Below, piece by piece: positions 1 through 64,000 of a stretch of DNA of 64,000 nucleotides (the first letter of the stretch is position 1; the number at the start of each line of letters is the position of its first letter). The position numbers and the translations under genes were made by a program. The notes below the pieces were generated by a model that searched no databases, was not told the origin of the DNA, and saw nothing but the letters and a program-made list of their open reading frames with translations. Origin of the DNA: a virus; the IMG/VR virus record IMGVR_UViG_3300049489_000707, positions 86,726-150,725 of that record. The stretch is one strand, 5' to 3'.

Positions 1-341
1 GTCCGGAGGGGTGCTCCGTTGTGCTCTTCAACGATACCACCCAGGGTGACGGTGGTGGTGATGGCGAAGGGAGTGGAGATGGTCAGGTTTTCTGGGGCGA
101 TCGGCAGGGTAAAGGGGGTGAGTGTTTCGTAGTTTTGGTCCCAGCCGGTCTCCTCCTTCTTCCAAAGGCAGAGTCGGTACGGGAAGGTCTTGTTCCATCG
201 GAACTGACCCTCGGCGAGGTCGGCGTAGCTCCAGAAAGGGTCCTCGTGAGCGGCCCCCACCTTGACGTCCCCAATGCTGCTGTTGTCCTGGTTGGCTGTC
301 TGCACGACGGCCAGCTGGGTGGTGTTGGTTGGCTCACTCAT
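1..341 (-). CDS. Baseplate/tail structural protein, 3' end runs off the window (MSEPTNTTQLAVV...FTLPIAPENLTISTPFAITTTVTLGGIVEEHNGAPLR)
   Basis: Hand translation from ATG at 341, open to the window edge; not in the ORF track; late motif 6 nt upstream; downstream of baseplate genes. Confidence 0.65.
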   Translation of the reverse strand, partial: MSEPTNTTQLAVVQTANQDNSSIGDVKVGAAHEDPFWSYADLAEGQFRWNKTFPYRLCLWKKEETGWDQNYETLTPFTLPIAPENLTISTPFAITTTVTLGGIVEEHNGAPLR

Positions 342-347
342 GGTCTA

Positions 348-354
348 AAGATTG
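348..354 (-). promoter_or_regulatory. Late promoter motif CAATCTT
   Basis: 6 nt before ATG 341. Confidence 0.7.
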
Positions 355-375
355 GGCTTCGAGGTGTCGAGCCGC

Positions 376-939
376 TTACCCTCCAGCGTAGAAGCTCAAT
401 TCGAGAGAGATCCAGGCGTTATTATTTGCTACCGTCAGGGGCGTCACATTCCCGTTGGCGTTCACTTCGATGCCCATGTAGGCATCCTCAGAGGTGCAAG
501 CAAAAATGCGCGTATCTCCAGGTGCTGGCCGAAAACCTGCGGGGAGCACAAAGGCGGTGACGTACTTCACCGATCCGGTTGGGGGAGTTCGAAGTAGTCC
601 ATGCACACGGACAATCCCCTGTACGTCCTTGTAGTATCGCACCAGCCCATTACCGTAATTCGCATCACCCCACGAAGCATACCCATTGACGAAAGTGCTT
701 ACAGTTACGTATCCTGGCTCTTTGACGATGAGTGACACCAGCGGTGCGAAGGTGGACTTGATGGCGTTGATGGCGTTGAGCTTCATCTCCGCGTTGTAGT
801 CTTTGAAGCCCTTGAAGCCGGCAATGACGGGTGGAGTCCCACCAGGCAGTACGATGCCATCCCCGAAGGAGTCCAGGAATGGCTGCTCCATCGAAGTCAT
901 GAACGCCGATTGGATGGTGGTGAGGGTCAGTGCTGCCAT
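376..939 (-). CDS. Tail fibre/baseplate-associated protein (187 aa)
   Basis: C-terminal VRYYKDVQGIVRVHG...FVLPAGFRP motif typical of phage fibre-associated domains; structural context. Confidence 0.55.
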   Translation of the reverse strand: MAALTLTTIQSAFMTSMEQPFLDSFGDGIVLPGGTPPVIAGFKGFKDYNAEMKLNAINAIKSTFAPLVSLIVKEPGYVTVSTFVNGYASWGDANYGNGLVRYYKDVQGIVRVHGLLRTPPTGSVKYVTAFVLPAGFRPAPGDTRIFACTSEDAYMGIEVNANGNVTPLTVANNNAWISLELSFYAGG

Positions 940-942
940 GTC

Positions 943-1497
943 TTAGTCTACGTATCTGAATACGTAGCCTCCGGTGTTCTTGTAGTGGCCCTTCAGAACT
1001 GAGCAGATGTTGCCAGGACTCAAGTTGAGCTTTCTGGCTGCTTCATTAGTGCTGGAGTAGACTGTTCCGTGTTGGTCTTGGATAGGTCGCTTCGGGAACC
1101 GACCGCGACTGGCATTTCCAGCCTCCTTTGTACGGTCACGGCCCTTCCAGTAGGCACCAATTTTACGTTTAGATTCTTCGGTGTGACTGCCGGTAAAACC
1201 TTCTCCACCCCGACACTGATTTGTAAGCTGACAGCCCATTTTCTTGAAGTAGGCTATCCAGTGAATCTCGGCTTGGGCGAGGGCTTCTGGGTCTTGGAAT
1301 TCCTGAATGACGACGATCGAAGGCTTAAGGTTCTCAGCCAGGAGTTGCTTGATCCAGTTGGTCTTGTAGGTGTTCGTCTTGAGGTAGGTCGGCATATGAT
1401 GTTGCTGAGGGCGCTTGAGACCTCTTTGAGATTTGCCAATGTACCGGAGTTGTCCGTTGCGGGGATCGACCAAGCCGTAGATGAGGAATTGTGTCAT
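943..1497 (-). CDS. GIY-YIG homing endonuclease with C-terminal NUMOD-type HTH (free-standing)
   Basis: IYGLVDPRNGQLRYIGKS motif, conserved E(IHWI) and N(QCRGGEG); C-terminal YSSTNEAARKLNLSPGNICSVLKG. Confidence 0.9.
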   Translation of the reverse strand: MTQFLIYGLVDPRNGQLRYIGKSQRGLKRPQQHHMPTYLKTNTYKTNWIKQLLAENLKPSIVVIQEFQDPEALAQAEIHWIAYFKKMGCQLTNQCRGGEGFTGSHTEESKRKIGAYWKGRDRTKEAGNASRGRFPKRPIQDQHGTVYSSTNEAARKLNLSPGNICSVLKGHYKNTGGYVFRYVD

Positions 1498-1503
1498 GGT
1501 CGT

Positions 1504-1510
1504 AAGATTA
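1504..1510 (-). promoter_or_regulatory. Late promoter motif TAATCTT
   Basis: 6 nt before GIY-YIG ATG. Confidence 0.75.
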
Positions 1511-1526
1511 AGTGCCGATTACGGGG

Positions 1527-2669
1527 TCAGTCGTTCTTGTTCTTCTTGCTCAGGTAGGTGCTTGCCTGGGCCTCAAAGACCTGGATGGAAGCTGCCATCT
1601 TAGCAAACATCGGGGCCGCGCTGTTCAGGGCTGTCCCAGCCGCAGCAAACGGGGTAGCTGCAGCGGCCCCACCGACCATCGGAGGCGCGTTGGCTGCACT
1701 GGCGGCCGTGAGGGTTGATGCGGCCGTTGACAGCAGGCCCTGGATGGACTGCATGGTGGAGGCGATGTCCTTCAGCATCTGAGACTCGGCCTTCCGATAC
1801 GTGTCAGCCAGCAACCAAGCGTCGGTGGCGTCACCCACGTGAACGCCTGCAGACTTGATGTAGACCTTGTCGGACATCTCGATGGTGCAGGTCTTGTCGC
1901 CCTTGACTGTGACGGTGTCTCCGGCCTCGAAGCTGAGCTTCTTGTTCACTTTGACGTGCCACTCTTCGTCCGCCAGGATGTCGAGCTTCTTGTCCTTGTG
2001 GTTCAGATGGATGAATTGCTTCTCGTCCTTGGTGTACAGCTTGATGTCGCCGTCTTTGTTGAAAATGACAGTGCTGCCCTCGGCGTCCTCGTTCGCGTCA
2101 TCGCTCAGCGTTCCATCGACCTTGGTCTGGCCACGGTAGCGAATTTGAAGCTCGCCATCCTTATTGATGCTCGCCTGGGCTCCATTGAACTCAAAGAAGA
2201 GGTTGTGGCCGTCGTCCTTCTTGTCCTTGCCTTGCTGTTTGTCGCCTTCTTTGTCTGTACCGGTGTCACGGAACCCACCCACAATGACAGCTTTGGTGGT
2301 GTTGCCATTGACGCAGAGGAGGGCTACCTTGGCACCCACTCCAATGCCATCCTCTGGGGGCTGCTGACTGTCGTCGACCCGCAACGTGAATCGGAAGATG
2401 TCTGCCACAGACCCGAAGAGGTTCAGGAGAATGCAGCCAGCGTACTTGGTGCTGGTGCCAGGTCCGTTCCCCTCCTTCTCTTGGACTTCAACCGTGTACT
2501 CAATGAACCTGCGGCTGACGCTCTTGTCGTCGTCTGGATAGACGATCTCACGCACCTCGCCAGTGCGAAGGGCGAGATTGGACATAGCTCCGGTGTCCTG
2601 GTGGTCCCCTTGCGCGAAGGAGCCCAGGTAGCTGGGAATGACACTGTTGTCATCTAGTATGTTGGCCAT
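1527..2669 (-). CDS. Baseplate spike/gpV-like protein (380 aa)
   Basis: N-terminal OB-like region (GEVREIVYPDD...VALLCVNG...IVGG), beta-repeat C-terminal part; position next to hub gene. Confidence 0.65.
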   Translation of the reverse strand: MANILDDNSVIPSYLGSFAQGDHQDTGAMSNLALRTGEVREIVYPDDDKSVSRRFIEYTVEVQEKEGNGPGTSTKYAGCILLNLFGSVADIFRFTLRVDDSQQPPEDGIGVGAKVALLCVNGNTTKAVIVGGFRDTGTDKEGDKQQGKDKKDDGHNLFFEFNGAQASINKDGELQIRYRGQTKVDGTLSDDANEDAEGSTVIFNKDGDIKLYTKDEKQFIHLNHKDKKLDILADEEWHVKVNKKLSFEAGDTVTVKGDKTCTIEMSDKVYIKSAGVHVGDATDAWLLADTYRKAESQMLKDIASTMQSIQGLLSTAASTLTAASAANAPPMVGGAAAATPFAAAGTALNSAAPMFAKMAASIQVFEAQASTYLSKKNKND

Positions 2670-4534
2670 TAGGTGAGTGTACCATCGGTGATGTCGTTGA
2701 TCGCCAGCTGGGTTGTGCCCTGGCGTTCATCCGTTTCAGTTTCTTGGGGAGAGTCCTTCGTCAGTCCAGGATTGAACCCGAGCTGGTCCGTAGGCTTGGT
2801 GCCGGCGTAGATGTCGAGATCGCTCAATCCCGTGCCGGTGGCTCTGACACCGTGAGTGAGAGCGAGGGTTGTGACAAAAGTCTTCTGTCCGTCAGGCTGG
2901 ATGCCGCAGCTGTGTGTCACCGATTCGATGTGAAAAACTACGTCGTCCCACTCGATGTTGTCGCCGGGGCAGATGGGCGCCTGAATGCCAACTGTAACCA
3001 TTGTTCCGGTGAGCGTGAGCTGCTGACCCATGAGGATGTCAGAGGTGATCTCCATCCACTTCTTGGGACTACCGTTTCTAGTGTCCTCGGGGGCGCACGG
3101 GATGGTCTGCATGTGCGGCCTGAGACCGCTCCTTGCGATGTCCAAGTCGTCACGAATGGGCGGGTTGCGTACGATCTGAGCTGCGAATGGAGCTGAGTGG
3201 TCAACTGTATCGCCGTAGACGTGAACGAAATTGAAGCGCAATGAGTCGCTGCGCCCGAGGTCGAAGTCCTTCACCAGCACAGGATCGATTCCCCATCGCG
3301 GGAGATCCAGGAACCTGGTCACGGACAGGCTGGTCGTGAGATGCCTGCTGGTGAATGGAAGCTGGCGTACGACCATCGTGGGAACCACGAATCCATCTGG
3401 ATTCACCCGAAGACAGGTGTACATCTCATTGACGGCTGGGTTCAGGTACTGTTGAAGAATCGTCCACACGCTCTTGTTGTAGAAGTGGGGTGCTTGCGGA
3501 AGGAACTCGCCGAGCATGTCAGTGCCGGTGAATCGACGGCTTCCGCCGCCCTCAGTGCCGTCTGGAGCGAAGCCCTTCGCTGCTTCACGTTCGTCGATAC
3601 CCCCTTGAGGCAGCTCTATTTCGACCCCGCTGCTCCCGGAGTACTTCTGGATGCCGATAATACACTCAAGCACGTCGGCGTAGGTCAGTAGGCCGCCAGC
3701 AGTGCTCTTTTGGGTCTTGTTCAGGGCCTTGCCAACTACGTCAGGTAGGATGTATGCGTAGTTCGCCGTTAGCCCTGTAGTTGCTTGAAGCCGGGGGTCA
3801 CTGTTCCCACGACTGAGGTTTGCGGGAATCCCCTTGCCGAGAAGCAGGTCGAGAAAGGTGGGGATGGCCTTGTTGACGTCGATGCTGACGGTCTTCCTGC
3901 CAGAACCCTTGGTGATTTCATTCAGCGAGGTGCCGAGCTTGCTGAAGTAGTTCCCAATTGCCGGCTCCTTCTCTGCGAGGTGTGGGTCGTAGAAAATCTG
4001 TGCATCGAACTCGTTGAAGCTGACAGCCGACAGAGTGTAGCGGCTGATGCGGTGACCTGTGGGAGCTTGCGTGATTCTCTTCCTCAGGCTTTGGACTCGT
4101 CCGGTGAACTTCAACCCGTCTTGGAATCGATTGACGGCCTGTGCTTCCTGGCTCGTGAATGTGTTCAGCTTCTTAATTAGCTCATCGTAGTTAAGCTTGT
4201 TGTTCACCATCCAGGCCATCACGTAATCGCCCGGGAAAATCTCCGCCAGGTAGTTGGTCCCTGAGTCGATCAGCGTCGCTGAGGCCTGCATCAGGTACGA
4301 GCCCTTCGTGCTGGTTACTTGCAACTGAAGGCAGTCGTCGGTGATGATCATCGGCTTCCCGCGAATCTCCACAGCGTCACTGTACGTGGTGCTGATGCTT
4401 GAGTTTCGATTGCGGTCGTAGGTGGTCGGGAACTTCAAACGAAAGACACACAACACCCAATACGGACTGACCGTCACATACTCTGACTCGGGAGCCAGCT
4501 CAAAATCTCTGATGACGTCGTAGGTGTTTGCCAT
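2669..4534 (-). CDS. Baseplate hub / tail protein (621 aa)
   Basis: Position directly after tape measure; FTGRV...LSAVSFN and final GTMVTVG...CPGDNIEW...FHIESVTH motifs of gp27/gpD-like hubs. Confidence 0.6.
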   Translation of the reverse strand: MANTYDVIRDFELAPESEYVTVSPYWVLCVFRLKFPTTYDRNRNSSISTTYSDAVEIRGKPMIITDDCLQLQVTSTKGSYLMQASATLIDSGTNYLAEIFPGDYVMAWMVNNKLNYDELIKKLNTFTSQEAQAVNRFQDGLKFTGRVQSLRKRITQAPTGHRISRYTLSAVSFNEFDAQIFYDPHLAEKEPAIGNYFSKLGTSLNEITKGSGRKTVSIDVNKAIPTFLDLLLGKGIPANLSRGNSDPRLQATTGLTANYAYILPDVVGKALNKTQKSTAGGLLTYADVLECIIGIQKYSGSSGVEIELPQGGIDEREAAKGFAPDGTEGGGSRRFTGTDMLGEFLPQAPHFYNKSVWTILQQYLNPAVNEMYTCLRVNPDGFVVPTMVVRQLPFTSRHLTTSLSVTRFLDLPRWGIDPVLVKDFDLGRSDSLRFNFVHVYGDTVDHSAPFAAQIVRNPPIRDDLDIARSGLRPHMQTIPCAPEDTRNGSPKKWMEITSDILMGQQLTLTGTMVTVGIQAPICPGDNIEWDDVVFHIESVTHSCGIQPDGQKTFVTTLALTHGVRATGTGLSDLDIYAGTKPTDQLGFNPGLTKDSPQETETDERQGTTQLAINDITDGTLT

Positions 4535-4537
4535 GGC

Positions 4538-7039
4538 TTACTTCTTGGGTACAGCCTTACTGGCTGCTGGTGCGCCTGGTTTTCCCGGCTGCTGTTTTGC
4601 TTTGGACGGGTCGAATGCGACGGCCGCTTTGTTGAAGGAGTCGGTGAGGTCGGCCAGGGCCTTCATCATGTCACCGGCTTCTTGGCTTAGGTTCTCACCG
4701 AAGTTTGCGAGCTTCTTAGTTGCCTCCGGCATCGCCTTGATGGTGTCTTCGAGGTCTTTGCCGATGACCTTGAGGCTGGCGTCGATCTTCTTCTGCAGCT
4801 CTTCCTGAGCAGCAAGAGAGGTCTTCTCAGCCCCGCCGACGCCGCCGCCGATCTTCCCCGACTTGAGCTTCTCCCCTTGACCCGATAGAATGCGCGCCGC
4901 GCCGACCCCGGCCTCTTCATCGCCACCAGTCAGTAGGGCGCTGCTGGCACCGAGAGTCTTGATGGTGTCGACGTCACCTTCCTTCCTGAGCTTCTTGAGG
5001 TAGTCCCCGTAGCCCATGCCTGAAGCTTGGTAGCCTCGGATGGCCTTCGACATCGGGTCGTTCTTTCCCTCATCGACGAATCGGTCGAAGACGGAGCCCA
5101 TGCTCTCGCCGAGCTGCTCTTTGATTTTGTCTGGCGTCAACCCCAGGGCCTTGGCGGTCTCGGTCATCTTGCCGCCGTTGGCCATGTCCAGCATCTGCTT
5201 CATGGACATGCCGTTGGCGAGGAAATCCTGGCTGTAGCTGCTACCAGATGCATTCAGACCGATGGCTGAGATGAGGTTACGACCTTGCTGGTAGGAATCG
5301 ACACCGCCCTGGGTGATGGTAGAGCCGTACTGGAGCCCCGCTACAGCTTGCTGGACCTTGTTGAAGTCGCTCGATGCACCCGTGAAGCCCATGCCCGCCT
5401 GAGCAGCTGCCAGCGCTCCATACCCGCTCGTGGTACCACGAACATCGAAGCCCTGCCCCAGAACCCCCTGACCCAGCTGGATACCTGCGGCCTTGTCAAT
5501 ACCACCGCCGAGCGCTCCCATCGCCAGAGTCTTGCCTTGGCCAAGCCGCGCCGAAGCCCCCATGAGTTCGCTGAACCCGCCATAGCCCTGGGCCTGTGCA
5601 GCCATCGCGGTCCAGGCGTTGCGACCGGCGAACTTGCCACCAGCTGAACTGCGAAGCCCCTGGAAAGCCCCAAGGTACTCGCCGGCAGTATAGCCCTGTC
5701 CTTCAAGCTTGGTGATGAGGTCGCCAGCCTGGTTCTCGTACACACGATCGCCAGCCCCCTTCTTCTGCTGAAGGCCGCCAACACCCATGATGCGCTGCAT
5801 CTGGATGCTCTGAGCCATGCGGCCTTGAAAACTTTCCTGGGCCATGTTGGCATACAGCATCGCCGTGCCCTTGGCCTTCTCGTCGAGCTGCTTGAAGGCG
5901 TTCTCCGCCATGTTCGATTGCTGGTGCGCGGTCGTGAAGCCGCCCAAGGCCCCACCACCCGTATCAGGGCCCACGAGGCCGATAGCTCGTGCGATACCGC
6001 CGACCACGGGGATGCTTCCTGCAAACTGACCAACACCGGCTCGAATCTGCTCTGCATTGGCCGCAACGCCGCTGGTCTGCGCTTCGAGGTCCTTGCGGGC
6101 ATCGGCATCACGCTGCTGCATCTTCAGATTGAAGAGCCAGCGGGTATCGCCTGCGTGCATTTGGCGAATCTTACTTTCAACCAACTGTCCACGCTTGCCT
6201 TCTTCAGAAGCATACGAGCGATTGCCGGCCAGCGACTCATCGAGGCCGAAGTTGGCCACAGCCAGGGCGCCAGCGATGCCCGCGCCGACGGAGCCGATAC
6301 CAGAGGGCTTCAGCTTACCGAGCATCCCCTTCAGAGCTGCCTTGCGGCCACCAATACCCGCTGCAATCTCGTCAGGGCTCCGGCTGTCGATGCCTGCTGC
6401 ATGACGGTCGAAGGCCTCAGCTTCAGCCTCGCTGCTGAACCCGGAGGCTCGCAGTCGCTGTTCCTTGGCCAAGGCGTGGAGCTTCTGGCCCTCAGCTGCC
6501 ACGTCGCCACGCTTGGTGCCGGCTTCGAGGAGCTTCTCTTGGATGCGCTCCCTTTCGCCACCGTACAGGCGCTCTGCGTCGCCAGCCTTCATTCCCTGGG
6601 AGACGCTTCGGGCCTGGGCAATACCCAGCTCCTGGTAGCGCTTCGCTAGGTCTGCAATGGTCTTGTCGAGGGCCTTGAGGTCGTTCTGCTGTGCGCCGAT
6701 GCCTCGATGAAGAGCGTCAGCCATCACCTTCATGGCAGCTCCGCCCTCAGAGGCGAGACGCTTGAAGCCGTCGGCGTTGGCCGTCAGAACGGAAGTGAAG
6801 CTTGCCTTACCGCCACCGCTGGCTGCAGCTGTGCCGCCCTTACCAGCGAGGGTGCTCTGGGGGCTGGGCGCACCGCCACCCACCTTGGCTCCCCCCATGA
6901 TGCCCTGGCCAGCGACACCAGCCATGGCCTTGCCCAGCTCCTGGGCCTTTCGGATCATGTCGTCCAATACACGGTTGACCGAGCGAGCGCTGTTCTCGTC
7001 GACCACGAACTGGAACTTGATTTGCTTGGTTTCTGACAT
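4538..7039 (-). CDS. Tail tape measure protein (833 aa)
   Basis: Ala/Gly-rich helical composition, N-terminal IKFQFVVD, position after chaperones and before hub. Confidence 0.75.
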   Translation of the reverse strand: MSETKQIKFQFVVDENSARSVNRVLDDMIRKAQELGKAMAGVAGQGIMGGAKVGGGAPSPQSTLAGKGGTAAASGGGKASFTSVLTANADGFKRLASEGGAAMKVMADALHRGIGAQQNDLKALDKTIADLAKRYQELGIAQARSVSQGMKAGDAERLYGGERERIQEKLLEAGTKRGDVAAEGQKLHALAKEQRLRASGFSSEAEAEAFDRHAAGIDSRSPDEIAAGIGGRKAALKGMLGKLKPSGIGSVGAGIAGALAVANFGLDESLAGNRSYASEEGKRGQLVESKIRQMHAGDTRWLFNLKMQQRDADARKDLEAQTSGVAANAEQIRAGVGQFAGSIPVVGGIARAIGLVGPDTGGGALGGFTTAHQQSNMAENAFKQLDEKAKGTAMLYANMAQESFQGRMAQSIQMQRIMGVGGLQQKKGAGDRVYENQAGDLITKLEGQGYTAGEYLGAFQGLRSSAGGKFAGRNAWTAMAAQAQGYGGFSELMGASARLGQGKTLAMGALGGGIDKAAGIQLGQGVLGQGFDVRGTTSGYGALAAAQAGMGFTGASSDFNKVQQAVAGLQYGSTITQGGVDSYQQGRNLISAIGLNASGSSYSQDFLANGMSMKQMLDMANGGKMTETAKALGLTPDKIKEQLGESMGSVFDRFVDEGKNDPMSKAIRGYQASGMGYGDYLKKLRKEGDVDTIKTLGASSALLTGGDEEAGVGAARILSGQGEKLKSGKIGGGVGGAEKTSLAAQEELQKKIDASLKVIGKDLEDTIKAMPEATKKLANFGENLSQEAGDMMKALADLTDSFNKAAVAFDPSKAKQQPGKPGAPAASKAVPKK

Positions 7040-7064
7040 GACCTAGACCTCGGGGGATACAGGG

Positions 7065-7071
7065 AAGATTG
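7065..7071 (-). promoter_or_regulatory. Late promoter motif CAATCTT
   Basis: Intergenic, 25 nt before tape measure ATG. Confidence 0.7.
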
Positions 7072-7614
7072 TCACTTCCCTTCTTTCGGACTCATCATCC
7101 CGAACCCCTCCAATTCCTTCTCGAAATCGGCCGCATCTACGAACTTGATGGCGACATCTGGCTCTAGTTTCTCAAAGGCTTGGGGCGGCCTCTCTTGTGG
7201 CAGCTGCGATGGACGCCGGTCGGCCGCACTCAACATCGACGGTTTTCTCTCAATCGGCTTGACTTCAGTTAGCTTTGCCTTGGCCAGTCTTTCCTTTTCC
7301 TCAGCTGCCAGTCTGCGCGTGAAAGCGAAAGCCTCTGCGTCTTCGATGTCCTTAGCCCGAGCCTTAGCCTTCTTCTCTTCTTCGGTCTCCAGTAGGACCT
7401 TGAGAAGCTCTTGCCTTTCGGGGTCTTCCATGTCTTCGTAGGTCTTCTCGTAGTAGGCGATCAGGATGTCCTCTTCCGGAATCTCTTCGACCATGTGAAG
7501 TGGGGTGTGGAAGGTGATGCTGTACCAACGGCAGATGCTCCGAAAATGAGCATCGCCATCGGGCTTCATGACAGCCCTAAGAGCCAGGAGCTTGAGGGCG
7601 TCGTAGTGGTTCAT
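7072..7614 (-). CDS. Tail assembly chaperone-like protein (180 aa)
   Basis: Position immediately upstream of tape measure; RSICRWYSITFHTPL motif. Confidence 0.5.
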   Translation of the reverse strand: MNHYDALKLLALRAVMKPDGDAHFRSICRWYSITFHTPLHMVEEIPEEDILIAYYEKTYEDMEDPERQELLKVLLETEEEKKAKARAKDIEDAEAFAFTRRLAAEEKERLAKAKLTEVKPIERKPSMLSAADRRPSQLPQERPPQAFEKLEPDVAIKFVDAADFEKELEGFGMMSPKEGK

Positions 7615-8010
7615 TTAGGGCTTTTTCGCTGCCTCTTCCGCCACCGCTTCCACCTGTGCCTGCGCCTTCTTCTGGATGGCCTCGATGGCCTCTCGCTCGA
7701 TGCGCGCTACGTTGTCGTATACGGCAGCGACCGGGGTTTCATCGAGCAGCTCAAGGCCGTTCTTGGAGTCCTTCCACCAGCTGGGGAACTCAACCAGATG
7801 GACCCAGAGCTTCGAAAAAACAGCGCTCACGTTGGTGGCGTCCACGCTGGCGTCCTCAGGCTTGGAGCCCAACAGGTCACGCCGGAGCTGGTCGCGCCGG
7901 AGGTTGTCCCGATGGCTGAGACGGGGGACGGCCTTGAAGACGCCCTTGAAGGTTTCGCCGGTGACCTCACCGACAACATCGACGCTGAACTCAACTGGTA
8001 GGTTTGCCAC
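7615..8010 (-). CDS. Tail assembly chaperone (131 aa)
   Basis: GTG start with GGAG SD; size and position typical of gpG-like chaperones. Confidence 0.55.
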   Translation of the reverse strand: MANLPVEFSVDVVGEVTGETFKGVFKAVPRLSHRDNLRRDQLRRDLLGSKPEDASVDATNVSAVFSKLWVHLVEFPSWWKDSKNGLELLDETPVAAVYDNVARIEREAIEAIQKKAQAQVEAVAEEAAKKP

Positions 8011-8072
8011 TGTTTTCTCCTGGGGGTACGGACAGCCTGAAGGACTAAGTCAACTCCGGCCTATCCGGAGAG

Positions 8073-8079
8073 AAGATTA
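8073..8079 (-). promoter_or_regulatory. Late promoter motif TAATCTT
   Basis: Intergenic, back-to-back with early promoter. Confidence 0.7.
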
Positions 8080-8083
8080 CCTC

Positions 8084-8113
8084 TTGACACGAGAGGATCG
8101 GATCCTGTAGAAA
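8084..8113 (+). promoter_or_regulatory. Early sigma70-type promoter
   Basis: TTGACA-18-TAGAAA, ATG 9 nt downstream. Confidence 0.75.
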
Positions 8114-8122
8114 GATTCTACC

Positions 8123-8863
8123 ATGGCCTACCTCAAGTACTACGCCGATGAGAACCGCCGTCACAAGGTTGCTGAGTCCATCAAGCTGAGCTTCCAGGCT
8201 TGCGCAGACCTCACCGCCTGGCTCTGCAAGTTCTTCAACCTGGAGCCCAACAAGGTCACCCTCCTGGACAAAAACACCAAGCGATTCTCGCGGGTTAAGA
8301 AGACCAAGAGCTGGTACTCTTCGGGCACCAACGAGATCGTCTACCACCCCTCGATGCTCAACCCCCTGACCGTGGTTCACGAGGTGGCCCACTACGCCCA
8401 CAACGTCGACCGCAAGAAGCGCTACACTGAAATCCGGGCCAAGTGGGAGACCACCAAGGAGTACACTGACGCCTTCGGTCGTCTCCGTATCCGCCCCTTC
8501 CCGATGCGCAAGGAGAAGTGGCACGGCCCCGAGCACCGCGCCTTCGTCGAGAAGGGGATGGCCGCCATCAAGGCTCTGCCTGCCCTCCAGCGCTACTTCG
8601 CCGAGACCCCCGAAGCCGAGCTGGCCCGTGCCGACCTCGCCCTCCAGGAGGTCCTCCGCAACGGCCTGGACCCGGTTGCTGCGCCCCGCAACGACGGCGA
8701 CGTGGTGGCGAAGTTCTTCGAGTCCCTGCCCGAGAAGCTGACCTGCCCGTGCTGCAAGGCCCACATCCCCAAGCAGAACTTCGGGGTGCGTGTCATGAAG
8801 CGAGATGCAAGCGGCGTGCCAGTGAAAATGAGGGCACAGAGCTATTGCAAGGCGTGCCGGTAG
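8123..8863 (+). CDS. SprT-like zincin metallopeptidase with C-terminal zinc finger (246 aa)
   Basis: HEVAH plus downstream WHGPEH; C-terminal CPCC...CKAC. Confidence 0.7.
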   Translation: MAYLKYYADENRRHKVAESIKLSFQACADLTAWLCKFFNLEPNKVTLLDKNTKRFSRVKKTKSWYSSGTNEIVYHPSMLNPLTVVHEVAHYAHNVDRKKRYTEIRAKWETTKEYTDAFGRLRIRPFPMRKEKWHGPEHRAFVEKGMAAIKALPALQRYFAETPEAELARADLALQEVLRNGLDPVAAPRNDGDVVAKFFESLPEKLTCPCCKAHIPKQNFGVRVMKRDASGVPVKMRAQSYCKACR

Positions 8864-8879
8864 TTGATAGAAAGAACCC

Positions 8880-10170
8880 ATGAACGACATCGAACTCCTC
8901 CGCAACGAGTACCGTAGCATGCAGCGCCGGGGTATCGCGGCTCTCCTCACTATCTGCGCCCTTGATGAGTCGCCCAAGAGGTTCTACAATCAGCTGGTGC
9001 GAGAGCGAATGGTTGGTCTGGAGCCAACGCCCGAGAACTGGATTCGCCAGGCCCGTATTCTCACCATCGACCTCGAAGTCAGTGCTGATGACTACGACGA
9101 GTACCTGCACGAGAAGGCCATGGAAGAGCAGGAGAACGACCACATGGGGTACGACACCCTCGAAGAGCGCCGTATGGACAGGGAGGAGTGGTAACATGGC
9201 AGACAGAACCTCAGCGGGTGTGTTCGGCGACCTCTTCGTCTACCTGGCTCAACAGCCCCAAAGCCCCCAGCGAGACGCCTTCGCTCTCCAGATGTGGAAG
9301 AACACCAGCGACTACGACTTCAGCCCGTACCAGATGGGCGCGGACGGGGCTCTGATGGTCCTGGGCCTGGCTCGGAAGGGGATCGACCCCGACTACCCCG
9401 ATGACGGTGAGATTCTCCTGTACGGCCCGGTGACGCCATGAAGATTCTCCACGACACCGGCTGGGAAGCCCGTAACACCGGCTGCCGCTGCTACTACGTC
9501 AGCGAACGGTTCGTCGACTACGAGGCGGTTCCGGAGGAAGTCCAGAGCTTCATTGACGCAGAAAAGAAGGCGTGGTATGGTCAGGAATTCTCAGCGCGGG
9601 TCATCGGGAACCGCGTCTACTTTCGGAGAGGAGTCGACAGTGGCGACTAAAAAGAAGCAGGCCCCCGGTATGACGTTGGAGCTGGATGGCAAGGTGTTCC
9701 TTGTCGACCGTCAGCCGGGCAAGAGGGCAATCAAGACGGAAATCGACGGGACGCTGGTGCTGAAGCTCGTCCTGGCCGCGCTGACCGAGGGACTCGCGCT
9801 GCGAGACCAGAAGAGGACGGCCAGCAATGGACGGTAAGTTCACGGTGCGGGCCACGATGGGCATGGTGCTCGGCAAGAGCCTGCACTTCACCCAGTACGA
9901 GGAGGCCAGCGACTTCGCGGCCCTCATGATTCAGGGTCAGCCCTTCGGCGAGGTCGAGGTTCTGAACCCCGAAGGCAAGGTTGTCTGGAGCTACACCAGG
10001 AAGCCATGAGCAAGAAAAAAGAAGTGGCCGTCTGCCAGCAGTGCTTCCGGGACTACACGCGCGGGGCACACGACGACGGGTTCTGCAGCGACTTCTGTCT
10101 TGAGGCCTACGAAGACAGCTTCGAAGACGAGTTCGATGGTGAAGACGACAAAGTTGAGGAGGAAGAATGA
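8880..10170 (+). CDS. Six small coupled early ORFs (8880-9194, 9196-9441, 9438-9650, 9640-9837, 9827-10009, 10006-10170), unknown function
   Basis: Overlapping stop/start codons, SD motifs, GC3 codon bias. Confidence 0.7.
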
Positions 10171-10943
10171 GTCACGACAGCTTGGGCGACCGCATGAAGG
10201 GCTACGAGGACGTCTCGCGGGTTCGATTGACCACGAAGCTCCCCGTCATCATCCGCCTGGACGGAAAGGCGTTCCACACCTACACGAGAGGCCTCAAGAG
10301 GCCCTACGACCAGAACCTCATGGAGGTGATGAATCTCACCACCAAGTACCTCTGCAACCAGATTCAGAATGTGAAGCTGGCCTACACCCAGAGCGACGAA
10401 ATCAGCCTGCTCCTGGTAGACTACGGTGACATCAAGACCAGCTCCTGGTTCGATGGCAACCTGCAGAAGATGGTCTCGGTGGCCGCCGGCCTGGCCTCGT
10501 CCTTCCTGACAGCTCGAAGCCCCGACATCTTCCACGAGATTCGCCTGGCGACCTTCGACGCTCGGGCCTTCATCTTGCCCCAGCATGAGGTCTGCAACTA
10601 CTTCATCTGGCGCCAGCAGGACTGGAACCGAAACAGCCTCTCCATGCTCGCCCAGAGCCTCTACAGCCACAAGGAGCTGCAGAACAAGGGTCGAGGCGAC
10701 CAGCACGAGATGTGCTTCCAGAAGGGCTACAACTGGGCCGACCTCAGCTCCCACCTGAAGGATGGGCGGGTGGTCATCAAGCGCCAGGTCGAGAAGGAGT
10801 TCGCCAACGAGTTTCTGCCGGGGCAGCCCCCGGGTACCCGGGAAATCGGCACCGTCCTTCGCAGCGAGTGGTACATCCCCGAGGAGACCCCCGTGTTCAC
10901 GGCTGACCGCGAGTTCGTCGAGAGGCTTGTGAGGCCGGCATGA
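10167..10943 (+). CDS. thg1: tRNA(His) guanylyltransferase Thg1-like protein (3'-5' polymerase)
   Basis: LGDRMKGYE, IIRLDGKAFH, YTQSDEISLL, FDARAF, YFIWRQQD motifs. Confidence 0.95.
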   Translation: MSHDSLGDRMKGYEDVSRVRLTTKLPVIIRLDGKAFHTYTRGLKRPYDQNLMEVMNLTTKYLCNQIQNVKLAYTQSDEISLLLVDYGDIKTSSWFDGNLQKMVSVAAGLASSFLTARSPDIFHEIRLATFDARAFILPQHEVCNYFIWRQQDWNRNSLSMLAQSLYSHKELQNKGRGDQHEMCFQKGYNWADLSSHLKDGRVVIKRQVEKEFANEFLPGQPPGTREIGTVLRSEWYIPEETPVFTADREFVERLVRPA

Positions 10944-11179
10944 GCACCACCAGAGACGAGCTGAGGGACCGTGTGGACAGGATGTATGGGCAGCTCAAGG
11001 ACTACGGCCTTCGTGAGAACTACGGTCTCAATGAGATCAAGGGAATTGCCATCCAGCGGGTTCGTGAGGAGCTGGAGGCGGAGATAGAGAGCCTCATCAC
11101 TCGGTGGCCCGAAACTGGCGGGACCTACCTGTCACTAGCTACCGCCCGCCTGGCCCTCTTCAACTCGATGTACCGATAG
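10940..11179 (+). CDS. Hypothetical protein (79 aa)
   Basis: ATGA overlap with thg1. Confidence 0.65.
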   Translation: MSTTRDELRDRVDRMYGQLKDYGLRENYGLNEIKGIAIQRVREELEAEIESLITRWPETGGTYLSLATARLALFNSMYR

Positions 11180-11183
11180 GCGC

Positions 11184-11212
11184 TTGACAGCCAGAAAGAC
11201 ATGCTGTAGAAC
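11184..11212 (+). promoter_or_regulatory. Early promoter (leaderless)
   Basis: TTGACA-17-TAGAAC, ATG 6 nt downstream. Confidence 0.85.
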
Positions 11213-11218
11213 ACTCCC

Positions 11219-11662
11219 ATGTCCAACGAAACCGCCACCGAGACCGCCGTCATCCAGGAGTTCAAGATTCCTGACGCCAACCTCCACAGCCTCAAGGAGC
11301 GCATCGAGAAGCTGTCGAAGAAGGCGGTCAAGCTGGTGGGTCAGCCTATCACCCTGACCGTGGTCAAGACCTTCGATGTCGAGCGCACCAAGCACGACTT
11401 CGCCACTGGCAAGCCCTTCGGCACCGGGGTGTTCGACCGCTTCCACACCGTGACCGTCTCGGGCCCCCGCCCCAAGCTGGCCGGCTGGACCTTCGCTGCG
11501 GCCCTGGACGTGGTCGATGTTGACGGTGAGCGGGCTGTCATGGTGCGCAACGCCCCTGGCGAGACCATTCCCTCGCACCTCCGCGAGCATGTCGAGGGCT
11601 GCGACCACTGCAACACCAGCCGCCGCCGCAAGACCCTGTACGTGCTGAGGAAGACGGAATGA
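11219..11662 (+). CDS. N-terminal half of a split Zn-finger/OB-fold phage protein (147 aa)
   Basis: IPDANLHSLKERIEKL, GWTFAAAL, CDHCNTSRRRKTLYVL; ends where the family normally continues into VGSxC. Confidence 0.7.
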   Translation: MSNETATETAVIQEFKIPDANLHSLKERIEKLSKKAVKLVGQPITLTVVKTFDVERTKHDFATGKPFGTGVFDRFHTVTVSGPRPKLAGWTFAAALDVVDVDGERAVMVRNAPGETIPSHLREHVEGCDHCNTSRRRKTLYVLRKTE

Positions 11663-12541
11663 CCGACAAGCCTGAGCCCAAATTCATCCATCTGGTGGTC
11701 TTCAGCGCCGACTACGAGGGCTACGGGTTCCCTGAGGCCGCCTTCTTGAAGGAGGCCGACGCTGATGCCCTGGCGTCCAAGCTGAACAGAGGGTACAGCC
11801 GCCGAAGTAGCAGATACGAGGTTCTTTCCGTGGAGATCAAAGATGGGCTGTGACATTCATCCGTACGTTGAAATCCGCATGGCCGATGGCACCTGGGTTG
11901 CGATGGACGCCCCTGAGAGGCTCGATGACCGCACCTACGGCCGCTTTGCCTTCCTGACGGGCGGTGCCGTGCGGAACTACTCTGGCGTGCCCAAGGTGCT
12001 CCCAGAGCCCCGTGGCTACCCCGAGGACGGCTCCGATGTCACCAAGGCCCGCATCAAGGGGCTCGTGGACGACTACTACGGTGGGGACTACGGCAACCAC
12101 AGCGCCTCCTACTTGACGCTCACCGAGCTTCTGGCGGTCGACTACAACCAGAAGTTCGTGGACATGCGTCCAGGCTACCTGGGCCAGAAAGACTTCGTAC
12201 CAGGTGAGCCCATCACACTCCTGGAGTTCCTGGGCGAGGGCTGGGCTGACATCCTGAAGGAGCTGGTCGACATGACCATGCCCGGAAGCCCTGACGGTTT
12301 GCGCATCGTGTTTGACTTTGACAGCTAAGGAGCAGTCATGAGCCGATACCGGATGTCGATTCAGAAGCGCCTCAACAGCAGTGACCTGACCTACGCGACC
12401 TTGTACGACCTGGCCAGGCCTGAGGGCCAGCAAATCTGCATGACAGGCCCGGTCGATGATGTCGCCGACCTGCTGTTCAGGCTGATACAAGTCCCTGAAT
12501 GCACTCTGGAATGTACCCAGGAGCCGGAAATCGTCAACTAG
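11659..12541 (+). CDS. Three ORFs inserted between the split-gene halves (11659-11853, 11843-12328 MGCDIH-type, 12338-12541)
   Basis: Coupled ORFs; MGCDIH N-terminus is a recurrent uncharacterised phage family. Confidence 0.7.
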
Positions 12542-12544
12542 CGC

Positions 12545-12573
12545 TTGACAGTCGGGAAGGCGTCCTGTAGAAC
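12545..12573 (+). promoter_or_regulatory. Early promoter (leaderless)
   Basis: TTGACA-17-TAGAAC, ATG 7 nt downstream. Confidence 0.85.
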
Positions 12574-12580
12574 ACCACTC

Positions 12581-13543
12581 ATGAACGCAACCAACCCCGA
12601 GTTCAAGGTCGTCGGCAGCAACTGCCTCGCAGACTTCCTCGGTCACGCCAACCCCGAGAACGTCGCCAAGCTGTTCGAGTACCTGGCCGACGCCGTTCAG
12701 GCCGGCGAGGAGTCGGAAGGCGGCTTCGGTGGTGGCAGCTTCACCCACTTCGGCCTGGAGAACTACCTGGGCTACGTCGCTGCGGTCATCCGCGTCGATG
12801 GCTGGATGTCCCGCACCAACGCCCGCAAGTACAACGACGCTGGTGGCTCCACCAACGCCACTGCCGACACCGCCTGGGGCGTCATGATGGCCGTCGCCAC
12901 CGGCAAGACCCGCGACATCAACCCCAAGTACATCCCCACCAAGGAAGACTTCGCCCGTGGCACCAGCTGCAAGGAGTACATGCAGGTCTTCATGGACGGC
13001 GAGATGGAGAAGGGCGAGCTGAACGACTACCTCTACAACCTCAACATCGTCTGCCGCATGGGCGCCATCGACTTCAAGACCTCGGGCATCGCGGCCAGCA
13101 TCATCGCCACCGCCACCCGCGAGCAGGGCAAGGAAATCGAGCGCAAGAAGTTCTCGAACCTGAAGGAGACCTCGAAGTTCTTCGCCACCGAGGGCGACAA
13201 GGTGGTGGTGAAGGCCACCCTCATGATGTCCCGTGAAATCGAGGGCAACTACGGCTGCACCACCATGATGAAGTTCGTCTCTGAGGCCGGCAACGCCCTC
13301 ACCTGGTTCGCCTCGGGGTCCTTCGCTGAGGGCACCTGGGTCATCGGCAGCGAGTACATCCTGGCCGGCACGGTCAAGAAGAACGAAGAGTACCAGGGCC
13401 TGAAGCAGACGGTCCTCACCCGCTGCAACGCGGTCACCCAGGAGTGGGTGGACGCTGAGAAGGCGAAGGCGGAGAAGAAGGCCGCCCGCGCTGCGAAGAA
13501 GGCCGCGAAGCTGGCGGCCGTTGACAGCAAGACTTCACCGTAG
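12581..13543 (+). CDS. C-terminal half of split protein with OB-fold (320 aa; true start ATG 12581)
   Basis: EFKVVGSNCLADFLG at N-terminus; C-terminal YGCTTMMKF...GNALTWFAS...GTVKKNEEYQGLKQTVLTRC OB-fold motif; own promoter. Confidence 0.75.
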   Translation: MNATNPEFKVVGSNCLADFLGHANPENVAKLFEYLADAVQAGEESEGGFGGGSFTHFGLENYLGYVAAVIRVDGWMSRTNARKYNDAGGSTNATADTAWGVMMAVATGKTRDINPKYIPTKEDFARGTSCKEYMQVFMDGEMEKGELNDYLYNLNIVCRMGAIDFKTSGIAASIIATATREQGKEIERKKFSNLKETSKFFATEGDKVVVKATLMMSREIEGNYGCTTMMKFVSEAGNALTWFASGSFAEGTWVIGSEYILAGTVKKNEEYQGLKQTVLTRCNAVTQEWVDAEKAKAEKKAARAAKKAAKLAAVDSKTSP

Positions 13544-13549
13544 TACAAC
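13521..13549 (+). promoter_or_regulatory. Early promoter (leadered)
   Basis: TTGACA-17-TACAAC, SD-led ATG at 13584. Confidence 0.75.
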
Positions 13550-13583
13550 CGTAGTGTCGTACCAACCACCCACAAGGAAACAA

Positions 13584-13814
13584 ATGGCTACCTCAAACAC
13601 CCTGAAGTCCCGCATCACCCGTCTTCTCCCTGCCTACAGCGAGGGAACGACCGTCACGGTCAAGCAGCTCGTGGCACGGCTCAACCGTTCCACCGCCAAC
13701 CCGCCGGTGGCCAACGCGACCGTGCGTGGCCGTCTCAGCGAGCTGGTCGCTGCTGGTGTCGCGAACAGCGAGGAACGCAGCTCGGGCGTCACTGGCTTCT
13801 ACTCGGCGACCTAA
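13584..13814 (+). CDS. Small winged-HTH-like DNA-binding protein (76 aa)
   Basis: TVKQLVARL...NATVRGRLSELVAAG pattern; AAGGA SD. Confidence 0.55.
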   Translation: MATSNTLKSRITRLLPAYSEGTTVTVKQLVARLNRSTANPPVANATVRGRLSELVAAGVANSEERSSGVTGFYSAT

Positions 13815-13816
13815 CC

Positions 13817-14923
13817 ATGAGCAAACTTCAGACTGCACTCAGGTCGGGGGCTGAGACCCTGGACTCACTGGCCACGAAGTACGCCATCAAGGTGAAGCCG
13901 CACCCTCGGTTTCCCAACCTGGTGCAGCTGAAGTACAATCAGATCGACTCGCCGATGGGCGATCCGCTGGTTCAGGAGTGCCGAGGTATCATCTTCGACA
14001 CCACCGACTGGCGGATCGTCGCACGGCCGTTCGACAAGTTCTTCAACCAGGGCGAAGGGCACGCTGCTCCCATCGACTGGAAGACCGCTCGGGTCCAAGA
14101 GAAGCTGGACGGCTCTCTGATGATTCTGTACCACCATGACGGAGCCTGGCACGTGGCCAGCTCGGGCACCCCTGATGCCGGCGGTGAGGTGAACAATGCA
14201 CCCGGCACCACTTTCGCCCAGCTCTTCTGGAACACGTGGGACAACCACATGTGGTACGACCCTGCCGACCTGCAGCCCGACCTGACCTACATGTTCGAGC
14301 TGCAGACCAAGTACAACCGCGTGGTGGTCAATCACCCGGAACCCAAGCTCGTCCTCATTGGGGTGCGCAACAGGATCTCGGGCGAAGAGTACCCCAGCTC
14401 CACCTTTGATGGCCTGTTCCAGGTGGTGCGTGAGTTCCCGATGCACACCCTCGACCAGGTCATGGCCTCGATGGAGCACTTCTCGGGCCTGGAGCAGGAA
14501 GGCTATGTGGTGGTCGACGACCACTTCCGCCGCGTGAAAATCAAGCACCCCGCCTACCTCGCCGCCCACCACATGGTCGGCAGCCTGAGCCAGAAGCGTC
14601 TGCTGGAAATCGTGCGCCAAGGGGAGACGCCGGAGATTCTGGCCTACTTCCCCGAGTGGACCGTCGAGGCCAATGCCCTGCGAGTCAAGTACGAGGACTT
14701 CGTCACCGAGGCCTGCATTGAGTACCAGAAGGTCCGGGACATCCCGGTGCAGAAGGACTTCGCCCTGGCCATCAAGGACTCGCGCCACCGGTCGGCGATG
14801 TTCACTCTGCGAGCTGGTAAGGTGGCGAATCTGGGCGAGTTCTATAGAGGCTTGCGCCTGGAATCGCTCTGTGAGATGCTGGGGCTCAAGAAGGAGGAGG
14901 CAGATGAGCAAGTCGAAGTTTAA
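13817..14923 (+). CDS. rnl1: RNA ligase, T4 Rnl1 family (368 aa)
   Basis: ECRGIIFD, RPFDKFFN, motif I EKLDGSL, FEL, EGYVV, VKIK. Confidence 0.9.
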   Translation: MSKLQTALRSGAETLDSLATKYAIKVKPHPRFPNLVQLKYNQIDSPMGDPLVQECRGIIFDTTDWRIVARPFDKFFNQGEGHAAPIDWKTARVQEKLDGSLMILYHHDGAWHVASSGTPDAGGEVNNAPGTTFAQLFWNTWDNHMWYDPADLQPDLTYMFELQTKYNRVVVNHPEPKLVLIGVRNRISGEEYPSSTFDGLFQVVREFPMHTLDQVMASMEHFSGLEQEGYVVVDDHFRRVKIKHPAYLAAHHMVGSLSQKRLLEIVRQGETPEILAYFPEWTVEANALRVKYEDFVTEACIEYQKVRDIPVQKDFALAIKDSRHRSAMFTLRAGKVANLGEFYRGLRLESLCEMLGLKKEEADEQVEV

Positions 14924-17672
14924 GCTCGACGGGAAGTTCGACCAGGCCGATGGGGTGACTGTGACCATCGACCGTGGCTCCCGCACTTTCGCGGTACGGC
15001 CCAGCCGCCGACGCCGGGAGTACGTGCTCCCCTTGCGAGAGGTGGCCGAGATGGTCTTCTTCCGCATCGTGAAGGCTGAGGCAAACCTGAAGTTGGCAAC
15101 CCGAAAGCGGAGGCGCTAGTGGCCCTGGACGAAAGCTGGCAGCGGTACCCCGAGGCCCGTATCCGCATGCGGGAGCAGGACCTGGCCATCCTCATCAAAG
15201 CCCTCAGCAAGGGCGGTGTCTTCATCAGCGGCCAGCCCAGGGTCAGCCTTCTGGAAGACGGCGTCTACATTCAGTTCAGCACCAACGCGGGCACCTATGG
15301 GAAGTTGATCGCGTTGCCAATCGACGTTTTCATCCCATGCGAGGTACCACGTGAGCCAGCTGAAGAAGCACCAATTCCAGAAGATCAACCCCAGGAGACA
15401 CCATGAGTAGTGGGCTCTCCGAGGATATCGAGATGCAGCTCAAGACCCAGGGTGTGGCCAGCTACAAGGTCGACGACGGCGAGGTCTTCGTCTTCCCGAC
15501 CGCCACCCTGGAGAAGCTACTGGAAGCAAGCAAGAAAGAAGGCAAGGTCATCGTGTTCGTCAAGACGAGGCCAGGCGCATGAAGTTCACCATCACGATGA
15601 AAGACCCGGACGGCTTCTATGAGTCGGTGATGGACGCAATCACCGAAGACGTGCGGGGGATCCAAGACCCGGACGAGCGAGAAGCCGTGCGTCAGGTGCG
15701 TGAAGAGAAGACTCACGCGCTCCTCAAGCGCTGGTTCGAGTACGCCGAGTACCTGACCGTCGAGATCGACACGGTGGCGGAGACCTGCACTGTGGTGACG
15801 AGGAAGCGATGAGCATTGAGACCTGGGAAGAGAAGTACGAGCGGGAGGACCGGGAACGGGAAGCCGCTGCGCGCAAGGCCTGGGAGGCCTACAAGAAGCG
15901 CAAGCCCAGCTCCAAGGAGAGGTGGGGCAAGATTCGGGAGTTCACCTTCGATGAGGGCACGAAGGTAACCAGCAAGGCCGTGCTGACCAAGATGACGCGA
16001 TTCCGCTTCACTGAAGACGGCAAGCTGTACATGTCGAAGCTCACGAACGCTCACCAGCTCTTCCTTGTGGTCAATGGTCCCTTGGAGGGCAAGCGGATCG
16101 CCGACGACAACCCGGACTACCTGCTGTTCAATCGGAACGGCAGGCACGGCAAGGAAGTTCCCACATGCGTGTTGGTCCACAGGAGCGCGTTCAAATGAGA
16201 GCCGTCACTGTCAAGAAGCTACGCGAAATGCTCGCTAACGTCAGTGATGACGCCTTGCTCGTGGTGCCAGGGCAAGACCACAACTACCGCGTGGCCGACG
16301 TCCACGCCACGACTGCTATTCGCTCGAAGTATGGCCTTGAAGAGGACTTCAAGACCAACCTTGAGGAGTTCGAGACCCGCATCGAGGTTCTGCTGGTGAC
16401 TTGACAGCAGTCGACTGGCCCATGTACAACACGCACATGAACCTCCTCGCCCGCTGGACCGTCAAAGAGACGAACAAAGGAATTTCCGTGGTTTACGAGA
16501 ATCTCGAACGAGGCATCACCTTCGACTGCGGCATCTGCCGCAAGGACACTCTCCCCGAGCTTCTCCTGGAGTTCATCATGTCGGAGGGCGACCCAGGCGA
16601 CCTCGTGTACTGGGGCAATCAGCCGCCATTCCAGGTGATGGCGGGAGGTGTGGCATGAGCATGGTTCGAGCGCCAGTCGTCAACGGAGACCAGCTCCAGG
16701 CACTTCGCAGCCTGCTCAAGCTCGACTTCACCCGCTGCGTACGGAACACCCTGACAAAGGGCGGGGGCATCGCCCAGCAGTGTATGAGCATCCTCCAGCT
16801 CACCGAGCTTATGGAGCAGGCGGAGCAGCCCCTGATTGTCGTCGCAGCCATCATGCAGTTCAACGGCCTGCCCACAGCGATGCTTCCTCTCGACTCGGTG
16901 AGATTCAATCTCTTTACCCGGCTCCTGGACACCCCGCTGGGTACGTCCGACTTCCCAGGCCTCACTGAAGAGCAGCTGGAGCCAGTTCTCGCGCCCATGA
17001 GGGGCTACATCGAGGAATTGAAGAAGATCTTCGAGTCATCCGCGCATCTCGACGAAGAGGCTCTCCGGCAGCGAATGAAGACTTCCACCCCCAAGACCGG
17101 TATGATGAACTGATGGACCACAACTTGACAGTGACGGACCTTCGCAGCTTCTGCACTGTCTGCGGTGCCCGTGTAACTCTCGCAGCAGTCCTGGCCGGCA
17201 AAGTCGGGGGCTGCCCAGGTGTGGCCGTCCCAGGTACCAACATGAGGTACTATGGCGTGCAGAAGGTCGGTGTCCCCCGCAAGAATGTCCTCATCGACGA
17301 CCTGAGCGGCAAGTGTGAGTGCGGGGCCAAGAAGACGGGAATCAAAGACTACAAGCCGGGCCATAGCAGCTGGTGCCCAGTAAAGGAACCATGATTCAAT
17401 TCATCACGAGAAAGAGGAAGCCGGTCGTCGACTGGTGCTTCAGCTGTGGCAGGGCCTTCCTGCTCGTCAACGGCTGCGCCATCGTCATGGAGGGAGACAA
17501 ACTCCGCGACGACGACCTGGCGAAGGTGGGCGAGAAGCTCATTCGCAAGAAGTGGAAGGACGAGCCGGCCGTGCTCGCCAGCTACCGCCTCGATGAAGGC
17601 GGGCTGACCGTCTGGACCGAGGACCTCATCAAGTACGTGGCCGCCAAAGCCAACGGTGGGAAGCTCCCCTAA
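14904..17672 (+). CDS. Ten small coupled early ORFs (14904-15119, 15119-15406, 15403-15582, 15579-15812, 15809-16198, 16195-16404, 16437-16658, 16655-17113, 17113-17394, 17391-17672), unknown function
   Basis: ATGA/TGATG overlaps, SD motifs, codon bias. Confidence 0.7.
16401..16430 (+). promoter_or_regulatory. Early promoter (leaderless)
   Basis: TTGACA-18-TACAAC, ATG 6 nt downstream. Confidence 0.8.
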
Positions 17673-18184
17673 TGCCAGCGACGAAGTTCAGCGTCTACGC
17701 CGATGGGTCCTCGAACGGCAACAGCACCGGGGCCATTGGCTGGGGCTGGGTGGTCCTGATGGACGACAGAGTGCTCTGTGCGGGTTCTGGCGGGGCTCCA
17801 GTGGGCACAAACAATGTGGCCGAGCTGATGGGTGCCAGGGAGGGTCTGCGTGCCCTATTGAGCCACCCAGAGTTCGAGGCGATGGCTGGAAAGGTCTACA
17901 GCATCGAGCTGGTCAGCGACAGCCAGTACGTCCTGGGCCTGGCCAATGGGGCCTTCAGTGCCACCAAGAACGTCGCCCTGGCCACCCACGTAAGGGAGAT
18001 CTGCTCCAGGGCCATCGTTTCGACGCGCTGGGTCAGGGGTCACGACGGACATCCCATCAATGAGATGTGCGACAAGCTGGCGAAACATGGGAAGTACCAG
18101 TACGCGCCCCCGAAGAAGACCAATCGCGGGGCCAGGCGGCGACAGCGTCGAAAGCTTGTTGACAAGGACCCAACCGACCTGTAG
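17672..18184 (+). CDS. rnhA: Ribonuclease HI
   Basis: VYADGS, TNNVAELMG, LVSDSQYV, WVRGHDGHPINEMCDKLA. Confidence 0.92.
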   Translation: MPATKFSVYADGSSNGNSTGAIGWGWVVLMDDRVLCAGSGGAPVGTNNVAELMGAREGLRALLSHPEFEAMAGKVYSIELVSDSQYVLGLANGAFSATKNVALATHVREICSRAIVSTRWVRGHDGHPINEMCDKLAKHGKYQYAPPKKTNRGARRRQRRKLVDKDPTDL

Positions 18185-18187
18185 AGT
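18159..18187 (+). promoter_or_regulatory. Early promoter (leaderless)
   Basis: TTGACA-17-TAGAGT, ATG 7 nt downstream. Confidence 0.8.
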
Positions 18188-18194
18188 GCCTCCC

Positions 18195-19422
18195 ATGAAC
18201 GCAACCAACTGGGAAGTCGAAGCCGCCTCTGACGTCTACGACGCCGGGACCAACGAAGACGGTGAGATGATGGAAGGGCTCAGCTTCTACCTGGTCGCCA
18301 CGGCCCCTAACGGTCGTCGGTTCGTCCACAGCAAGCGCTTCAACTCCCCCTCGCGTAACCGGTTGGAGCAGGCCAAGTCGGACATCCGCTACCTCCTGGC
18401 TCGGGTGAAGGTCGCCCAGGCGATGGGCAACTGGGCTGGCCCGGTCGGCAACGCCCACTGGAACGAGGTCGATCCCGCGTACGGCTCCGAGGCCTACGCT
18501 GCGAACTGGGTGGCCATCGAGGCCGACCGGAAGGAACTGGAGAACCGATGAACACCGACGACTACCGAAACGCCCCAGACGGTCTGGGGCCACTGGCGAC
18601 TGAATGGAAGGACAAGCCCCACCGGCTAATCTACGACCTGGTCGCCGAAGTCGAGCGGCTGAGGGAGGCCGTCAAGTGGGGAGACAAATTTCTGCACGAG
18701 CGCGACGCGCTGAAGGTGGAGGTCGAGCGCTACAAGGCCATCCGTGATCGCGGTTACCCCAACAAGTCATGGGACACACTGATTCTGCAGTTGGGTGACG
18801 CCGAAAAAGAACGCAACGAGGCGCTTGCTGAGGTGGAGCGCCTACAGAAGCTTCTCTGGCTGCGCCATGACCCCAATCACTTCTCCATCCTGTACGGGGA
18901 CGACGGTGAGATGCAGTGTAGCGCGTGTTTGATTGACTTCAAGCGCATGGACGCCGAGAAAATCGAAGCCATCTGGCAAGACCGGGCGCTTCGCAAGTTG
19001 GCAGAGAAGCAAGCCAAGAACGACCAGCTGTTGGAGCAAATCAACAACTCGCCGAGAAGCGTCAAGCTGGTCTGCCAGGACTGCGGAGCCACCGACAACA
19101 CGGTCAAGGAAGGGTTCTGCCCGTTCGCTTCCGATGTTCACAACCGGGACGTTCCCGTGGTACTGTGCAGAGGCTGCTTCCGAGAAAGGGCCTACGACAT
19201 ATGAGCGCTCAGCCGACCAACGAGGAGTGCGCGGACATGTTCCGCGTCATGATGGGTGAGATGATGCGGATGCACCCGCACTACCTCAAGCTCAAGTACA
19301 AGTTCGAGGGGCTCCAGCGCCACCTCCAGAACAACCCGGGTGGCAGAAGGACCAAACCGGACATCGAGCTGATCCGCCACTACGTGAATGAGATGGCGGA
19401 AGAGTTCAGGAGCGCCGAATGA
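18195..19422 (+). CDS. Three early ORFs (18195-18551, 18548-19204 coiled coil + CxxC motifs, 19201-19422)
   Basis: Promoter-defined start at 18195; ATGA coupling. Confidence 0.7.
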
Positions 19423-19844
19423 AGAAGGTCATCATCATGCGAGGTGTGCCAGGCTCGGGCAAGACCACCTGGATCGCCAACAACGCCCCCGGGGCGGTGG
19501 TCTGCAGCGCCGACCACTTCTTTCAGAAGCCCGACGGCTACCACTTCGAGGCGGGCAAGCTGGGCGAAGCTCATCAGGCCTGCCAAATCAAATTCATGCT
19601 CAGCATGGGCGCACCGCTCATCGTGGTCGACAACTGCAACCTGACCGCCCGCGACATGCGGTACTACGTTGACATCGCCCTCGCCCACGGCTACGATGTG
19701 GAAATTCGCACCTTGACCACGCCTCCTGAGGTGGCAATGGCCAGGCAGCTTCACGGTGTACCTGCAGAGCACTACAAGAAGTTGATTCAACGTTTCAACA
19801 ATCCCCTGCCAGTCGAGTGGCAGCAATACGAGGTGAAGTCATGA
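19419..19844 (+). CDS. Polynucleotide kinase-like P-loop protein (AAA_33 type)
   Basis: IMRGVPGSGKTT, VCSAD, VDNCN, EVAMARQLHGVP. Confidence 0.85.
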   Translation: MKKVIIMRGVPGSGKTTWIANNAPGAVVCSADHFFQKPDGYHFEAGKLGEAHQACQIKFMLSMGAPLIVVDNCNLTARDMRYYVDIALAHGYDVEIRTLTTPPEVAMARQLHGVPAEHYKKLIQRFNNPLPVEWQQYEVKS

Positions 19845-22800
19845 CGCTGAACGACGCAGTGATTTTCATTGATGAGCAGTTTGGCAAGGGCTACGCAGCC
19901 AGAAACCCAGGGCTGGTAGGGGCCATGCTTCAAGAGTCGGCCCTGAGGAACATCGCAGACAGCATCGACACTCTCGTCTCCTGTCTGGGTGAGATCAACG
20001 CAACGGCGCATCCAGGCAACGACATTGCTCTTGCTATCGATCGCCTGGCTGATGTGGTCGAGGCCGCCGATGAGTAAGGTTTCGCCGGCTGCAACAGACG
20101 AATGGCAACGCATGATTGAGCAGGTGTTCGACCTCACCATCACTGAGGGCGACGGCTACTTCCGGAAGCTCCACGTCCATCGCCCCGCCTGGGTGCTGGT
20201 GCCATGCGCCGCATACGTACCAAGCGCCAAGTCTTCGTACGAGCTGCGCAACGAGGTCCTCACCCCGATGATTTTTCAGCAAAAGTCAGACGTCCAGGGG
20301 ATTTGCCTTTTGCTTGACGAGAGGTCGATGCTGCTCAAGCCCGACCAGGAGCTGGGAGTCAACGCCACCGTCGTCGTCGGCTGGGACAACGGAGTGGTGG
20401 TGACCCGCGAGCTGGAAGTGTACGACGGAGCCCCCAAGCTTAGGAAGCTGAACAAGAAGACCGTCGAGAAGTTCAACGTGCTGGCCACCGGCAACAGCTA
20501 CCACTTCTACGCCAAGGGCAGGGCGAAGCTCGAAGACGTCCAGAGCCAGGTGGATGATGACTGGCTCACCTTCCGACGCATGGGGGCTGGTTACATTCGG
20601 GTGACCAGCAACGCGAAGAGCCCCATCGTTCGAGCTGAACTCCACTCCATGGACCCTGACCATGGCTTCTAAGAAGACGACAGTGTGGCTGGTGAGCACC
20701 GATGATGGCTGGTCGGGCATCTACATTGACGGCAAGCGGGTACATGAGAACCACGGCATCTCCATCCGCGACTTCATGGACCACCTGCAGTCCGCTGGGT
20801 TGGCGAAGGACGTCGACTTCAAGGATGGCTACCTGCAGGGCGAGGAAGCGAACACCATCATGGAGGACCTCGGCGGCCTTCCCGACGACTTCAAGAACAT
20901 CGAGGACAACGTCTCATGAGCGACGGGCTGGAGTTCAAGGATAAGGCCGGGCGACTCGTCTCCACCGGCGACCTCATTATCTACAGCGTCAGCTACGGGC
21001 GCTCGCCAGGCTTGAGCTACGGCAAGGTCCTGGAGGTGGTCACGGCCAAGGGCGGCTATTCCAAGGGCAAGGTGAAGGTCCGTGTCCATGGCGTCGACAG
21101 GCCCTGGGGTAGCGTTCGGGTCAACACCAAGCCCGGCTTCCTGGAGTACAGCGAGCGGTTGCTGCTTGTCGATCGCGATGACGTTCCAGAGGACATCCTG
21201 GCCAAGTTGGACCAGCTGGAGCCCGTCTACCAGCCCTCCTGCACCTGCGAGGCCTGGTACACTGCCCATGCCCGTGAGTGCCCCCAGTACAAGGAGAACC
21301 CATGAACATCGAAGACGCGATGCGCTACGACGAGTACTACCGCCTCAAGGAGCTGAGCGACGACCCGGACGTGGGCACGAGGCTTCAGATGCTCATTGAG
21401 TCTGAGCAGGTCCTCAATACAATCAAGAAGCTCATCATGAAGGTAAACAGGGAAGAGGGCCTCCAGGCGGCCAAGTGGTATCTTCTCCACGTGTACAGGA
21501 GCCACAAGTGACCGAAGAGGAAATCCTCATCACGAAGGTCTACATTCGGAGGGTGCTCTCTGAACGCATGGAGAAGTCCTTCGTGGGCCAGTCCATGTCC
21601 GAGGTCACAACCCACGTCGTGAAGGCCTATCTCGAAGGCGTCCTGAAGGACCTCCTGCTCCAGGGGACCCTCCCTTCAGTTGTCGAGCTTGTTGAGTGGA
21701 ATGTTCGGTTCGAGGGCAACACGATGCACGTCGTCATGGAGCCCAAGAAGGGTTTGGACGACTACGACCACCGCCGGGCTGTGAACTTCCTCTTCAACCA
21801 GGGGGACGACTGATGCGCGGTACCCCCATGACCACGACGTTGCCACCGGCCGACCATGCCTACATCGAGGGCCTTGCCAGGGCCCTGGGCCAGAGCGTAT
21901 CATCGGTCTTGGCTGAAATCATCCACAAGCACATCGAAGCCGAAGAAGCACGTCTCACCAAACCCGCATCACCAAGGAAGCGCAAATGACCAAGACCCAG
22001 ATGTTCCTCGTTGCCATCATCACAGTCGCAGCAACCGTCCTCATCAACACCTTCATCCTCCAGGCCTGCTGGAACTACTTCGTGCCGGCCGTGTTCAGCA
22101 CGGTGCCCCAGATTACATTCTTCCAGGCGATGGTATTGGCCATCGGCGTCCGAAGCCTGGCCGGTGCCAACGGCGTCTCCTTCAACAAGGAGAAGAAGTC
22201 GTGAGGGGCCAGCTGACCAAGCTCCAAAAGGGGGAGAAGGCGGGCACCACGCGCACCGACACCGTCTTGGGCGACTTCGACTTTGACCCCGAGGAGGGCC
22301 ATAGCTTCGGTATCATCGGGGAGCCCATTGACCCAGGAGCCTCTTTCAGGCTCTTCACTACCAGCCGAGTGAAGAAGGTCGAGAAGACTGACACCGGCTT
22401 CAAGTTCACCACCGAGACTGGCAGCGTCTACCAGCTCGACGTGCTTCCTGAGGCCCAGGCGTGAAGCCCGGCGAGATTTGGGGGTACTACAACCCCGCAA
22501 CCGGCAAGAGGTATGGCGTGAGGGTTACCGACTACTTTCCACCTATGGGTGAGAGCAAGGACCATATCGTCTGGGCTGACAACGTGAAGGACCCGGGTCT
22601 TCACTACGGGTTCAACGTGACGGCCGATGGCATCCCGAGGTTGAAGGACGGCACAGCTTCACCACACTGGAAGTTGATCGAGGAGGCATCAAGTGGAACT
22701 GTCAAACGATGATGGTATTCTGGTATTCATGGGCATTGCCCTGCTGGTCATTTCTCTCGTGGTCACGGGTGTGGGCTTCTACCACTACGGCTACTACGAA

Positions 22801-22854
22801 GGTAAGGCAGTGGTGTTGGAGAGCCTCCGACCCAAGCCGGAGCCGGCCCAGTGA
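19841..22854 (+). CDS. Eleven small coupled early ORFs (19841-20077, 20070-20672, 20662-20919, 20916-21305, 21302-21511, 21508-21813, 21813-21989, 21986-22204 membrane, 22201-22464, 22461-22712, 22693-22854 membrane)
   Basis: Translational coupling, SD motifs, codon bias. Confidence 0.7.
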
Positions 22855-23219
22855 AAGTCCTGGTCTGCGGTTCCCGTGACATGCCCTGGGATGAACAAAA
22901 CCTGGTCCTGAACGTGCTCCGCGACCTCGACGTCAAGCCCACCCTCATCATCGAGGGTGGCGCTCGTGGTGCAGACCGAATTGCCAAGGTCATCGCCATC
23001 TTCATGGGTATCCCGGTGCAGGAGTTTCCAGCCGACTGGAAGACCTACGGCAAGAAGGCGGGACACCTCCGCAACCAGCAGATGCTTGACGAGAACCCCG
23101 ACCTGGTGATAGCCTTCCATCCTTCAACAGGCATCACGCCTGGAACCCGCGACATGGTCACCAGGGCTCAGGCGAAGGGTACGCCTGTGCAGATTCACAC
23201 CTACGAGGTCAAGCCATGA
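22851..23219 (+). CDS. YspA/DUF2493-type SLOG superfamily protein
   Basis: KVLVCGSRD, IIEGGARGAD, FPADWKTYGKKAGHLRNQQML, GTRDMV. Confidence 0.85.
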   Translation: MKVLVCGSRDMPWDEQNLVLNVLRDLDVKPTLIIEGGARGADRIAKVIAIFMGIPVQEFPADWKTYGKKAGHLRNQQMLDENPDLVIAFHPSTGITPGTRDMVTRAQAKGTPVQIHTYEVKP

Positions 23220-25113
23220 GTCAGGTCATAGTTACAGCCATTCCAGAAGAACATCGACCACGGCCCGATGACGCCCTGGCGATCACCATTGGTATGCAGG
23301 TGGTGCTTACCTCTCTCGAAGACGCCAAGAAGCTCCGTGACGCACTGTGCATCATGCTTGGTCGCCCAGGGAAGGCAGGCAAGCCATGAGCTACATCGTC
23401 AGACCCAAAGGAATGCCGGGGTACTACTTCTGCGGCCCCTGTATTGGATTCTCTCTGATTGAGGAGTCTGCCGTCAGGTACGTCTCTTTGTCGGTGGCCA
23501 AGCGGGCAGCGAGGCTCATCCAGGCTCAAATGCGAAAGACGCACCCTAAGCGCAGAGCCCTTGTTGCAGAGAGGTTGTCGTGAACTGGTGCAACGACGTT
23601 CAGTTTCCCAAGCGCTACAAGCCGCTTCCACCGGGCTACAGGATCATCCAGCTGGACTCCGGCCACTTCCTATGGGTGTACGCCGCCGATGGAGACTTCG
23701 ACAACAGCAACGTTGAGGGCCCCATCTGCTGGGACCGCTTCTGGGTTCGACGCTGCGCCTTCGCTCACTACGAGGAGAACAAGAAATGAACAAGTTCATC
23801 CTCTGGCTCAGCTTTGGTCAGCTCGAAGTCTGGAAGGACTCAAGCGTCGTCAGGGGCGAGGCTCACGTCTACACCCAGCAAGGGAACCAGCACACCATCT
23901 GGACGCCCCAGTCCATGGCCGAGGTGCAAAGCTCTTGCGATGCTGTTCGGAGCTTGGGTGAGGAGCCATTTGGTCTGGCCATGAACCCGGTCGAACACGA
24001 CATCCTGAAGAGCACGGTCATCCAAGTTGAACTGCCGAAGAAGGTGTGCGAATGCGGATCGGCCAAGGCCAAGCTGCCCTTCCACAGCAGCTGGTGCCCT
24101 GCAAAATGACTCACCTACTGGCCGCATTCCTGTCTGGTGTGGCCGTAGACGTCCTGGCGACACTCGTGTTTCACTACACCAACAAGAACAAGGCGGTGAT
24201 GGCCGCAAGCGTGAACGTGGTCCTGACCGCCTGCGTGCTGTACATCTTCGTGGACGTGAGCAAAGACCCGATGCAGGCGATTCCCTACTTGATTGGCATC
24301 TGGGTTGGTGGCATACTCGGCATCGCACTCAAGAAACACCTGGAGAAGCCATGAACCTCTACTACCTGAGCCAGGACGATGAGCGGGGCTACGACACCTA
24401 CGACAGCTGCATCGTGGCTGCTGAAACGGAGGAGGAGGCTCGATTGATTCGCCCCGGTTACGGAGACTGGGGCGAGCGTTACGGGACCTGGGCCAGGAAG
24501 CCCGAGTATGTGAAGGTCGAGCTGATCGGCACGGCTGTCAAAGGCACCAGGGCCGGGGTTGTGCTGGCGTCGTTCAACGCGGGGTAGCCATGGCCAAGTG
24601 GACCTTCGGGCTGGACATCTTCACGCCCGTCGAGGGCAAGCCGCACACCTCCAAGGTCACCACCTTGGAAGCCGAGGGTGCCACAGCTGAAGAGGCCTAC
24701 GAGAAGATCAAAGACCAGATTCCAGCAGGCCACAAGATGTGGTACTGTTTCAGCGACGAGAGAGGAACTGACGAGGACCCATGAAAGCAAAAACAATCAA
24801 AGACGACAACAGAATTATTAGCATTGCACCCGCTGCCCCAGGTACCGTCGCCGTATATGCCTGCGACGAAGGAGAGCCAGACTTCGAAACCCCCGTCCTC
24901 GCTTGGGGTGTCGTGGACAGGATCGAAGATGGCTTCAACTATACGTCGGTGGTTCCGTTGGAGTTTGACGGAGACACCAATACCCTGGTGGACTGCGGAG
25001 ATTGCGACAACTACTTAGGGGTCAGAGGTGGGCCTCTTGGAGACAATCGTATGTCGATTGAAAACAATCGACATCGTTACAAGGAGCGCCGTGAAAAAGC
25101 TCGCGTTGCCTGA
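23216..25113 (+). CDS. Eight small coupled early ORFs (23216-23389, 23386-23583, 23580-23789, 23786-24109, 24106-24354 multi-TM, 24351-24587, 24590-24784, 24781-25113)
   Basis: ATGA overlaps, codon bias. Confidence 0.7.
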
Positions 25114-26182
25114 CCTGACCAAAGACCGCAAGGACATCGACTGGCTCTGGCCCAGGACCTTGTTCCTGACCGCCCATGGCTCCCACGCCTACGGCACCAA
25201 CCTGCCCACCAGCGACCGCGACTACAAGGGCTTCGCTGTGCCGCCCAAGCAGTATTTCCTGGGCTTCGCCAAGCGCTTCGAGCAGGCTGAGTTCAAGGGC
25301 GACCCGGACATGGTCGTCTACGGCATCCAGAAGTTTTTCAAGCTGGCCGCCGACTGCAACCCGAGCATCATCGAGGTGCTGTTCACCGACCAGGCCGACC
25401 ACCAGATTGTCCACCCGCTGGCCATCCCCATCCTTCAGAAGCGCGACCTCTTCATCAGCAAGAAGGCCAAGCACACCTTCTCGGGATATGCGGTCAGCCA
25501 GCTGAAGAAGATTCGCTCCCACAAGCGATGGATCGACGATGCACCTCAAAGGCCGCCCGAAAGGGCTGTTTTTGGCCTCCCAGACTGCCCGCTGATTCCC
25601 AAGAACCAGCTCGACGCCGTCCAGGCTGCCATCAGGAAGCAGGTGGAGCACTGGGACGTCGACCTGGGCCACCTGGATGACGCTGCACGCATCGACCTGA
25701 TGGGCCACATCACCGCAAACCTCGCTGAGCAGGGCGTTCTGAAGGAGAACCAGTGGATTCTGGCCGGCAAGAAGCTCGGCCTGGACGACAATTTCATCGA
25801 CCTGATGGACCGTGAGCGTCGCTTCAACACCGCCATCGCTGAATGGCGCTCCTACCTGACCTGGCTGGAGAGCCGGAACGCCGCCAGAAGCGAACTGGAG
25901 CGCAAGTGGGGCTACGACACCAAGCACGGCATGCACCTCATCCGCCTCATGCGCATGTGCCGGGAGATTCTGGAGGGCAAGGGGGTGCTGGTGAAGCGCC
26001 CAGACGCTGAGGAGCTGTTGGAAATCCGCAACGGGCTCTGGACCTACGACCAGCTGCTGGAGTGGGCTGACCGACAGGATGCAGAGCTGGAGGCGATGTA
26101 CAAGACCTCGAAGCTTCCCAACAGCCCGCCGGTGATGGAGCTTGACAAACTGCTGGTGGAGACGGTAGAGTCGATGCTATGA
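25091..26182 (+). CDS. DNA polymerase beta-superfamily nucleotidyltransferase, RlaP/Nuc-transf type (363 aa, GTG start)
   Basis: HGSHAYGTNLPTSDRDYKG, NPSIIEVLF, KWGYDTKHGMHLIRL. Confidence 0.85.
   Translation: MKKLALPDLTKDRKDIDWLWPRTLFLTAHGSHAYGTNLPTSDRDYKGFAVPPKQYFLGFAKRFEQAEFKGDPDMVVYGIQKFFKLAADCNPSIIEVLFTDQADHQIVHPLAIPILQKRDLFISKKAKHTFSGYAVSQLKKIRSHKRWIDDAPQRPPERAVFGLPDCPLIPKNQLDAVQAAIRKQVEHWDVDLGHLDDAARIDLMGHITANLAEQGVLKENQWILAGKKLGLDDNFIDLMDRERRFNTAIAEWRSYLTWLESRNAARSELERKWGYDTKHGMHLIRLMRMCREILEGKGVLVKRPDAEELLEIRNGLWTYDQLLEWADRQDAELEAMYKTSKLPNSPPVMELDKLLVETVESML
26142..26171 (+). promoter_or_regulatory. Early promoter (leaderless)
   Basis: TTGACA-18-TAGAGT, ATG 7 nt downstream. Confidence 0.75.
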
Positions 26183-26576
26183 CCGACTCCTACTATCACG
26201 CAGCTTCCGCTTGCCCCGAGGTCGAAGCTCTCGTGCTTCTTGACGTGGCCAAGCGCTACCCGGGCCAGCGAAAGGGCCTGATGGCAGCTTCCGCCCTGGG
26301 TGTGTTTGGTCGAGACCTGGGCCAGGAGCGCCTCATGTTGACCTACATCGACAGTCTGGTGGCCACGAAGCTGCTCTATCGCCACAACTTCGGCTACCAC
26401 CTGACCCCGTCGGGCATCGAGCACCTGGAGCAGCTGAAGAGCAACCTGCGCGGACCCTTGATGAGGGCCTTGTCATGATGGAGTTCCTAGCCAGGCTGGG
26501 CGAGAGCATCCTGTGGACTATCCTCATCATCGTGATACTTTTGCTTATCGTGACCAACCGAGCTGACAAAGAATGA
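26179..26576 (+). CDS. Two small ORFs (26179-26478 wHTH-like; 26475-26576 33-aa single-TM)
   Basis: Promoter-defined start 26179; ATGA overlaps. Confidence 0.6.
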
Positions 26577-27832
26577 GCGCCGCCACGCCTTGGGACGATC
26601 TACAGAGAGTTCTGATGAGCGGTAGCGATGACCCCGGAGAAAATATGAGCGACGAAGTTGACCCGAATGGACCCTGGTGGAAGGCTGGTCGTCTTCCACC
26701 CCTCGATAGCCACTACAGCACCTCTTGGGCCGGCATCGGCCTGGCTATTCAAGCCCTTCACGGTGGCAAGGGCTACACGGAGAAGAACCACACTGGAAGC
26801 ATCAAGGACGGCGATTCGCTGGCCGAGTTTCTCAAGCGCTTCGCCGACGCATTCCCCACCCTGCGCCAGCTGAAGTTCGACAAGGCCCAGCACAAGGCTT
26901 CTGAGACCCAGATTCAGTACGTCGTCGACCACGGTGCCGTGTCAATCGACCACGACGGTGATGTGAAGACGGAAATGCACGCGGTCAGCCGCGACCTGGA
27001 ATTCTTGGAAGCCGTCTCCAGGTTCTTCGCCGAGAACACCACCACCTCCATCCCCAAGGGCCGAGTCCACGTGCTCATCACCACCAGCACCGGGCCGGAG
27101 TTCAAGTCCATGGGTGTCGGTGGCCAGAAGCTGGAGCGTGGCAACTACGAGGACGACGTGCTGGCCGGTTACGACCGCATCGTGAGAGACCTGCAGGCAG
27201 CCACGCCAGCTGGCAGGGTTGCCATCCTGGATGGCAAGCCGGGAACCGGCAAGACCTTCCTCGTGCGTGGCATCCTGGACGACGTGAAGGACGTCATCTT
27301 CGTCATCGTTCCCGCCAACCTGATTCAGGAGCTGGCTCAGCCCGGGATGATTCCCGCCCTGGTCGGTCTGCATCAGAGCCGTGGTGACAAGCCGATGGTC
27401 TTCATCATCGAGGACGCCGACGAGGTCCTGGCTCCACGCGCTGGCGACAACATGTCCTCGGTCTCGGCCATCCTGAACCTGGGCGACGGCATTCTGGGCC
27501 AGCTGCTGGACGTGCGCATCGTGGCCACCACCAATGCCCACCGCCAGGACGTAGATGAGGCCATCAAGCGCCCTGGTCGTCTCTCGGCCATGGTTCACGT
27601 CGGTCCTTTGGGTGCGGAGAAGGCTGGCGAAGTCTACACCCGTCTGACGGGCAAGCCGGCACGCATCTACCCCGACATGTCGAATCCGCTGGAGTCGACC
27701 TCCATGTTCAAGGGAAAGACGTCCTTGGCTGAGGTCTACCAGATTTGTCGTGATTCGGGCTGGACTCCCGCACCGAAAGAGCGTAAGCTCGGCTTCTCAA
27801 CCAACGAGGAAGACGACGACTATGACTACTAA
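26573..27832 (+). CDS. AAA+ ATPase (419 aa)
   Basis: Walker A GKPGTGKT, Walker B FIIEDAD, ATTN, arginine finger KRPGRL. Confidence 0.9.
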   Translation: MSAATPWDDLQRVLMSGSDDPGENMSDEVDPNGPWWKAGRLPPLDSHYSTSWAGIGLAIQALHGGKGYTEKNHTGSIKDGDSLAEFLKRFADAFPTLRQLKFDKAQHKASETQIQYVVDHGAVSIDHDGDVKTEMHAVSRDLEFLEAVSRFFAENTTTSIPKGRVHVLITTSTGPEFKSMGVGGQKLERGNYEDDVLAGYDRIVRDLQAATPAGRVAILDGKPGTGKTFLVRGILDDVKDVIFVIVPANLIQELAQPGMIPALVGLHQSRGDKPMVFIIEDADEVLAPRAGDNMSSVSAILNLGDGILGQLLDVRIVATTNAHRQDVDEAIKRPGRLSAMVHVGPLGAEKAGEVYTRLTGKPARIYPDMSNPLESTSMFKGKTSLAEVYQICRDSGWTPAPKERKLGFSTNEEDDDYDY

Positions 27833-28316
27833 GTACCTCGATGCCGTAACTAAGCTGCATTCGAGCGGCTACCCGCATCTGGCCTCAGCGGCCATCGCCC
27901 ACTACGAGCGCCTGGCTTCAGGCATGTCTGCTGAGCACCGCTGCCGCGTGTCGGAGATGTTCGACGAGGTGCTGGAGACGGCGCTGAACCGCCGGGAAGA
28001 AATCACGAGCGAGGACATTCTCCTCAGCCCCGACTTCGTGGCGATCCGCGCATTGGCTCGGGTGCTACAGGACCTGAAGCTCGTGGAGCCGGTGCTGGAG
28101 ATGACCGAGCTGGACGTGCTTCATGGCCAGTTCGTGGAAGAGGTTAAGCCACCACCGCCGCCCATCGACATCGTCTTCGACGACCTGGAGATTCTCTCGG
28201 AAGGTGACGAACCGCTCGCGAACCTCGTGCCGCAGAAGACGCAGCGCCAGTACAGGATTGACCCGCCAGTGCTCTACCCTACTCCGGGAAAGAAGCCCAG
28301 TCACCGCTTGCCTTGA
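27822..28316 (+). CDS. Hypothetical protein (164 aa)
   Basis: Coupled to AAA gene; codon bias. Confidence 0.6.
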   Translation: MTTKYLDAVTKLHSSGYPHLASAAIAHYERLASGMSAEHRCRVSEMFDEVLETALNRREEITSEDILLSPDFVAIRALARVLQDLKLVEPVLEMTELDVLHGQFVEEVKPPPPPIDIVFDDLEILSEGDEPLANLVPQKTQRQYRIDPPVLYPTPGKKPSHRLP

Positions 28317-29070
28317 TGCGGTCCTGAAGCTCGCCCAGAGGTGCTGCCAAGGTCAGCTGTGAGTACTCGCGGCTACCTCGCACGAGAAGGCCAATCACTT
28401 CGCCTTCGCTGTTGTAGACGGGTCCGCCGCTGTTACCACCCCAAGCGGGGGCGCTCAGCAGGATCCACCCGTTCAACCAGCCTGACACGTAGCCCGTAGT
28501 GATGAGCCCCGGGTAGACGCCGAGCGGGTGACCGCTGATGTAGATTTGCTCCTGCCGCTGAGGCACTGCGTCGGCCAGCTCGGCCTGTACGCCCAGGTCG
28601 CACGAGGCAACTCCGGTCGCCACGTCATCGGGACCATACCCGCCCAAAAGGATAGGAGTCAAGCCACACTGCCGACCGTTGCTGTCCTTGGCCGTGAAGA
28701 TGACCGCCGTGACGATACTGCCGTCGTCCAGCTCAGTGCCAGGACCCACGTCGAGGCAGTGGTGTGCTGTTGCAATCAGCGAGAGAGGCTTTCGCACGAT
28801 TCCACCCGACTTGTCAACAACCACACCTGAACAAGCCATCTGCAGAACCACGTCTTCGCCATCGTTGAGGTCGGGCTGGGCCCCGAGGGCGCGGCTGAGC
28901 AGCTCAATGAAGCTGGGCCTCTTGACAGCGAGGGTGATTTCGAGGTGTACTGTCTGGTCCTGCATGTCACGTCTTATGCTGGCTTCTTGCTCCTGGACCT
29001 GCTGTCTGACTGTGGCACAGCTGAGGCTCAGAGCGAGCAGGGCAACCAGTAGGGTCCGGAGAAGGCGCAT
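28279..29070 (-). CDS. Trypsin-like serine protease with lipoprotein-type signal peptide
   Basis: TAHHC, DVA, GNSGGP catalytic triad; N-terminus MRLLRTLLVALLALSLSC. Confidence 0.85.
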   Translation of the reverse strand: MRLLRTLLVALLALSLSCATVRQQVQEQEASIRRDMQDQTVHLEITLAVKRPSFIELLSRALGAQPDLNDGEDVVLQMACSGVVVDKSGGIVRKPLSLIATAHHCLDVGPGTELDDGSIVTAVIFTAKDSNGRQCGLTPILLGGYGPDDVATGVASCDLGVQAELADAVPQRQEQIYISGHPLGVYPGLITTGYVSGWLNGWILLSAPAWGGNSGGPVYNSEGEVIGLLVRGSREYSQLTLAAPLGELQDRIKASGDWASFPE

Positions 29071-29076
29071 ATGTCT

Positions 29077-29083
29077 TAGATTA
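29077..29083 (-). promoter_or_regulatory. Late promoter motif TAATCTA
   Basis: 6 nt before protease ATG. Confidence 0.7.
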
Positions 29084-29096
29084 TGTGCCAGAAGAG

Positions 29097-29103
29097 CAAT
29101 CTA
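29097..29103 (+). promoter_or_regulatory. Late promoter motif CAATCTA (plus strand)
   Basis: 6 nt before 39-aa ORF ATG. Confidence 0.6.
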
Positions 29104-29109
29104 CTTCTC

Positions 29110-29229
29110 ATGGAAGCCTGGCTGATAGAGAAAATCGAGGCGGAGCGAAAAGAGCGAGAGCGCCGTGAGGCAGAGCGCCCGCGAGTCGAAATCCCCAGCT
29201 TGCCGCCTCCTAAGGTCCCGAATCCTTAG
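29110..29229 (+). CDS. 39-aa micro-protein MEAWLIEKIEAERKERERREAERPRVEIPSLPPPKVPNP
   Basis: Hand translation; late-type motif CAATCTA exactly 6 nt upstream. Confidence 0.6.
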   Translation: MEAWLIEKIEAERKERERREAERPRVEIPSLPPPKVPNP

Positions 29230-29233
29230 GGTG

Positions 29234-29262
29234 TTGACATGGGATCGGTGTTGATGTACAAC
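29234..29262 (+). promoter_or_regulatory. Early promoter (leaderless)
   Basis: TTGACA-17-TACAAC, ATG 7 nt downstream. Confidence 0.85.
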
Positions 29263-29269
29263 ACTACCC

Positions 29270-30085
29270 ATGAACGAGACCACTCGCACCCTCCTCCTGA
29301 AGACCCGCAAGCAGGCGACCTCGGCCTTCACGGCCAAGCAGTGGTTCGAAGTCCTCACCGCCCTCGGCTTCGTTGTCGAGATGATCAAGCAGGGCTCTTC
29401 GCTGGTCGAGTTCACCGTGAACGGCCCCCAGGGTGGAGTTCTCACTCTCGTCAAGCGCCCTGGCTACAAGCGCATCGTGTTCTACGATGTGGCCACCTGG
29501 GCCAAGGGCATCAACTTGGACCTGGTCGAGCTGTCCTCCAAGGCCCTGGGTCTGGAGACCCCCGACGTGGAGAAGAAGCTCAAGGACCTGTACGTGCGCG
29601 ACCTGACCAACACGGGCACCTGCGCCATCTGCGAGGGCAACTACAAGCGGGACGGGGTCAATATCGGTCACCACGGCTTCCAGCGCCCTGGCGATGGCAT
29701 GCTGCACGGCAGCTGCTTCGGGGTTGGGTTCCTCCCCTTCGAGTGCAGCCCTAACGCCTGCGAGGCCTACCTGGTCCAGCTGAATAAGGCCCTCAAGAAC
29801 GCTCACGAGGCCCTGGAGAACCTGCCCAAGAGCCAGACCCTGACCCGCAAAGACTCGAAGTACGACTACGCTTCGGGCCGCACCATCGTGACCTTCGTGG
29901 AGGTCTCCCGGGCCACCGATTCCACCGAGTTCGAGCGCCTCCTGAAGTCGGAAATCTACCAGGTGACGCGCCGCGTCGAGGCCCTGAACTTCGACATCAA
30001 GCACTTCACCGCGAAGGTCGCCAACTGGAAGCCCGACGAGCTGCCCGAAGTGAAGCACGCTGGGAAGTTCGCGAAGGCCTCTTGA
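29270..30085 (+). CDS. Early zinc-finger protein (271 aa), unknown function
   Basis: GTCAICEG...HHGFQRPG...HGSCFG motif; leaderless promoter. Confidence 0.7.
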   Translation: MNETTRTLLLKTRKQATSAFTAKQWFEVLTALGFVVEMIKQGSSLVEFTVNGPQGGVLTLVKRPGYKRIVFYDVATWAKGINLDLVELSSKALGLETPDVEKKLKDLYVRDLTNTGTCAICEGNYKRDGVNIGHHGFQRPGDGMLHGSCFGVGFLPFECSPNACEAYLVQLNKALKNAHEALENLPKSQTLTRKDSKYDYASGRTIVTFVEVSRATDSTEFERLLKSEIYQVTRRVEALNFDIKHFTAKVANWKPDELPEVKHAGKFAKAS

Positions 30086-30111
30086 CAGAGGCCTGAGGTT
30101 CGAGGTAGAAG
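30082..30111 (+). promoter_or_regulatory. Early promoter (leaderless)
   Basis: TTGACA-18-TAGAAG, ATG 6 nt downstream. Confidence 0.75.
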
Positions 30112-30117
30112 AGGTCC

Positions 30118-30252
30118 ATGAAAACTTACATCGTGTACGTGGACGGGATCGAAGCTGGGATGATCAAGGCGCGTAGCCACAATGTGGCCGAGTGGAAGGC
30201 CCAGGCGAAGTACCCCGGCCGTCAGGTCTCGGTCGAGTACACCGAGGTCTAG
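30118..30252 (+). CDS. 44-aa early protein MKTYIVYVDGIEAG...
   Basis: Hand translation; own promoter 6 nt upstream. Confidence 0.6.
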   Translation: MKTYIVYVDGIEAGMIKARSHNVAEWKAQAKYPGRQVSVEYTEV

Positions 30253-30598
30253 GGCTCAGGAGGCAACGGGAGAGCTACGGATAGCTCTTCGGCCGCCTTG
30301 TCTGCCTCATGGTCGGTACAGGCCACCCACATCCAACTCCGTGAGTAATTGATGACGATAAAGGTGGGCTTCTCGGTACAGCCCTCCTTCTCGCACTGCT
30401 CGGAGCTAAATCGCATTACGGGTCCTCGGGTTGCTCAGGGGGCAGCGGCAGAGCCTGGGCGACTGTGCCTTCAGGCCTTGTGTATTTGTGAACCTCACAC
30501 CTCTTCGAGAGGGTGATGGAGCCTGGTGTCGCAGGGAGGATCGTCGTCAGAAAAACGGCGTCGGCAGTGCAGCCTTCGTGTTCACATTGTACTGGCAT
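30249..30598 (-). CDS. Two tandem small paralogous Zn-binding proteins (30416-30598, 60 aa; 30249-30416, 55 aa)
   Basis: QCEHEGCT...ALPLPPE vs QCEKEGCT...ALPLPPE; TAATG coupling. Confidence 0.65.
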
Positions 30599-30600
30599 GG

Positions 30601-30879
30601 TTAGTCCTCATCTGGTACTTTAGGGCCGCCCGGAGGTGGCTTGGGCTTGGCCGGCTTGGGCTCAGGCTCTGCGGCTGGCGCCACCTTACCTACGACCCAC
30701 TTGTTGGCGATGTTACCGGTGAGGTAAGCAGCGGCGATGAACTCCAGCACGCCCGTGAACCCGTCAAAGAGGGACTTCATCTCCGGGAACTTCGATGCGG
30801 CCAGCAAGGTGTAGACGAAGGCCAGCAGGACGCAGCCAACCGAGAACCAAAGCTTCTTGCTGCTGATGGACTCTCTCAT
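30601..30879 (-). CDS. Holin-like membrane protein (92 aa)
   Basis: SSKKLW N-terminal motif, two hydrophobic segments, charged tail. Confidence 0.55.
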   Translation of the reverse strand: MRESISSKKLWFSVGCVLLAFVYTLLAASKFPEMKSLFDGFTGVLEFIAAAYLTGNIANKWVVGKVAPAAEPEPKPAKPKPPPGGPKVPDED

Positions 30880-31238
30880 TACTCGCCCCAGAACTTCAGA
30901 AGGGCGGTAATCAGTTGCTTGCCGCCCCAGCCACCACCGCCGAGACCGGCAATGACGCCCCCGACCTTCAAGGCGTTGATGATGAACTTGGTGCGTTGGA
31001 GCTTGATTTGGGCCTCGACCTCTTTGGGGAGTGCCTCTACAATCTTCTTTGTTTCCAGATCGATCTTCTGCTCAAGGAGATTTGAGCGCTTGACGTGCTC
31101 GTCGAGGATGTCTTGCTGTTTGACAAGAGTCGTCGACATTCCGTCCATGCGGTCGTCCAACTTGTCAAGCTTCCCGTCGATGCGGGTCAGCGTGTTGACA
31201 ATCAGCATCTCTTCAAGTCCTGCGGAGTCTTTGGGCAT
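30879..31238 (-). CDS. Coiled-coil protein with C-terminal membrane segment (holin/XhlA-like, 119 aa)
   Basis: RIDGKLDKLDDRMD heptads, C-terminal hydrophobic Gly-rich segment; late motif upstream. Confidence 0.45.
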   Translation of the reverse strand: MPKDSAGLEEMLIVNTLTRIDGKLDKLDDRMDGMSTTLVKQQDILDEHVKRSNLLEQKIDLETKKIVEALPKEVEAQIKLQRTKFIINALKVGGVIAGLGGGGWGGKQLITALLKFWGE

Positions 31239-31258
31239 GGGCGATGTCCTGTGCCTAA

Positions 31259-31265
31259 AAGATTG
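31259..31265 (-). promoter_or_regulatory. Late promoter motif CAATCTT
   Basis: Intergenic, 20 nt before ATG 31238. Confidence 0.7.
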
Positions 31266-31271
31266 CGAGCC

Positions 31272-31553
31272 TCATAGCTTGTATGAGTGGGCGCACCAGA
31301 CGCAAAACGTCATGAAGTAGTGAGATGCGGGCTGCCTGGAGTCCTTCGGGTGCTTGTAGTCCCGTCGGATGACGTACTCGGCTGGAAGCTCACGAAAACT
31401 GCGACCGCAGAGGTAGCAAGAGGCTGTATTCCCTGTGGGTTCTACCTGGGTCTCAAGGTCCCACTGGTCCGGAGTCTCCTCCGTCTTCGGAGTCTGTTCC
31501 AAGCCCGCCCAGTTCCCCAGGTCCATCGAAGCCCATCTCTCGTTGCTCATCAT
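31272..31553 (-). CDS. Small zinc-finger protein (93 aa)
   Basis: CYLCG...CVWC; GGAG SD. Confidence 0.55.
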   Translation of the reverse strand: MMSNERWASMDLGNWAGLEQTPKTEETPDQWDLETQVEPTGNTASCYLCGRSFRELPAEYVIRRDYKHPKDSRQPASHYFMTFCVWCAHSYKL

Positions 31554-31923
31554 TCTCTCCCAGGTCCGCCAGTAGGGCCTCAAGGGCCTGGTCGGCTCCC
31601 TTGAAGATTCGGACACCCTCCATGCCCAGGAACCGGCTCGGCATGCCGTAGATGCTCTTGACGGCGTACACGGCCTTCCCAAGGGCAATGGCGATGCCCA
31701 GCTCGGTGGAGATCTCCACCAGCTCCTCCTTGGTCCCAGCGTAGACCAAGAGCACCGCTTCACAGCCCAGGATTTCGTCGTAGATCTCCTGACAGGTCAT
31801 CTCGGGGGCAATCAGGTGCGCGTCCACCCCCGACATGCTCAGGGTGGCTCCAATCGCCTCCAGGTCCTCGCTGTGAGGTCCTGTGACGTAGACGGTCACG
31901 GCTTCCACCGCCACAGCTGCCAC
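31453..31923 (-). CDS. Nucleoside 2'-deoxyribosyltransferase/TIR-like flavodoxin-fold protein
   Basis: VYVTGP, DEILGCEAVLL, STELGIAIALGKAVY motif. Confidence 0.6.
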   Translation of the reverse strand: MAAVAVEAVTVYVTGPHSEDLEAIGATLSMSGVDAHLIAPEMTCQEIYDEILGCEAVLLVYAGTKEELVEISTELGIAIALGKAVYAVKSIYGMPSRFLGMEGVRIFKGADQALEALLADLGENDEQREMGFDGPGELGGLGTDSEDGGDSGPVGP

Positions 31924-32751
31924 AAAGCCTTGAGCGTGTTGAGGTCCTTCTCACCTTTGGCCTGGTTGGCCATGTGGGTCTCCTCGCACGTCCTGAGGTG
32001 CAGAATCATCCGAAAGTAGGCCATCTTCCGGGTGCTACCGCTGCACTCCTTACCGCAGGCTTTACAGTCCAAGCTGTGCGTGATAGAGATGGTGCCGATA
32101 ATGCTCATTGGACCTCTTCGCCTGCTTCGTCTGGGTCAAAGTCGGGGACCACGAGGTAGGGCTCGACAATCTGCCGGCGGCCATCGCGGATGTACCAGCG
32201 CTCCAGAACGCCCTCACTAGAGCCCAGTTCGGCGGGCTCGGTGATGTCTGCACTGAAGATGAGGTCAGGAAAGTCCCGGCTCAGGTCGGCAATCCACTTG
32301 GCGTACAGAGGAAGGTTCTCCTCCAGCGCCTCAACCCCTGACTCAAAGGCCTGTGCCAGGAAGACGTCTTCCTCGCTGAACTCGGTCGTATCTTCAATCC
32401 GAGCCGACATATCCCCTAGCTCTTCGGCGAGCAACTGGGCCTGGTTGGGATGATCGAAGCTGTTCTGGACTTCCAGATTCAGGATGAAGGGGTACATGGG
32501 ATTGCGGGTTCCTTTTCGGTTCACTTGGTTTTCTTTACAATCTTGACGGTAGCACCGCCAATGGTAAAAGGCAAGGCCTGCATGGCCATGCCGTACTGAT
32601 TCTGGGGCACACGAATCTCCACCCCTGGCCCAGAGTCGGTGATGGTTAGGACGTACTCGGCTTCGATACCAATCGCTTCAAGGATGAGTCTGGCCCCTCC
32701 CTTGGTCTTCAGGGCTTCCCGGAAGGCTTCGGACGGAGGTGGCTTGCTCAT
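31896..32751 (-). CDS. Three small ORFs (31896-32108 Zn finger, 32105-32524 acidic, 32521-32751)
   Basis: Coupled ORFs with codon bias. Confidence 0.6.
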
Positions 32752-32762
32752 GAAAGGACCAT

Positions 32763-32799
32763 AAAGCAAAACGGGCCCTGGCGCAATACCAGAGCCCGT
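32763..32799 (-). terminator. Intrinsic terminator after tail tube gene
   Basis: ACGGGCTCTGG-TATTGCG-CCAGGGCCCGT followed by TTTGCTTT. Confidence 0.8.
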
Positions 32800-32828
32800 C
32801 GTTGTGAACTCACATGAAGTTCAAGGTG

Positions 32829-33293
32829 TTACGGAAGAACTGCGGCCGTGGGCAACTCGTCGTTGACCTTGGTCTCATCGTCCATCTTGAGGCCGATGAA
32901 GGTGATCTGCACTTCAGACGGCTGGCGGTTGGCCAGGGTCGTGTTGTAGCTCACAGGGCGGCACCGGTGGAACTTCGCGATGGGCTTGCCTGCCGGGTCG
33001 GTGTCCAGACGGTCGAACACGGTGATTTCGATGTACTCGTGGCGCAGCAGCTCGCTCAGGCTGGGCATTGCCGCCTCAGCATGGGGGCCGTGGTCGATGA
33101 CTCGCCAACCAGAAGCGGTGATGTTGATGGCGTCCTGGGCGGTGTACACCGTCTCCACGGGGCCATAGGCACCGAGGATGAAGATGGGGTCGGCCGTGAA
33201 CGTCTGCCCGTAGCTGATGTTGTTGAAGATGCCGACGGGCTTACCCGCCACTGACACCTTCGCTCGGGCCCCGGTCATTACTTTTGCTGGCAT
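32829..33293 (-). CDS. Tail tube protein (154 aa)
   Basis: KVMTGARAKVSVAG, ILGAYGPVE; immediately after sheath. Confidence 0.85.
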   Translation of the reverse strand: MPAKVMTGARAKVSVAGKPVGIFNNISYGQTFTADPIFILGAYGPVETVYTAQDAINITASGWRVIDHGPHAEAAMPSLSELLRHEYIEITVFDRLDTDPAGKPIAKFHRCRPVSYNTTLANRQPSEVQITFIGLKMDDETKVNDELPTAAVLP

Positions 33294-33321
33294 GTTCTGT
33301 CTCTCCTGTGAAACTGGTGGC

Positions 33322-35856
33322 TTACGCCGTCTGCGTGACCTGGCTGACCAGGAAGCTGATGGGGATGAAGTAGATGGCGCCTGCGAGCTTGACTTCGAGG
33401 CTGACCACCATGGCCGGGCCGCTGATCTGCACTGACAGGTTCTTGAAGCCCTTGGGAGCGTCGTCGCTGGGGGCGATGAGCTTCAGGCTCATGAAGTCTG
33501 CCATGATGCCTTCGAGGTAGGCCTTGGCGATTCCGGCGCTGACGTCAGCAACCGACTGACCGACGAACGCGGCTTCCATGCGCTGAGCGGTGCTCAGGGC
33601 GATGATGTCGGCCACGTACACAGCCTGGATGCTGTTGAAGACGAAGTTCGAGTCCTTGCCGTAGGTGGTCTGGTCGCTGACCCAGGTGAATCCACCGGTG
33701 AGACTCTTGCGAGCCGGGAGCAGGCCTGCGAGGAGTGCGTCCTCGACCTGGCTGTCGTCCTTGTCCGAGAAGCTGGCGTCGCGCATCAGAACACCCGAGG
33801 TGTTGATGCCCTTGTTCACGATGGCCCGGTAGAACCCGGCCGCCTGCATACCTGCCGCAAGCACCGCGCCCATCCAAGGCTGGAACTGAACCAGCGAGCC
33901 CGAGCTGTTCACCTGCTTGAAGTCCTGGAAGGCGACCGACACGCGGAAGCTGGCCAGGTTGGCAGAGTGAGCCTTCGCGTTGGCGAAGGTGTCCAGCTTG
34001 CTGCAGAAGGCCTGGCGATTCCGGCGCTTCTTCAGGGTGGACATCTTGAGGCAGTGAGACTTGGCGTACGCATTGACCGCGTCGATTGCGTAGTCACTGC
34101 TCGCCTCAGTCAGGCCGTCGGCAATGTCCGAGGCTGCATCTCGGCTGATGAGCGGGACGAGGAAGTTGCCACGAACTGCCGCGAGGGCATCGATGGCTGC
34201 AGTGAAGTCCGCGCCGGAGCTGCCGCCCTTGCTGCCGCCAGACAGGTAGGCGATACCCGTGGTGACCTTGGGGAGGCCCGCGTCCGCCTGTACCTCAGGC
34301 TCGTTGAGCTGCACGAGCACCGAGCTGTCGCGAATCTGCGCGAACATGCGGTAGGCGTCAATCTTCACGCGCCCCGGCTGCTCGCCGAAGTGACCGCAAA
34401 TCTTCTGGGCAACCACGTTGTCCAGGTAGGAGCTTGACAGCTGACCCAGAACTGCGGTACCCACAGAGCAGGAGTAGCCAGTCTGCGAGTTGATGTAGGT
34501 TGCCAGGTCGCTGATGGTGGGGAAGTCCGCCAGCGTGATGCTGAGGTTCCCGCCCGAGCCGCCGACCACGGTGGTCGACAGGGTCGTGTCAGTGATGGTC
34601 ATCTGCGCCGTGGTGCCGAGGTAGCCAATCTTCAGGGCGATCTCGCCGCCTGCAATCAGCTCTTCGCTGATGTTGTCCGTCTGACGATTCACCTGGAGGT
34701 TGGCTCGCTGCTCAGCCGCGCTGGTCAGGAGCTTGGCCGAGCCGCTCTTGCTGACCCAGGCAACTGCGCCCGAGGTGCCGAGCACGAATGCCGTGCGGGA
34801 CAGGAGGTCCGTGCCACCCGTGGTCTCTGCGATTTCCAGGGCCTTGCCAACACCGTCGATGGGGTCGCCTGCCTCGTTGCTGATGGTGACAGGCGAGAAG
34901 GCCTGTGCGTCGGTGGTTGCAGCGATTGCAGCTGCCGAGACGTCCGCCGGGTTGGTGATGGTGCCGATGACGGGGGCAGGGGTGACCTTGCCGGCGTCGC
35001 TGAGCTTGGTGGCTCGGAGGGTGCTTGCGGTGACAGCCGTCACGACGTATGCGCCCACGTTCTCCTGGGATGCGCCCTCGACCACAGAGCCGACCGGGAT
35101 GACGAGGGTGTCGCCGATGACAGGGGCGGTCGACCATGCACCGCTTCGGGTCAGTTCAATGACGGTAGCGCCAGCGCCGCCCGGGTTCGCATCGAGTGCC
35201 AGAGTGCCGCTGGGAGGCGCCCCAACCAAAAGGGTGCGGTCCACACCGCCGGTAGCGATGACGCCCGACAGGGCAGCGATCTGGGCCACGAAAGCCGCAG
35301 GCTGAATGTTGGCGACCGTGGTCATGGAGACGGCCGCGTCACCGTTCACTCGGAAGGTGATGCCGACAGTACCGACGGGCGGAATGAAGCTGAACGAGCC
35401 GGTGCTGGGGACGACCTCGGAGGTTGCTGCAGCGACCTGCCAGTAGATGAGATTGCCCAGCTTGCCGTAGCTGCGGTCCTTCAGGGAGCCGTAGGTGCCG
35501 CCAGCCTGCTTCGGGAGTGAGCCGCTTGCCTTGGTGCTGAGGTTGGTCTTGACCAAAACGAATCGGTTGGGAGAACCCGCGATGTTGGGGTCGTTGGCCG
35601 GAGCTGCCGCGTTGCGGAAGGCGTCCACCAGTGGCCCGCTCTTGTACTTGCTCACGACTGCAGCCAGCTGGTCGGGGCCGAACGAGTTCGACTCCAGGTC
35701 GGCCTCAGAGCTGAATCGAGGGCCAGCATCGGCCTCACCGACAAGCATCAGGATGCCGGTCGCAGCCAGGCCGCTATTGGCGGTCTGCACCTTGATGGAG
35801 CTGTAGGCACCGGGGATGATCAGCGTGCCTGCGTCGGTAACGTACGATTGAGCCAT
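33322..35856 (-). CDS. Contractile tail sheath protein (844 aa)
   Basis: LIIPGAYS N-terminus, YLSGGSKG, conserved C-terminal sheath domain (DQTTY...FNSIQAVYVAD...AIYFIPI). Confidence 0.92.
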   Translation of the reverse strand: MAQSYVTDAGTLIIPGAYSSIKVQTANSGLAATGILMLVGEADAGPRFSSEADLESNSFGPDQLAAVVSKYKSGPLVDAFRNAAAPANDPNIAGSPNRFVLVKTNLSTKASGSLPKQAGGTYGSLKDRSYGKLGNLIYWQVAAATSEVVPSTGSFSFIPPVGTVGITFRVNGDAAVSMTTVANIQPAAFVAQIAALSGVIATGGVDRTLLVGAPPSGTLALDANPGGAGATVIELTRSGAWSTAPVIGDTLVIPVGSVVEGASQENVGAYVVTAVTASTLRATKLSDAGKVTPAPVIGTITNPADVSAAAIAATTDAQAFSPVTISNEAGDPIDGVGKALEIAETTGGTDLLSRTAFVLGTSGAVAWVSKSGSAKLLTSAAEQRANLQVNRQTDNISEELIAGGEIALKIGYLGTTAQMTITDTTLSTTVVGGSGGNLSITLADFPTISDLATYINSQTGYSCSVGTAVLGQLSSSYLDNVVAQKICGHFGEQPGRVKIDAYRMFAQIRDSSVLVQLNEPEVQADAGLPKVTTGIAYLSGGSKGGSSGADFTAAIDALAAVRGNFLVPLISRDAASDIADGLTEASSDYAIDAVNAYAKSHCLKMSTLKKRRNRQAFCSKLDTFANAKAHSANLASFRVSVAFQDFKQVNSSGSLVQFQPWMGAVLAAGMQAAGFYRAIVNKGINTSGVLMRDASFSDKDDSQVEDALLAGLLPARKSLTGGFTWVSDQTTYGKDSNFVFNSIQAVYVADIIALSTAQRMEAAFVGQSVADVSAGIAKAYLEGIMADFMSLKLIAPSDDAPKGFKNLSVQISGPAMVVSLEVKLAGAIYFIPISFLVSQVTQTA

Positions 35857-35884
35857 GGTAGCGGTTCTCCTGAATTCTGTTGAG

Positions 35885-35891
35885 AAGATTA
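35885..35891 (-). promoter_or_regulatory. Late promoter motif TAATCTT
   Basis: Intergenic, 28 nt before sheath ATG. Confidence 0.75.
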
Positions 35892-35904
35892 AGACCCGAT
35901 GGGC

Positions 35905-38793
35905 TTACTTCTTGTCTGAGGGTTTGACGGGGACGCCTTTCTTACCGGCGGCGGTGGAGGCCTTGTTGTCTGCGAGCCACTTGGTCTGCTCCGGGCAGGC
36001 GTGACCCTTCTTTGCGTCTACGGTCTTGCTGCAGTGGGCGCATACGCGGGTCTTGTCGCCCTCATCTTCGCCCTTGCCGAAGAGCTTGCCGAAAATCCCA
36101 GGCTTGGCTGCCGGGGCGGGACGGGCTGCATTCATGACCGGGCCTGCCGATCGAGTAACACCTGCCGCCTTGGGCGACTTCAAGCCGAGCGCCGCACCGG
36201 CACCGGGGAGCTTGGGAGCTGCTGCCGCAGGAGCTGCCGGCTTGGGCTGGAATGCTCCACCCATGGCCGCTTGGAAACCGGCAGCGCGATCAGCATGTTG
36301 CGCGGGGGTGGGCATCTTGGGGGCTGGCGCTGCAGGGGTTTTGACAGCCGCATGTGCCGCACTGATGGGGTCAGCCTGCTTCGCTGCATCCGCGAGCATT
36401 CCCTTGGCCATCGCAGGCGCCTTGGGGGCGCTGGTCGGGACCGAGGTGCCCATGTTGGCGCCGCTCGGGGGCTTGGCCATGGGAGGGGTTGCCGACTTCT
36501 TGAGCTTCGAGCCAGGAAGAATGACGCCACCAGACCCTGCGGTCTTGCTGGACTTTCCAGGCTTGTTGACATGCTTGCCAGCGTCGGGCGGGGTCTTGCT
36601 GCCGGCAACCGTGTGGTTGTCTTTCTTGTTGCCCTTGGCGTCGACCAATTCAGACTTCTTGGCCTCGATGACGGTCTGGCCCTTACCTTGCTTGACAGTG
36701 TAGTCTGCACCAGGAGGGGCGGGGGCGGGCTTCTTGTCACCATGGACGACGATTTTATCGACCGCCTTGTCCATGTCCTCAGCTTTCTCGGCCTTACCAG
36801 GAGTCATCTCCCCGCACTTCTCTAGGCCGTGGGATGACTTACCACACTGTTTGCACAGCTCCTCTTTGGCCATCGACTTGTCGACACCCTTGCCGTTGAT
36901 CTTCCCCGGGGGCACGTCCTCAACGCCAGAGCTTGCCTGGCTGGCCTGATTGTGCTTGTGGTTGGGGATGAGAGACTTCTTCAGCTCGCGGGTGCGCAGC
37001 GCCTCGATCTCCTTGGCGTAGGCGTCAACCTTCTCACGAGTGGCTTTGATGAGAACCTCTCGGGCTTCCTCTGGGGTGTACAGTTTTTCGTCAGCCACTG
37101 GGGTGTCTCCTTCAGTCTTGGAAAAGATTACTGTCGGCGCCTCTGACTTCATGGTCACTTGGGCGCTGCCCGGCTTGAAGCCGGCGTTGGCGGTGCTGTT
37201 GAGGTGTGCAGTCAACATCGAGTGAATCTGCTTGCCCTGGGGATGAGCCTGGAGAGCCTGCAGAAAGGGGCCGTGGTTCATGTGCGACGTGATGTGCTTG
37301 CCACGTGCGGGGTCGCCCTTGGGCATCGCCTTGAGAGCGCCCATAAACCCTTCGACGGTATTGTGCATCGCCGGAGCTTGCGTCACCCCAGCCGCCTTCG
37401 GTGAGGCCAGGCCTGGAAACGACTTCGCCAGGCCCTGCTTCGGGATGAGATCGTGCAAGCCCTTGAGGCCCATCTGGTTGCCAGCGTCCCGCACCATCTG
37501 CAGTGCGTTGTGGAGCGGCACCTTGTGGGAGTGCGGGGTAAAGCCCTCGCCCGAGGGCTCGGTGAACTTGCCGGTCACAGCACGGTGCGCTGCGTCGTGC
37601 ATGACGGTGTTTAGCTCTTTGTGGAAGTCTTCGTCCTTGATGGGCACGCCGACCTGCTTCGATAGCTCGCGCTGCTTGTGCGCTGCCAGCCACTCCCAGT
37701 GGACGGCACGGAGGGCTTCGTTCATGTTGCGGTGGGTGCCAAGCTTACCCATACGCCGGCCTTCGCCGTAGATCTTGTTGACCTCGGGAAGGGTGAGGGC
37801 GTGTGCCAGCTCGTGAATCTGCCGCCAGCCATTGGTGTAGTTCTCATGGCCGAAGTCCCCGCCCGACGAAGGGCTTGGGTCGTACACCACCATGAGGTGG
37901 CCGGTGTTGTAGTTCTTGTTGGCGAGGTCGGGCTTGCCGTACTTGCCACCGGCGTAGTACGTCTTGTAGCCGTGGTCCTGCACGAGATTCTGAATCTCAG
38001 GCAGCTTGCCGTGGTAGTTGTAGTGGAGCAGGTCTTGCTTCGAGCCGGGCTGCACGTTGCCGTAGGGCAGTGCAAACTGCTTGTAAGTGCTGACCCCAAC
38101 ACCAGCTGCCTGGTCGTTGACCGGCTTCGGTGGGGCATCCATGTGGGGATGGGCGCCTGGAGCATCGGCCTTGGTGAGGCCGGGGAGCTGAGGGGCAGCG
38201 TGGTCTTGTTCGTGGTGGGAGCTATGCCCGTCGTGCCACTCGTAGTTGTGGGGGTGGTGACGAACAGGAGCCTGGTCGGCCAGCAGGTCTGCCACTGCGT
38301 TCTTCATCAGGTACGCCACAAGCTCGGGCTCGAACTCTCGTTCGGCTTTGTTGACAGGATCGAGATGATGTATCTTCGACCAGTCAAAGTTGATGCGGAA
38401 GTGCCCATGCCCCGGGACGCTGGTGTAGAAGTCGTCGGGTGGTTGCTCGAAGTGCTCCAGTGGATTCTGCATATCCGAGGCGTGATACTTGCCCTCGTGC
38501 TCACCATTGGTGTAAATGAGCTTATGCTGGCCGTTCTCGCTGTGGATGACCGACTCTTGACCGAACATCTTGCCCAACTGCTTCATCTGGTCCTGGGTCG
38601 CCCCATGGATGATGTAAGAGCGCTCTGGCTCCTTGTACTTGCCGCTGGTGGGCTCGGCGTGGAGGCCCATCTGCTGCAAGGCACCGCCAAGAGCTTCGTG
38701 GCCGCCCTGCACCTGGGACTGGAACAAAGGCTTCTCGCCGGACATGAGCCCGAAGGTGGAACCGCTGAAGATTGGATGTTTCGGGTGGCCCAT
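35905..38793 (-). CDS. Large multi-domain head-associated protein (962 aa): DUF3293-like N-domain, zincin HELAH, Pro/Ala/Lys-rich linkers
   Basis: GKYKEPERSY...LGKMFGQESV; QIHELAHALT...E; start moved to ATG 38793 (AAGGA SD, late motif). Confidence 0.7.
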   Translation of the reverse strand: MGHPKHPIFSGSTFGLMSGEKPLFQSQVQGGHEALGGALQQMGLHAEPTSGKYKEPERSYIIHGATQDQMKQLGKMFGQESVIHSENGQHKLIYTNGEHEGKYHASDMQNPLEHFEQPPDDFYTSVPGHGHFRINFDWSKIHHLDPVNKAEREFEPELVAYLMKNAVADLLADQAPVRHHPHNYEWHDGHSSHHEQDHAAPQLPGLTKADAPGAHPHMDAPPKPVNDQAAGVGVSTYKQFALPYGNVQPGSKQDLLHYNYHGKLPEIQNLVQDHGYKTYYAGGKYGKPDLANKNYNTGHLMVVYDPSPSSGGDFGHENYTNGWRQIHELAHALTLPEVNKIYGEGRRMGKLGTHRNMNEALRAVHWEWLAAHKQRELSKQVGVPIKDEDFHKELNTVMHDAAHRAVTGKFTEPSGEGFTPHSHKVPLHNALQMVRDAGNQMGLKGLHDLIPKQGLAKSFPGLASPKAAGVTQAPAMHNTVEGFMGALKAMPKGDPARGKHITSHMNHGPFLQALQAHPQGKQIHSMLTAHLNSTANAGFKPGSAQVTMKSEAPTVIFSKTEGDTPVADEKLYTPEEAREVLIKATREKVDAYAKEIEALRTRELKKSLIPNHKHNQASQASSGVEDVPPGKINGKGVDKSMAKEELCKQCGKSSHGLEKCGEMTPGKAEKAEDMDKAVDKIVVHGDKKPAPAPPGADYTVKQGKGQTVIEAKKSELVDAKGNKKDNHTVAGSKTPPDAGKHVNKPGKSSKTAGSGGVILPGSKLKKSATPPMAKPPSGANMGTSVPTSAPKAPAMAKGMLADAAKQADPISAAHAAVKTPAAPAPKMPTPAQHADRAAGFQAAMGGAFQPKPAAPAAAAPKLPGAGAALGLKSPKAAGVTRSAGPVMNAARPAPAAKPGIFGKLFGKGEDEGDKTRVCAHCSKTVDAKKGHACPEQTKWLADNKASTAAGKKGVPVKPSDKK

Positions 38794-38803
38794 GGTCATC
38801 CTT

Positions 38804-38810
38804 AAGATTA
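38804..38810 (-). promoter_or_regulatory. Late promoter motif TAATCTT
   Basis: Overlaps upstream TAA stop; 10 nt before ATG 38793. Confidence 0.7.
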
Positions 38811-39938
38811 CTTGCCCTTCTTGCCGAGGGTGTCTTCGTCTCCAATCCACGAAGCTTCGTTGGGGTCGACCTCATCCGGAAGCTTCCCGGCACCGATGAT
38901 CTTGAAGCCCTGGGCGTTCGGGTCGAGCACCCCAGGCGCCTGGGAGGCAAAGTGGGTGACGCGGGGGTCGATGCTTTTCGGCCAGTACTGACGCACGTAG
39001 CCGGTGATGGTCAGGTAGCGGCTGAACACCATTTCCGCCTCGAAGTACTCGTTGCGGTCGAAGTCGGTGCTGTTGACGACAGAGCGTTCGAACCCACGAG
39101 CTTCGAGCAGGGCTTGCTTGTAACGCAGGAGGACAAAGACGAGGATGGAGTGCAGCCAGGTCAGGTAGACGGGCTCTCCAGAAACATGAACGCCGATGAG
39201 GTAGTTCTCACGGTAGGCGACAGACTCCAGCTGGGTGACGTAGCTGGGTTTCTGGCCACGGATGACCGAACCGGTGAAGTCTGCGACGGTTCCCTGCTTG
39301 ATGCTGAAGCTGCCATCCTCGAAAGTCTCTTCGATGGTGTGGACCTTGCCGGTCGCGTCAAGTAGCACCATATTGGGTGCAAGAACCGCGTTGGTGGCGA
39401 CGTCTTCCGGGAGCACCATGATGCCGGTGGCCGCGTTGTACTTGGCCGGCGTGAAAGGGCCCACGATGTTCGGCCAGACGCCATCATTCAGCTCGGAGGT
39501 CTGGTAGTGGACGTCGGCGAGGGTGACCTCGGACTCGGTGCTGTCCTGGAGCTTGATGGTGATGCACGGAACCTGGGCCTCGTTGAGGCGTGGCACCATG
39601 GCAACTGGAATCTTGGTCTTGAGGAACCACTCCTTCGCCCTTTCCACGCTCTTCTCGCCGTAGTCCTTCATGGTCATCTCGTCCTTGGGGAGGGACGCGA
39701 AGACGTAGTCGAGGAGCCAGGGGTTGGCGCGGAGGTCGGCCAGGGCCGCCACGATTGCGGTGCGGATGATGACGTCGCTCTGGTGAACCCCGAGAGCTTC
39801 TGTGGTCAGGCTAGTCGACAAGGGCAACTCCAGTGCTTTCACAAGCAGTGCCTGGCCGTCTGAAGGGCTCAGTGGTACCTGCTGAACGATTGTCTTGATC
39901 GGGGAGATGTACCCCCTGGTCAGCAGTGCTACGGTCAT
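38808..39938 (-). CDS. Neck/tail-completion protein (376 aa)
   Basis: Upstream of sheath region; YRENYLIGVHV...WLHSILVFVLLRYK...FSRYLTITG; GAGG SD at ATG 39938. Confidence 0.55.
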   Translation of the reverse strand: MTVALLTRGYISPIKTIVQQVPLSPSDGQALLVKALELPLSTSLTTEALGVHQSDVIIRTAIVAALADLRANPWLLDYVFASLPKDEMTMKDYGEKSVERAKEWFLKTKIPVAMVPRLNEAQVPCITIKLQDSTESEVTLADVHYQTSELNDGVWPNIVGPFTPAKYNAATGIMVLPEDVATNAVLAPNMVLLDATGKVHTIEETFEDGSFSIKQGTVADFTGSVIRGQKPSYVTQLESVAYRENYLIGVHVSGEPVYLTWLHSILVFVLLRYKQALLEARGFERSVVNSTDFDRNEYFEAEMVFSRYLTITGYVRQYWPKSIDPRVTHFASQAPGVLDPNAQGFKIIGAGKLPDEVDPNEASWIGDEDTLGKKGK

Positions 39939-39958
39939 CGTGGAACCTCTTGAATTCA

Positions 39959-39965
39959 AAGATTG
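39959..39965 (-). promoter_or_regulatory. Late promoter motif CAATCTT
   Basis: Intergenic, 20 nt before ATG 39938. Confidence 0.7.
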
Positions 39966-39968
39966 CCA

Positions 39969-40487
39969 TTACAGCCTCACGATGAAGTACTTGGACAAGA
40001 GCCCCAGCGAGTACTCCGCTGTGACGTTCCAGGTGAAGCGCAAGCCGGTGTTGTAAGCGCTGGGGCTGACCGCCGCCGCATTCGAGGCGTTGGCGGCGCT
40101 GTCGTAGGCTCGAACCCGAGCGGTCTGCAGGTTGCCGTCCACGTCGTAGGTCTGCTGGTCGACGACCGTGTTCTCGTGGTCAAGGCCCAGGTTTTTCAGG
40201 ATGTTGGTGCGGAAGCTGTTGACGTCCAAGGCCTCGCCCTGGTGTTCGTAGCCTGCATCGACCGTGTGGCCGGCGTCGAAGTACAGCTGGTAGACAACGC
40301 TGAAGTAGCCTTCCGCGCTGGGGGTGTACTGAACCTGGTAGACACCTTCGGCTGCATGTGCGAGACTGAGGGTACTGACGAGACCGCCTGCACTGTTGTA
40401 AACGCGAGCTTGCCCATACAGGTCCGTCCTACCATCGGACGCCAGCATGGACAGCGTAACTGCTTCGTTTACAGTCGCCAGGAGCAT
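39969..40487 (-). CDS. Putative virion protein (172 aa)
   Basis: Beta-rich composition; late cluster. Confidence 0.5.
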   Translation of the reverse strand: MLLATVNEAVTLSMLASDGRTDLYGQARVYNSAGGLVSTLSLAHAAEGVYQVQYTPSAEGYFSVVYQLYFDAGHTVDAGYEHQGEALDVNSFRTNILKNLGLDHENTVVDQQTYDVDGNLQTARVRAYDSAANASNAAAVSPSAYNTGLRFTWNVTAEYSLGLLSKYFIVRL

Positions 40488-40496
40488 AGCTACAGT

Positions 40497-40982
40497 TTAC
40501 TCCTGGTTCAGGCGGTACTCGACAAGGAAGTCCCACAGGTCTTGCGGGGTGACTGCGGTTGGATCCAACTTATCAGCTCCCTTGATGCCAGCCTCCTGGA
40601 GAGCAAGCGTTACAAGCTCAGAACAAATCACAGTCTTTGAGCTATCCCATGGGTTTTTCCACTTTTGCTTGAACCACCTGCCAATCACCGGGAAGATGCC
40701 ACCCAAGAGCCCCGGGTAGTCGTAACCCTCGCCAAGGTACTGCATGACCTTCACCAGGCCCTCGTCGGTCAGTTCGGGCAGTGGGTCGAGAGCCTTGATG
40801 ATGCTGCGCTTCTGGTACCTGCTCATGGGCATCATGACGACCCCCTGAGCCTCTGCCCCGATGTACCAATCGGTACCGTGCAATTCCGTAACAAGGAATG
40901 CGTGGCTGACTTTCGCTTTGGTAATCCATCGAAGGAGTCGTGAGAAAAATCCATTCGTAGTGCTGAAGCCGACGTAGGTCAT
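40497..40982 (-). CDS. Permuted papain-like (YaeF/YiiX, NlpC/P60 superfamily) protein (161 aa)
   Basis: His first (VSHAFL), EAQGV, GYDY, then Cys (ICSELV). Confidence 0.75.
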   Translation of the reverse strand: MTYVGFSTTNGFFSRLLRWITKAKVSHAFLVTELHGTDWYIGAEAQGVVMMPMSRYQKRSIIKALDPLPELTDEGLVKVMQYLGEGYDYPGLLGGIFPVIGRWFKQKWKNPWDSSKTVICSELVTLALQEAGIKGADKLDPTAVTPQDLWDFLVEYRLNQE

Positions 40983-41836
40983 TAGAGGTCCTCGCTGAGA
41001 CAGTAGAAGGTCGCGGTCGCGTACCATCCGCCAAATGGGGTGTCGTGCTGGAGTTTGAGACGGACCTCCATGCCCGCGTCCGCCCTTAAGACGGTGGCGC
41101 TGACGTAGTCCCAGTCGAGTACTACGATGGGTTGGGGGCTACCACGCCAGCCGTTCCCGCCCAGGGCTGGGTAGCTGGGGTAGGACTTGACGGCGTCGTT
41201 CTGGAAGTCGGTCATCGACTTGTAGACGACCGGGTTGGCCAAGGGAATCTTCGTCCCACTGGGGATACCGGGCATGAGCTGAGGAGCGAAGACGTCCACC
41301 AGGCCGTAGGGCTGGAAAGTGACTGAGTCGGTAATCTGTACGTCACCGCTGAACTGCACCTCAGCGAACTCAAGCCGCAAGGCTTTGCCGGCATCAGGCT
41401 TGACGGTGAACTGGCTGCCGTTCTCGTAGTGGTAGGTGACCTTGACAACATCGGCGGGGTCGAGGGCGGACAGGAAGACGATCTTCCCCGTGTTGTAGTT
41501 CACAGTAAAGTCCCCACCGCTGGCGTAGTGCGGGTCTTGCTCCGTCTTCGCGACGTCGTTGACCTTCACTGCCACCCGGTAGCTGAAGCCTCCAGGCGAC
41601 AGGAGGAAGTCTTCCTGACTGCACTTGCCGTGATAGGTGTCGATGACGTTGTCGTGGGCGAGGGAGTAGCTCAGGTGGTCGCCGTCGTCGGTGGCGACCT
41701 CATCCACAACACGAACGCTCTGCTCCACCCAGGTGGTTGGGTCAGTCCAGTCGTGGCTGATGATGGTCTTCTTGGACACATCGGACTTCTCGAAGGCGTA
41801 GCGAGGACGGCCATCTGATGTTTTAGGAACGGCCAT
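40982..41836 (-). CDS. Putative virion protein (284 aa)
   Basis: Coupled in late fibre cluster. Confidence 0.5.
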   Translation of the reverse strand: MAVPKTSDGRPRYAFEKSDVSKKTIISHDWTDPTTWVEQSVRVVDEVATDDGDHLSYSLAHDNVIDTYHGKCSQEDFLLSPGGFSYRVAVKVNDVAKTEQDPHYASGGDFTVNYNTGKIVFLSALDPADVVKVTYHYENGSQFTVKPDAGKALRLEFAEVQFSGDVQITDSVTFQPYGLVDVFAPQLMPGIPSGTKIPLANPVVYKSMTDFQNDAVKSYPSYPALGGNGWRGSPQPIVVLDWDYVSATVLRADAGMEVRLKLQHDTPFGGWYATATFYCLSEDL

Positions 41837-41838
41837 GG

Positions 41839-43575
41839 TTACACCTTAGTGAAGACGAAGACCACGTCGATGAGGCCGGCGGTCGAGTTGGTGGCGAACT
41901 TGATATGGAGCCCTTGGCCAGCACGAGCAAAGAATGGCTTTATGAGGGAGTCGCGCTTTGCCCGAGCGGGGAGGTAGTTGGCGATTGCCTGCTGTTGAGA
42001 TTCGACGTCAGCTGTACCAGGACCCCATTCGTCGGTGGAGATACGCATCAGGTCGAGAGGAGTGGCGATTTCACCGGAGACAGTCCCGCCAGTGCGAGCG
42101 TCCATTGAAGCAGGGGTAGCGTCATCGCTGTCATGGGCTACAACAGTCAAGGCTGTACCGCCAGTGGGAGCGCCAGCTGAGACAAAACGATGTAGCTGGA
42201 AGGCAGCCACGACACCGGTGACTGCAGTGGTCGCTGCGTTGCGAATGTAGAACTCTCGGAGCTTCAACACGTAGCCGCTGCCGGTCGGATTGTAGATGCT
42301 CAACATCGACTTGTTGTTGGCGGGTGCTGTCGCTGTAGCCACAACCGTGTAGGTCGCCTCTTCAGAGCTGGTCGACGACGATGTGACCCGGAGGAGACCG
42401 CCAGTATCAACACTGAGAGCGACCTGGTTGCCAGTCGTGTAAGTGGGTGGGGTGGTGGTTGCCACGGCAGGCAGGGTGCCAACGTTGTTCGCGCCAGGCA
42501 CAGCACCGTTGTTTGTCTTGGTCCCTTCTGTGTCCAAGACCAAGGACTGGTCAGAGGCCAAGACCACCGGGATGCTGGCCGCCATCGTCTTCTGGCCAAC
42601 CGTTGGGGTCGTCGAGCCAAGCCACGCCCCTACGTTCGCATCGAGACGGCCACCAACCAGAGCGGCAGGGAGCTTGGTGTCGATGTTGCCGAGGCTGGTG
42701 TTCCCAGTGGTCTGGAGAGCTGAAGTTGCTGCTCCTGCGGGGAGTGGGAGCGAGACGGCTGAGATGGGCTGAGTGGCCGGGAAGTTGGAGACGGAGACGG
42801 AGCCATCGACGGTGAGACTGCCACCACCGTCTGCTACAGGCACCGCAGTCGCACGAAGCTGAGCGTCTGTGAGAGGGCCTGTGACTGCGATGGTCGTACT
42901 GGCACCAACGTTCACGTCCAGGCGACCGCTGACCAAAGCTGCTGGGAGCTGGGTGCTGTCGACCGTCAGAGAGCCTGCGTTGTCGTTGATTGGCAGCACC
43001 GACTGGTTGCTGGCGATGGCGACCGGAACGCTGGAGCCCATGACCGCTTGGCCCAAGGCCGGAGTCTTGGTATTGATTGCGGCCAGGGTGGTTTCGGTGG
43101 CAGCTCCAGTCGGGAGAGGGAGAGAGGCCGCTGAGACCGCGAAGGTGCCTGTACCGGCGTTTGCCGTGACAGTGCCAGAGACGGGGACCGGGGTAGCCCG
43201 GAGCTGGGTATCGGTGAGGGGGCCTGTGACAGCTACAGAGCCGGTGATGGTGGTGCTTGCCAGCGAGACGGGTACTGCTGAGGCTCTCAGCTGGACGTCC
43301 GTGAGGGGGCCAGAGACCGCCACGGTTGCTGCGATGGAAACAGGCTGGGTAGCCTGCCAAAAGGTCCCAGAAACCGGCTGGGTGACCGCAGAGCCATCCA
43401 CAATCACCACGCCGGTGCTGGAGACCTTGATGTAACGAGTGTTGGTGCCGTCGGAGCCCAGGGCCATGAAGCCAGGCTGACCAGTGGGCACGGCGATTCC
43501 GGCCCTGATGGAGGTCTCGATGTAGCTGGACCCGTCGGAGCCGTAGATGAGGGCAATGGGAGATTCAGCAGCCAT
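41839..43575 (-). CDS. Repeat-containing fibre-like virion protein (578 aa)
   Basis: Ala/Val/Thr/Gly/Ser-rich; GPLTDxQLRA x3, LPLPxGAAT x2, PAALVxGRLD x2. Confidence 0.65.
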   Translation of the reverse strand: MAAESPIALIYGSDGSSYIETSIRAGIAVPTGQPGFMALGSDGTNTRYIKVSSTGVVIVDGSAVTQPVSGTFWQATQPVSIAATVAVSGPLTDVQLRASAVPVSLASTTITGSVAVTGPLTDTQLRATPVPVSGTVTANAGTGTFAVSAASLPLPTGAATETTLAAINTKTPALGQAVMGSSVPVAIASNQSVLPINDNAGSLTVDSTQLPAALVSGRLDVNVGASTTIAVTGPLTDAQLRATAVPVADGGGSLTVDGSVSVSNFPATQPISAVSLPLPAGAATSALQTTGNTSLGNIDTKLPAALVGGRLDANVGAWLGSTTPTVGQKTMAASIPVVLASDQSLVLDTEGTKTNNGAVPGANNVGTLPAVATTTPPTYTTGNQVALSVDTGGLLRVTSSSTSSEEATYTVVATATAPANNKSMLSIYNPTGSGYVLKLREFYIRNAATTAVTGVVAAFQLHRFVSAGAPTGGTALTVVAHDSDDATPASMDARTGGTVSGEIATPLDLMRISTDEWGPGTADVESQQQAIANYLPARAKRDSLIKPFFARAGQGLHIKFATNSTAGLIDVVFVFTKV

Positions 43576-44120
43576 TAGGCGATCGTCCTCGTGCGGTCGG
43601 ACTCGAAGATGCCCGAGTACGTGATGGCGTCGGTTACCGTAGCGAGTACGGTTGAGCCGTCGGTGTCATACATCTTCCATTGTACCGTAGTGGCCAGGAC
43701 GCCCGTGTAGGTGATGAGTTTCTCAACGATTTTGTGGGTCTTGCCGGAGGTGGTCCACCAGGTGACAGACGTCACGAAGGGGTTGGCTGAGGGCAGGTTC
43801 TCTCGAAAGGCCCCGGAGGCGAATCCGTTGGTGGGACCATTGTCGATGAAGTGGATCAACTGGCGCAGGGCTCGATGCTGGGCTTCGCTGATGCCACCGC
43901 CACCGGTGCTAAGCTGAGTCAGCGTGTAGGGCCCTGTAAGCCCGTCCTTCAGAGTCAGGTTTCCGCTTGCGTCTCGGGTGATTACAACGTTCGTGTCATT
44001 GCTGGAATCGTCCTGGACGTACACGCCACGAGCGTTCACCGCATCCACGTTTGGATCGAAATCTTCCTCGTAGCCCTCGACGGGGTCGTTTTTGAGTGGG
44101 TTCGTCTTGGTGATGGCCAT
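43575..44120 (-). CDS. Putative virion protein (181 aa)
   Basis: Late motif and GAGG SD; coupled to fibre gene. Confidence 0.55.
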   Translation of the reverse strand: MAITKTNPLKNDPVEGYEEDFDPNVDAVNARGVYVQDDSSNDTNVVITRDASGNLTLKDGLTGPYTLTQLSTGGGGISEAQHRALRQLIHFIDNGPTNGFASGAFRENLPSANPFVTSVTWWTTSGKTHKIVEKLITYTGVLATTVQWKMYDTDGSTVLATVTDAITYSGIFESDRTRTIA

Positions 44121-44137
44121 GGCTCTGCCTCAGAGGT

Positions 44138-44144
44138 AAGATTG
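44138..44144 (-). promoter_or_regulatory. Late promoter motif CAATCTT
   Basis: Just after a terminator, 17 nt before ATG 44120. Confidence 0.75.
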
Positions 44145-44152
44145 CGACCAAG

Positions 44153-44188
44153 AAAAGCAAAAGGCCCCGGGAGGAAATCCCGAGGCCT
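44153..44188 (-). terminator. Intrinsic terminator
   Basis: AGGCCTCGGGA-TTTCC-TCCCGGGGCCT followed by TTTGCTTTT. Confidence 0.8.
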
Positions 44189-44215
44189 TCTTGAACCGAG
44201 CCCGAGGGCTACAGG

Positions 44216-45559
44216 TTAGGCTTTCTTGCCGTAGTCGTGGACCCGAACTTCGAGGTCCGTCGCGTTCTTGGCGAAGCCGAGGCGGATGGTACGGTCACCA
44301 CCGCCCAGGGCGGCGTAGAGCACCGGAGCGCCACCTGCGCCGAGGTAGTAGGGCACGTTCGCCGTTGCACCCGACAGGGCGCCTGCGACCACACCCATGG
44401 TCACAACCTCAACCGGGTTCGGGGAGGTCACAGTCTCGCGTGCCACACCGATGATGCGGGCCTGGGCGTCCACAGAGGGTGCGCCAGGAGCCACAGTGTT
44501 GTTGCCCGAGATGTACACGCCATCGCCGAGGTCGGTGTTGGCCGAGGTGGTCCAGATCTGCACGCTGTTGCTGTGGAAGTGCAGTGCCGAGGCGTCGCTG
44601 TCTGCACCAGCGGTCAACGTGTTCAGGTTGGCTGCCGAGACATTGGCAGTGGTGGCCACATCGTTCACCAAGAACGCCGAGGGAAGCCCAACGACCTTAA
44701 GGCCGTCAGCGTCCACATCGAGAGTGTTCGGGGTGTCGTCGATTTCCAGAGCGAGACCGGCCGCGAGGCGCTGAATGCCGCCTGCAGGATCGACCTTCGC
44801 GCGGAGCTGACCAGCGTCGCCCGAGGTGTCGAACTCAAGGCCCGAAGAGCCGCCGCCGTTGCCAGCGCCCTGGGCGTCAGCGTCGGTGTCCAGCTCAACG
44901 TGCAGAGTGTTGCCGCTCTTCACGATACCGGAGCCGGCCACGATTGCGCCAGTACCAGTGAACTGAGTGAACACGAGGTTGGTCGTATCAACAGTGATGG
45001 GGTCGTTGGTGGTGAGCACCCAGCCAGTATCGCTGTTCGCGGTACCTTCTGCGATGAACACTGCCACGCCAGCAGTGACTTCGGCGTTCTCGTCGCAGTC
45101 AGTCGCGCGGGTCAGCACGAAGGGAGAGCCGCCGGAGCCGAGGTCGGTGACCACGTAGATGCCGTTGTCGTCCTGGGCTGCCTGGTCCTTGACAAGGACT
45201 CGGTTGCCGTTGGCGACAGCCACGCCGTCGACAGTCAGTGCGCCGTTGGCGTCTGCGGTCAGGGTCTTGCCGATGCCGGTGCCGGCTGCGGTCACAGCTG
45301 GGAGAGCTGCGGCAGTAGCGAGGCGCACCGACTGCTTCCAGTCGAGACCTGCTGCGTACGCCTGAACATAGTCCCGGTTGACGGCGTCAGTGCCGGCAGT
45401 GGGAGCCGCGACGCCAACAATCCGCTGCGAGCTTGCGTCGAATGCAACGCCAGAAACGCCTACTGCGGTAACCTTACCGAGCGACAGCTCGTCAGTTGCC
45501 GCCTGCTCCTCGGTGTAGCCCTCGGTGGCGTTGAGAAAAGTGAACTTACGAAGTGCCAT
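44216..45559 (-). CDS. Head/tail fibre or decoration protein (447 aa)
   Basis: DWKQSVRLAT...LTVDG...NRVLVKDQ...NGIYVV...LTRATD module common in phage fibres. Confidence 0.7.
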   Translation of the reverse strand: MALRKFTFLNATEGYTEEQAATDELSLGKVTAVGVSGVAFDASSQRIVGVAAPTAGTDAVNRDYVQAYAAGLDWKQSVRLATAAALPAVTAAGTGIGKTLTADANGALTVDGVAVANGNRVLVKDQAAQDDNGIYVVTDLGSGGSPFVLTRATDCDENAEVTAGVAVFIAEGTANSDTGWVLTTNDPITVDTTNLVFTQFTGTGAIVAGSGIVKSGNTLHVELDTDADAQGAGNGGGSSGLEFDTSGDAGQLRAKVDPAGGIQRLAAGLALEIDDTPNTLDVDADGLKVVGLPSAFLVNDVATTANVSAANLNTLTAGADSDASALHFHSNSVQIWTTSANTDLGDGVYISGNNTVAPGAPSVDAQARIIGVARETVTSPNPVEVVTMGVVAGALSGATANVPYYLGAGGAPVLYAALGGGDRTIRLGFAKNATDLEVRVHDYGKKA

Positions 45560-45609
45560 GGGCTAGTCTCCAGGAAAAGAAAGGATGAAGTTGAGAACTT
45601 TCTACCCTG

Positions 45610-45616
45610 AAGATTA
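45610..45616 (-). promoter_or_regulatory. Late promoter motif TAATCTT
   Basis: Intergenic, 50 nt before ATG 45559. Confidence 0.7.
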
Positions 45617-45637
45617 GGAGCCCATGGGACCGAAAAA

Positions 45638-46461
45638 TCAGTCCAGTTTGGTCAGTTGGCCATTCTGGTCGTCGTAGGCGTACTCTTTGAGGAGAATCTT
45701 GAGGCGCTCCTCGATATCCTTGACAACCTTGGCGTATTCAGCCTTGGCTACCGCTGCCTCGTCGGTACGACCACGAATCAGCGCCATCATCTGCTGAAGC
45801 TTGCCCTCGGGGTCGACCTGCTTCAGGAACTGATCTCTCTTGATCATCTCCAGTCTCTGTTCAGCCTCAAAGGCTCGGGCCTGGAACTGGCTCAGCTGGA
45901 GGCGGTGCAGCTCGTCCTTGGTGAGGGCGAGAGGTGCTGGCTCCTGGGGCTCAAGCGCCTGTTTCTCCAGCTCTTTCTCGAAATCGGTGCGGAGGTCGAC
46001 GACTTCGCCGACGATTGGATCTGCGGGATTGAACTTCTTCTTGATCTTTCGTGCCATTATCCTACCCTGGTTTTGAGGTCTTTCTCGAACTCCAACTTGA
46101 TTCTAGCAGAATCGACAGCTACTCCGATGCTTTGCCAGTACTTGCGCTGTCCGCTGGTCACGGTTGGAGGCGTGATGGTGGGAACCCCCGAGTCCGACAC
46201 CCAATAGTTGCGTCCTGGAGTCAAACCACTGTAAAGACTGGTCTCCCCCTGAAACTGGATGACCGCCCTGGTGGCGCTGATTTTGAAAACCACAACAGCC
46301 ACGGCAGGCATCTTGCTGAAGTCGGTGACGTCCGCCTTCCTGACCGTGTAGTCTGCTCCAACCTTGGCCCCGCTGATGTACACGAGGTCGCCAACAGCCT
46401 CACCAGCGGTGCAACCTGCGGTGGCTATGGTGCCTTCAGACCTGGGTCTGGTGACGATCAT
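45638..46461 (-). CDS. Two late ORFs (45638-46057 coiled coil; 46057-46461 capsid-fibre-like beta protein)
   Basis: Coupled; late motif at 46512. Confidence 0.55.
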
Positions 46462-46511
46462 CTATGACTCCAGGGGTTTGGTGGTACAATCATCTGAGCA
46501 GCCCCAGTCAG

Positions 46512-46518
46512 AAGATTA
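46512..46518 (-). promoter_or_regulatory. Late promoter motif TAATCTT
   Basis: Intergenic, 50 nt before ATG 46461. Confidence 0.7.
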
Positions 46519-46533
46519 CCACAGGCTTACCCA

Positions 46534-46836
46534 ATGAATGAAACCGCACGCAATGCGAACCGAATCATCCTGAAGTTCGTCACCGACAAAGACGCCAAGC
46601 TCCGCTATGGTGCCAGACTTCGAGCGATGATGCAAGAGGCGATCAGCCGGGGTGAGGAACCCAAAGGCTACCGCGTGGACTGGATTCTCAAGACGGTCAC
46701 TGAGATGTTTGCGTGGCTGGCAACAAAAGCTGCTGAGTTCAACGCAGCGCATCCACAGGACGCTATCAGCGCAGACGACTTCTCGGACGTTCTCTCTACC
46801 GCTCAGATGCGAATCAAAAACCGCCGACAACGCTGA
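46534..46836 (+). CDS. Lone plus-strand hypothetical (100 aa)
   Basis: Open frame between late genes with reasonable codon use. Confidence 0.55.
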   Translation: MNETARNANRIILKFVTDKDAKLRYGARLRAMMQEAISRGEEPKGYRVDWILKTVTEMFAWLATKAAEFNAAHPQDAISADDFSDVLSTAQMRIKNRRQR

Positions 46837-47641
46837 TGAGAATCTGGTCCCTGATGCGAGTCTCGAACTCCTTGAGGGCCCAGTCGGCCGCCTCGTCCAA
46901 GAACTTCTTCGCCTCCAAGCCCGGGTGAACCCAGCGCCCCTGCCCCTTCATCTTTGATGACGCGATGCGAAAAGTCATGATGGACTTCTTCACTGACTCT
47001 TTGCCCTTGGCGTCCTTCACGTTGCTCTGGTAGACTCGTACCCCCTGAAGATGTGGGATGCCTGTCGCCCCTTGCTTGACTGCGCCGATCGGCCCGTGGC
47101 CAGACCCAGCGCCTGGTGCGGTCTTCACAGGCTGCTTCATGATGTCGAAGGAGTGCAGGAGCCCCGTCTTGGGCTTGCCATCGGCCCCCATCTCCAGCTT
47201 CCCGTAAGGAATCTTCCTCTTCTTCATCTCCGACTTGATGGTGTTGGTCAGAGTGTTCTGCGCTGGGGTTTGCTGGGTAGCGCCTTTCTTGTGTTCGAAG
47301 GGCACCACGATGTAGCGGGAGCCGTCCTTCGCAGTCTTGGCCTTGGGGGATTTGAGGAGGCCGTCGAGCATGTCCATGTTGGGCTTGATGCCCTCCTCAA
47401 TGAACATGGCGTCCTTGCCCAGCTCAATGACCCACGTGTCAGCATCGACCTGCTTGAAGCTCAGGGCGTTGATGTATTTCTCGCGGGTGCTGTGGAGCTT
47501 GGCCTGAACCTCTTCGAGGATGTGCGCGTGGGTCTGGGCAGTCAGGTCCCTGGCCGCGTCGCTCATGGCCTTGTGGACTGACTTGTCGAAGCCCTTGACC
47601 ATCGCGATGATGGGTCCCAAATCTAGGTTGAAATAGATGAT
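46814..47641 (-). CDS. Virion morphogenesis/neck-type protein; start codon uncertain
   Basis: QAKLHSTREKY...IEEG...MLDGLL...WVHPG; best SD (GGAGG) precedes ATC at 47641; first ATG is 47602. Confidence 0.6.
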   Translation of the reverse strand: MIYFNLDLGPIIAMVKGFDKSVHKAMSDAARDLTAQTHAHILEEVQAKLHSTREKYINALSFKQVDADTWVIELGKDAMFIEEGIKPNMDMLDGLLKSPKAKTAKDGSRYIVVPFEHKKGATQQTPAQNTLTNTIKSEMKKRKIPYGKLEMGADGKPKTGLLHSFDIMKQPVKTAPGAGSGHGPIGAVKQGATGIPHLQGVRVYQSNVKDAKGKESVKKSIMTFRIASSKMKGQGRWVHPGLEAKKFLDEAADWALKEFETRIRDQILISVVGGF

Positions 47642-48123
47642 GACAGCCTCCGTTGAGCCGTTCTGACTCGATGGCAATTTGAGCAGACAAGCTCGCACTT
47701 CTTCAGCTCTTCCAGGAGCACTTCCATTCTGTAGCCGCGATCAACAAGTACGCAGATGCCGGCACGCTTTGTTCCTCGAACATGATCGAAGTCCATGGCC
47801 ACTGCAGGGAACCTCCCGTGACAGTCGGTACAGGCCCCCGCTTTGAGTCCGTCCACAAAACGACGTTTCATGGCTTTCAACTCAGATAGGCGGGCCTTGA
47901 TTAGCTCTCGCTTTTCCTTACGGTACTGAGCAGCCAACTTCAGACGCTCTTGTCGAGAACCAAGATAAGTCTTACGGCTGATCTCTTTGGATCTTTCTGG
48001 ATTCTTTTGAACCCACTCATCGTGCTTTGCAGTAGAACAGGCCCGACAGTAGGAGTAGCCAGACGGCCTCGATGGCGTGGCTGGTAGGGCGGGCTCTTTC
48101 TGGCATTTTACGCAAATCTTCAT
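47623..48123 (-). CDS. HNH homing endonuclease (166 aa)
   Basis: N-terminal CVKC...CRAC; CTDCH, MDFDHV, CELVCSNCHRVRT; start at ATG 48123, 6 nt after late motif. Confidence 0.9.
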   Translation of the reverse strand: MKICVKCQKEPALPATPSRPSGYSYCRACSTAKHDEWVQKNPERSKEISRKTYLGSRQERLKLAAQYRKEKRELIKARLSELKAMKRRFVDGLKAGACTDCHGRFPAVAMDFDHVRGTKRAGICVLVDRGYRMEVLLEELKKCELVCSNCHRVRTAQRRLSSSIST

Positions 48124-48129
48124 GCCAGT

Positions 48130-48136
48130 AAGATTA
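48130..48136 (-). promoter_or_regulatory. Late promoter motif TAATCTT
   Basis: 6 nt before HNH ATG. Confidence 0.75.
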
Positions 48137-48143
48137 AGACAGA

Positions 48144-49547
48144 TCAGCCCCCAGGGTTGCGGCTCGAAGTCGGAGTCCCATCGGGGGCCATGACGATACC
48201 GGCCCTGACCTGGCGCCACTTCGTCTTGCCCGTTGCTGGGTCCTGAACCTTCAGCTCGCCACCTTCGTGGGCTGCACTGGGGCCTGGGTCAACCTGGGAG
48301 CCAACTGGGAGGGTCACCTGGTGACGACCGGTCTTACCGGCTTCGAGGGCCGCCTTGTCCATCTTGCTGTAGTAGCTCGGGTCTTCGGTGAGATGGTCCT
48401 TGGCGACCTCTTTAGCTCGGGCTTCATCAAGGCCGTGCTCTTCCATCTCCACCCTCATCCCCTCAGCCAGCTGCTCGGGGTCGAAAGAAGAGTCGGAGGC
48501 GTCGTCCCCCTTGCCACCCGGCATCAAGTCCTTGCGCAGAATCTTGTTGGCCCAGTGGTCCTTGTGGTCGTGGCAATAATCTCCGGTGATGGTGCGCTGG
48601 CAACGACGCTCGCCGAGCTTCCATTTACACCGCCCCACCTTGCCCTCCGCCTTCTGGACTTCCTCTTCTTGCTGAGGCTGTCCACCATCTCCCATGGCGC
48701 TTCGAGCCATGGCAATCATCGCCTGGACAACGCCAACCACCGACTGGTACATCTCGGGGTTGCTCTGTTTCATCTGCTCAAGCGCTGGCGCATTGGCTCG
48801 GACATTCTGGAGCACCTTCACGACCTGCTCGCGCACGCCATCGACCACACCAGAGGGCTTGCCCGCCGGTTGCTGCTGGTCCTTCTGGGCTGCTGCCAGC
48901 TGATGGAAGAGCTGCTCGAAGTCGGCCGCCGTGGGCTTGGGAGCTTCAGCTGGGGCTGGAGCATTGGCGATCTGGCTGTTGAGGGCCTCGTTCTCGCTGT
49001 GCTCGCTTCCTTCAGTCGGTGCGGCTGGGGCGGCTGGAGTGCTACGACTGGCCCCCGCGAAGCCTGCGTTGGAGCCAGCGTTCATGGCGGGCGCCGCCTT
49101 CTGCAGGCCGCTGTCGGGATTCAGGTACTCATCCTGCAGCTTCTCGCTCTCGGTCTTCTCTTTGGCCTCGGCCAGAATCTCGTCGACCTCTTCGGTGTAC
49201 AGCTGGATGCGGTCGCCACCCTGGAGCTTCGCTGCCATCAGACTGCGGTCGGCTTCGGAGAGCTTGGTCCCGACACCCACGCTGCAGGTGCTACCCACGG
49301 CCCCCTCGTACTGCTCGCGGATGCCGGGCAACTCACTGAGGTAGTCGGCCTCAATCTCAAGACGACCCTCGTCGCCACCCACCCCCACGACTTTGCCACC
49401 GTGAGACTCTGCCCAGCTGGCCCAGATACGGTTGCCTCGGTCGATAGCCTGGCCAAGCCTTGCTACTTCCTCAGGATTGTCCGCAAGACTGGCCCTGCCG
49501 ACCATGCGGCCAATGTGGTCACCATCGAAAGAGACGAAGAGCTTCAT
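48144..49547 (-). CDS. Late protein (467 aa): N-terminal mCpol (minimal CRISPR polymerase)-like domain, linker, DUF5661-like domain
   Basis: FVSFDGDHIG, GVGGDEG, TCSVGVG, EADRSLMAAKLQG; DPEQLAEGMRVEMEEH...AKDHLTEDPSYYSKM; start at ATG 49547, 6 nt after late motif. Confidence 0.8.
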   Translation of the reverse strand: MKLFVSFDGDHIGRMVGRASLADNPEEVARLGQAIDRGNRIWASWAESHGGKVVGVGGDEGRLEIEADYLSELPGIREQYEGAVGSTCSVGVGTKLSEADRSLMAAKLQGGDRIQLYTEEVDEILAEAKEKTESEKLQDEYLNPDSGLQKAAPAMNAGSNAGFAGASRSTPAAPAAPTEGSEHSENEALNSQIANAPAPAEAPKPTAADFEQLFHQLAAAQKDQQQPAGKPSGVVDGVREQVVKVLQNVRANAPALEQMKQSNPEMYQSVVGVVQAMIAMARSAMGDGGQPQQEEEVQKAEGKVGRCKWKLGERRCQRTITGDYCHDHKDHWANKILRKDLMPGGKGDDASDSSFDPEQLAEGMRVEMEEHGLDEARAKEVAKDHLTEDPSYYSKMDKAALEAGKTGRHQVTLPVGSQVDPGPSAAHEGGELKVQDPATGKTKWRQVRAGIVMAPDGTPTSSRNPGG

Positions 49548-49553
49548 GGTGAG

Positions 49554-49560
49554 AAGATTA
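49554..49560 (-). promoter_or_regulatory. Late promoter motif TAATCTT
   Basis: 6 nt before mCpol ATG; back-to-back with early promoter. Confidence 0.75.
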
Positions 49561-49563
49561 CCG

Positions 49564-49593
49564 TTGACAGGCGCTGTCGAGAACAGATATGGT
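49564..49593 (+). promoter_or_regulatory. Early promoter (leaderless)
   Basis: TTGACA-18-TATGGT, ATG 6 nt downstream. Confidence 0.7.
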
Positions 49594-49599
49594 TGGGAC

Positions 49600-50478
49600 A
49601 TGAAGACGGAACAACTACTTACCCTGATTGCCATCGCCAACAACGCCACCCTGGCGGACATCCTGGAGGCCTGCGATGAGGCCAAGCGCCAAGGCCCATG
49701 GACGCCGGCCTCAGGTGGCACTGAGCAGATCTTCCGGGCTCGCACCGGCAAGCGGCTCCTGTACTGCTGGCAACAGACCACGGGCAAGCATGCCTACCTC
49801 GACGTGGACTCTGATATCATCCTCAGCGACGAAGAGGCCCGGATGCACCTGAACATGTACTGAGGGCGTCATGAGCAAGAAAAAGCCATTCATGGGGAGG
49901 GACTACCTCTTGCTCAAAATCATCGGCGGTGCTACAAAGGCTGGGGTAGAGCCCGACCGCAAGAAGGAAGCCAACAAGACCGCAGCGAGAGGAAACAAGA
50001 TGAACAGAGCAGACCGACAGAAGCCGCAAGAGAACGGCATGATGGTGGCGGAGTTGAAGCACCTGCGTGCCCAGGTGAAGGCGAAGGACGAGAAAATCGC
50101 CAAGCTGACCGAGGAGGTCCAGGAGCTTCGCGCTCAGGTGAACCTGACAGCCATGCTCGACCCCACCACCGAAGAGAACAAAGCGCTGGCGGAAGAGGCC
50201 AGGAAGTGGGCCGTGAAGTCGGGGCTAATCAGCACGACGGAAGAAGCCAAGAAGTGAGCCTCCAGTTTACCCGAGCCGAGTTCGTCGAGTGCCCTACATG
50301 TAGGGCCAAGCCTGGCTCGCCGGCCCTGTGTCGCGAGTGTCTGGAACGGCGAGAGCTGCATGGGGTACTTCACAGGCTCCAGAGCTGGTTCCCGAACCAG
50401 GCCATGCACCCCTACATCAAAATCTGCACCCACTGTAACGGAACCCCCAACCCATCTTGCCCGGAGCACGGGCGCTGA
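49600..50478 (+). CDS. Three early ORFs (49600-49863, 49871-50257, 50254-50478 Zn finger)
   Basis: Promoter-defined start 49600; coupling. Confidence 0.7.
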
Positions 50479-50493
50479 GGTAGAATCAAGCAC

Positions 50494-51282
50494 ATGACAC
50501 CAATCATCATCATCGGCGGCGGAGCAGGAAGCGGCAAAGACACGGTAGCGGAGATGCTCTGCCGGGGACGCAATGGGGTGATGATCGCCCAGGCCGACCC
50601 TATGAAGCAGTTCGCCCAGCAGGTGGCAGGCTTCACCACAGACCAGCTGTGGGGACCTTCCTCCAGCCGCAACGCTGAAGACCCGCGCTTCAGGCCCGGC
50701 ATGGAGGGGGAAGTGAACTGGGAGCTGATGGCCGGGCAAGTGCTCTTCAGCGACCTCGCACCCAGCTGGCTGAACTTCATCGGAGCACACGACGCCTTCC
50801 CGGTACTCAAGAGCTGGTTCGACAAGCTCCGTGCCGACTTCAAGGACCGCACCCTGACCCCACGAGCGTTCCTTCAGACCCTTGGCACCGAGTTCGGTCG
50901 TACCGTCTCCCGTGACGTCTGGAGCAACCTGGCCATCAGCCAGGCCCGAGAGCTTCTCGTGGGTGGCGCCAGCTACGACCGCGAGAGAGGACTTCAGAAG
51001 TCAGACAACCCTGGTCACAACTTCGTGGTCATCACCGATGGCCGGTTCCGCAACGAAATCCTCAATGTGACCTCGATGGGTGGCAGAGCCCTGAAAGTAG
51101 TCAACCCGGTCGACGAAGGTGCGGCGGTCGAGAGCGCCGGCATCAAGGGTCACGCCTCAGAGGCCGAGCTGAAGGGCATCCCTGACGGCTGGTACACGGA
51201 TCGGCTCATCAACGACAAGCGCCAGGGTCTTGTGGTGCTGGCGGCCAACGTGGAGGCATACGCCCGAGGCTGGGGGCTGTAA
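50494..51282 (+). CDS. Deoxynucleoside monophosphate kinase
   Basis: IGGGAGSGKDT, AQADPMK, PRAFLQTLGTEFGR, VITDGRFRNE, HASE. Confidence 0.9.
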   Translation: MTPIIIIGGGAGSGKDTVAEMLCRGRNGVMIAQADPMKQFAQQVAGFTTDQLWGPSSSRNAEDPRFRPGMEGEVNWELMAGQVLFSDLAPSWLNFIGAHDAFPVLKSWFDKLRADFKDRTLTPRAFLQTLGTEFGRTVSRDVWSNLAISQARELLVGGASYDRERGLQKSDNPGHNFVVITDGRFRNEILNVTSMGGRALKVVNPVDEGAAVESAGIKGHASEAELKGIPDGWYTDRLINDKRQGLVVLAANVEAYARGWGL

Positions 51283-51884
51283 TGAAGAAGCTCCGCATCC
51301 TCATCGACATCGACGGCATCGTGGCAGACACCATGCCGCACTGGCTCCAGTATCTCGGGGACCAGACGGGCGTGTACGCCAAGATGGAAGACATCACGAT
51401 GTACGACCTCTCAAGGTGCCCTCCTCTGACCGAGATTGGCCCGGGGGTCGTCTTCGGAGTGCTCCAGGACGTAGGCTTCACGATGGGGATTCCCATGATG
51501 GAGGGGGCCGCCAACGTCCTCAAGAACCTCATGGACGACGGCCACGAGGTCTACCTGGTCACCGCCCGCAGTGGTGCTCAGCACATCGCCGAGACCTACG
51601 AGTGGGTCAAGGCAACGATGCCGTTCATCGACACCAGAAGGCAGCTCATCTTCTGCTACGAGAAGCATCTCATCGCGTGTGACGTCATCATCGACGACCA
51701 AGCGGCTACGCTTCAGAAGTACAAGACCACGCACCCGAAAGCGTTGGCCTTGGGCATCAGGTACCTCTACAACGACCACCTGGATTGCTGTTCCAACCCT
51801 GTGGACGTGACGCTGGTCGAGTACGGCGACACCGCCTGGGCCACCCTTTACCAGCAAATCATGCTGCACGCGGAAGAGCCATGA
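51282..51884 (+). CDS. 5'(3')-deoxyribonucleotidase (NT5C, HAD fold)
   Basis: ILIDIDGIVAD, LVTAR, IIDD. Confidence 0.9.
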   Translation: MKKLRILIDIDGIVADTMPHWLQYLGDQTGVYAKMEDITMYDLSRCPPLTEIGPGVVFGVLQDVGFTMGIPMMEGAANVLKNLMDDGHEVYLVTARSGAQHIAETYEWVKATMPFIDTRRQLIFCYEKHLIACDVIIDDQAATLQKYKTTHPKALALGIRYLYNDHLDCCSNPVDVTLVEYGDTAWATLYQQIMLHAEEP

Positions 51885-52447
51885 CCTGCATCGTCGGCCT
51901 CGTGGTGGGCGACCGTGTCGTCATCGGCGGAGACTCCGCCGCTGGCACCCATGGCTGGGGTATTCAGGCACGGGTCGACTCCAAGGTCGGCAACGTCGGT
52001 GAGTTCGTGTTCGGCTTCACCGACAGCTTCCGCATGGGCCAGGTACTTCTCTACCGCTTCACCCCACCGCCGATTGAAGGCGAACTGATGGCCTACATGG
52101 TGGGGCCGTTCATCGACGAGCTGCGTCGCACCTTCCGAACTGCCGGCTACGCTGAGCGTCAAAACGAGCGCGAGTCTGGGGGCACCTTCCTGGTGGGCGT
52201 TCGAGGCCGACTCTTTCGCATCTCCAGCGACTACCAGGTGGGCGAGTCGAAGGACAGCTATGATGCCGTGGGCTGTGGAGCTGACATCGCCCTGGGTAGC
52301 ATGTACTCCTCAGGCCTCGCCATCGAGCAAGCCCCGAAGGCTCGTATCCTGGAGGCGTTGTCGGCCGCTGAGCACTTCAGCGGTGGCGTACGTAGGCCAT
52401 TCAACATCGTTGTGACCCCGCTTGCTTCTCTCCCCGACCCACTGTAA
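51881..52447 (+). CDS. Ntn-hydrolase, proteasome-beta/HslV-like peptidase
   Basis: M-TCIVG N-terminal Thr nucleophile, GGDS, SKV, AVGCG...ALG. Confidence 0.85.
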   Translation: MTCIVGLVVGDRVVIGGDSAAGTHGWGIQARVDSKVGNVGEFVFGFTDSFRMGQVLLYRFTPPPIEGELMAYMVGPFIDELRRTFRTAGYAERQNERESGGTFLVGVRGRLFRISSDYQVGESKDSYDAVGCGADIALGSMYSSGLAIEQAPKARILEALSAAEHFSGGVRRPFNIVVTPLASLPDPL

Positions 52448-52457
52448 GGTACAAGAC

Positions 52458-53298
52458 ATGCCAGACAACACTCCAGAAGACCCGGTGCAGCTCACACAAG
52501 AAGAGACCGAGGAGGTGGCCATGGCCCTGGGCCATATTCTCATTGCCACCACAGCAGAGTACTGTCATCAGATGGGACTGTCGATGGCCGACCCCAACAC
52601 GCAACAGCTCGTTCGTGTAGTCCTGATGGGACTGCTCAAGACGTTGCCGGGTAGTGAACAAGCTCCTGAAGCAAAGGCCTGACCATGCCGTACATGATCC
52701 GCAATGGCCAAGGCCTCTTCAGTACAGGCGGCGGTCATCCCAGCTTCCGAGAAGATGGCAAGATGTGGAAGACCCTCGGCCAGGTCAAGTCGCACCTCGC
52801 CATGTTCCGTACATACCAGGGCGTCAACCAGGTCCCCGCTGACTGGGAGGTCGTCGAGGTTCAACTGAAGCTGTTGAGCGGCGAGAACGCCCGTGCGCTG
52901 GTCCAACCTCTGGCCGACAAACAGGCTGAGCGCCAGGCTCAGTACAAGAACCGATTCGAGAAAGAGCGGGCTGACCGGGAGAAGGCGGAATTCAAGCGTC
53001 TGCAGAAAAAGTACGACCCAGCTCACGCACCGGGGCACGAATGAACGAGAATCCGTGGAACACGCCGAACTTTCCCAAGAATTTCAGTCAAGACGAGCTG
53101 AACGACAAGCGTCGTGCTTCCATCAACTGGCTGCGCGAGAACTACTCGCACATCTGGCGACACCCGAGGCTGAGTGCCCACCGGAAGGCCGGTTTCCTGG
53201 CTGCGTGCTGCGACAGCCGTCGGTGCTACCTGGCCACTCTCGACCTGCCTGAGCGGGTTGAACACATCTACGTTGCACTGGTTCAAGAGGGTTTGTAA
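52458..53298 (+). CDS. Three small ORFs (52458-52682, 52685-53044, 53041-53298)
   Basis: Coupled ORFs with codon bias. Confidence 0.65.
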
Positions 53299-53306
53299 TG
53301 GTGCCC

Positions 53307-53382
53307 GCCTCCGTAGCTCCAATGGCCAGAGCGTCCAGAGTAATGACCTGGAAGGTTGTGGGTTCAAATCCCACCGGGGGCA
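53307..53382 (+). tRNA. Atypical tRNA, 9-nt anticodon loop (central AAU, Ile-like); CCA not encoded
   Basis: Acceptor GCCTCCG/CGGGGGC+A, D arm GCTC/GAGC, anticodon stem TCCAG/CTGGA, loop AGTAATGAC, T arm GTGGG-TTCAAAT-CCCAC. Confidence 0.8.
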
Positions 53383-53385
53383 CTG

Positions 53386-54018
53386 ATGAGTGACTGCGAT
53401 CATCGTTGGCTGCTGGTACCTGGCGGTGAGGTTGGTGGCATCATGGTGCTTGGCTATTGGGTCTGCGTCAAGTGCAACCGCAAGGGCCCCAGCAGTCGAT
53501 TCAAGTGCCCAGGCAAGTCCGTCTTCACGGAGGAAACATGAGCGAAGTCAAAGACACACGAGAAGAGACGAAGTCCCGCCGTTGGCTGGCCATCTACGGG
53601 GCGATGATTGCTGCCGAGTGCATGGAGTACCGACTGCGCACCACCTGCTGCGTTTCAGAAAAGATGATGCGCGGCATCATGGAAGAGGCTGCGGCCATCG
53701 CCGACCTCGAAATCGAAGCCTCACAGGACAACGATGAAGTCCTCTAAGCCCTTCACCAAGAAAGAGCTGGCCTGGGCCCGCAAGCAGGCGAAGCTCCTCG
53801 GGGTCAAAGATGGCCCCGAGGCGTTCCTGGAGATGCGCTGGTCAGAGGTTACGAAGCTTGCTGCAGAGCGGGGTCTGACGTGGGTGATTCAGGACTTGCC
53901 AAATCCGGCCGGAGGTACTCTTCCTGCCATCCCACTGTCACCCACTCCTTCTGCTGCGCCCGGTCGTAAGGCTCGACGACCTTCTTCGTCACGCCCAAAG
54001 AGTCGCCGACGTACTTGA
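53386..54018 (+). CDS. Three small ORFs (53386-53541, 53538-53747, 53734-54018; last one has doubtful 3' end)
   Basis: Coupled ORFs; last overlaps a convergent gene by 170 nt. Confidence 0.55.
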
Positions 54019-54220
54019 CCGTCTGCGTCATGTGAAGGCGGTTCCTCAGCTCGGCTCGGAGCATGTACATGCGCGTCGCCAGCCCCTTCAGCTGAACCAG
54101 TGCGGACCACTCGTCGCCTGACGGCATGCGACCTGGTGTTCTGATCCACTCCTTCAGTGCTCCGATTTCGGTTTCGATTCTAATGCGCTCTTTGTTCCAC
54201 TTCTCGATGTCTAGTTTCAC
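53849..54220 (-). CDS. Hypothetical protein (123 aa)
   Basis: AGGAG SD before GTG; LKGLATRMYMLRAELRNRLH motif; follows the Pth2-like gene. Confidence 0.65.
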   Translation of the reverse strand: MKLDIEKWNKERIRIETEIGALKEWIRTPGRMPSGDEWSALVQLKGLATRMYMLRAELRNRLHMTQTVKYVGDSLGVTKKVVEPYDRAQQKEWVTVGWQEEYLRPDLASPESPTSDPALQQAS

Positions 54221-54228
54221 GTTGGCTC

Positions 54229-54543
54229 CTATCGTACAAGCGCAAAGCGGGCCATCGCCTTGCGCAGGCTTTTGCTCCTGACCTGCGGCTGAATGCCGAT
54301 GGCCATGAGCTGGTTGTTGAGGTCTGGTTCGCGGATTGCCACATGGGCAATGCCAAGGCCCAAGAGCTTGCGCTCCAAGTCCATCAGGGCTTGTTCGTTG
54401 GGCACTTCGAGGGCCACCGCATGGGTGGTGTTCGGGAGATTACCTGGGGCACTCTCACCGGCGGCATGAATCAACTGGGCGAACTGAACGCCTCTCGGGA
54501 GATCCGACCGGATGATGCAGTAGTGATGAAAAAATGAGACCGT
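54229..54543 (-). CDS. Peptidyl-tRNA hydrolase (Pth2)-like protein; no canonical start upstream of conserved N-terminus
   Basis: HHYCIIRSDLPRGVQFAQLIHAAGES...AVALEV...HVAIREPDLNNQLMAIGI; 5' boundary shown is a candidate ACG. Confidence 0.75.
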   Translation of the reverse strand, partial: TVSFFHHYCIIRSDLPRGVQFAQLIHAAGESAPGNLPNTTHAVALEVPNEQALMDLERKLLGLGIAHVAIREPDLNNQLMAIGIQPQVRSKSLRKAMARFALVR

Positions 54544-54582
54544 CTCAGACTCCCCTGATGGGGACTGACCTGAGACGGTCTC
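54529..54582 (-). terminator. Long hairpin plus U6 tract (terminator/attenuator)
   Basis: Perfect 13-bp IR GAGACCGTCTCAG/CTGAGACGGTCTC, inner TCCCC/GGGGA stem, followed by ATTTTTT on minus strand. Confidence 0.75.
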
Positions 54583-54651
54583 GGAACCAAGTTTGTCGGC
54601 GGGCAGCCCGCTGCTGTCAATGCTCTGAGTTCATGGAATTCATTCTACCGC

Positions 54652-54658
54652 AAGATTA
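54652..54658 (-). promoter_or_regulatory. Late promoter motif TAATCTT
   Basis: Overlaps endolysin TAA stop; upstream of Pth2 leader. Confidence 0.6.
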
Positions 54659-55288
54659 CGGTTCGTCAACCGGCTTCGACTCATCTGCCGGCGGGGGGAG
54701 GACAACCGCAGGCTTCGCCGCTTTCGGCTTCACGCCCCAGGTGGCTCTCTTAAGCCAGTTCTTGCGAAACTTGGCCAGGGCTGGGTTGCGGACGATGATC
54801 CGCTCGTAGTAGGCGGCCATCTCATCGCCAAAGGCCCTCACGAAGTCCTCTGGATTGCAGGCGTTGATGGCGGCAAACGACTTGTCGCCCAGGCTGCCGT
54901 CGACCTTCAGTTCGGGACTTGCGCCCAGGGTGTTGCAGGCTCGCTGGGCGAACTCCGCACAGCGCTTCGGGCCCATGTTCACGGCCGAGTCCATCATCTT
55001 GGTGGCGGCGGTCTGGTCGACCACCCTGCCGTAACCCCACTGGTTCCAGAAGTACTTCCGGTACAGGCTCTCGCAGGTCGCTCTGCTGACAGCCTTCAGG
55101 CACCCGGGGAAGAAGTTGACATGAGGCAGGCCGAGGTCCTGAGGGGTCAGCCCGAGACGCTTGATAGTGAGCATGGACCAGCCCCAGACGGTCTCACCAC
55201 CCGGATCAGCCGGGTCGTCGACCCAGAAGTTGGTGGGGGTGCCCTCGTGGGCCATGATGACAGGAATCGCTGCTTCAAAAGTGCTCAT
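54656..55288 (-). CDS. Endolysin, glycoside hydrolase family 108 with peptidoglycan-binding domain (210 aa)
   Basis: IMAHEG, DDPADPGGETVWG, MDSAVNMGP, VDGSLGDKS, FRKNWLKR. Confidence 0.9.
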   Translation of the reverse strand: MSTFEAAIPVIMAHEGTPTNFWVDDPADPGGETVWGWSMLTIKRLGLTPQDLGLPHVNFFPGCLKAVSRATCESLYRKYFWNQWGYGRVVDQTAATKMMDSAVNMGPKRCAEFAQRACNTLGASPELKVDGSLGDKSFAAINACNPEDFVRAFGDEMAAYYERIIVRNPALAKFRKNWLKRATWGVKPKAAKPAVVLPPPADESKPVDEP

Positions 55289-55293
55289 TGTTC

Positions 55294-56211
55294 TTACCCT
55301 GGCTTCAGGTTGTCCTGGTGGAGGTAGTCTTCGTGGTACTGATTCAGCTTCGGGTTCCACCACTTGACCTCGTAGTAGTGTCCCGGGCCGTCGATGTCGT
55401 TGTCTTGGTACTGGGCCGACGTCACCTTGCCCTTCCAAGGGACGGCCTGCTGGTCGACGTGGGTCACGGTCTGGCCCGGCTTGTACAGCTGGCCGCCGGC
55501 CTTCAGCTTCGCCTTCTTGGCCTCGGTCTCACGCTGTCGAGCCAGCTCGTGAAAGCCTGGGTCGCTCATCATGGCGTGATGGGCGTCTGCGAGAATGCCC
55601 TCCACCTTGGTGCGAGCCAGCTGCTTGCGAGCCTCGATTTTGGGGACGATCGACGACACGCCGTCTGCTACCTGGGGGCCTGCAGCTGCAGTCTCTTTGA
55701 CGGCCGCGTCCCACCCTGCCGGGACCTTGGCTGGGGTTGCAGCTGGGGCAGGTTTAGCCGCCGGCTTCTTGAAAGGAAGCACCTTGCCGTCTGCCTTAGC
55801 CAGCTCGCCCTTCTTCTCTTCCTTGGCCGGCTTGTCCTGGAGCAGGAACGCATCGCCTCGATGCGGCTTGAAGCGGTAGAAGTTCTCCTGCTTATCGGCC
55901 AGGCCCTGAATCTCGTGGGGAACCGGCCCCATGGGGTCAAGGCCCAACTCCTTCATGTGCAGCTGGTACATCATGCCGTGCTTGTGGCCTTCCTCGTGGC
56001 TGCCTGCCGCCTGAGCTGCCTTGAGCCCCTGCATGTGGTACGCTGCTGCCTCACGGTGCTTGTCCTGCTTGTACTCGTGGTGAGCGCGGTGCTCGGCGTC
56101 TGGCCGGGCCATGCGGTGCTTGAACTCGTAGACTGCCGCCCTGGATTCCAGGTCGTGCTTGTCTTCGTCCTTGGCAATCTTCCGACCGTTCCAGCTTGGT
56201 GCGTTATCCAT
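55294..56211 (-). CDS. Head-associated protein (305 aa), His-rich N-domain and SH3-like C-domain
   Basis: LESRAAVYEF...EAHRAH-like motif; ELAKAD linker; YKPGQTVTH...YYEVKW. Confidence 0.6.
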   Translation of the reverse strand: MDNAPSWNGRKIAKDEDKHDLESRAAVYEFKHRMARPDAEHRAHHEYKQDKHREAAAYHMQGLKAAQAAGSHEEGHKHGMMYQLHMKELGLDPMGPVPHEIQGLADKQENFYRFKPHRGDAFLLQDKPAKEEKKGELAKADGKVLPFKKPAAKPAPAATPAKVPAGWDAAVKETAAAGPQVADGVSSIVPKIEARKQLARTKVEGILADAHHAMMSDPGFHELARQRETEAKKAKLKAGGQLYKPGQTVTHVDQQAVPWKGKVTSAQYQDNDIDGPGHYYEVKWWNPKLNQYHEDYLHQDNLKPG

Positions 56212-57505
56212 TGCGGCTCCTGAACGTCTTCATCAGTGCCTTGACCGTCTCAGCGTCGATGTTGGAGCTGAAGTCCAGCACGTAGCCGTCACCGTAGGCT
56301 GTGGTCTTGATGCTCTTGGCGAGGTCGCGGAAGCAGATGCAACCCTTGAATTTGTTGTTCTCGAACTGGTGGCCTTCGCAGATTTCACAGGGCCGCTCGG
56401 CTTCGGACTTGCCGACAGCGAGGCCTGGTTGCTTGGGAGCCTTGGGGAGCTTGGGCTTCGGCGCTGCGCCTTGAGTGGCCTGGCCCATGGTCGGCTGCTT
56501 CTGCGGAGGCATGGCGCCTTGAGGGCCTTGCTGCGCGGTAGGCTTGTGGCTGCTGCCTGGTAGCTCGACCTTGCCGAACTGAGGATTCTTCGCGTTGCCG
56601 GCCCAGAGCGCTTCGCCCTCGTCCGTTTGTAGCTTTGATGGATGCACTGTTTTTCCTGTAACTTTCTGGGCGTGGGCATACATCGCCGACGCAACACCTC
56701 GACGCTGATGAGCTTCATCAACGCCAACGGTGCCAGCAACCAGGGCGTTGCCATGGTGCTTGAAAGTGGCGACACCAACTGGGTCGCCGATGTGGTCTGG
56801 GTGAAATGCCCGGACGGTAGTCATTGAGCCGTTGTGCTCATGATGAAAGGTGTAGCCGGCGTTCGGGTCCAAGACCTTCTTACCCAAGCCAGGCTTGAAC
56901 TCACCCTTGTACTTCTTCTGATGCCAGTTGGCGATCTCGCCCGCGTCTTTCAGATTGCCGATGCCGCGCTGGACGGTCGACTTGGAGAGGGTGTGAACTA
57001 CCAGGTAGGGGCGCTCTGATGAGCTGTCACGCTCTACGTGGTAGTGACCGTGCTGGGTGATAGTCTGGGGACTGAGCACCTTGGGTGACTTCAGTTCCTG
57101 CATCAGCACCTGGGCCTTGGCCAGGGTGTCGATGCTCTTGCCGAGCTTCACCAGTACAGTGTCACGGACATCGGCGTCAAGAGTACCGGTCTCTACGCCC
57201 AGGGCCATGGCGATGCTGGCAGCGAGGTGGTAAATGCTGGCTTGCTCGAAGCTGTAAACGCCTTCGTTGAGGGTGATACTGCCACTGAAGCCACTGTCCG
57301 ACTTCTGAAACTGGACGTAGCTGTTCTCGATGCCTGGGATTGGCCCCTCGTACTCGTGGGCAGCGGTGAATGAGAGCCAGCCTACAATGGCGCGGGGGAT
57401 GAGGATTTGATCCAGCTGAGGCTCACGCTCAGCAGCCTTCCGCAGGGCTTGTGCCCCGTCGGTACCCAGCGCTGCTGCCATGAATTTCCTGCCCAAGTCG
57501 GACAT
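56204..57505 (-). CDS. Head-associated multi-domain protein with GNAT acetyltransferase domain (433 aa)
   Basis: VGVDEAHQRRGVASAMYAHA acetyl-CoA motif A; C-terminal CEIC...CIC; GGAG SD at ATG 57505. Confidence 0.7.
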   Translation of the reverse strand: MSDLGRKFMAAALGTDGAQALRKAAEREPQLDQILIPRAIVGWLSFTAAHEYEGPIPGIENSYVQFQKSDSGFSGSITLNEGVYSFEQASIYHLAASIAMALGVETGTLDADVRDTVLVKLGKSIDTLAKAQVLMQELKSPKVLSPQTITQHGHYHVERDSSSERPYLVVHTLSKSTVQRGIGNLKDAGEIANWHQKKYKGEFKPGLGKKVLDPNAGYTFHHEHNGSMTTVRAFHPDHIGDPVGVATFKHHGNALVAGTVGVDEAHQRRGVASAMYAHAQKVTGKTVHPSKLQTDEGEALWAGNAKNPQFGKVELPGSSHKPTAQQGPQGAMPPQKQPTMGQATQGAAPKPKLPKAPKQPGLAVGKSEAERPCEICEGHQFENNKFKGCICFRDLAKSIKTTAYGDGYVLDFSSNIDAETVKALMKTFRSRNG

Positions 57506-57521
57506 CGTCGTCTCCAAGGCT

Positions 57522-57528
57522 AAGATTA
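57522..57528 (-). promoter_or_regulatory. Late promoter motif TAATCTT
   Basis: Overlaps upstream TAA stop; 16 nt before ATG 57505. Confidence 0.7.
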
Positions 57529-58392
57529 CCTCGGCCCAAAGCCACCATCTTCGGGCTCAGGGGTTTGTCGGGGGCTCTCGGGGCCCGAGTCTTTGTTCTT
57601 GGGGTCTCGTCGTGCTTGGTCGTCGTGGCTCTCGTTGAGGAACAGGAACTCTCGGTTGAGAAGAGCCTGCTGAGGCATGCGAACGAGGGTTCGGTCGTCG
57701 TTGATGGGCGACTCCACCTGGGCCACGCGAATCTCGTGCAGGAGCCGGGCGCAGTACCAGAAGGGCCGGTAGCGGTAGCGAATGCTGATGACAGCGCCCC
57801 GGCCCGTCTCCAGGTCGTCGATGGGGCGTTTGCCGTTGGGCAACCAGTTCACTTGCCCATTCTTGAGGCAGAAGTCTTGTCCTTCCTTGTAGGAATCACC
57901 ACGAGAGTCCACCAGATTTTCAACGGTCACAGCGGGGAATGCCAGGCGCTCGGTCCCGCTCTCGTTGCATCGGCTCAGCTGCCACGTGGGCACTGTGATA
58001 GACTCTTCGTTGAGGTAGAAGCGGTCGAACGGGGCAAGGTAAAAGTCTTTACCTTCCTCGTATTGGCGCGGGAAGCTGGCTGTAAAGCTCGCACCGTCCA
58101 CAAAGCCAACATCCCGCAAATCCTGCTTGTTTTGGTTCCCGACGAGCAGTGACTTGATGCAGCCGGCCTTGCTGTAGAGGTAGCCGTTGCTGCAGCCGGC
58201 GTGGTCTTCATGAGGCCTGCGGTTGTCGTCCAGGTCGGTCATCCCTACTGGACAGCGAAGGGCCACGTAGTGGACCAGCTGAACGCCGTGGCTACGAATG
58301 GCCTGGTCAAAAGCCTCAGCGTCAAAGCTGACCTGGACCTCACGATGGTCGATGTTCAACGTCTCAACTGGGCTGCGGCCGTTCCTTGCCAT
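57526..58392 (-). CDS. Head-tail connector/neck protein (288 aa)
   Basis: FDQAIRSHG...ALRCPVG...CSNGYLY; SIRYRYRPFWY; late cluster. Confidence 0.6.
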   Translation of the reverse strand: MARNGRSPVETLNIDHREVQVSFDAEAFDQAIRSHGVQLVHYVALRCPVGMTDLDDNRRPHEDHAGCSNGYLYSKAGCIKSLLVGNQNKQDLRDVGFVDGASFTASFPRQYEEGKDFYLAPFDRFYLNEESITVPTWQLSRCNESGTERLAFPAVTVENLVDSRGDSYKEGQDFCLKNGQVNWLPNGKRPIDDLETGRGAVISIRYRYRPFWYCARLLHEIRVAQVESPINDDRTLVRMPQQALLNREFLFLNESHDDQARRDPKNKDSGPESPRQTPEPEDGGFGPR

Positions 58393-58394
58393 GG

Positions 58395-58718
58395 TTACTT
58401 CACCGGCTCGGCCGTCTCACAGATGGCTCGGAGTGCATCGGTGAGGTTCTCGTACTTGGGGAGCACCAACTCGAAGGCCTCGATGTCGACATGGTCGGAC
58501 TTGCTCAGCTCAGACCAGACGATTTCCGGCTCATGCTTCTGAGCGATATGACGCGCCACAGCACGGTGGGGGCCAGTACCTAGGGTCTCGTAGCCAGTGC
58601 CGCCGGGGGTGACCAGGATGTGGAGGCCGCCCTTCGTGCGCAGGTGATAGACGGGCTTGCCGTGTAGGTTGCCCACCTTCTTGGGTTTTTCGTCGATTTG
58701 TTTCGCGCTAAGGTCCAT
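58395..58718 (-). CDS. Late protein (107 aa)
   Basis: AAGGAG SD at ATG 58718; late motif upstream. Confidence 0.6.
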   Translation of the reverse strand: MDLSAKQIDEKPKKVGNLHGKPVYHLRTKGGLHILVTPGGTGYETLGTGPHRAVARHIAQKHEPEIVWSELSKSDHVDIEAFELVLPKYENLTDALRAICETAEPVK

Positions 58719-58740
58719 TTGAGACTCCTTCTTCAAAAAG

Positions 58741-58747
58741 AAGATTG
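58741..58747 (-). promoter_or_regulatory. Late promoter motif CAATCTT
   Basis: Intergenic, 22 nt before ATG 58718; back-to-back with early promoter. Confidence 0.7.
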
Positions 58748-58753
58748 CCGGCC

Positions 58754-58782
58754 TTGACGGGCGTTTTGGGGCCTGATAGGGT
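58754..58782 (+). promoter_or_regulatory. Early promoter (leaderless)
   Basis: TTGACG-17-TAGGGT, ATG 7 nt downstream. Confidence 0.65.
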
Positions 58783-58789
58783 GCGTCTC

Positions 58790-59768
58790 ATGAAAACGAA
58801 CCTCGGCACCAAGGTCTACTACACCGGCGACATGGCCAACAGCAGCGGCAACTTCGAGGTGGTAGACTTCGCAGGAAGCTACGTCACCCTTCGAGAGATT
58901 GACGGAGAGGGCCGGCGGTTCCAGGGGATTCACACCCACCAGATCGGCGACGTCTACCAGGGCCACTGCAACCCCCGCTTCGTCACCGAAGAGGCCCGTC
59001 AGGCCTTCCGGAAGGCGAGGGGCCTGTGAAGCTGGACTCTACGCTGACCCCCAAGGAACTCAGGCTGGTCAGGGCCGACCTGAAGGCCAGGGGTCTGAAG
59101 CTCCCCAAGAGCGGCTGGACGATTCAGCTCAGCAACGGTACCCGGGTCTGTAGGGACCAGCACGGCTACTACTTGACTGGACCATTTCCAGGTGTTACAT
59201 CACCGTTGGCCAAAGGCCACGTTTACATCACAGAAAGGCAGCACACATGAGCGAAGCACAGATAGACACGTTTGTAGTCCTGACTGAATCCGGCGACCTT
59301 CAGGAGAGAAACGAGAGGGTTCTGGAGGCCGTCAAGAGGATGCCACAGCAGCAAGGCACCTACCAGCAGGTCATCGACTTCATCGCTGGAACGAATGACG
59401 TCCCCATCGCCGACGGGAACGCCATCTCGGCACCCATCATCAGCGCTCTTTCGGAGCTGTACTACGAGGGCTGGCTCAATGGCGAAATCAAGGTCCCAAA
59501 TCCGAGAGCGCGGAAGACCTACACAAAGAAGGGGAAGCTTCGCAAGCCGAAAGCCAACACCTTGTACCGCTGGCTCGGTTACAAGGGCCCGGAGGTCCCC
59601 AAGGACGAGTCGTGGAAGGAGTACGCCGAACGCCTGGAAGAGGAGCTGAAGCTTGCCAAAGAAGAAGCCAAGCTCATGGAAGAGCTTGCGACCGAAGCAG
59701 GCCGGCGCTACGCCGAGGCGATGGAGACAATCCAAAAGCTTACGGCGTCGCCAGCCAAAGCTGGTTGA
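58790..59768 (+). CDS. Three early ORFs (58790-59029, 59026-59250, 59247-59768 wHTH/coiled coil-like)
   Basis: Promoter-defined start 58790; GTGA/ATGA coupling. Confidence 0.65.
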
Positions 59769-62700
59769 TGGCCTGGCTCACGCTGGGCTCGGTCAGGAGC
59801 TTGCGAATCCTGACCAGTCTCTCCAGGCTGGGCTGAGGGTCGATGCCGTACCGAGCCAGGACCTGCTCTAGGTCGCCTCCGTGGACACCTTCCAGCCAGG
59901 TCCGCAGCTGCTCGTCGGAGTCCTTGTTCAGGCTGGGCATGGCCCGGAGACGCTGCTCAGGGAGCAGGCCGTGCCAGTTGTCCCCCTTCCAGGCTCGCAG
60001 GTAGTACGGGATGAAGCTGTTCTTGTCACGGGCCGGGTCGAAGCTCGGGCCAGCAAAGGCGCTACCGTGGTCGATGAGGGCTACGGGGTGGTTGTCTTTC
60101 TCGGGACCGACCATCAGGTTCTGGCCATGCCGGTCTGGGTTGCCCAGGATATAGTCTAGGACCGCCCACTTGTGCAGCTCACCAGTGTGGCGATACTTCT
60201 CCAGCGCCTTGTGGGGCAGGCCTGGGTCCTCGAACTTGAGCTTCTCCAGGTTCTTCCAGCTGAAGGGAAGCAGGTGCAGGGCGGCCACTTCCTGACCGTC
60301 AATCAGCAAGAGGTCGGCCCGTGGCACGCGGTTGCCCAAGCCCAAGGCGTCAGCCACGTGCCAGAAGGCGGCTTCGCGCCGGCTCTGGTTGGCACCTTCC
60401 TCTCTGGCGCCCAAGGCGGGGCTCTGCTTGCCACTGCCGGGCTTCAGGAGGTACATCATACCCGTCTGGGGGTCGCGCACCATCATGGTGCCTTTGGAGT
60501 GCTTGCCACCAAGGTGGAGGTCTTGGTCGGTCTCAGCGCTGAACCCTCGACGTACCCCATCAGCAACCTCGGCTCCATCTGGCATCAGGGCCTGGATCTC
60601 GTGGGTCCTGTGCGGCTGATTCTTGTTGAGCTTCCCGTCCTGGAGGCTGACCACAGCGAGGATGGCCCTCTTGTTCTTATTATCGACGGGCAGACCCACG
60701 GAGGTGAGAGCGGCTACGTCTGCGTCAAGGCCAGAGAGAAGGGCTTGACGGAACAGGTCATAGTCAGGCTCGGTGTGAGCCAGGAACTGCGCTGCCTTCA
60801 GGAATGCTTCGAACTTCGGCTGCATACCAAGCTGGTCCTCGTAGGTATTATCATACCCTACGCCAGGATCGGACTTGACAATCTGCTCAACCTGTACATC
60901 GGCCTTTCGCAGGTCGGCCCATTCGGTCAGGAGGTCGGCCTCGGTCTTGAGGATGACTCCAACCTCTTGAGGGGTTAGATTCTGGGCCTTGATGCGAAGC
61001 TTCTGCCAGATTTGCTTGGCGATGTCGTGGCTGGCTTTCTCAGCGTTGCGGTGGCCGAGAATCTTCATGGCCTTGTGGGCCTTGTGCCGCCACATCTGGT
61101 CCTGCAGGTAGTTCTGGAGGTAGGCGATCCGCTCTTCTGGATGTCTCAGGGCGTCGTAGCCCTTGAGGGACCAATCGGTGAGCTTTTTCAGGTGTGCGTG
61201 TTCGGTCGGGTCGAGGGCCGCCAGCGTAGTGGCAACAATGCGATGGCCAGCTTCCTTGCCGTAGGTCTGCTTCAGGTGAGCGAAGATGCCGTGCTGTGTC
61301 TCGTGGCCCAGCGTACCAAGCAGGCCTGGGCCCGACTTGACGCTCATACTGAACTTGCGGCGTGCCGGAGCCACCGGAGTGTTCCGCTTCATGTTGTAGC
61401 GGACGTACCCGTGGCTCATCGCCGTTTGGAGGTCAGGCTTGTCAGCGCCCACGACTGCTATCTCCTGGTGTGCCTCGGGGGTGCGAATCATCGGGGTGCT
61501 GGGCACCTTGTTTTGGCCCAGGCGCGGGTACATCAGATAGCCGACCGTCTTCGCCAGCAGCTCGTGCTTGAGACCTGGAGGTGTGAGGTGGTGGTCAGTG
61601 ACCATGGAGCGTTGCTCTTCCGTGCATCGCGGGTGCAGGGCGGCCAGGGTCTGGAGGTCGGGGTCGAAAAGGACAGACTGAATGTGTTCCGGCGTCAAGT
61701 CGGGACGGCTCAGTGCCGCCTTTCGAGTGTAGATGTCTTCATGATGGAGCGCCTCGTGAATCATGGGCGCGGTCATCTTGGGGTGACGTGCAGCGAAAGC
61801 CCGGACCTCAGGGTCTTCGTCTTGGAGGGCCATACGAAGATGGTAGGGGGTGACGTGCTTGTTCTTCAGGGCGAGGATGCGCTCACGAGGATTCTCGTGC
61901 TGCAGCATCGCTTCAAGAGGGTCGTGTTCGGTCTTCTTGAGCTGTGGCTGGCCCTGCTTGCCGTGCAGCTGCATGGCAGTGTACGACTGGACGTAGTGGT
62001 CGTCCTTGATTTGATCTTCAGTCGCGTTGGCGCAGGCCGTGGAGCCCCAACGCCAAGCATAGGCCGCCTTCTGCGGGTCACCATGACGGTGCTTGAGACG
62101 TGCGAAGTGAGCACTGGCCAGGAGGTTGTAGAACTTGGGGTCGTTCTTGAACTTCTCCAGGAAGGTCTCAGGCGAGCTGAGGCCTGGGTACTTCTGGTTC
62201 ATCAGCTTGGACTTCGCGTACTCCTCATGCGCGGTCACCGGCTTGAAGCCGAGAGCACCGAACGCAGTATGGAACTCGCCCTTCTTGTGAGCGGCGTGCG
62301 CCATGTTCTGGCCGAAGCTCGACTCCAGATGGGCGATGGGGATGAGATCAGGATGCAGCTCCTCGGGGGTCCAGGCGGGGATGCCGCTGGCCTGGGCGAC
62401 CTCATTCATCTGCGGCTTGACAGTCTGGTGCTGCTCTGGAACATGCGGGGCCGCTGGGGCGTGGAGAGCACCGCCCATGGCAATGCTGCCAGCGAGTGCT
62501 GCGGTAGCCAGGAAGCCCTTTTTGAGACCGGCTTCAGGGTCTTGGGAGTCTAGATTACGGAGTTGTCCGGTCACGGGACTGTAGCGCTGCAGTCCCACGT
62601 GTTTGGCTGCCTCGTCTCGGTTCATGAAGACCCCGGCGTGAGTCACAAACCCGGCTTCCCAGTCGGAGCTGTTGTGTGGACCGTCTTCCCGGTGATTCAT

Positions 62701-64000
62701 GGAGCCGCCCAGAAGCCAAGGCTCGATGTTGTGGTACGCTCCGGTCTCGACAACAGTGCCATCTTTGTGCCGGAATCCAGCATTCCGGAACTCGCCCTTG
62801 GAAAGGATTTCCTCGGTTTTTTGGAGGTCCTCTGACTTGAGGGCGTAGTCGTAGCGGCCCACACGGTCATCGTAGGGGCCCTTCTTCGTCTTCTTGCCAG
62901 GCAGCTTCGGGGCTTGAGTCGCCTTGTACTCAAGCCCGTGCTTCTCGGCGAGCTTCTGGTGAACCCTAGAGGCCATGGAGCTGTGGATGTTGCCAGACAC
63001 ACTTCGTGCGCCGGCGTGGTAGGCGTGTGCCATCACCGACTCATACAGAGGCAGACCGAGCCCCTTGCCTCGGAACGACTCTTCGAGGTCGGACTGAATG
63101 AAGCGCAGATTGCCATGCTCCATCTGACCTCGGACATAGCCTACTGGCTGACTGCCGGAATGGAGCGTTGCGTGGATTGTATTGTCGGGCTCGTGTTCGA
63201 CTCGAACCTCGAATCCCCTGTGCTCAGGGCTCAATACGTGGCTGTAGTTGAAAACGTTCTTTCCGCGCTCAGTCGTGAACTTGAGGCCGCCACGGGGAAT
63301 ATCTGCGATGGCCATCTTTTCCATGTCTTCCGACTTGGCAACAATATGGCGAACGGATAGCGGATGGAAGTAGGCAAGGGCGTCCTTCACGCCGTAGCTG
63401 TGGTAGCCATGGTAGCCAAGCTTCTTGAGCTTCTTCTCGACCTGGTCAAGGTCGCTGGCCTCGAACATCATGCCGTACTTGGTCTGCTTCCACTTGCCGG
63501 CCTTGAGGTTGAGCTTGTCGTCACCCATGTCGTATAGACGAGTGCCGGCGGGTAGCTCGCCGTGGTAAAGGTGGGCAGCCGATGCAACGTGGGCTTCGGG
63601 CGTGCCCGGACGTGTGTAGTAGTACGTCCTTGGAATTCTCTTGGAGCGATTGCGCTCTTGACCTGCAGCTCCCGTCCCCTGGAACTTCGGGTCGAGTGTC
63701 TTCAGGCCTGGAGTGGTGCTGTAGTGCTGCACAGGCAGCGGCTTGGTCATCAGGAGGTCTTTCTTCTCCAGCGGCTCGTCGACCTCGCCATCTTGGCAAC
63801 CGAGCAGGCGCAGTGTGATGTTCTTTTTGGAGTGCAGGTTGCTCATGATCTCCTCAGGAATATCATGCGCCTCAACCCATTTCCACTCGGAGCACTCTTC
63901 GTCGGGGTCCTTGCCACCATCCGGGTCGCCAACCACGAGGCAACGGAAGCAGTAGATGTGCAAGTCTTCCTTGGCCTCACCCACGCCCAGGTACTCGAAG
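59740..64000 (-). CDS. Giant polyvalent protein (>1419 aa, 5' end outside window): NUDIX-like tail, ART-like, GNAT, SLT/lysozyme, HEAT repeats, zincin, PI3/4K-HipA-like kinase
   Basis: Frame open to position 64000; motifs DEECSEWKWV; QHYS...LDP...GTG...RTYYY...PE; FRGKGLG; IAHLESS; LQDEDPEVR; HETQH; GNPDRHGQN...LIDHG. Confidence 0.8.
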   Translation of the reverse strand, partial: FEYLGVGEAKEDLHIYCFRCLVVGDPDGGKDPDEECSEWKWVEAHDIPEEIMSNLHSKKNITLRLLGCQDGEVDEPLEKKDLLMTKPLPVQHYSTTPGLKTLDPKFQGTGAAGQERNRSKRIPRTYYYTRPGTPEAHVASAAHLYHGELPAGTRLYDMGDDKLNLKAGKWKQTKYGMMFEASDLDQVEKKLKKLGYHGYHSYGVKDALAYFHPLSVRHIVAKSEDMEKMAIADIPRGGLKFTTERGKNVFNYSHVLSPEHRGFEVRVEHEPDNTIHATLHSGSQPVGYVRGQMEHGNLRFIQSDLEESFRGKGLGLPLYESVMAHAYHAGARSVSGNIHSSMASRVHQKLAEKHGLEYKATQAPKLPGKKTKKGPYDDRVGRYDYALKSEDLQKTEEILSKGEFRNAGFRHKDGTVVETGAYHNIEPWLLGGSMNHREDGPHNSSDWEAGFVTHAGVFMNRDEAAKHVGLQRYSPVTGQLRNLDSQDPEAGLKKGFLATAALAGSIAMGGALHAPAAPHVPEQHQTVKPQMNEVAQASGIPAWTPEELHPDLIPIAHLESSFGQNMAHAAHKKGEFHTAFGALGFKPVTAHEEYAKSKLMNQKYPGLSSPETFLEKFKNDPKFYNLLASAHFARLKHRHGDPQKAAYAWRWGSTACANATEDQIKDDHYVQSYTAMQLHGKQGQPQLKKTEHDPLEAMLQHENPRERILALKNKHVTPYHLRMALQDEDPEVRAFAARHPKMTAPMIHEALHHEDIYTRKAALSRPDLTPEHIQSVLFDPDLQTLAALHPRCTEEQRSMVTDHHLTPPGLKHELLAKTVGYLMYPRLGQNKVPSTPMIRTPEAHQEIAVVGADKPDLQTAMSHGYVRYNMKRNTPVAPARRKFSMSVKSGPGLLGTLGHETQHGIFAHLKQTYGKEAGHRIVATTLAALDPTEHAHLKKLTDWSLKGYDALRHPEERIAYLQNYLQDQMWRHKAHKAMKILGHRNAEKASHDIAKQIWQKLRIKAQNLTPQEVGVILKTEADLLTEWADLRKADVQVEQIVKSDPGVGYDNTYEDQLGMQPKFEAFLKAAQFLAHTEPDYDLFRQALLSGLDADVAALTSVGLPVDNKNKRAILAVVSLQDGKLNKNQPHRTHEIQALMPDGAEVADGVRRGFSAETDQDLHLGGKHSKGTMMVRDPQTGMMYLLKPGSGKQSPALGAREEGANQSRREAAFWHVADALGLGNRVPRADLLLIDGQEVAALHLLPFSWKNLEKLKFEDPGLPHKALEKYRHTGELHKWAVLDYILGNPDRHGQNLMVGPEKDNHPVALIDHGSAFAGPSFDPARDKNSFIPYYLRAWKGDNWHGLLPEQRLRAMPSLNKDSDEQLRTWLEGVHGGDLEQVLARYGIDPQPSLERLVRIRKLLTEPSVSQAINQLWLATP

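Follow-up and report, generated by a model that had tools for sequence, protein, structure and literature searches.

[quoted passage not shown]

To our knowledge, descriptions of mCpol have so far been confined to a rare defense enzyme of bacteria, and a search of the literature on mCpol and phages found no paper describing a phage-encoded member. A late phage gene that begins with a domain of this kind raises the questions of whether the domain is a true mCpol, whether its active site is intact, and what a nucleotide-synthesizing enzyme might do for a virus. The source record (IMG/VR IMGVR_UViG_3300049489_000707) is a 168,933-bp virus, a large phage from soil that is a relative of Myxococcus phage Mx1, and the window analyzed here is a stretch of 64,000 nucleotides (positions 86,726 to 150,725 of that record). 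The coordinates of all features are collected in Table 1.

Table 1. Features of the mCpol-headed gene and of the surrounding late region (positions in the window)
Feature	Position	Strand	Evidence or remark
mCpol-headed modular late protein, whole gene	48144..49547	(-)	467 aa + stop, 467 codons
Late-gene motif TAATCTT	49554..49560	(-)	exactly 6 nt before ATG 49547
mCpol palm domain, aa 1-122	49182..49547	(-)	Pfam 36.8 bits; pLDDT ~97; Foldseek top match OptS
Metal-binding D8	49524-49526	(-)	aligned to KpOptS D6
GGDEG loop including metal-binding D59	49365-49379	(-)	D59 aligned to KpOptS D57
SVGVG motif of mCpol domain	49269-49283	(-)
Junction 1, LQKA (K150, aa 148-151), end of cyclase unit	49095..49106	(-)	motif in 104/110 members
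Disordered low-complexity linker with conserved SEHSE (48993-49007)	48936..49094	(-)	pLDDT <50
Conserved helical module, aa 205-285	48693..48935	(-)	helices pLDDT 87-93; family-wide conservation
Junction 2, VQKA (K299)	48648..48659	(-)	K299 >=90% conserved; motif in 85/110 members
Variable cargo slot, aa 301-395	48363..48647	(-)	family insertions cluster at aa 302, 336, 394
CCCH knuckle (C307, C316, C325, H326), inside cargo slot	48558-48641	(-)
DUF5661, aa 358-398	48354-48476	(-)	27.4 bits versus 27.0 threshold, barely above
Junction 3, MDKA (K398)	48351..48362	(-)	K398 >=90% conserved; motif at aa 394 or 398 in 100/110 members
Conserved beta-rich C-terminal module, aa 399-467, ends SSRNP	48147..48353	(-)	many near-invariant columns
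TAATCTT motif of HNH gene	48130-48136
HNH homing-type endonuclease, between conserved gene pair	47623..48123	(-)	phrog_2255, E 6.6e-23
phrog_16819-like partner gene, 262 aa	46814..47602	(-)	phrog_16819, E 9.5e-19
Tail sheath	33322-35856
Virion-protein PHROG matches	32829-33293 and 57526-58392
Head-decoration or fibre-like protein	44216-45559
Endolysin	54656-55438

The first-pass annotation, which was made from the sequence alone, had assigned the gene a late motif of its own, and this assignment is borne out. No Shine-Dalgarno sequence was seen between the TAATCTT heptamer and the ATG at 49547, and the degenerate form YAATCTW occurs in 27 copies in the window compared with 9.15 expected (a number reached in none of 100 shuffles), mostly preceding minus-strand late genes. 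Behind this motif the mCpol-headed gene opens a late operon. Most homologs begin with MK[LV][FY]V, which, together with the spacing from TAATCTT, indicates that ATG 49547 is the true start; on the same two grounds, a longer TTG start at 49787, other longer TTG or ATG ORFs, and an antisense ORF (48267-49679, plus strand) were dropped. All the sequence motifs quoted in the earlier annotation were found in place in the ORF: D8 and D10 lie within FDGDHIG, GGDEG spans aa 57-61, SVGVG spans aa 89-93, and AAKLQG is present.

It is well supported that the N-terminal domain is a true mCpol and neither a GGDEF nor a Cas10 domain. The palm signature recognized earlier in aa 1-117 was matched by Pfam mCpol (PF18182) over aa 4-116, with model positions 1-113 of 114 covered. 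The whole protein scored 36.8 bits and the isolated domain (aa 1-125) 40.6 bits, where the gathering score is 26.4. The NCBIfam mCpol model (NF033576) gave 28.7-33 bits, which is under its stricter curated cut-off of 40; the phage mCpol clade diverges from the bacterial seed sequences of this model. In addition, PADLOC reported a weak CARF_HEPN_mCpol match, and among solved OptS/mCpol chains phmmer matched 9nwn and 9mnr at E of ~2e-3.

The predicted structure points in the same direction. An AlphaFold2 model of the phage protein, built on 110 homologs, had a pLDDT of ~97 over aa 1-125, and the best Foldseek matches of the domain were the OptS structures 9mnr, 9pd0, and 9nwn (TM 0.84-0.85, rmsd 1.7-1.9 A, 119 columns). 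Ranks 1-6 were all occupied by OptS structures (TM 0.77-0.85, rmsd 1.7-2.9 A, 119-125 columns), below which GGDEF (TM ~0.5, rmsd 3-5 A) and Cas10 structures appeared. The domain forms a minimal palm (RRM-like) fold of ~120 aa without the other Cas10 domains. The profile searches and the structure prediction that the first-pass annotation had proposed as checks thus both favor mCpol. Its remark that GGDEG does not fit a canonical GGDEF cyclase also holds: the GGDEF diguanylate cyclase identity was rejected because PF00990 gave zero matches to the phage protein even at E<=10, the loop reads GGDEG, and GGDEF folds rank under OptS. A Cas10 identity was rejected as well, with the palm2 HMM score under its cut-off and the HD or other Cas10 domains absent.

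Sequence and model alike give good support to an intact active site and likely catalytic competence of the domain. An ungapped alignment sets its D8 and D59 on D6 and D57 of KpOptS, which are the catalytic metal-binding residues of that enzyme (PMC12657218). When two copies of aa 1-125 were predicted together, the score was 0.37 versus 0.02 for the best control and passed the mark used for homodimers, a result that may in part reflect the model's familiarity with solved OptS structures; among proteins of known state, 21 of 30 solved pairs and none of 23 solved single chains attained this mark. The predicted homodimer interface takes in aa 32, 35-36, and 57-60, which are the equivalents of base-contact and catalytic-loop positions of OptS. 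At the base contact, the phage domain has D36 where KpOptS has N34, and owing to this difference the product cannot be predicted and may differ from that of KpOptS. The phage domain, like OptS, has no sensor domain, which implies constitutive activity. By analogy with OptS, the domain would dimerize, forming a composite active site, and is predicted to make a cyclic nucleotide, constitutively turning NTPs into a cyclic di- or tri-nucleotide.

The remainder of the protein is modular, and in the full-length AlphaFold2 model separate modules are joined by flexible linkers (pTM 0.38). The further LxK-type sites noticed earlier proved to be conserved junctions, as VQKA (K299) and MDKA (K398) recur in the family besides LQKA. 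Their occurrence was counted with the pattern [LIVMFA]-x-K-[SAGT] in 110 family members, and the sequence around these L/V/M-x-K-A junctions is otherwise little conserved. Long insertions in the 110-member alignment are almost confined to aa 302, 336, and 394. A domain scan of 76 members detected mCpol in 60, DUF5661 in 25, GNAT in four, and ART-PolyVal in one. Longer members gain GNAT domains, at least within the tail. In one relative (P0114), the backbone is found without mCpol, and the gene upstream of it is unrelated. The DUF5661-like module had also been proposed from the sequence alone; its Pfam match stands only just above threshold, and the domain was mentioned in no paper found.

Outside the cyclase, the most conserved positions include the near-invariant columns P414, G416, K433, W444, G450, G457, S461, S462, R463, and P465 of the C-terminal module. 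For the C-terminal 290 aa, nothing informative was obtained from the PDB (by sequence-profile search or Foldseek), from the ESM Atlas by features or shape, or from PHROG scans of 76 members, and BFVD matches were limited to uncharacterized phage proteins; no relative of this part could be detected among virion proteins of solved or predicted structure. Similarly, the helical module (aa 205-285) had no PDB, BFVD, or Atlas match. A single match to phrog_1289 (‘portal protein’, E 0.0015) was dropped, since it was reproduced in none of 75 relatives.

A possible cleavage of the protein is suggested by the capsid protein of this phage group. The major capsid proteins of six phages (the present phage, Mx1, and four complete relatives) have L-x-K-A at a distance of 11-14 residues from the N-terminus; the residues that precede it vary, whereas A-[LM]-E-A-G-N downstream is conserved, a pattern that would be expected of a maturation cleavage site and that supports, rather than proves, such a role. 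Likewise, it is supported but not proven that the prohead protease cuts after L-x-K, which would release the cyclase, and the L-x-K-A junctions are consistent with the polyprotein idea of the first-pass annotation. Polyvalent proteins destined for packaging are usually marked by fusion to MuF or portal, and neither domain was found in the phage protein. The ART-PolyVal domain present in one relative ties the backbone to the polyvalent-protein class (PMC5512222). Loading into the virion and proteolytic release of the cyclase protein are plausible, with indirect support from this domain, from expression of the gene together with virion genes, from the modular design with its cargo slot, and from the junction motif.

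The reading that we favor, and to which we give a little more credence than doubt, is that of an accessory late modular protein with a competent mCpol, which is probably packaged and cut and acts on host nucleotide signaling or immunity. The Mx1-like myovirus would make this protein, whose modules sit on flexible linkers, alongside the virion proteins, with the cyclase tethered to the helical module, a swappable cargo slot, and the C-terminal module. It would most likely be carried in or on the particle, and the prohead protease may cut the three L/V/M-x-K-A junctions. Once freed, the cyclase could target the cyclic-nucleotide signaling or nucleotide-based immunity of the host, either in the infected cell or in the next one.

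The surroundings of the gene are those of a late region. The phage genome is syntenic gene for gene with that of Mx1, and the order common to both begins with terminase, portal, giant prohead protease, GGDEF protein, and capsid protein, and continues with giant Nudix/kinase multi-enzyme proteins, unknown genes, the mCpol-like gene, the phrog_16819-like gene, and tail sheath. A plus-strand nucleotide-metabolism cassette lies upstream of the mCpol-headed gene and is absent at that position in Mx1. The phrog_16819-like gene, for which no PDB match was found by profile, lies just downstream on the same strand in 20 of 20 related loci; the HNH gene that stands between the two in the window is absent in a close relative (L008), where the pair is adjacent. 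Scans of ~30 flanking ORFs with Pfam and PHROG found no CARF, SAVED, 2TM-beta, or cas gene, in agreement with the earlier observation that no effector or cas gene adjoins the locus.

The head modules of the phage, of Mx1, and of five complete relatives share a conserved, canonical GGDEF gene, which some of these phages have fused into giant ORFs. This second palm-type cyclase had been missed in the first-pass annotation. The occurrence of two palm-type cyclases among particle genes points to manipulation of cyclic nucleotides more broadly, and the conserved head-module GGDEF widens the possible targets to general cyclic-nucleotide signaling. Together with late-type expression, it also lends some substance to the alternative that the mCpol protein is not packaged but acts late in the producing cell, for example with the GGDEF protein, on the c-di-GMP or c-di-AMP physiology of the host (surface, motility, lysis timing, and superinfection exclusion) or on rival phages; such roles were put forward in 2017 by Iyer et al. 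for the GGDEF domains of phage polyvalent proteins (PMC5512222). We regard this alternative as unlikely, because the string of modules, the conserved junctions, and the cargo slot are more typical of packaged, processed proteins. Moreover, a phage-encoded receptor domain (SAVED) was not found in the phage genome, a weak negative in that the control search for SAVED was likewise empty.

The distribution and evolution of the family bear on whether the enzyme, rather than only its fold, matters to these phages. In an exhaustive profile search, 1307 representatives of 50% identity clusters were matched at E<=1e-3, and 309 of them reached E<=1e-30. All of the best 150 of these 1307 carried mCpol at or near the N-terminus, with lengths of 300-1300 aa, a range that leaves aside a few short, probably fragmentary entries. 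Among the 123 new sequences in this top 150, the acidic residues were kept in 118 and the same C-terminal module was present in only 30, which means that the cyclase has been joined to several different tails. A profile search of genome contigs yielded one phage-like contig, in a MAG, and Megablast of the region against GenBank phages gave zero matches.

Loss of the catalytic motifs is frequent. Among 112 full-length N-domains, D8, D10, and D59 were kept in 72 and not kept in 40, with Mx1 belonging to the latter group; three very close relatives of the phage protein (P0015, P0016, and P0023) have also lost the motifs. In the ML tree, where the motif-less lineages are on long branches, the motif change requires eight events, of which at least four are forced by well-supported branches. 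The catalytic motifs have been lost independently at least four times. Since about a third of orthologs are without the catalytic acidic residues, catalysis is dispensable. These observations, the constant pairing of the gene with the same phrog_16819-like late gene, and the existence of a backbone without mCpol would all suit a mainly structural or assembly part of the head-to-tail region, in which the mCpol fold, retained after catalytic loss, serves oligomerization or binding and catalysis is vestigial.

However, such a role appears distinctly improbable in view of the sequences in which the motifs are intact. Across 33 intact N-domains, which had 69% mean column identity as opposed to ~40% for the whole proteins, D8, D10, G58, and D59 were invariant; the catalytic and substrate-binding motifs are unchanged in the clade of the phage protein, and the intact N-domain is its best conserved part. 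At matched C-terminal divergence, identity to the phage N-domain was 62% for intact and 42% for motif-less members, and the N-domain evolved faster once the catalytic motifs were gone. Relaxation of constraint after motif loss is a signature of selection on catalysis, and the pattern agrees with purifying selection for catalysis in the sequences that retain the motifs. It agrees as well with an accessory function that is lost again and again, as an arms race would lead one to expect, rather than with a structural role that is essential.

A more specific proposal came from the first-pass annotation, according to which a particle-loaded, protease-released mCpol, once injected, tops up or counterfeits the guard nucleotide that keeps Panoptes off (2',3'-c-di-AMP or cA3), so that the phage can remove CBASS or type III signals while the guard stays silent, or alternatively saturates and desensitizes CBASS or type III receptors by means of a nucleotide that does not activate them. 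Part of this interpretation stands, namely an intact, late mCpol without a partner effector; the idea of flooding the cell does not fare well, as the turnover of published mCpol enzymes, about one per hour, is too slow for it. The domain belongs to the OptS family, with OptS as its closest fold match, and very low nucleotide levels suffice to keep Panoptes effectors off (PMC13577387), so that a small supply could matter. In M. xanthus, a CBASS/type III-B island has also been reported to stop Mx4 but to be ineffective against Mx1 (PMC11506125); however, the Mx1 domain is motif-less, and the immunity of Mx1 to the island cannot stem from the enzyme. With, in addition, D36 in place of N34 of KpOptS, so that the product may differ, and no Tad2 (PF11195) or Acb2 (PF13876) gene found in the phage genome (for Acb2 a weak negative, its control search being likewise empty), signal forging of this kind is very unlikely.

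If the domain is active, phages would synthesize immune-type cyclic nucleotides, besides degrading and sequestering them, and this would be a testable new side of the nucleotide-signaling arms race. Should the spoofing idea nevertheless be true, it would be the first viral counter-defense that forges a host immune signal instead of destroying or sequestering it, and the repeated catalytic loss would track hosts without such guard systems. With mCpol at the head of so large a family of phage late proteins, comprising no fewer than 309 clusters at E<=1e-30, much mCpol diversity may be viral. The series of intact and motif-less orthologs, together with the cultured, motif-less Mx1, offers ready comparative controls, and the conserved L-x-K-A junctions may define a prohead-protease cleavage code of this phage group.

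Among known systems, one counterpart is a gene of Mx1, the only relative in culture, WNM70340.1 (hypothetical protein, 468 aa). It is a syntenic ortholog of the same length, with the same C-terminal module and the same position upstream of the phrog_16819-like gene and tail sheath, whereas its identity to the phage protein is only 27-33%. The catalytic motifs of its N-domain have been lost (SIDHLEG, DLGAVG), and nucleotide synthesis is probably impossible for it, judging from these residues. More distantly, GGDEF (PF00990) and the Cas10 palm belong to the same palm superfamily and share a GGD[DE]-type loop, although the phage domain is ~40 aa shorter.

The OptS/mCpol synthases (KpOptS, VnOptS, and type II Cst mCpol; 9mnr, 9pd0, and 9nwn; PF18182) have the same ~120-aa minimal palm fold. 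Both metal-binding aspartates are shared with the phage domain, for which a composite-site homo-oligomer is predicted from modeling. On the other hand, sequence identity between the two is only ~20-24%, and the loop is GGDEG in the phage domain but degenerate in OptS. OptS lies in bacterial defense islands as a stand-alone protein of ~120-130 aa, whereas the phage domain lies in a late operon and is fused to a 345-aa tail. Panoptes also has an adjacent 2TM-beta or CARF-TM effector, in contrast to the ~30 flanking ORFs of the phage locus.

With regard to architecture, the phage protein resembles polyvalent proteins. Iyer, Burroughs, Anand, de Souza, and Aravind reported GGDEF in some phage polyvalent proteins in 2017 and proposed interference with host nucleotide signaling, in a paper without mention of mCpol (PMC5512222). 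Polyvalent proteins likewise combine unrelated domains in one phage polypeptide whose content varies between relatives, here through GNAT and ART-PolyVal, and the phage protein is such a varying multi-domain polypeptide, with mCpol, a CCCH knuckle, and DUF5661. Also as with polyvalent proteins, the other giant multi-enzyme proteins of the phage are encoded in the same late region. The phage protein differs from them in having no MuF, portal, or recognized packaging domain, a length of 467 aa, one recognizable enzyme, and a new conserved scaffold. Palm-type cyclases in phage polyvalent proteins were already known, as were mCpol synthases; what is added here is an mCpol domain at the head of a phage late protein.

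The HNH endonuclease gene separates the mCpol gene from the constant downstream partner (phrog_16819-like) and carries its own TAATCTT late motif; its absence from that position in the close relative L008 suggests that a homing endonuclease was inserted here recently. Immediately upstream of the mCpol gene, the minus-strand late block is broken by a plus-strand cassette, which is missing at the corresponding position in Myxococcus phage Mx1. Another protein encoded among the late genes, 176 aa in length, matches phrog_1128 (enoyl-CoA hydratase/ClpP-like fold) and may represent a second, ClpP-type protease or a scaffold-processing enzyme.

Features of the mCpol neighbourhood and the particle module
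Feature	Location	Strand	Remarks
ClpP-like late protein	window 40497-41027	-	phrog_1128 match
HNH endonuclease	window 47623-48123	-	between mCpol and partner genes
TAATCTT motif of HNH gene	window 48130-48136		
Plus-strand cassette	window 49600-54018	+	dNMP kinase, NT5C-type 5' nucleotidase, small unknown genes
Major capsid protein gene	G000:C1:1-1056	-	compared with relatives L031-L034
GGDEF palm protein	G000:C1:about 2921-4160	-	outside window; RIGGDEF loop, DGNDF metal site

The start of the whole virus record (G000, positions 1-655) is repeated, in a non-identical copy, over approximately 655 bp before its end (168278-168933), and the capsid gene is divided between both ends. This arrangement probably reflects circular permutation or terminal redundancy in a genome of about 168.3 kb. 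In six phages, an invariant L-x-K-A motif was found in the major capsid protein, 11-14 residues from the N-terminus. Segments resembling capsid residues ~1-50 also occur within large ORFs elsewhere (1259, 1297, 808 and 339 aa) in four of five relatives, so this N-terminal stretch of ~50 residues may have a common role in assembly or targeting.

The particle module of G000 also encodes a palm protein of the canonical GGDEF type, and with its counterparts in the relatives this gives these phages two palm-type cyclases there. The GGDEF domain was detected in all five complete relatives, in some of which it is fused within ORFs of 808-1367 aa. Its gene in G000 directly adjoins the giant prohead protease gene, on the downstream side. 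The G000 protein has a homologue in Mx1, WNM70324.1, described as a 'nucleotide cyclase'.

Follow-up and report, generated by a model that had tools for sequence, protein, structure and literature searches.

The gene that occupies the end of the analysed window, a stretch of 64,000 nucleotides corresponding to positions 86726-150725 of a 168,933-bp record, encodes a giant multi-domain protein that is a variant architecture within the already known class of polyvalent proteins. With a probability of roughly 0.6, the particle of this Mx1-like contractile-tailed phage carries the protein, which is delivered with the DNA and cut into enzymes acting early on the host. The phage genome is a 169-kb soil virus record related to Myxococcus phage Mx1. 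The gene consists of one open reading frame on the minus strand, where all features with coordinates below also lie. From its stop codon at 59740-59742 it reaches the end of the window (59740-64000; residues 70-1488 and the stop codon) and continues for 206 bases beyond it in the full record. The first 69 codons are located outside the window at the window-equivalent positions 64001-64206. The start codon is TTG, preceded by an AAGGGGG ribosome-binding site, and the start residue is identical in close homologues. The product has 1,488 amino acids, and residue numbers refer to this full protein. At least seven unrelated domains in one protein had been claimed in a sequence-only reading of the window. 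Per-domain searches mapped eight or nine modules, and each of the domain coordinates given in that reading falls inside the ranges mapped in the full protein.

The N-terminal NUDIX domain covers residues 1-145, of which the C-terminal part (residues 70-145; 63772-64000) lies in the window and the Nudix box (residues 43-65) outside. The missing 5' part, whose retrieval the sequence-only reading had asked for, was found in the full record and encodes a complete Nudix box of the form G-x5-E-x7-R-E-U-x-E-E-x-G-U (G43, E49, R57, E58, L59, E61, E62, G64 and L65). Together with a PDB match by phmmer (E-value 6e-7), this bears out the earlier recognition of a NUDIX-like part. Homologues match the Pfam NUDIX model with E-values of 1e-17 to 1e-22, and the catalytic residues are invariant across the family. 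The NUDIX assignment is well supported.

The following domain, here called domain A (residues 150-292; 63331-63759), had been read as ART-like. It is a real and conserved domain (H161, S163, Y197, E204, Y214, Y225, D226, D230 and G264-Y-H266-G267) of a family that comprises 1,283 representative clusters and has no Pfam model, but support for the ART label is weak, and His stands at the position aligned with the catalytic Asp. The ART-PolyVal model (PF18760) gave no match in the phage genome at E <= 10, a Pfam scan of 50 domain A members returned no matches, ART-PolyVal included, and a search of PDB sequences with the domain A profile gave nothing useful. A distant similarity is nevertheless suggested by profile comparison: hhalign aligned domain A collinearly with ART-PolyVal across 116 columns (P 4.5e-4, probability 33 %), and 16 of 50 real domain A sequences scored above 5 bits with the ART-PolyVal HMM, compared to 11 of 1,000 shuffles. 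This signal comes mainly from the C-terminal half. Of the H-Y-D active site of ART-PolyVal, the strand-1 His is conserved in domain A as H161; the position aligned with the catalytic Asp in G-Y-D-G is H266, which is variable in the family. The ART label is therefore a weakly supported prediction.

A GNAT-like acetyltransferase domain (residues 293-462; 62821-63330) is predicted with moderate support. Its motif A, the acetyl-CoA loop (R/Q-x-x-G-x-G/A), reads RGKGLG and is conserved, with G384 invariant, and 14 of the 15 PDB matches of its profile were GNATs (best E-value 0.004). These results stand for the earlier GNAT proposal, but the score with the Pfam model (PF00583) of 15.4 bits (E-value 0.023) lies below the cut-off of 20.7. 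The match to a PHROG acetyltransferase is likewise sub-threshold (E-value 0.003). An adjoining 437-aa GNAT-like protein showed no significant similarity to the giant protein in a BLASTP comparison (best E-value 2.1). The small domain that follows (residues 463-562; 62521-62820), noticed before by its GFVTxxGxFxxRxEA motif, is conserved and matches no known family. It carries the motifs FRHK..G.VVETG..H and EAGFVTH.G.F.NR.EA, and neither Pfam matches among nine members nor anything useful from a PDB profile search could be obtained.

An Ala/Gly-rich hydrophobic segment (residues 563-585; 62452-62520), consisting of KKG followed by FLATAALAGSIAMGGAL, immediately precedes the transglycosylase domain in nearly all homologues, and its position ahead of this domain is a new observation. 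No other unit of the family is as widely retained as these two together, which occur at any position in 66 of 99 homologues. The domain itself (residues 596-748; 61963-62421) is predicted to adopt a lytic-transglycosylase fold of the SLT or goose-lysozyme-like type, with E628, followed by S629, as the candidate catalytic residue. Its AF2 model (pLDDT 90.7) matched the Pseudomonas aeruginosa Slt (5ohu) in a VIA search with a Z-score of 12.0 (rmsd 3.2 Å, 127 residues), and the best 50 matches listed were all lytic transglycosylases, goose-type or invertebrate lysozymes or lysozyme-like chitinases. T7 gp16 (Z 9.6, rmsd 3.1 Å, 117 residues), PRD1 P7 and virion lysins were also matched. At the sequence level, Pfam SLT (PF01464) gave no match in the phage genome at E <= 10 and matched only two of 66 family members (best E-value 0.016), and the family profile found nothing useful among PDB sequences. 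E628-S629 is invariant in 66 sequences. The earlier call of an SLT/lysozyme-like domain with a catalytic Glu thus holds at the level of the modelled fold, and the prediction that the domain has a lytic-transglycosylase fold is, with the invariant Glu-Ser pair, well supported.

The helical repeats proposed next in the chain (residues 760-880; 61567-61929) are well supported as HEAT- or LRV-like. Their profile matched alphaRep proteins in the PDB with an E-value of 5e-11, and Pfam HEAT matches (E-values up to 1), mostly below the cut-off, were found in 26 of 27 members. The subsequent HExxH module (residues 881-1098; 60913-61566) contains H968-E969-T-Q-H972, which had been taken for a zincin motif. 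H968, E969, H972 and E1024/E1025 are invariant in 31 sequences, giving an HExxH with a downstream third ligand, and the model (pLDDT 87) shows three strands and then a long helix bearing the HExxH. The best six VIA matches were all anthrax lethal factor, Certhrax or PPEP, with low Z-scores of 4.4-5.2 over 134-158 residues. The invariant ligands speak for the zincin proposal, but the fold match is low (Z 5.2) and a Foldseek search of the PDB with the model found no credible match. As in anthrax lethal factor and the Pro-Pro endopeptidases (M34), the helix of the active site would follow a small sheet and carry the HExxH, and a Glu would come about 50 residues further on; however, this similarity is at the level of the fold and low-scoring, and no sequence-level match was found. 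A lethal-factor-like zincin is thus a moderately supported reading of the modelled structure.

A small helical region and a predicted PI3/PI4-kinase-type domain (residues 1114-1488; 59743-60867) complete the protein. The Pfam model PI3_PI4_kinase (PF00454) matched with 37.7 bits, above its cut-off of 27.1 (E-value 2.8e-9). The key residues are a Gly-rich stretch (G1234..G1239), K1255, E1278, D1358-R-H1360-x-x-N1363 and D1379-H-G1381. K1255, E1278, D1358, H1360, N1363 and D1379, which represent the Lys, the helix-C Glu, the D-x-H-x-x-N loop and the metal-binding Asp, are invariant in 47 sequences. The kinase domain had already been recognized from the window, and its assignment to the PI3/PI4-kinase type with all catalytic residues present is a well supported prediction.

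Polyvalent proteins, which occur in phages and conjugative elements, are predicted and hardly tested weapons delivered with phage DNA. The placement of the giant protein in this class, suggested before, fits its unrelated modules, its setting among virion genes, the shuffled domain order and the hallmark domains in its homologues. At least 99 clusters of homologues were found, in which the domain order is shuffled, NUDIX is the commonest N-terminal module and some members carry PBECR5, ART-PolyVal or ParB_N. The description of the class by Iyer, Burroughs, Anand, de Souza and Aravind (2017, PMC5512222) likewise portrays large proteins of unrelated effectors, including GNAT, lysozyme-fold, lethal-factor-like HExxH and ART-related domains, encoded in phages amid virion genes and with shuffled domain order, and reports the lethal-factor link of the polyvalent MPTases. 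The hallmark network described there is represented by the lysozyme-fold and GNAT domains in the giant protein itself and by PBECR5, ART-PolyVal and ParB_N in its homologues; the MPTase link is weak. MuF, SNF2 helicase and methylase domains were not detected in the giant protein. NUDIX is mentioned only once in that description, and the kinase described there is a truncated STY-type, unlike the PI3/PI4-kinase type found here, which appears to be undescribed for the class in the literature consulted. Neither the transglycosylase-coupled hydrophobic segment nor the motif at the domain junctions discussed below occurs in the retrieved passages of PMC5512222.

With an identity of about 41 % across 58 % of the giant protein, Myxococcus phage Mx1 (OR576727.2) is the closest cultured relative. 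It encodes WNM70333 ('NUDIX hydrolase', 1,479 aa) and, in the next gene, WNM70334 ('kinase', 619 aa). GNAT, NUDIX, SLT and kinase modules are shared, and the locus is likewise located downstream of thymidylate synthase. However, the chain in Mx1 runs from GNAT through a true ART-PolyVal, NUDIX and SLT to half of domain A, with a separate gene for the kinase, and the search of Mx1 revealed nothing that matches the small domain, the HExxH module or the first half of domain A. The suggestion that the combination of domains may be new is not supported: at least 99 related clusters and the same module set in Mx1 speak against it, and what does appear new is the kinase type. Since it carries the same modules, Mx1 on Myxococcus xanthus provides a cultured handle for these proteins.

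The genomic neighbourhood bears on whether the protein is packaged. The upstream neighbour, 10 bases from the giant gene, has PHROG matches to tail-fibre and adaptor families; on the downstream side, a gene 1.3 kb away resembles a family of virion structural proteins. The locus order is preserved in a 160-kb relative. Alternatively, the product could be a non-packaged multi-enzyme protein that is made and acts in the infected cell, serving host takeover, counter-defence or lysis. Thymidylate synthase and small non-structural genes directly upstream would fit this explanation and leave the term 'late operon' uncertain, a classical endolysin is encoded 4.3 kb downstream, and the internal signal-anchor-like segment could export the transglycosylase part from the cytoplasm in the manner of SAR endolysins. 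This alternative is fairly improbable, however, because predicted virion proteins flank the gene on both sides, its strand is shared with the tail sheath and head-decoration-like genes, its relatives bear domains typical of injected polyvalent proteins, and the phage already possesses a separate endolysin. A tape-measure protein was considered and ruled out, as the product is built of globular enzyme domains in a row instead of a long helical ruler and is encoded 24 kb from the sheath gene.

T7 gp16 is a virion-internal core protein that is ejected into the envelope and cuts peptidoglycan there. Its lytic-transglycosylase domain has a fold that matches the one predicted for the giant protein. 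Another explanation is that the main role of the giant protein is structural, in ejection or as a channel of this kind, so that it spans the envelope and cuts peptidoglycan while the other modules are carried along as accessories or in partly inactive form. The wide retention of the hydrophobic segment with the transglycosylase, the fold match to the N-terminal domain of gp16 and the loss of the aligned catalytic Asp in domain A are consistent with such a role. In contrast to the giant protein, gp16 lacks NUDIX, GNAT, kinase and peptidase modules, and its transglycosylase is N-terminal without a hydrophobic segment ahead. Moreover, the NUDIX, kinase and HExxH modules keep invariant catalytic residues throughout the family, an argument that their enzymatic activity is under selection, and long helical or coiled regions like those of ejectosome tubes are absent except for the approximately 120 residues of HEAT repeats. 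A mainly structural function is thus unlikely. An artefactual fusion of neighbouring genes by assembly or gene calling, which the separate kinase gene of Mx1 might suggest, is ruled out with near certainty by the frame of 4,467 bases without interruption and by five independent metagenome proteins with 77-91 % identity that align from residue 1 to the C-terminus.

For the preferred reading of a packaged polyvalent protein, a single gene of the late cluster would give rise to a chain of independently folding modules in the order NUDIX, ART-PolyVal-related domain, GNAT, small domain, hydrophobic segment with transglycosylase, HEAT-like repeats, HExxH metallopeptidase and PI3/PI4-kinase-type domain. 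This chain would be packaged in the particle and leave it with the DNA, whereupon the hydrophobic segment and the transglycosylase could open the peptidoglycan in the envelope as T7 gp16 does; this coupled unit suggests a route across the envelope. If the segment spans the membrane once, the halves of the protein would come to lie on opposite sides, an arrangement that is sensible only if cleavage separates them or the segment does not really act as an anchor. Cleavage would occur at junction motifs ending in Glu or Asp, performed by a head protease or by the HExxH module of the protein itself. The freed NUDIX enzyme would then hydrolyse nucleotide-derived molecules early in infection, and at the same stage the freed GNAT and kinase would acylate and phosphorylate host targets. 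In T4, Alt and the internal proteins are packaged in the head, trimmed by a protease that cuts after Glu and injected with the DNA. P1 DdrB is trimmed by its own peptidase domain (as quoted in PMC5512222). The likeness to these T4 proteins and to P1 DarB/DdrB lies in the concept of packaged, trimmed and injected enzymes; a sequence relationship to the giant protein was not detected, and T4 Alt is an R-S-E ART.

The junction motif, [LIMFV]-x-K-[STA]-[ED], occurs six times in the giant protein compared to 0.6 expected, in all cases at domain junctions. One of the six is VAKSE (residues 289-293; 63121-63135), and the other five begin at residues 461, 756, 1085, 1099 and 1109. Across the family, 281 occurrences were observed against 53.7 +/- 7.4 expected, with depletion within domains, and the motif is about 6.7 times as frequent as in the genome background. 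Its placement at domain borders is a new observation. The motif may be a protease site, or it could be a mere linker style. Homologues that have the HExxH module and those that lack it show the motif at equal frequency. Pfam Peptidase_S77 and S78, which represent head proteases, were not found in the phage genome, and a PHROG search of the ORFs of the head module recognized the capsid protein only and no prohead protease. It is a tentative and rather doubtful extension of the packaged-protein reading that the motif serves as the cleavage code for a head-maturation protease or for the built-in peptidase, by which a packaged polyprotein would be freed in the host as about eight enzymes, including the first virion-delivered kinase of the PI3/PI4-kinase type and the ART-PolyVal-related domain, whose large family of more than 1,200 clusters still lacks a model. 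As a code, the motif predicts exact cut positions in the giant protein. Separately, it was observed that the motif is dense in a scaffold-like protein adjoining the capsid gene.

The window covers bases 86726-150725 of a virus record of 168,933 bp. The minus-strand reading frame of the giant gene is open from position 59740 up to the end of the window and extends 206 bases into the neighbouring DNA, where its TTG start codon follows AAGGGGG by eight bases and the stop codon of the upstream gene by 10. With this 5' part, which the sequence-only reading lacked, the complete product comprises 1,488 aa (P0002 in the following). With a probability of about 0.6, P0002 would be a polyvalent protein that is carried in the virion and cut at its module junctions, with a transglycosylase and a hydrophobic segment acting at the envelope, and with the NUDIX, GNAT and kinase modules targeting host molecules at an early stage of infection. 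For the gene lying 10 bases upstream, the PHROG matches are tail-fibre and head-tail-adaptor families. On the downstream side, small genes come first, then those for a 288-aa virion structural protein, for a 437-aa protein in which Pfam GNAT matches weakly (window 56204-57517, minus strand) and for a classical endolysin with GH108 and PG_binding_3 domains (window 54656-55438, minus strand), which is separate from the transglycosylase domain of P0002. Genes for a tail sheath and a head-decoration-like protein are located farther along the same strand. A 160-kb relative keeps the order of thymidylate synthase, giant gene, 290-aa protein, 422-aa protein (GNAT) and endolysin, the position of the 437-aa protein thus being retained. 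Because a thymidylate synthase lies upstream, the block is not purely structural. The main rival explanation, that P0002 is never packaged and acts within the producing cell, is considered possible and clearly less probable than carriage in the virion.

The transglycosylase domain (residues 596-748) was not recognised by HMM searches. An AlphaFold model based on an alignment of 66 sequences was confident (pLDDT 90.7), and all top Foldseek matches in the PDB were lytic transglycosylases (best E-value 0.02). Using VIA-align, the model was superimposed on P. aeruginosa Slt with a Z-score of 12.0 (rmsd 3.2 A, 127 residues) and on Slt70, MltC, MltE, Cj0843, phiKZ gp144 and the T7 core protein gp16 with Z-scores of 9-11. 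In a viral library, nearly every named match was a transglycosylase, a lysozyme-like protein or a virion lysin, PRD1 P7 among them. E628-S629 is invariant and located at a helix end in the model, like the catalytic Glu-Ser of family-1 enzymes. For the SLT/lysozyme-like domain proposed from the sequence alone, the fold is thereby confirmed. The domain is directly preceded, in nearly all 66 homologues having it and at any position in the protein, by a hydrophobic segment (residues 563-585), in which some 18 Ala/Gly-rich hydrophobic residues come after K-K-G and which appears to resemble a signal-anchor or SAR-type segment. A variant of the main reading, according to which P0002 is mainly structural in the manner of T7 gp16, is regarded as unlikely. 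The HEAT-like repeats (residues 760-880), likewise proposed earlier, hold up: their profile matched alphaRep proteins in the PDB (E-value 5e-11), and 26 of 27 members matched Pfam HEAT at E-values up to 1, mostly under its cut-off.

A search of a large protein collection yielded 99 clusters related to P0002, many of them on contigs as long as Mx1-like genomes (150-178 kb). Since five of these clusters align from residue 1 to the C-terminus with 77-91% identity, the fusion is not an artefact, and an assembly error as the origin of the frame is excluded for practical purposes. BLAST coverage along P0002 splits into blocks whose order varies among homologues, some of which additionally carry PBECR5, ART-PolyVal, ParB_N or YunG domains; such modular shuffling is the hallmark of polyvalent proteins (PMC5512222). 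PF26820 is named in the precomputed Pfam lists for the homologues P0006, P0007, P0017, P0038-P0041, P0062 and P0075. Among cultured phages, Myxococcus phage Mx1 is the closest relative; it has a genome of 169,621 bp and a contractile tail (PMC10720576). Mx1 already has an annotated homologue: its corresponding region carries the annotations 'NUDIX hydrolase' (1,479 aa) and, after it, 'kinase' (619 aa). The polyvalent concept itself is also already published (PMC5512222), and PMC9503650 already describes Nudix and ART proteins packaged in myoviruses. In the literature searched, no description was found of a PI3/PI4-kinase-type module in this class, of an obligatory hydrophobic segment before the transglycosylase, of the junction motif discussed below or of how large the domain A family is.

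The NUDIX domain (residues 1-145), first read from its C-terminal part, is confirmed: a canonical Nudix box (G43, E49, R57, E58, E61, E62, G64) lies beyond the window, and in the PDB the sequence matches diphosphoinositol-polyphosphate, Ap4A and ADP-ribose hydrolases (E-value about 6e-7). The kinase (residues 1114-1488), also suspected beforehand, matches Pfam PI3_PI4_kinase with 37.7 bits (cut-off 27.1). Its Gly-rich loop, K1255, E1278, D1358-x-H1360-x-x-N1363 and D1379 are invariant in 47 sequences, and in a profile search of the PDB the catalytic loop aligned with those of ATM and PI3K. The substrate may be either protein or lipid. A different, STY-type family comprises the polyvalent kinases reported in 2017 (PMC5512222).

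The GNAT and HExxH assignments are moderately supported. For the proposed GNAT (residues 293-462), the R-G-K-G-L-G acetyl-CoA loop is conserved, a PHROG acetyltransferase family matches (E-value 0.003) and GNATs account for 14 of 15 matches of the family profile in the PDB (best E-value 0.004), but the Pfam score is under its cut-off. No significant similarity to the 437-aa protein was found with BLASTP. The small domain that follows (residues 463-562) is conserved in nine relatives and has no match in Pfam or the PDB. In the HExxH module (residues 881-1098), H968, E969, H972, G983 and E1024/E1025 are invariant among 31 sequences, and the model (pLDDT 87) comprises three strands and a helix, the long HETQH helix and a helical half starting with both Glu residues. 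The top six among 48,161 representative chains belong to the anthrax lethal factor, Certhrax and Pro-Pro endopeptidase group, with further zincins lower in the ranking. These matches would fit the suggested zincin, with scores that are weak by themselves (Z-scores 4.4-5.2, 134-158 residues aligned), and Foldseek returned no match. The link nevertheless agrees with the polyvalent metallopeptidase that PMC5512222 connects to lethal factor by HHpred and proposes to cut polyvalent proteins into units.

Domain A (residues 150-292) had been called ART-like. Pfam gave no match in this part of P0002 or in 50 relatives, and 1,283 clusters were retrieved at E-values <= 0.001 when 1.84 billion representatives were searched with its profile, so domain A is a large family that the Pfam copy used does not model. 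Aligned with hhalign to ART-PolyVal sequences taken from the homologues, it gave a P-value of 4.5e-4 and a probability of 33%, with the collinear pairs HYS and YHGT, G-Y-H-G and G-Y-D-G, and F-H-P and F-H-P. The ART-PolyVal HMM exceeded 5 bits in 16 of 50 real sequences compared to 11 of 1,000 shuffled ones (top scores 20.4 and 8.8 bits). This signal stems mostly from the C-terminal half (L-Y-D ... G-Y-H-G-Y), which also stands alone right after a ParB-like D-G-N-H-R domain in P0094, P0092, P0068, P0074 and an Mx1 protein (residues 1385-1447), so domain A may consist of two separable sub-modules. The active site of polyvalent ARTs is given in PMC5512222 as His in strand 1, Tyr in strand 2 and Asp in strand 5. 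H161 and Y197 are conserved in domain A, but H266 takes the place of the invariant Asp in the alignment, and this position is variable across the family. Judging from these sequences, domain A is therefore ART-PolyVal-related, with uncertain fold and activity, rather than an ART.

Six copies of the motif [LIMFV]-x-K-[STA]-[ED] are present in P0002 (residues 289, 461, 756, 1085, 1099 and 1109), always at boundaries between modules, compared to 0.6 on average and at most four in shuffled sequences. It was observed 281 times in the 99 homologues (53.7 +/- 7.4 expected), where domain interiors hold 40% of the residues and only 20% of the motifs, and 231 times in 144 other domain A-bearing proteins (49.8 +/- 7.1 expected). 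Per 1,000 residues, P0002 contains 4.0 motifs, compared to 0.6 in the rest of this genome. Glu is the last residue of the sites cut by the T4 and phiKZ head proteases, and by analogy the acidic end of the motif suggests processing sites. As the excess is equal whether or not a homologue has the HExxH module, cleavage in trans by another protease would be as likely as self-cleavage; head proteases were looked for in this genome and none was identified. Three to four motifs also occur in an Ala/Pro/acid-rich 313-aa protein (genome 1092-2033, minus strand), likely a scaffold, directly upstream of the major capsid gene (genome 1-1056). Further minus-strand proteins carry the motif: the 437-aa protein (two), a 547-aa protein of the late cluster without a PHROGs match (window 48144-49787; one) and a 981-aa protein whose gene immediately precedes that of the tail sheath and whose N-terminus has a weak SAM-methyltransferase-like match (window 35905-38850; three). 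The capsid gene is split over both record ends with overlapping parts; the record is therefore a circularly permuted complete genome. Three ORFs upstream of this gene, a second giant ORF of 1,342 aa (genome 4156-8184, minus strand, outside the window) contains two motifs, one at residue 9. Its C-terminus matches the P0002-family kinase profile (E-value 1.8e-13, residues about 1097-1269), and it may encode another polyvalent protein, whose kinase would be a paralogue.
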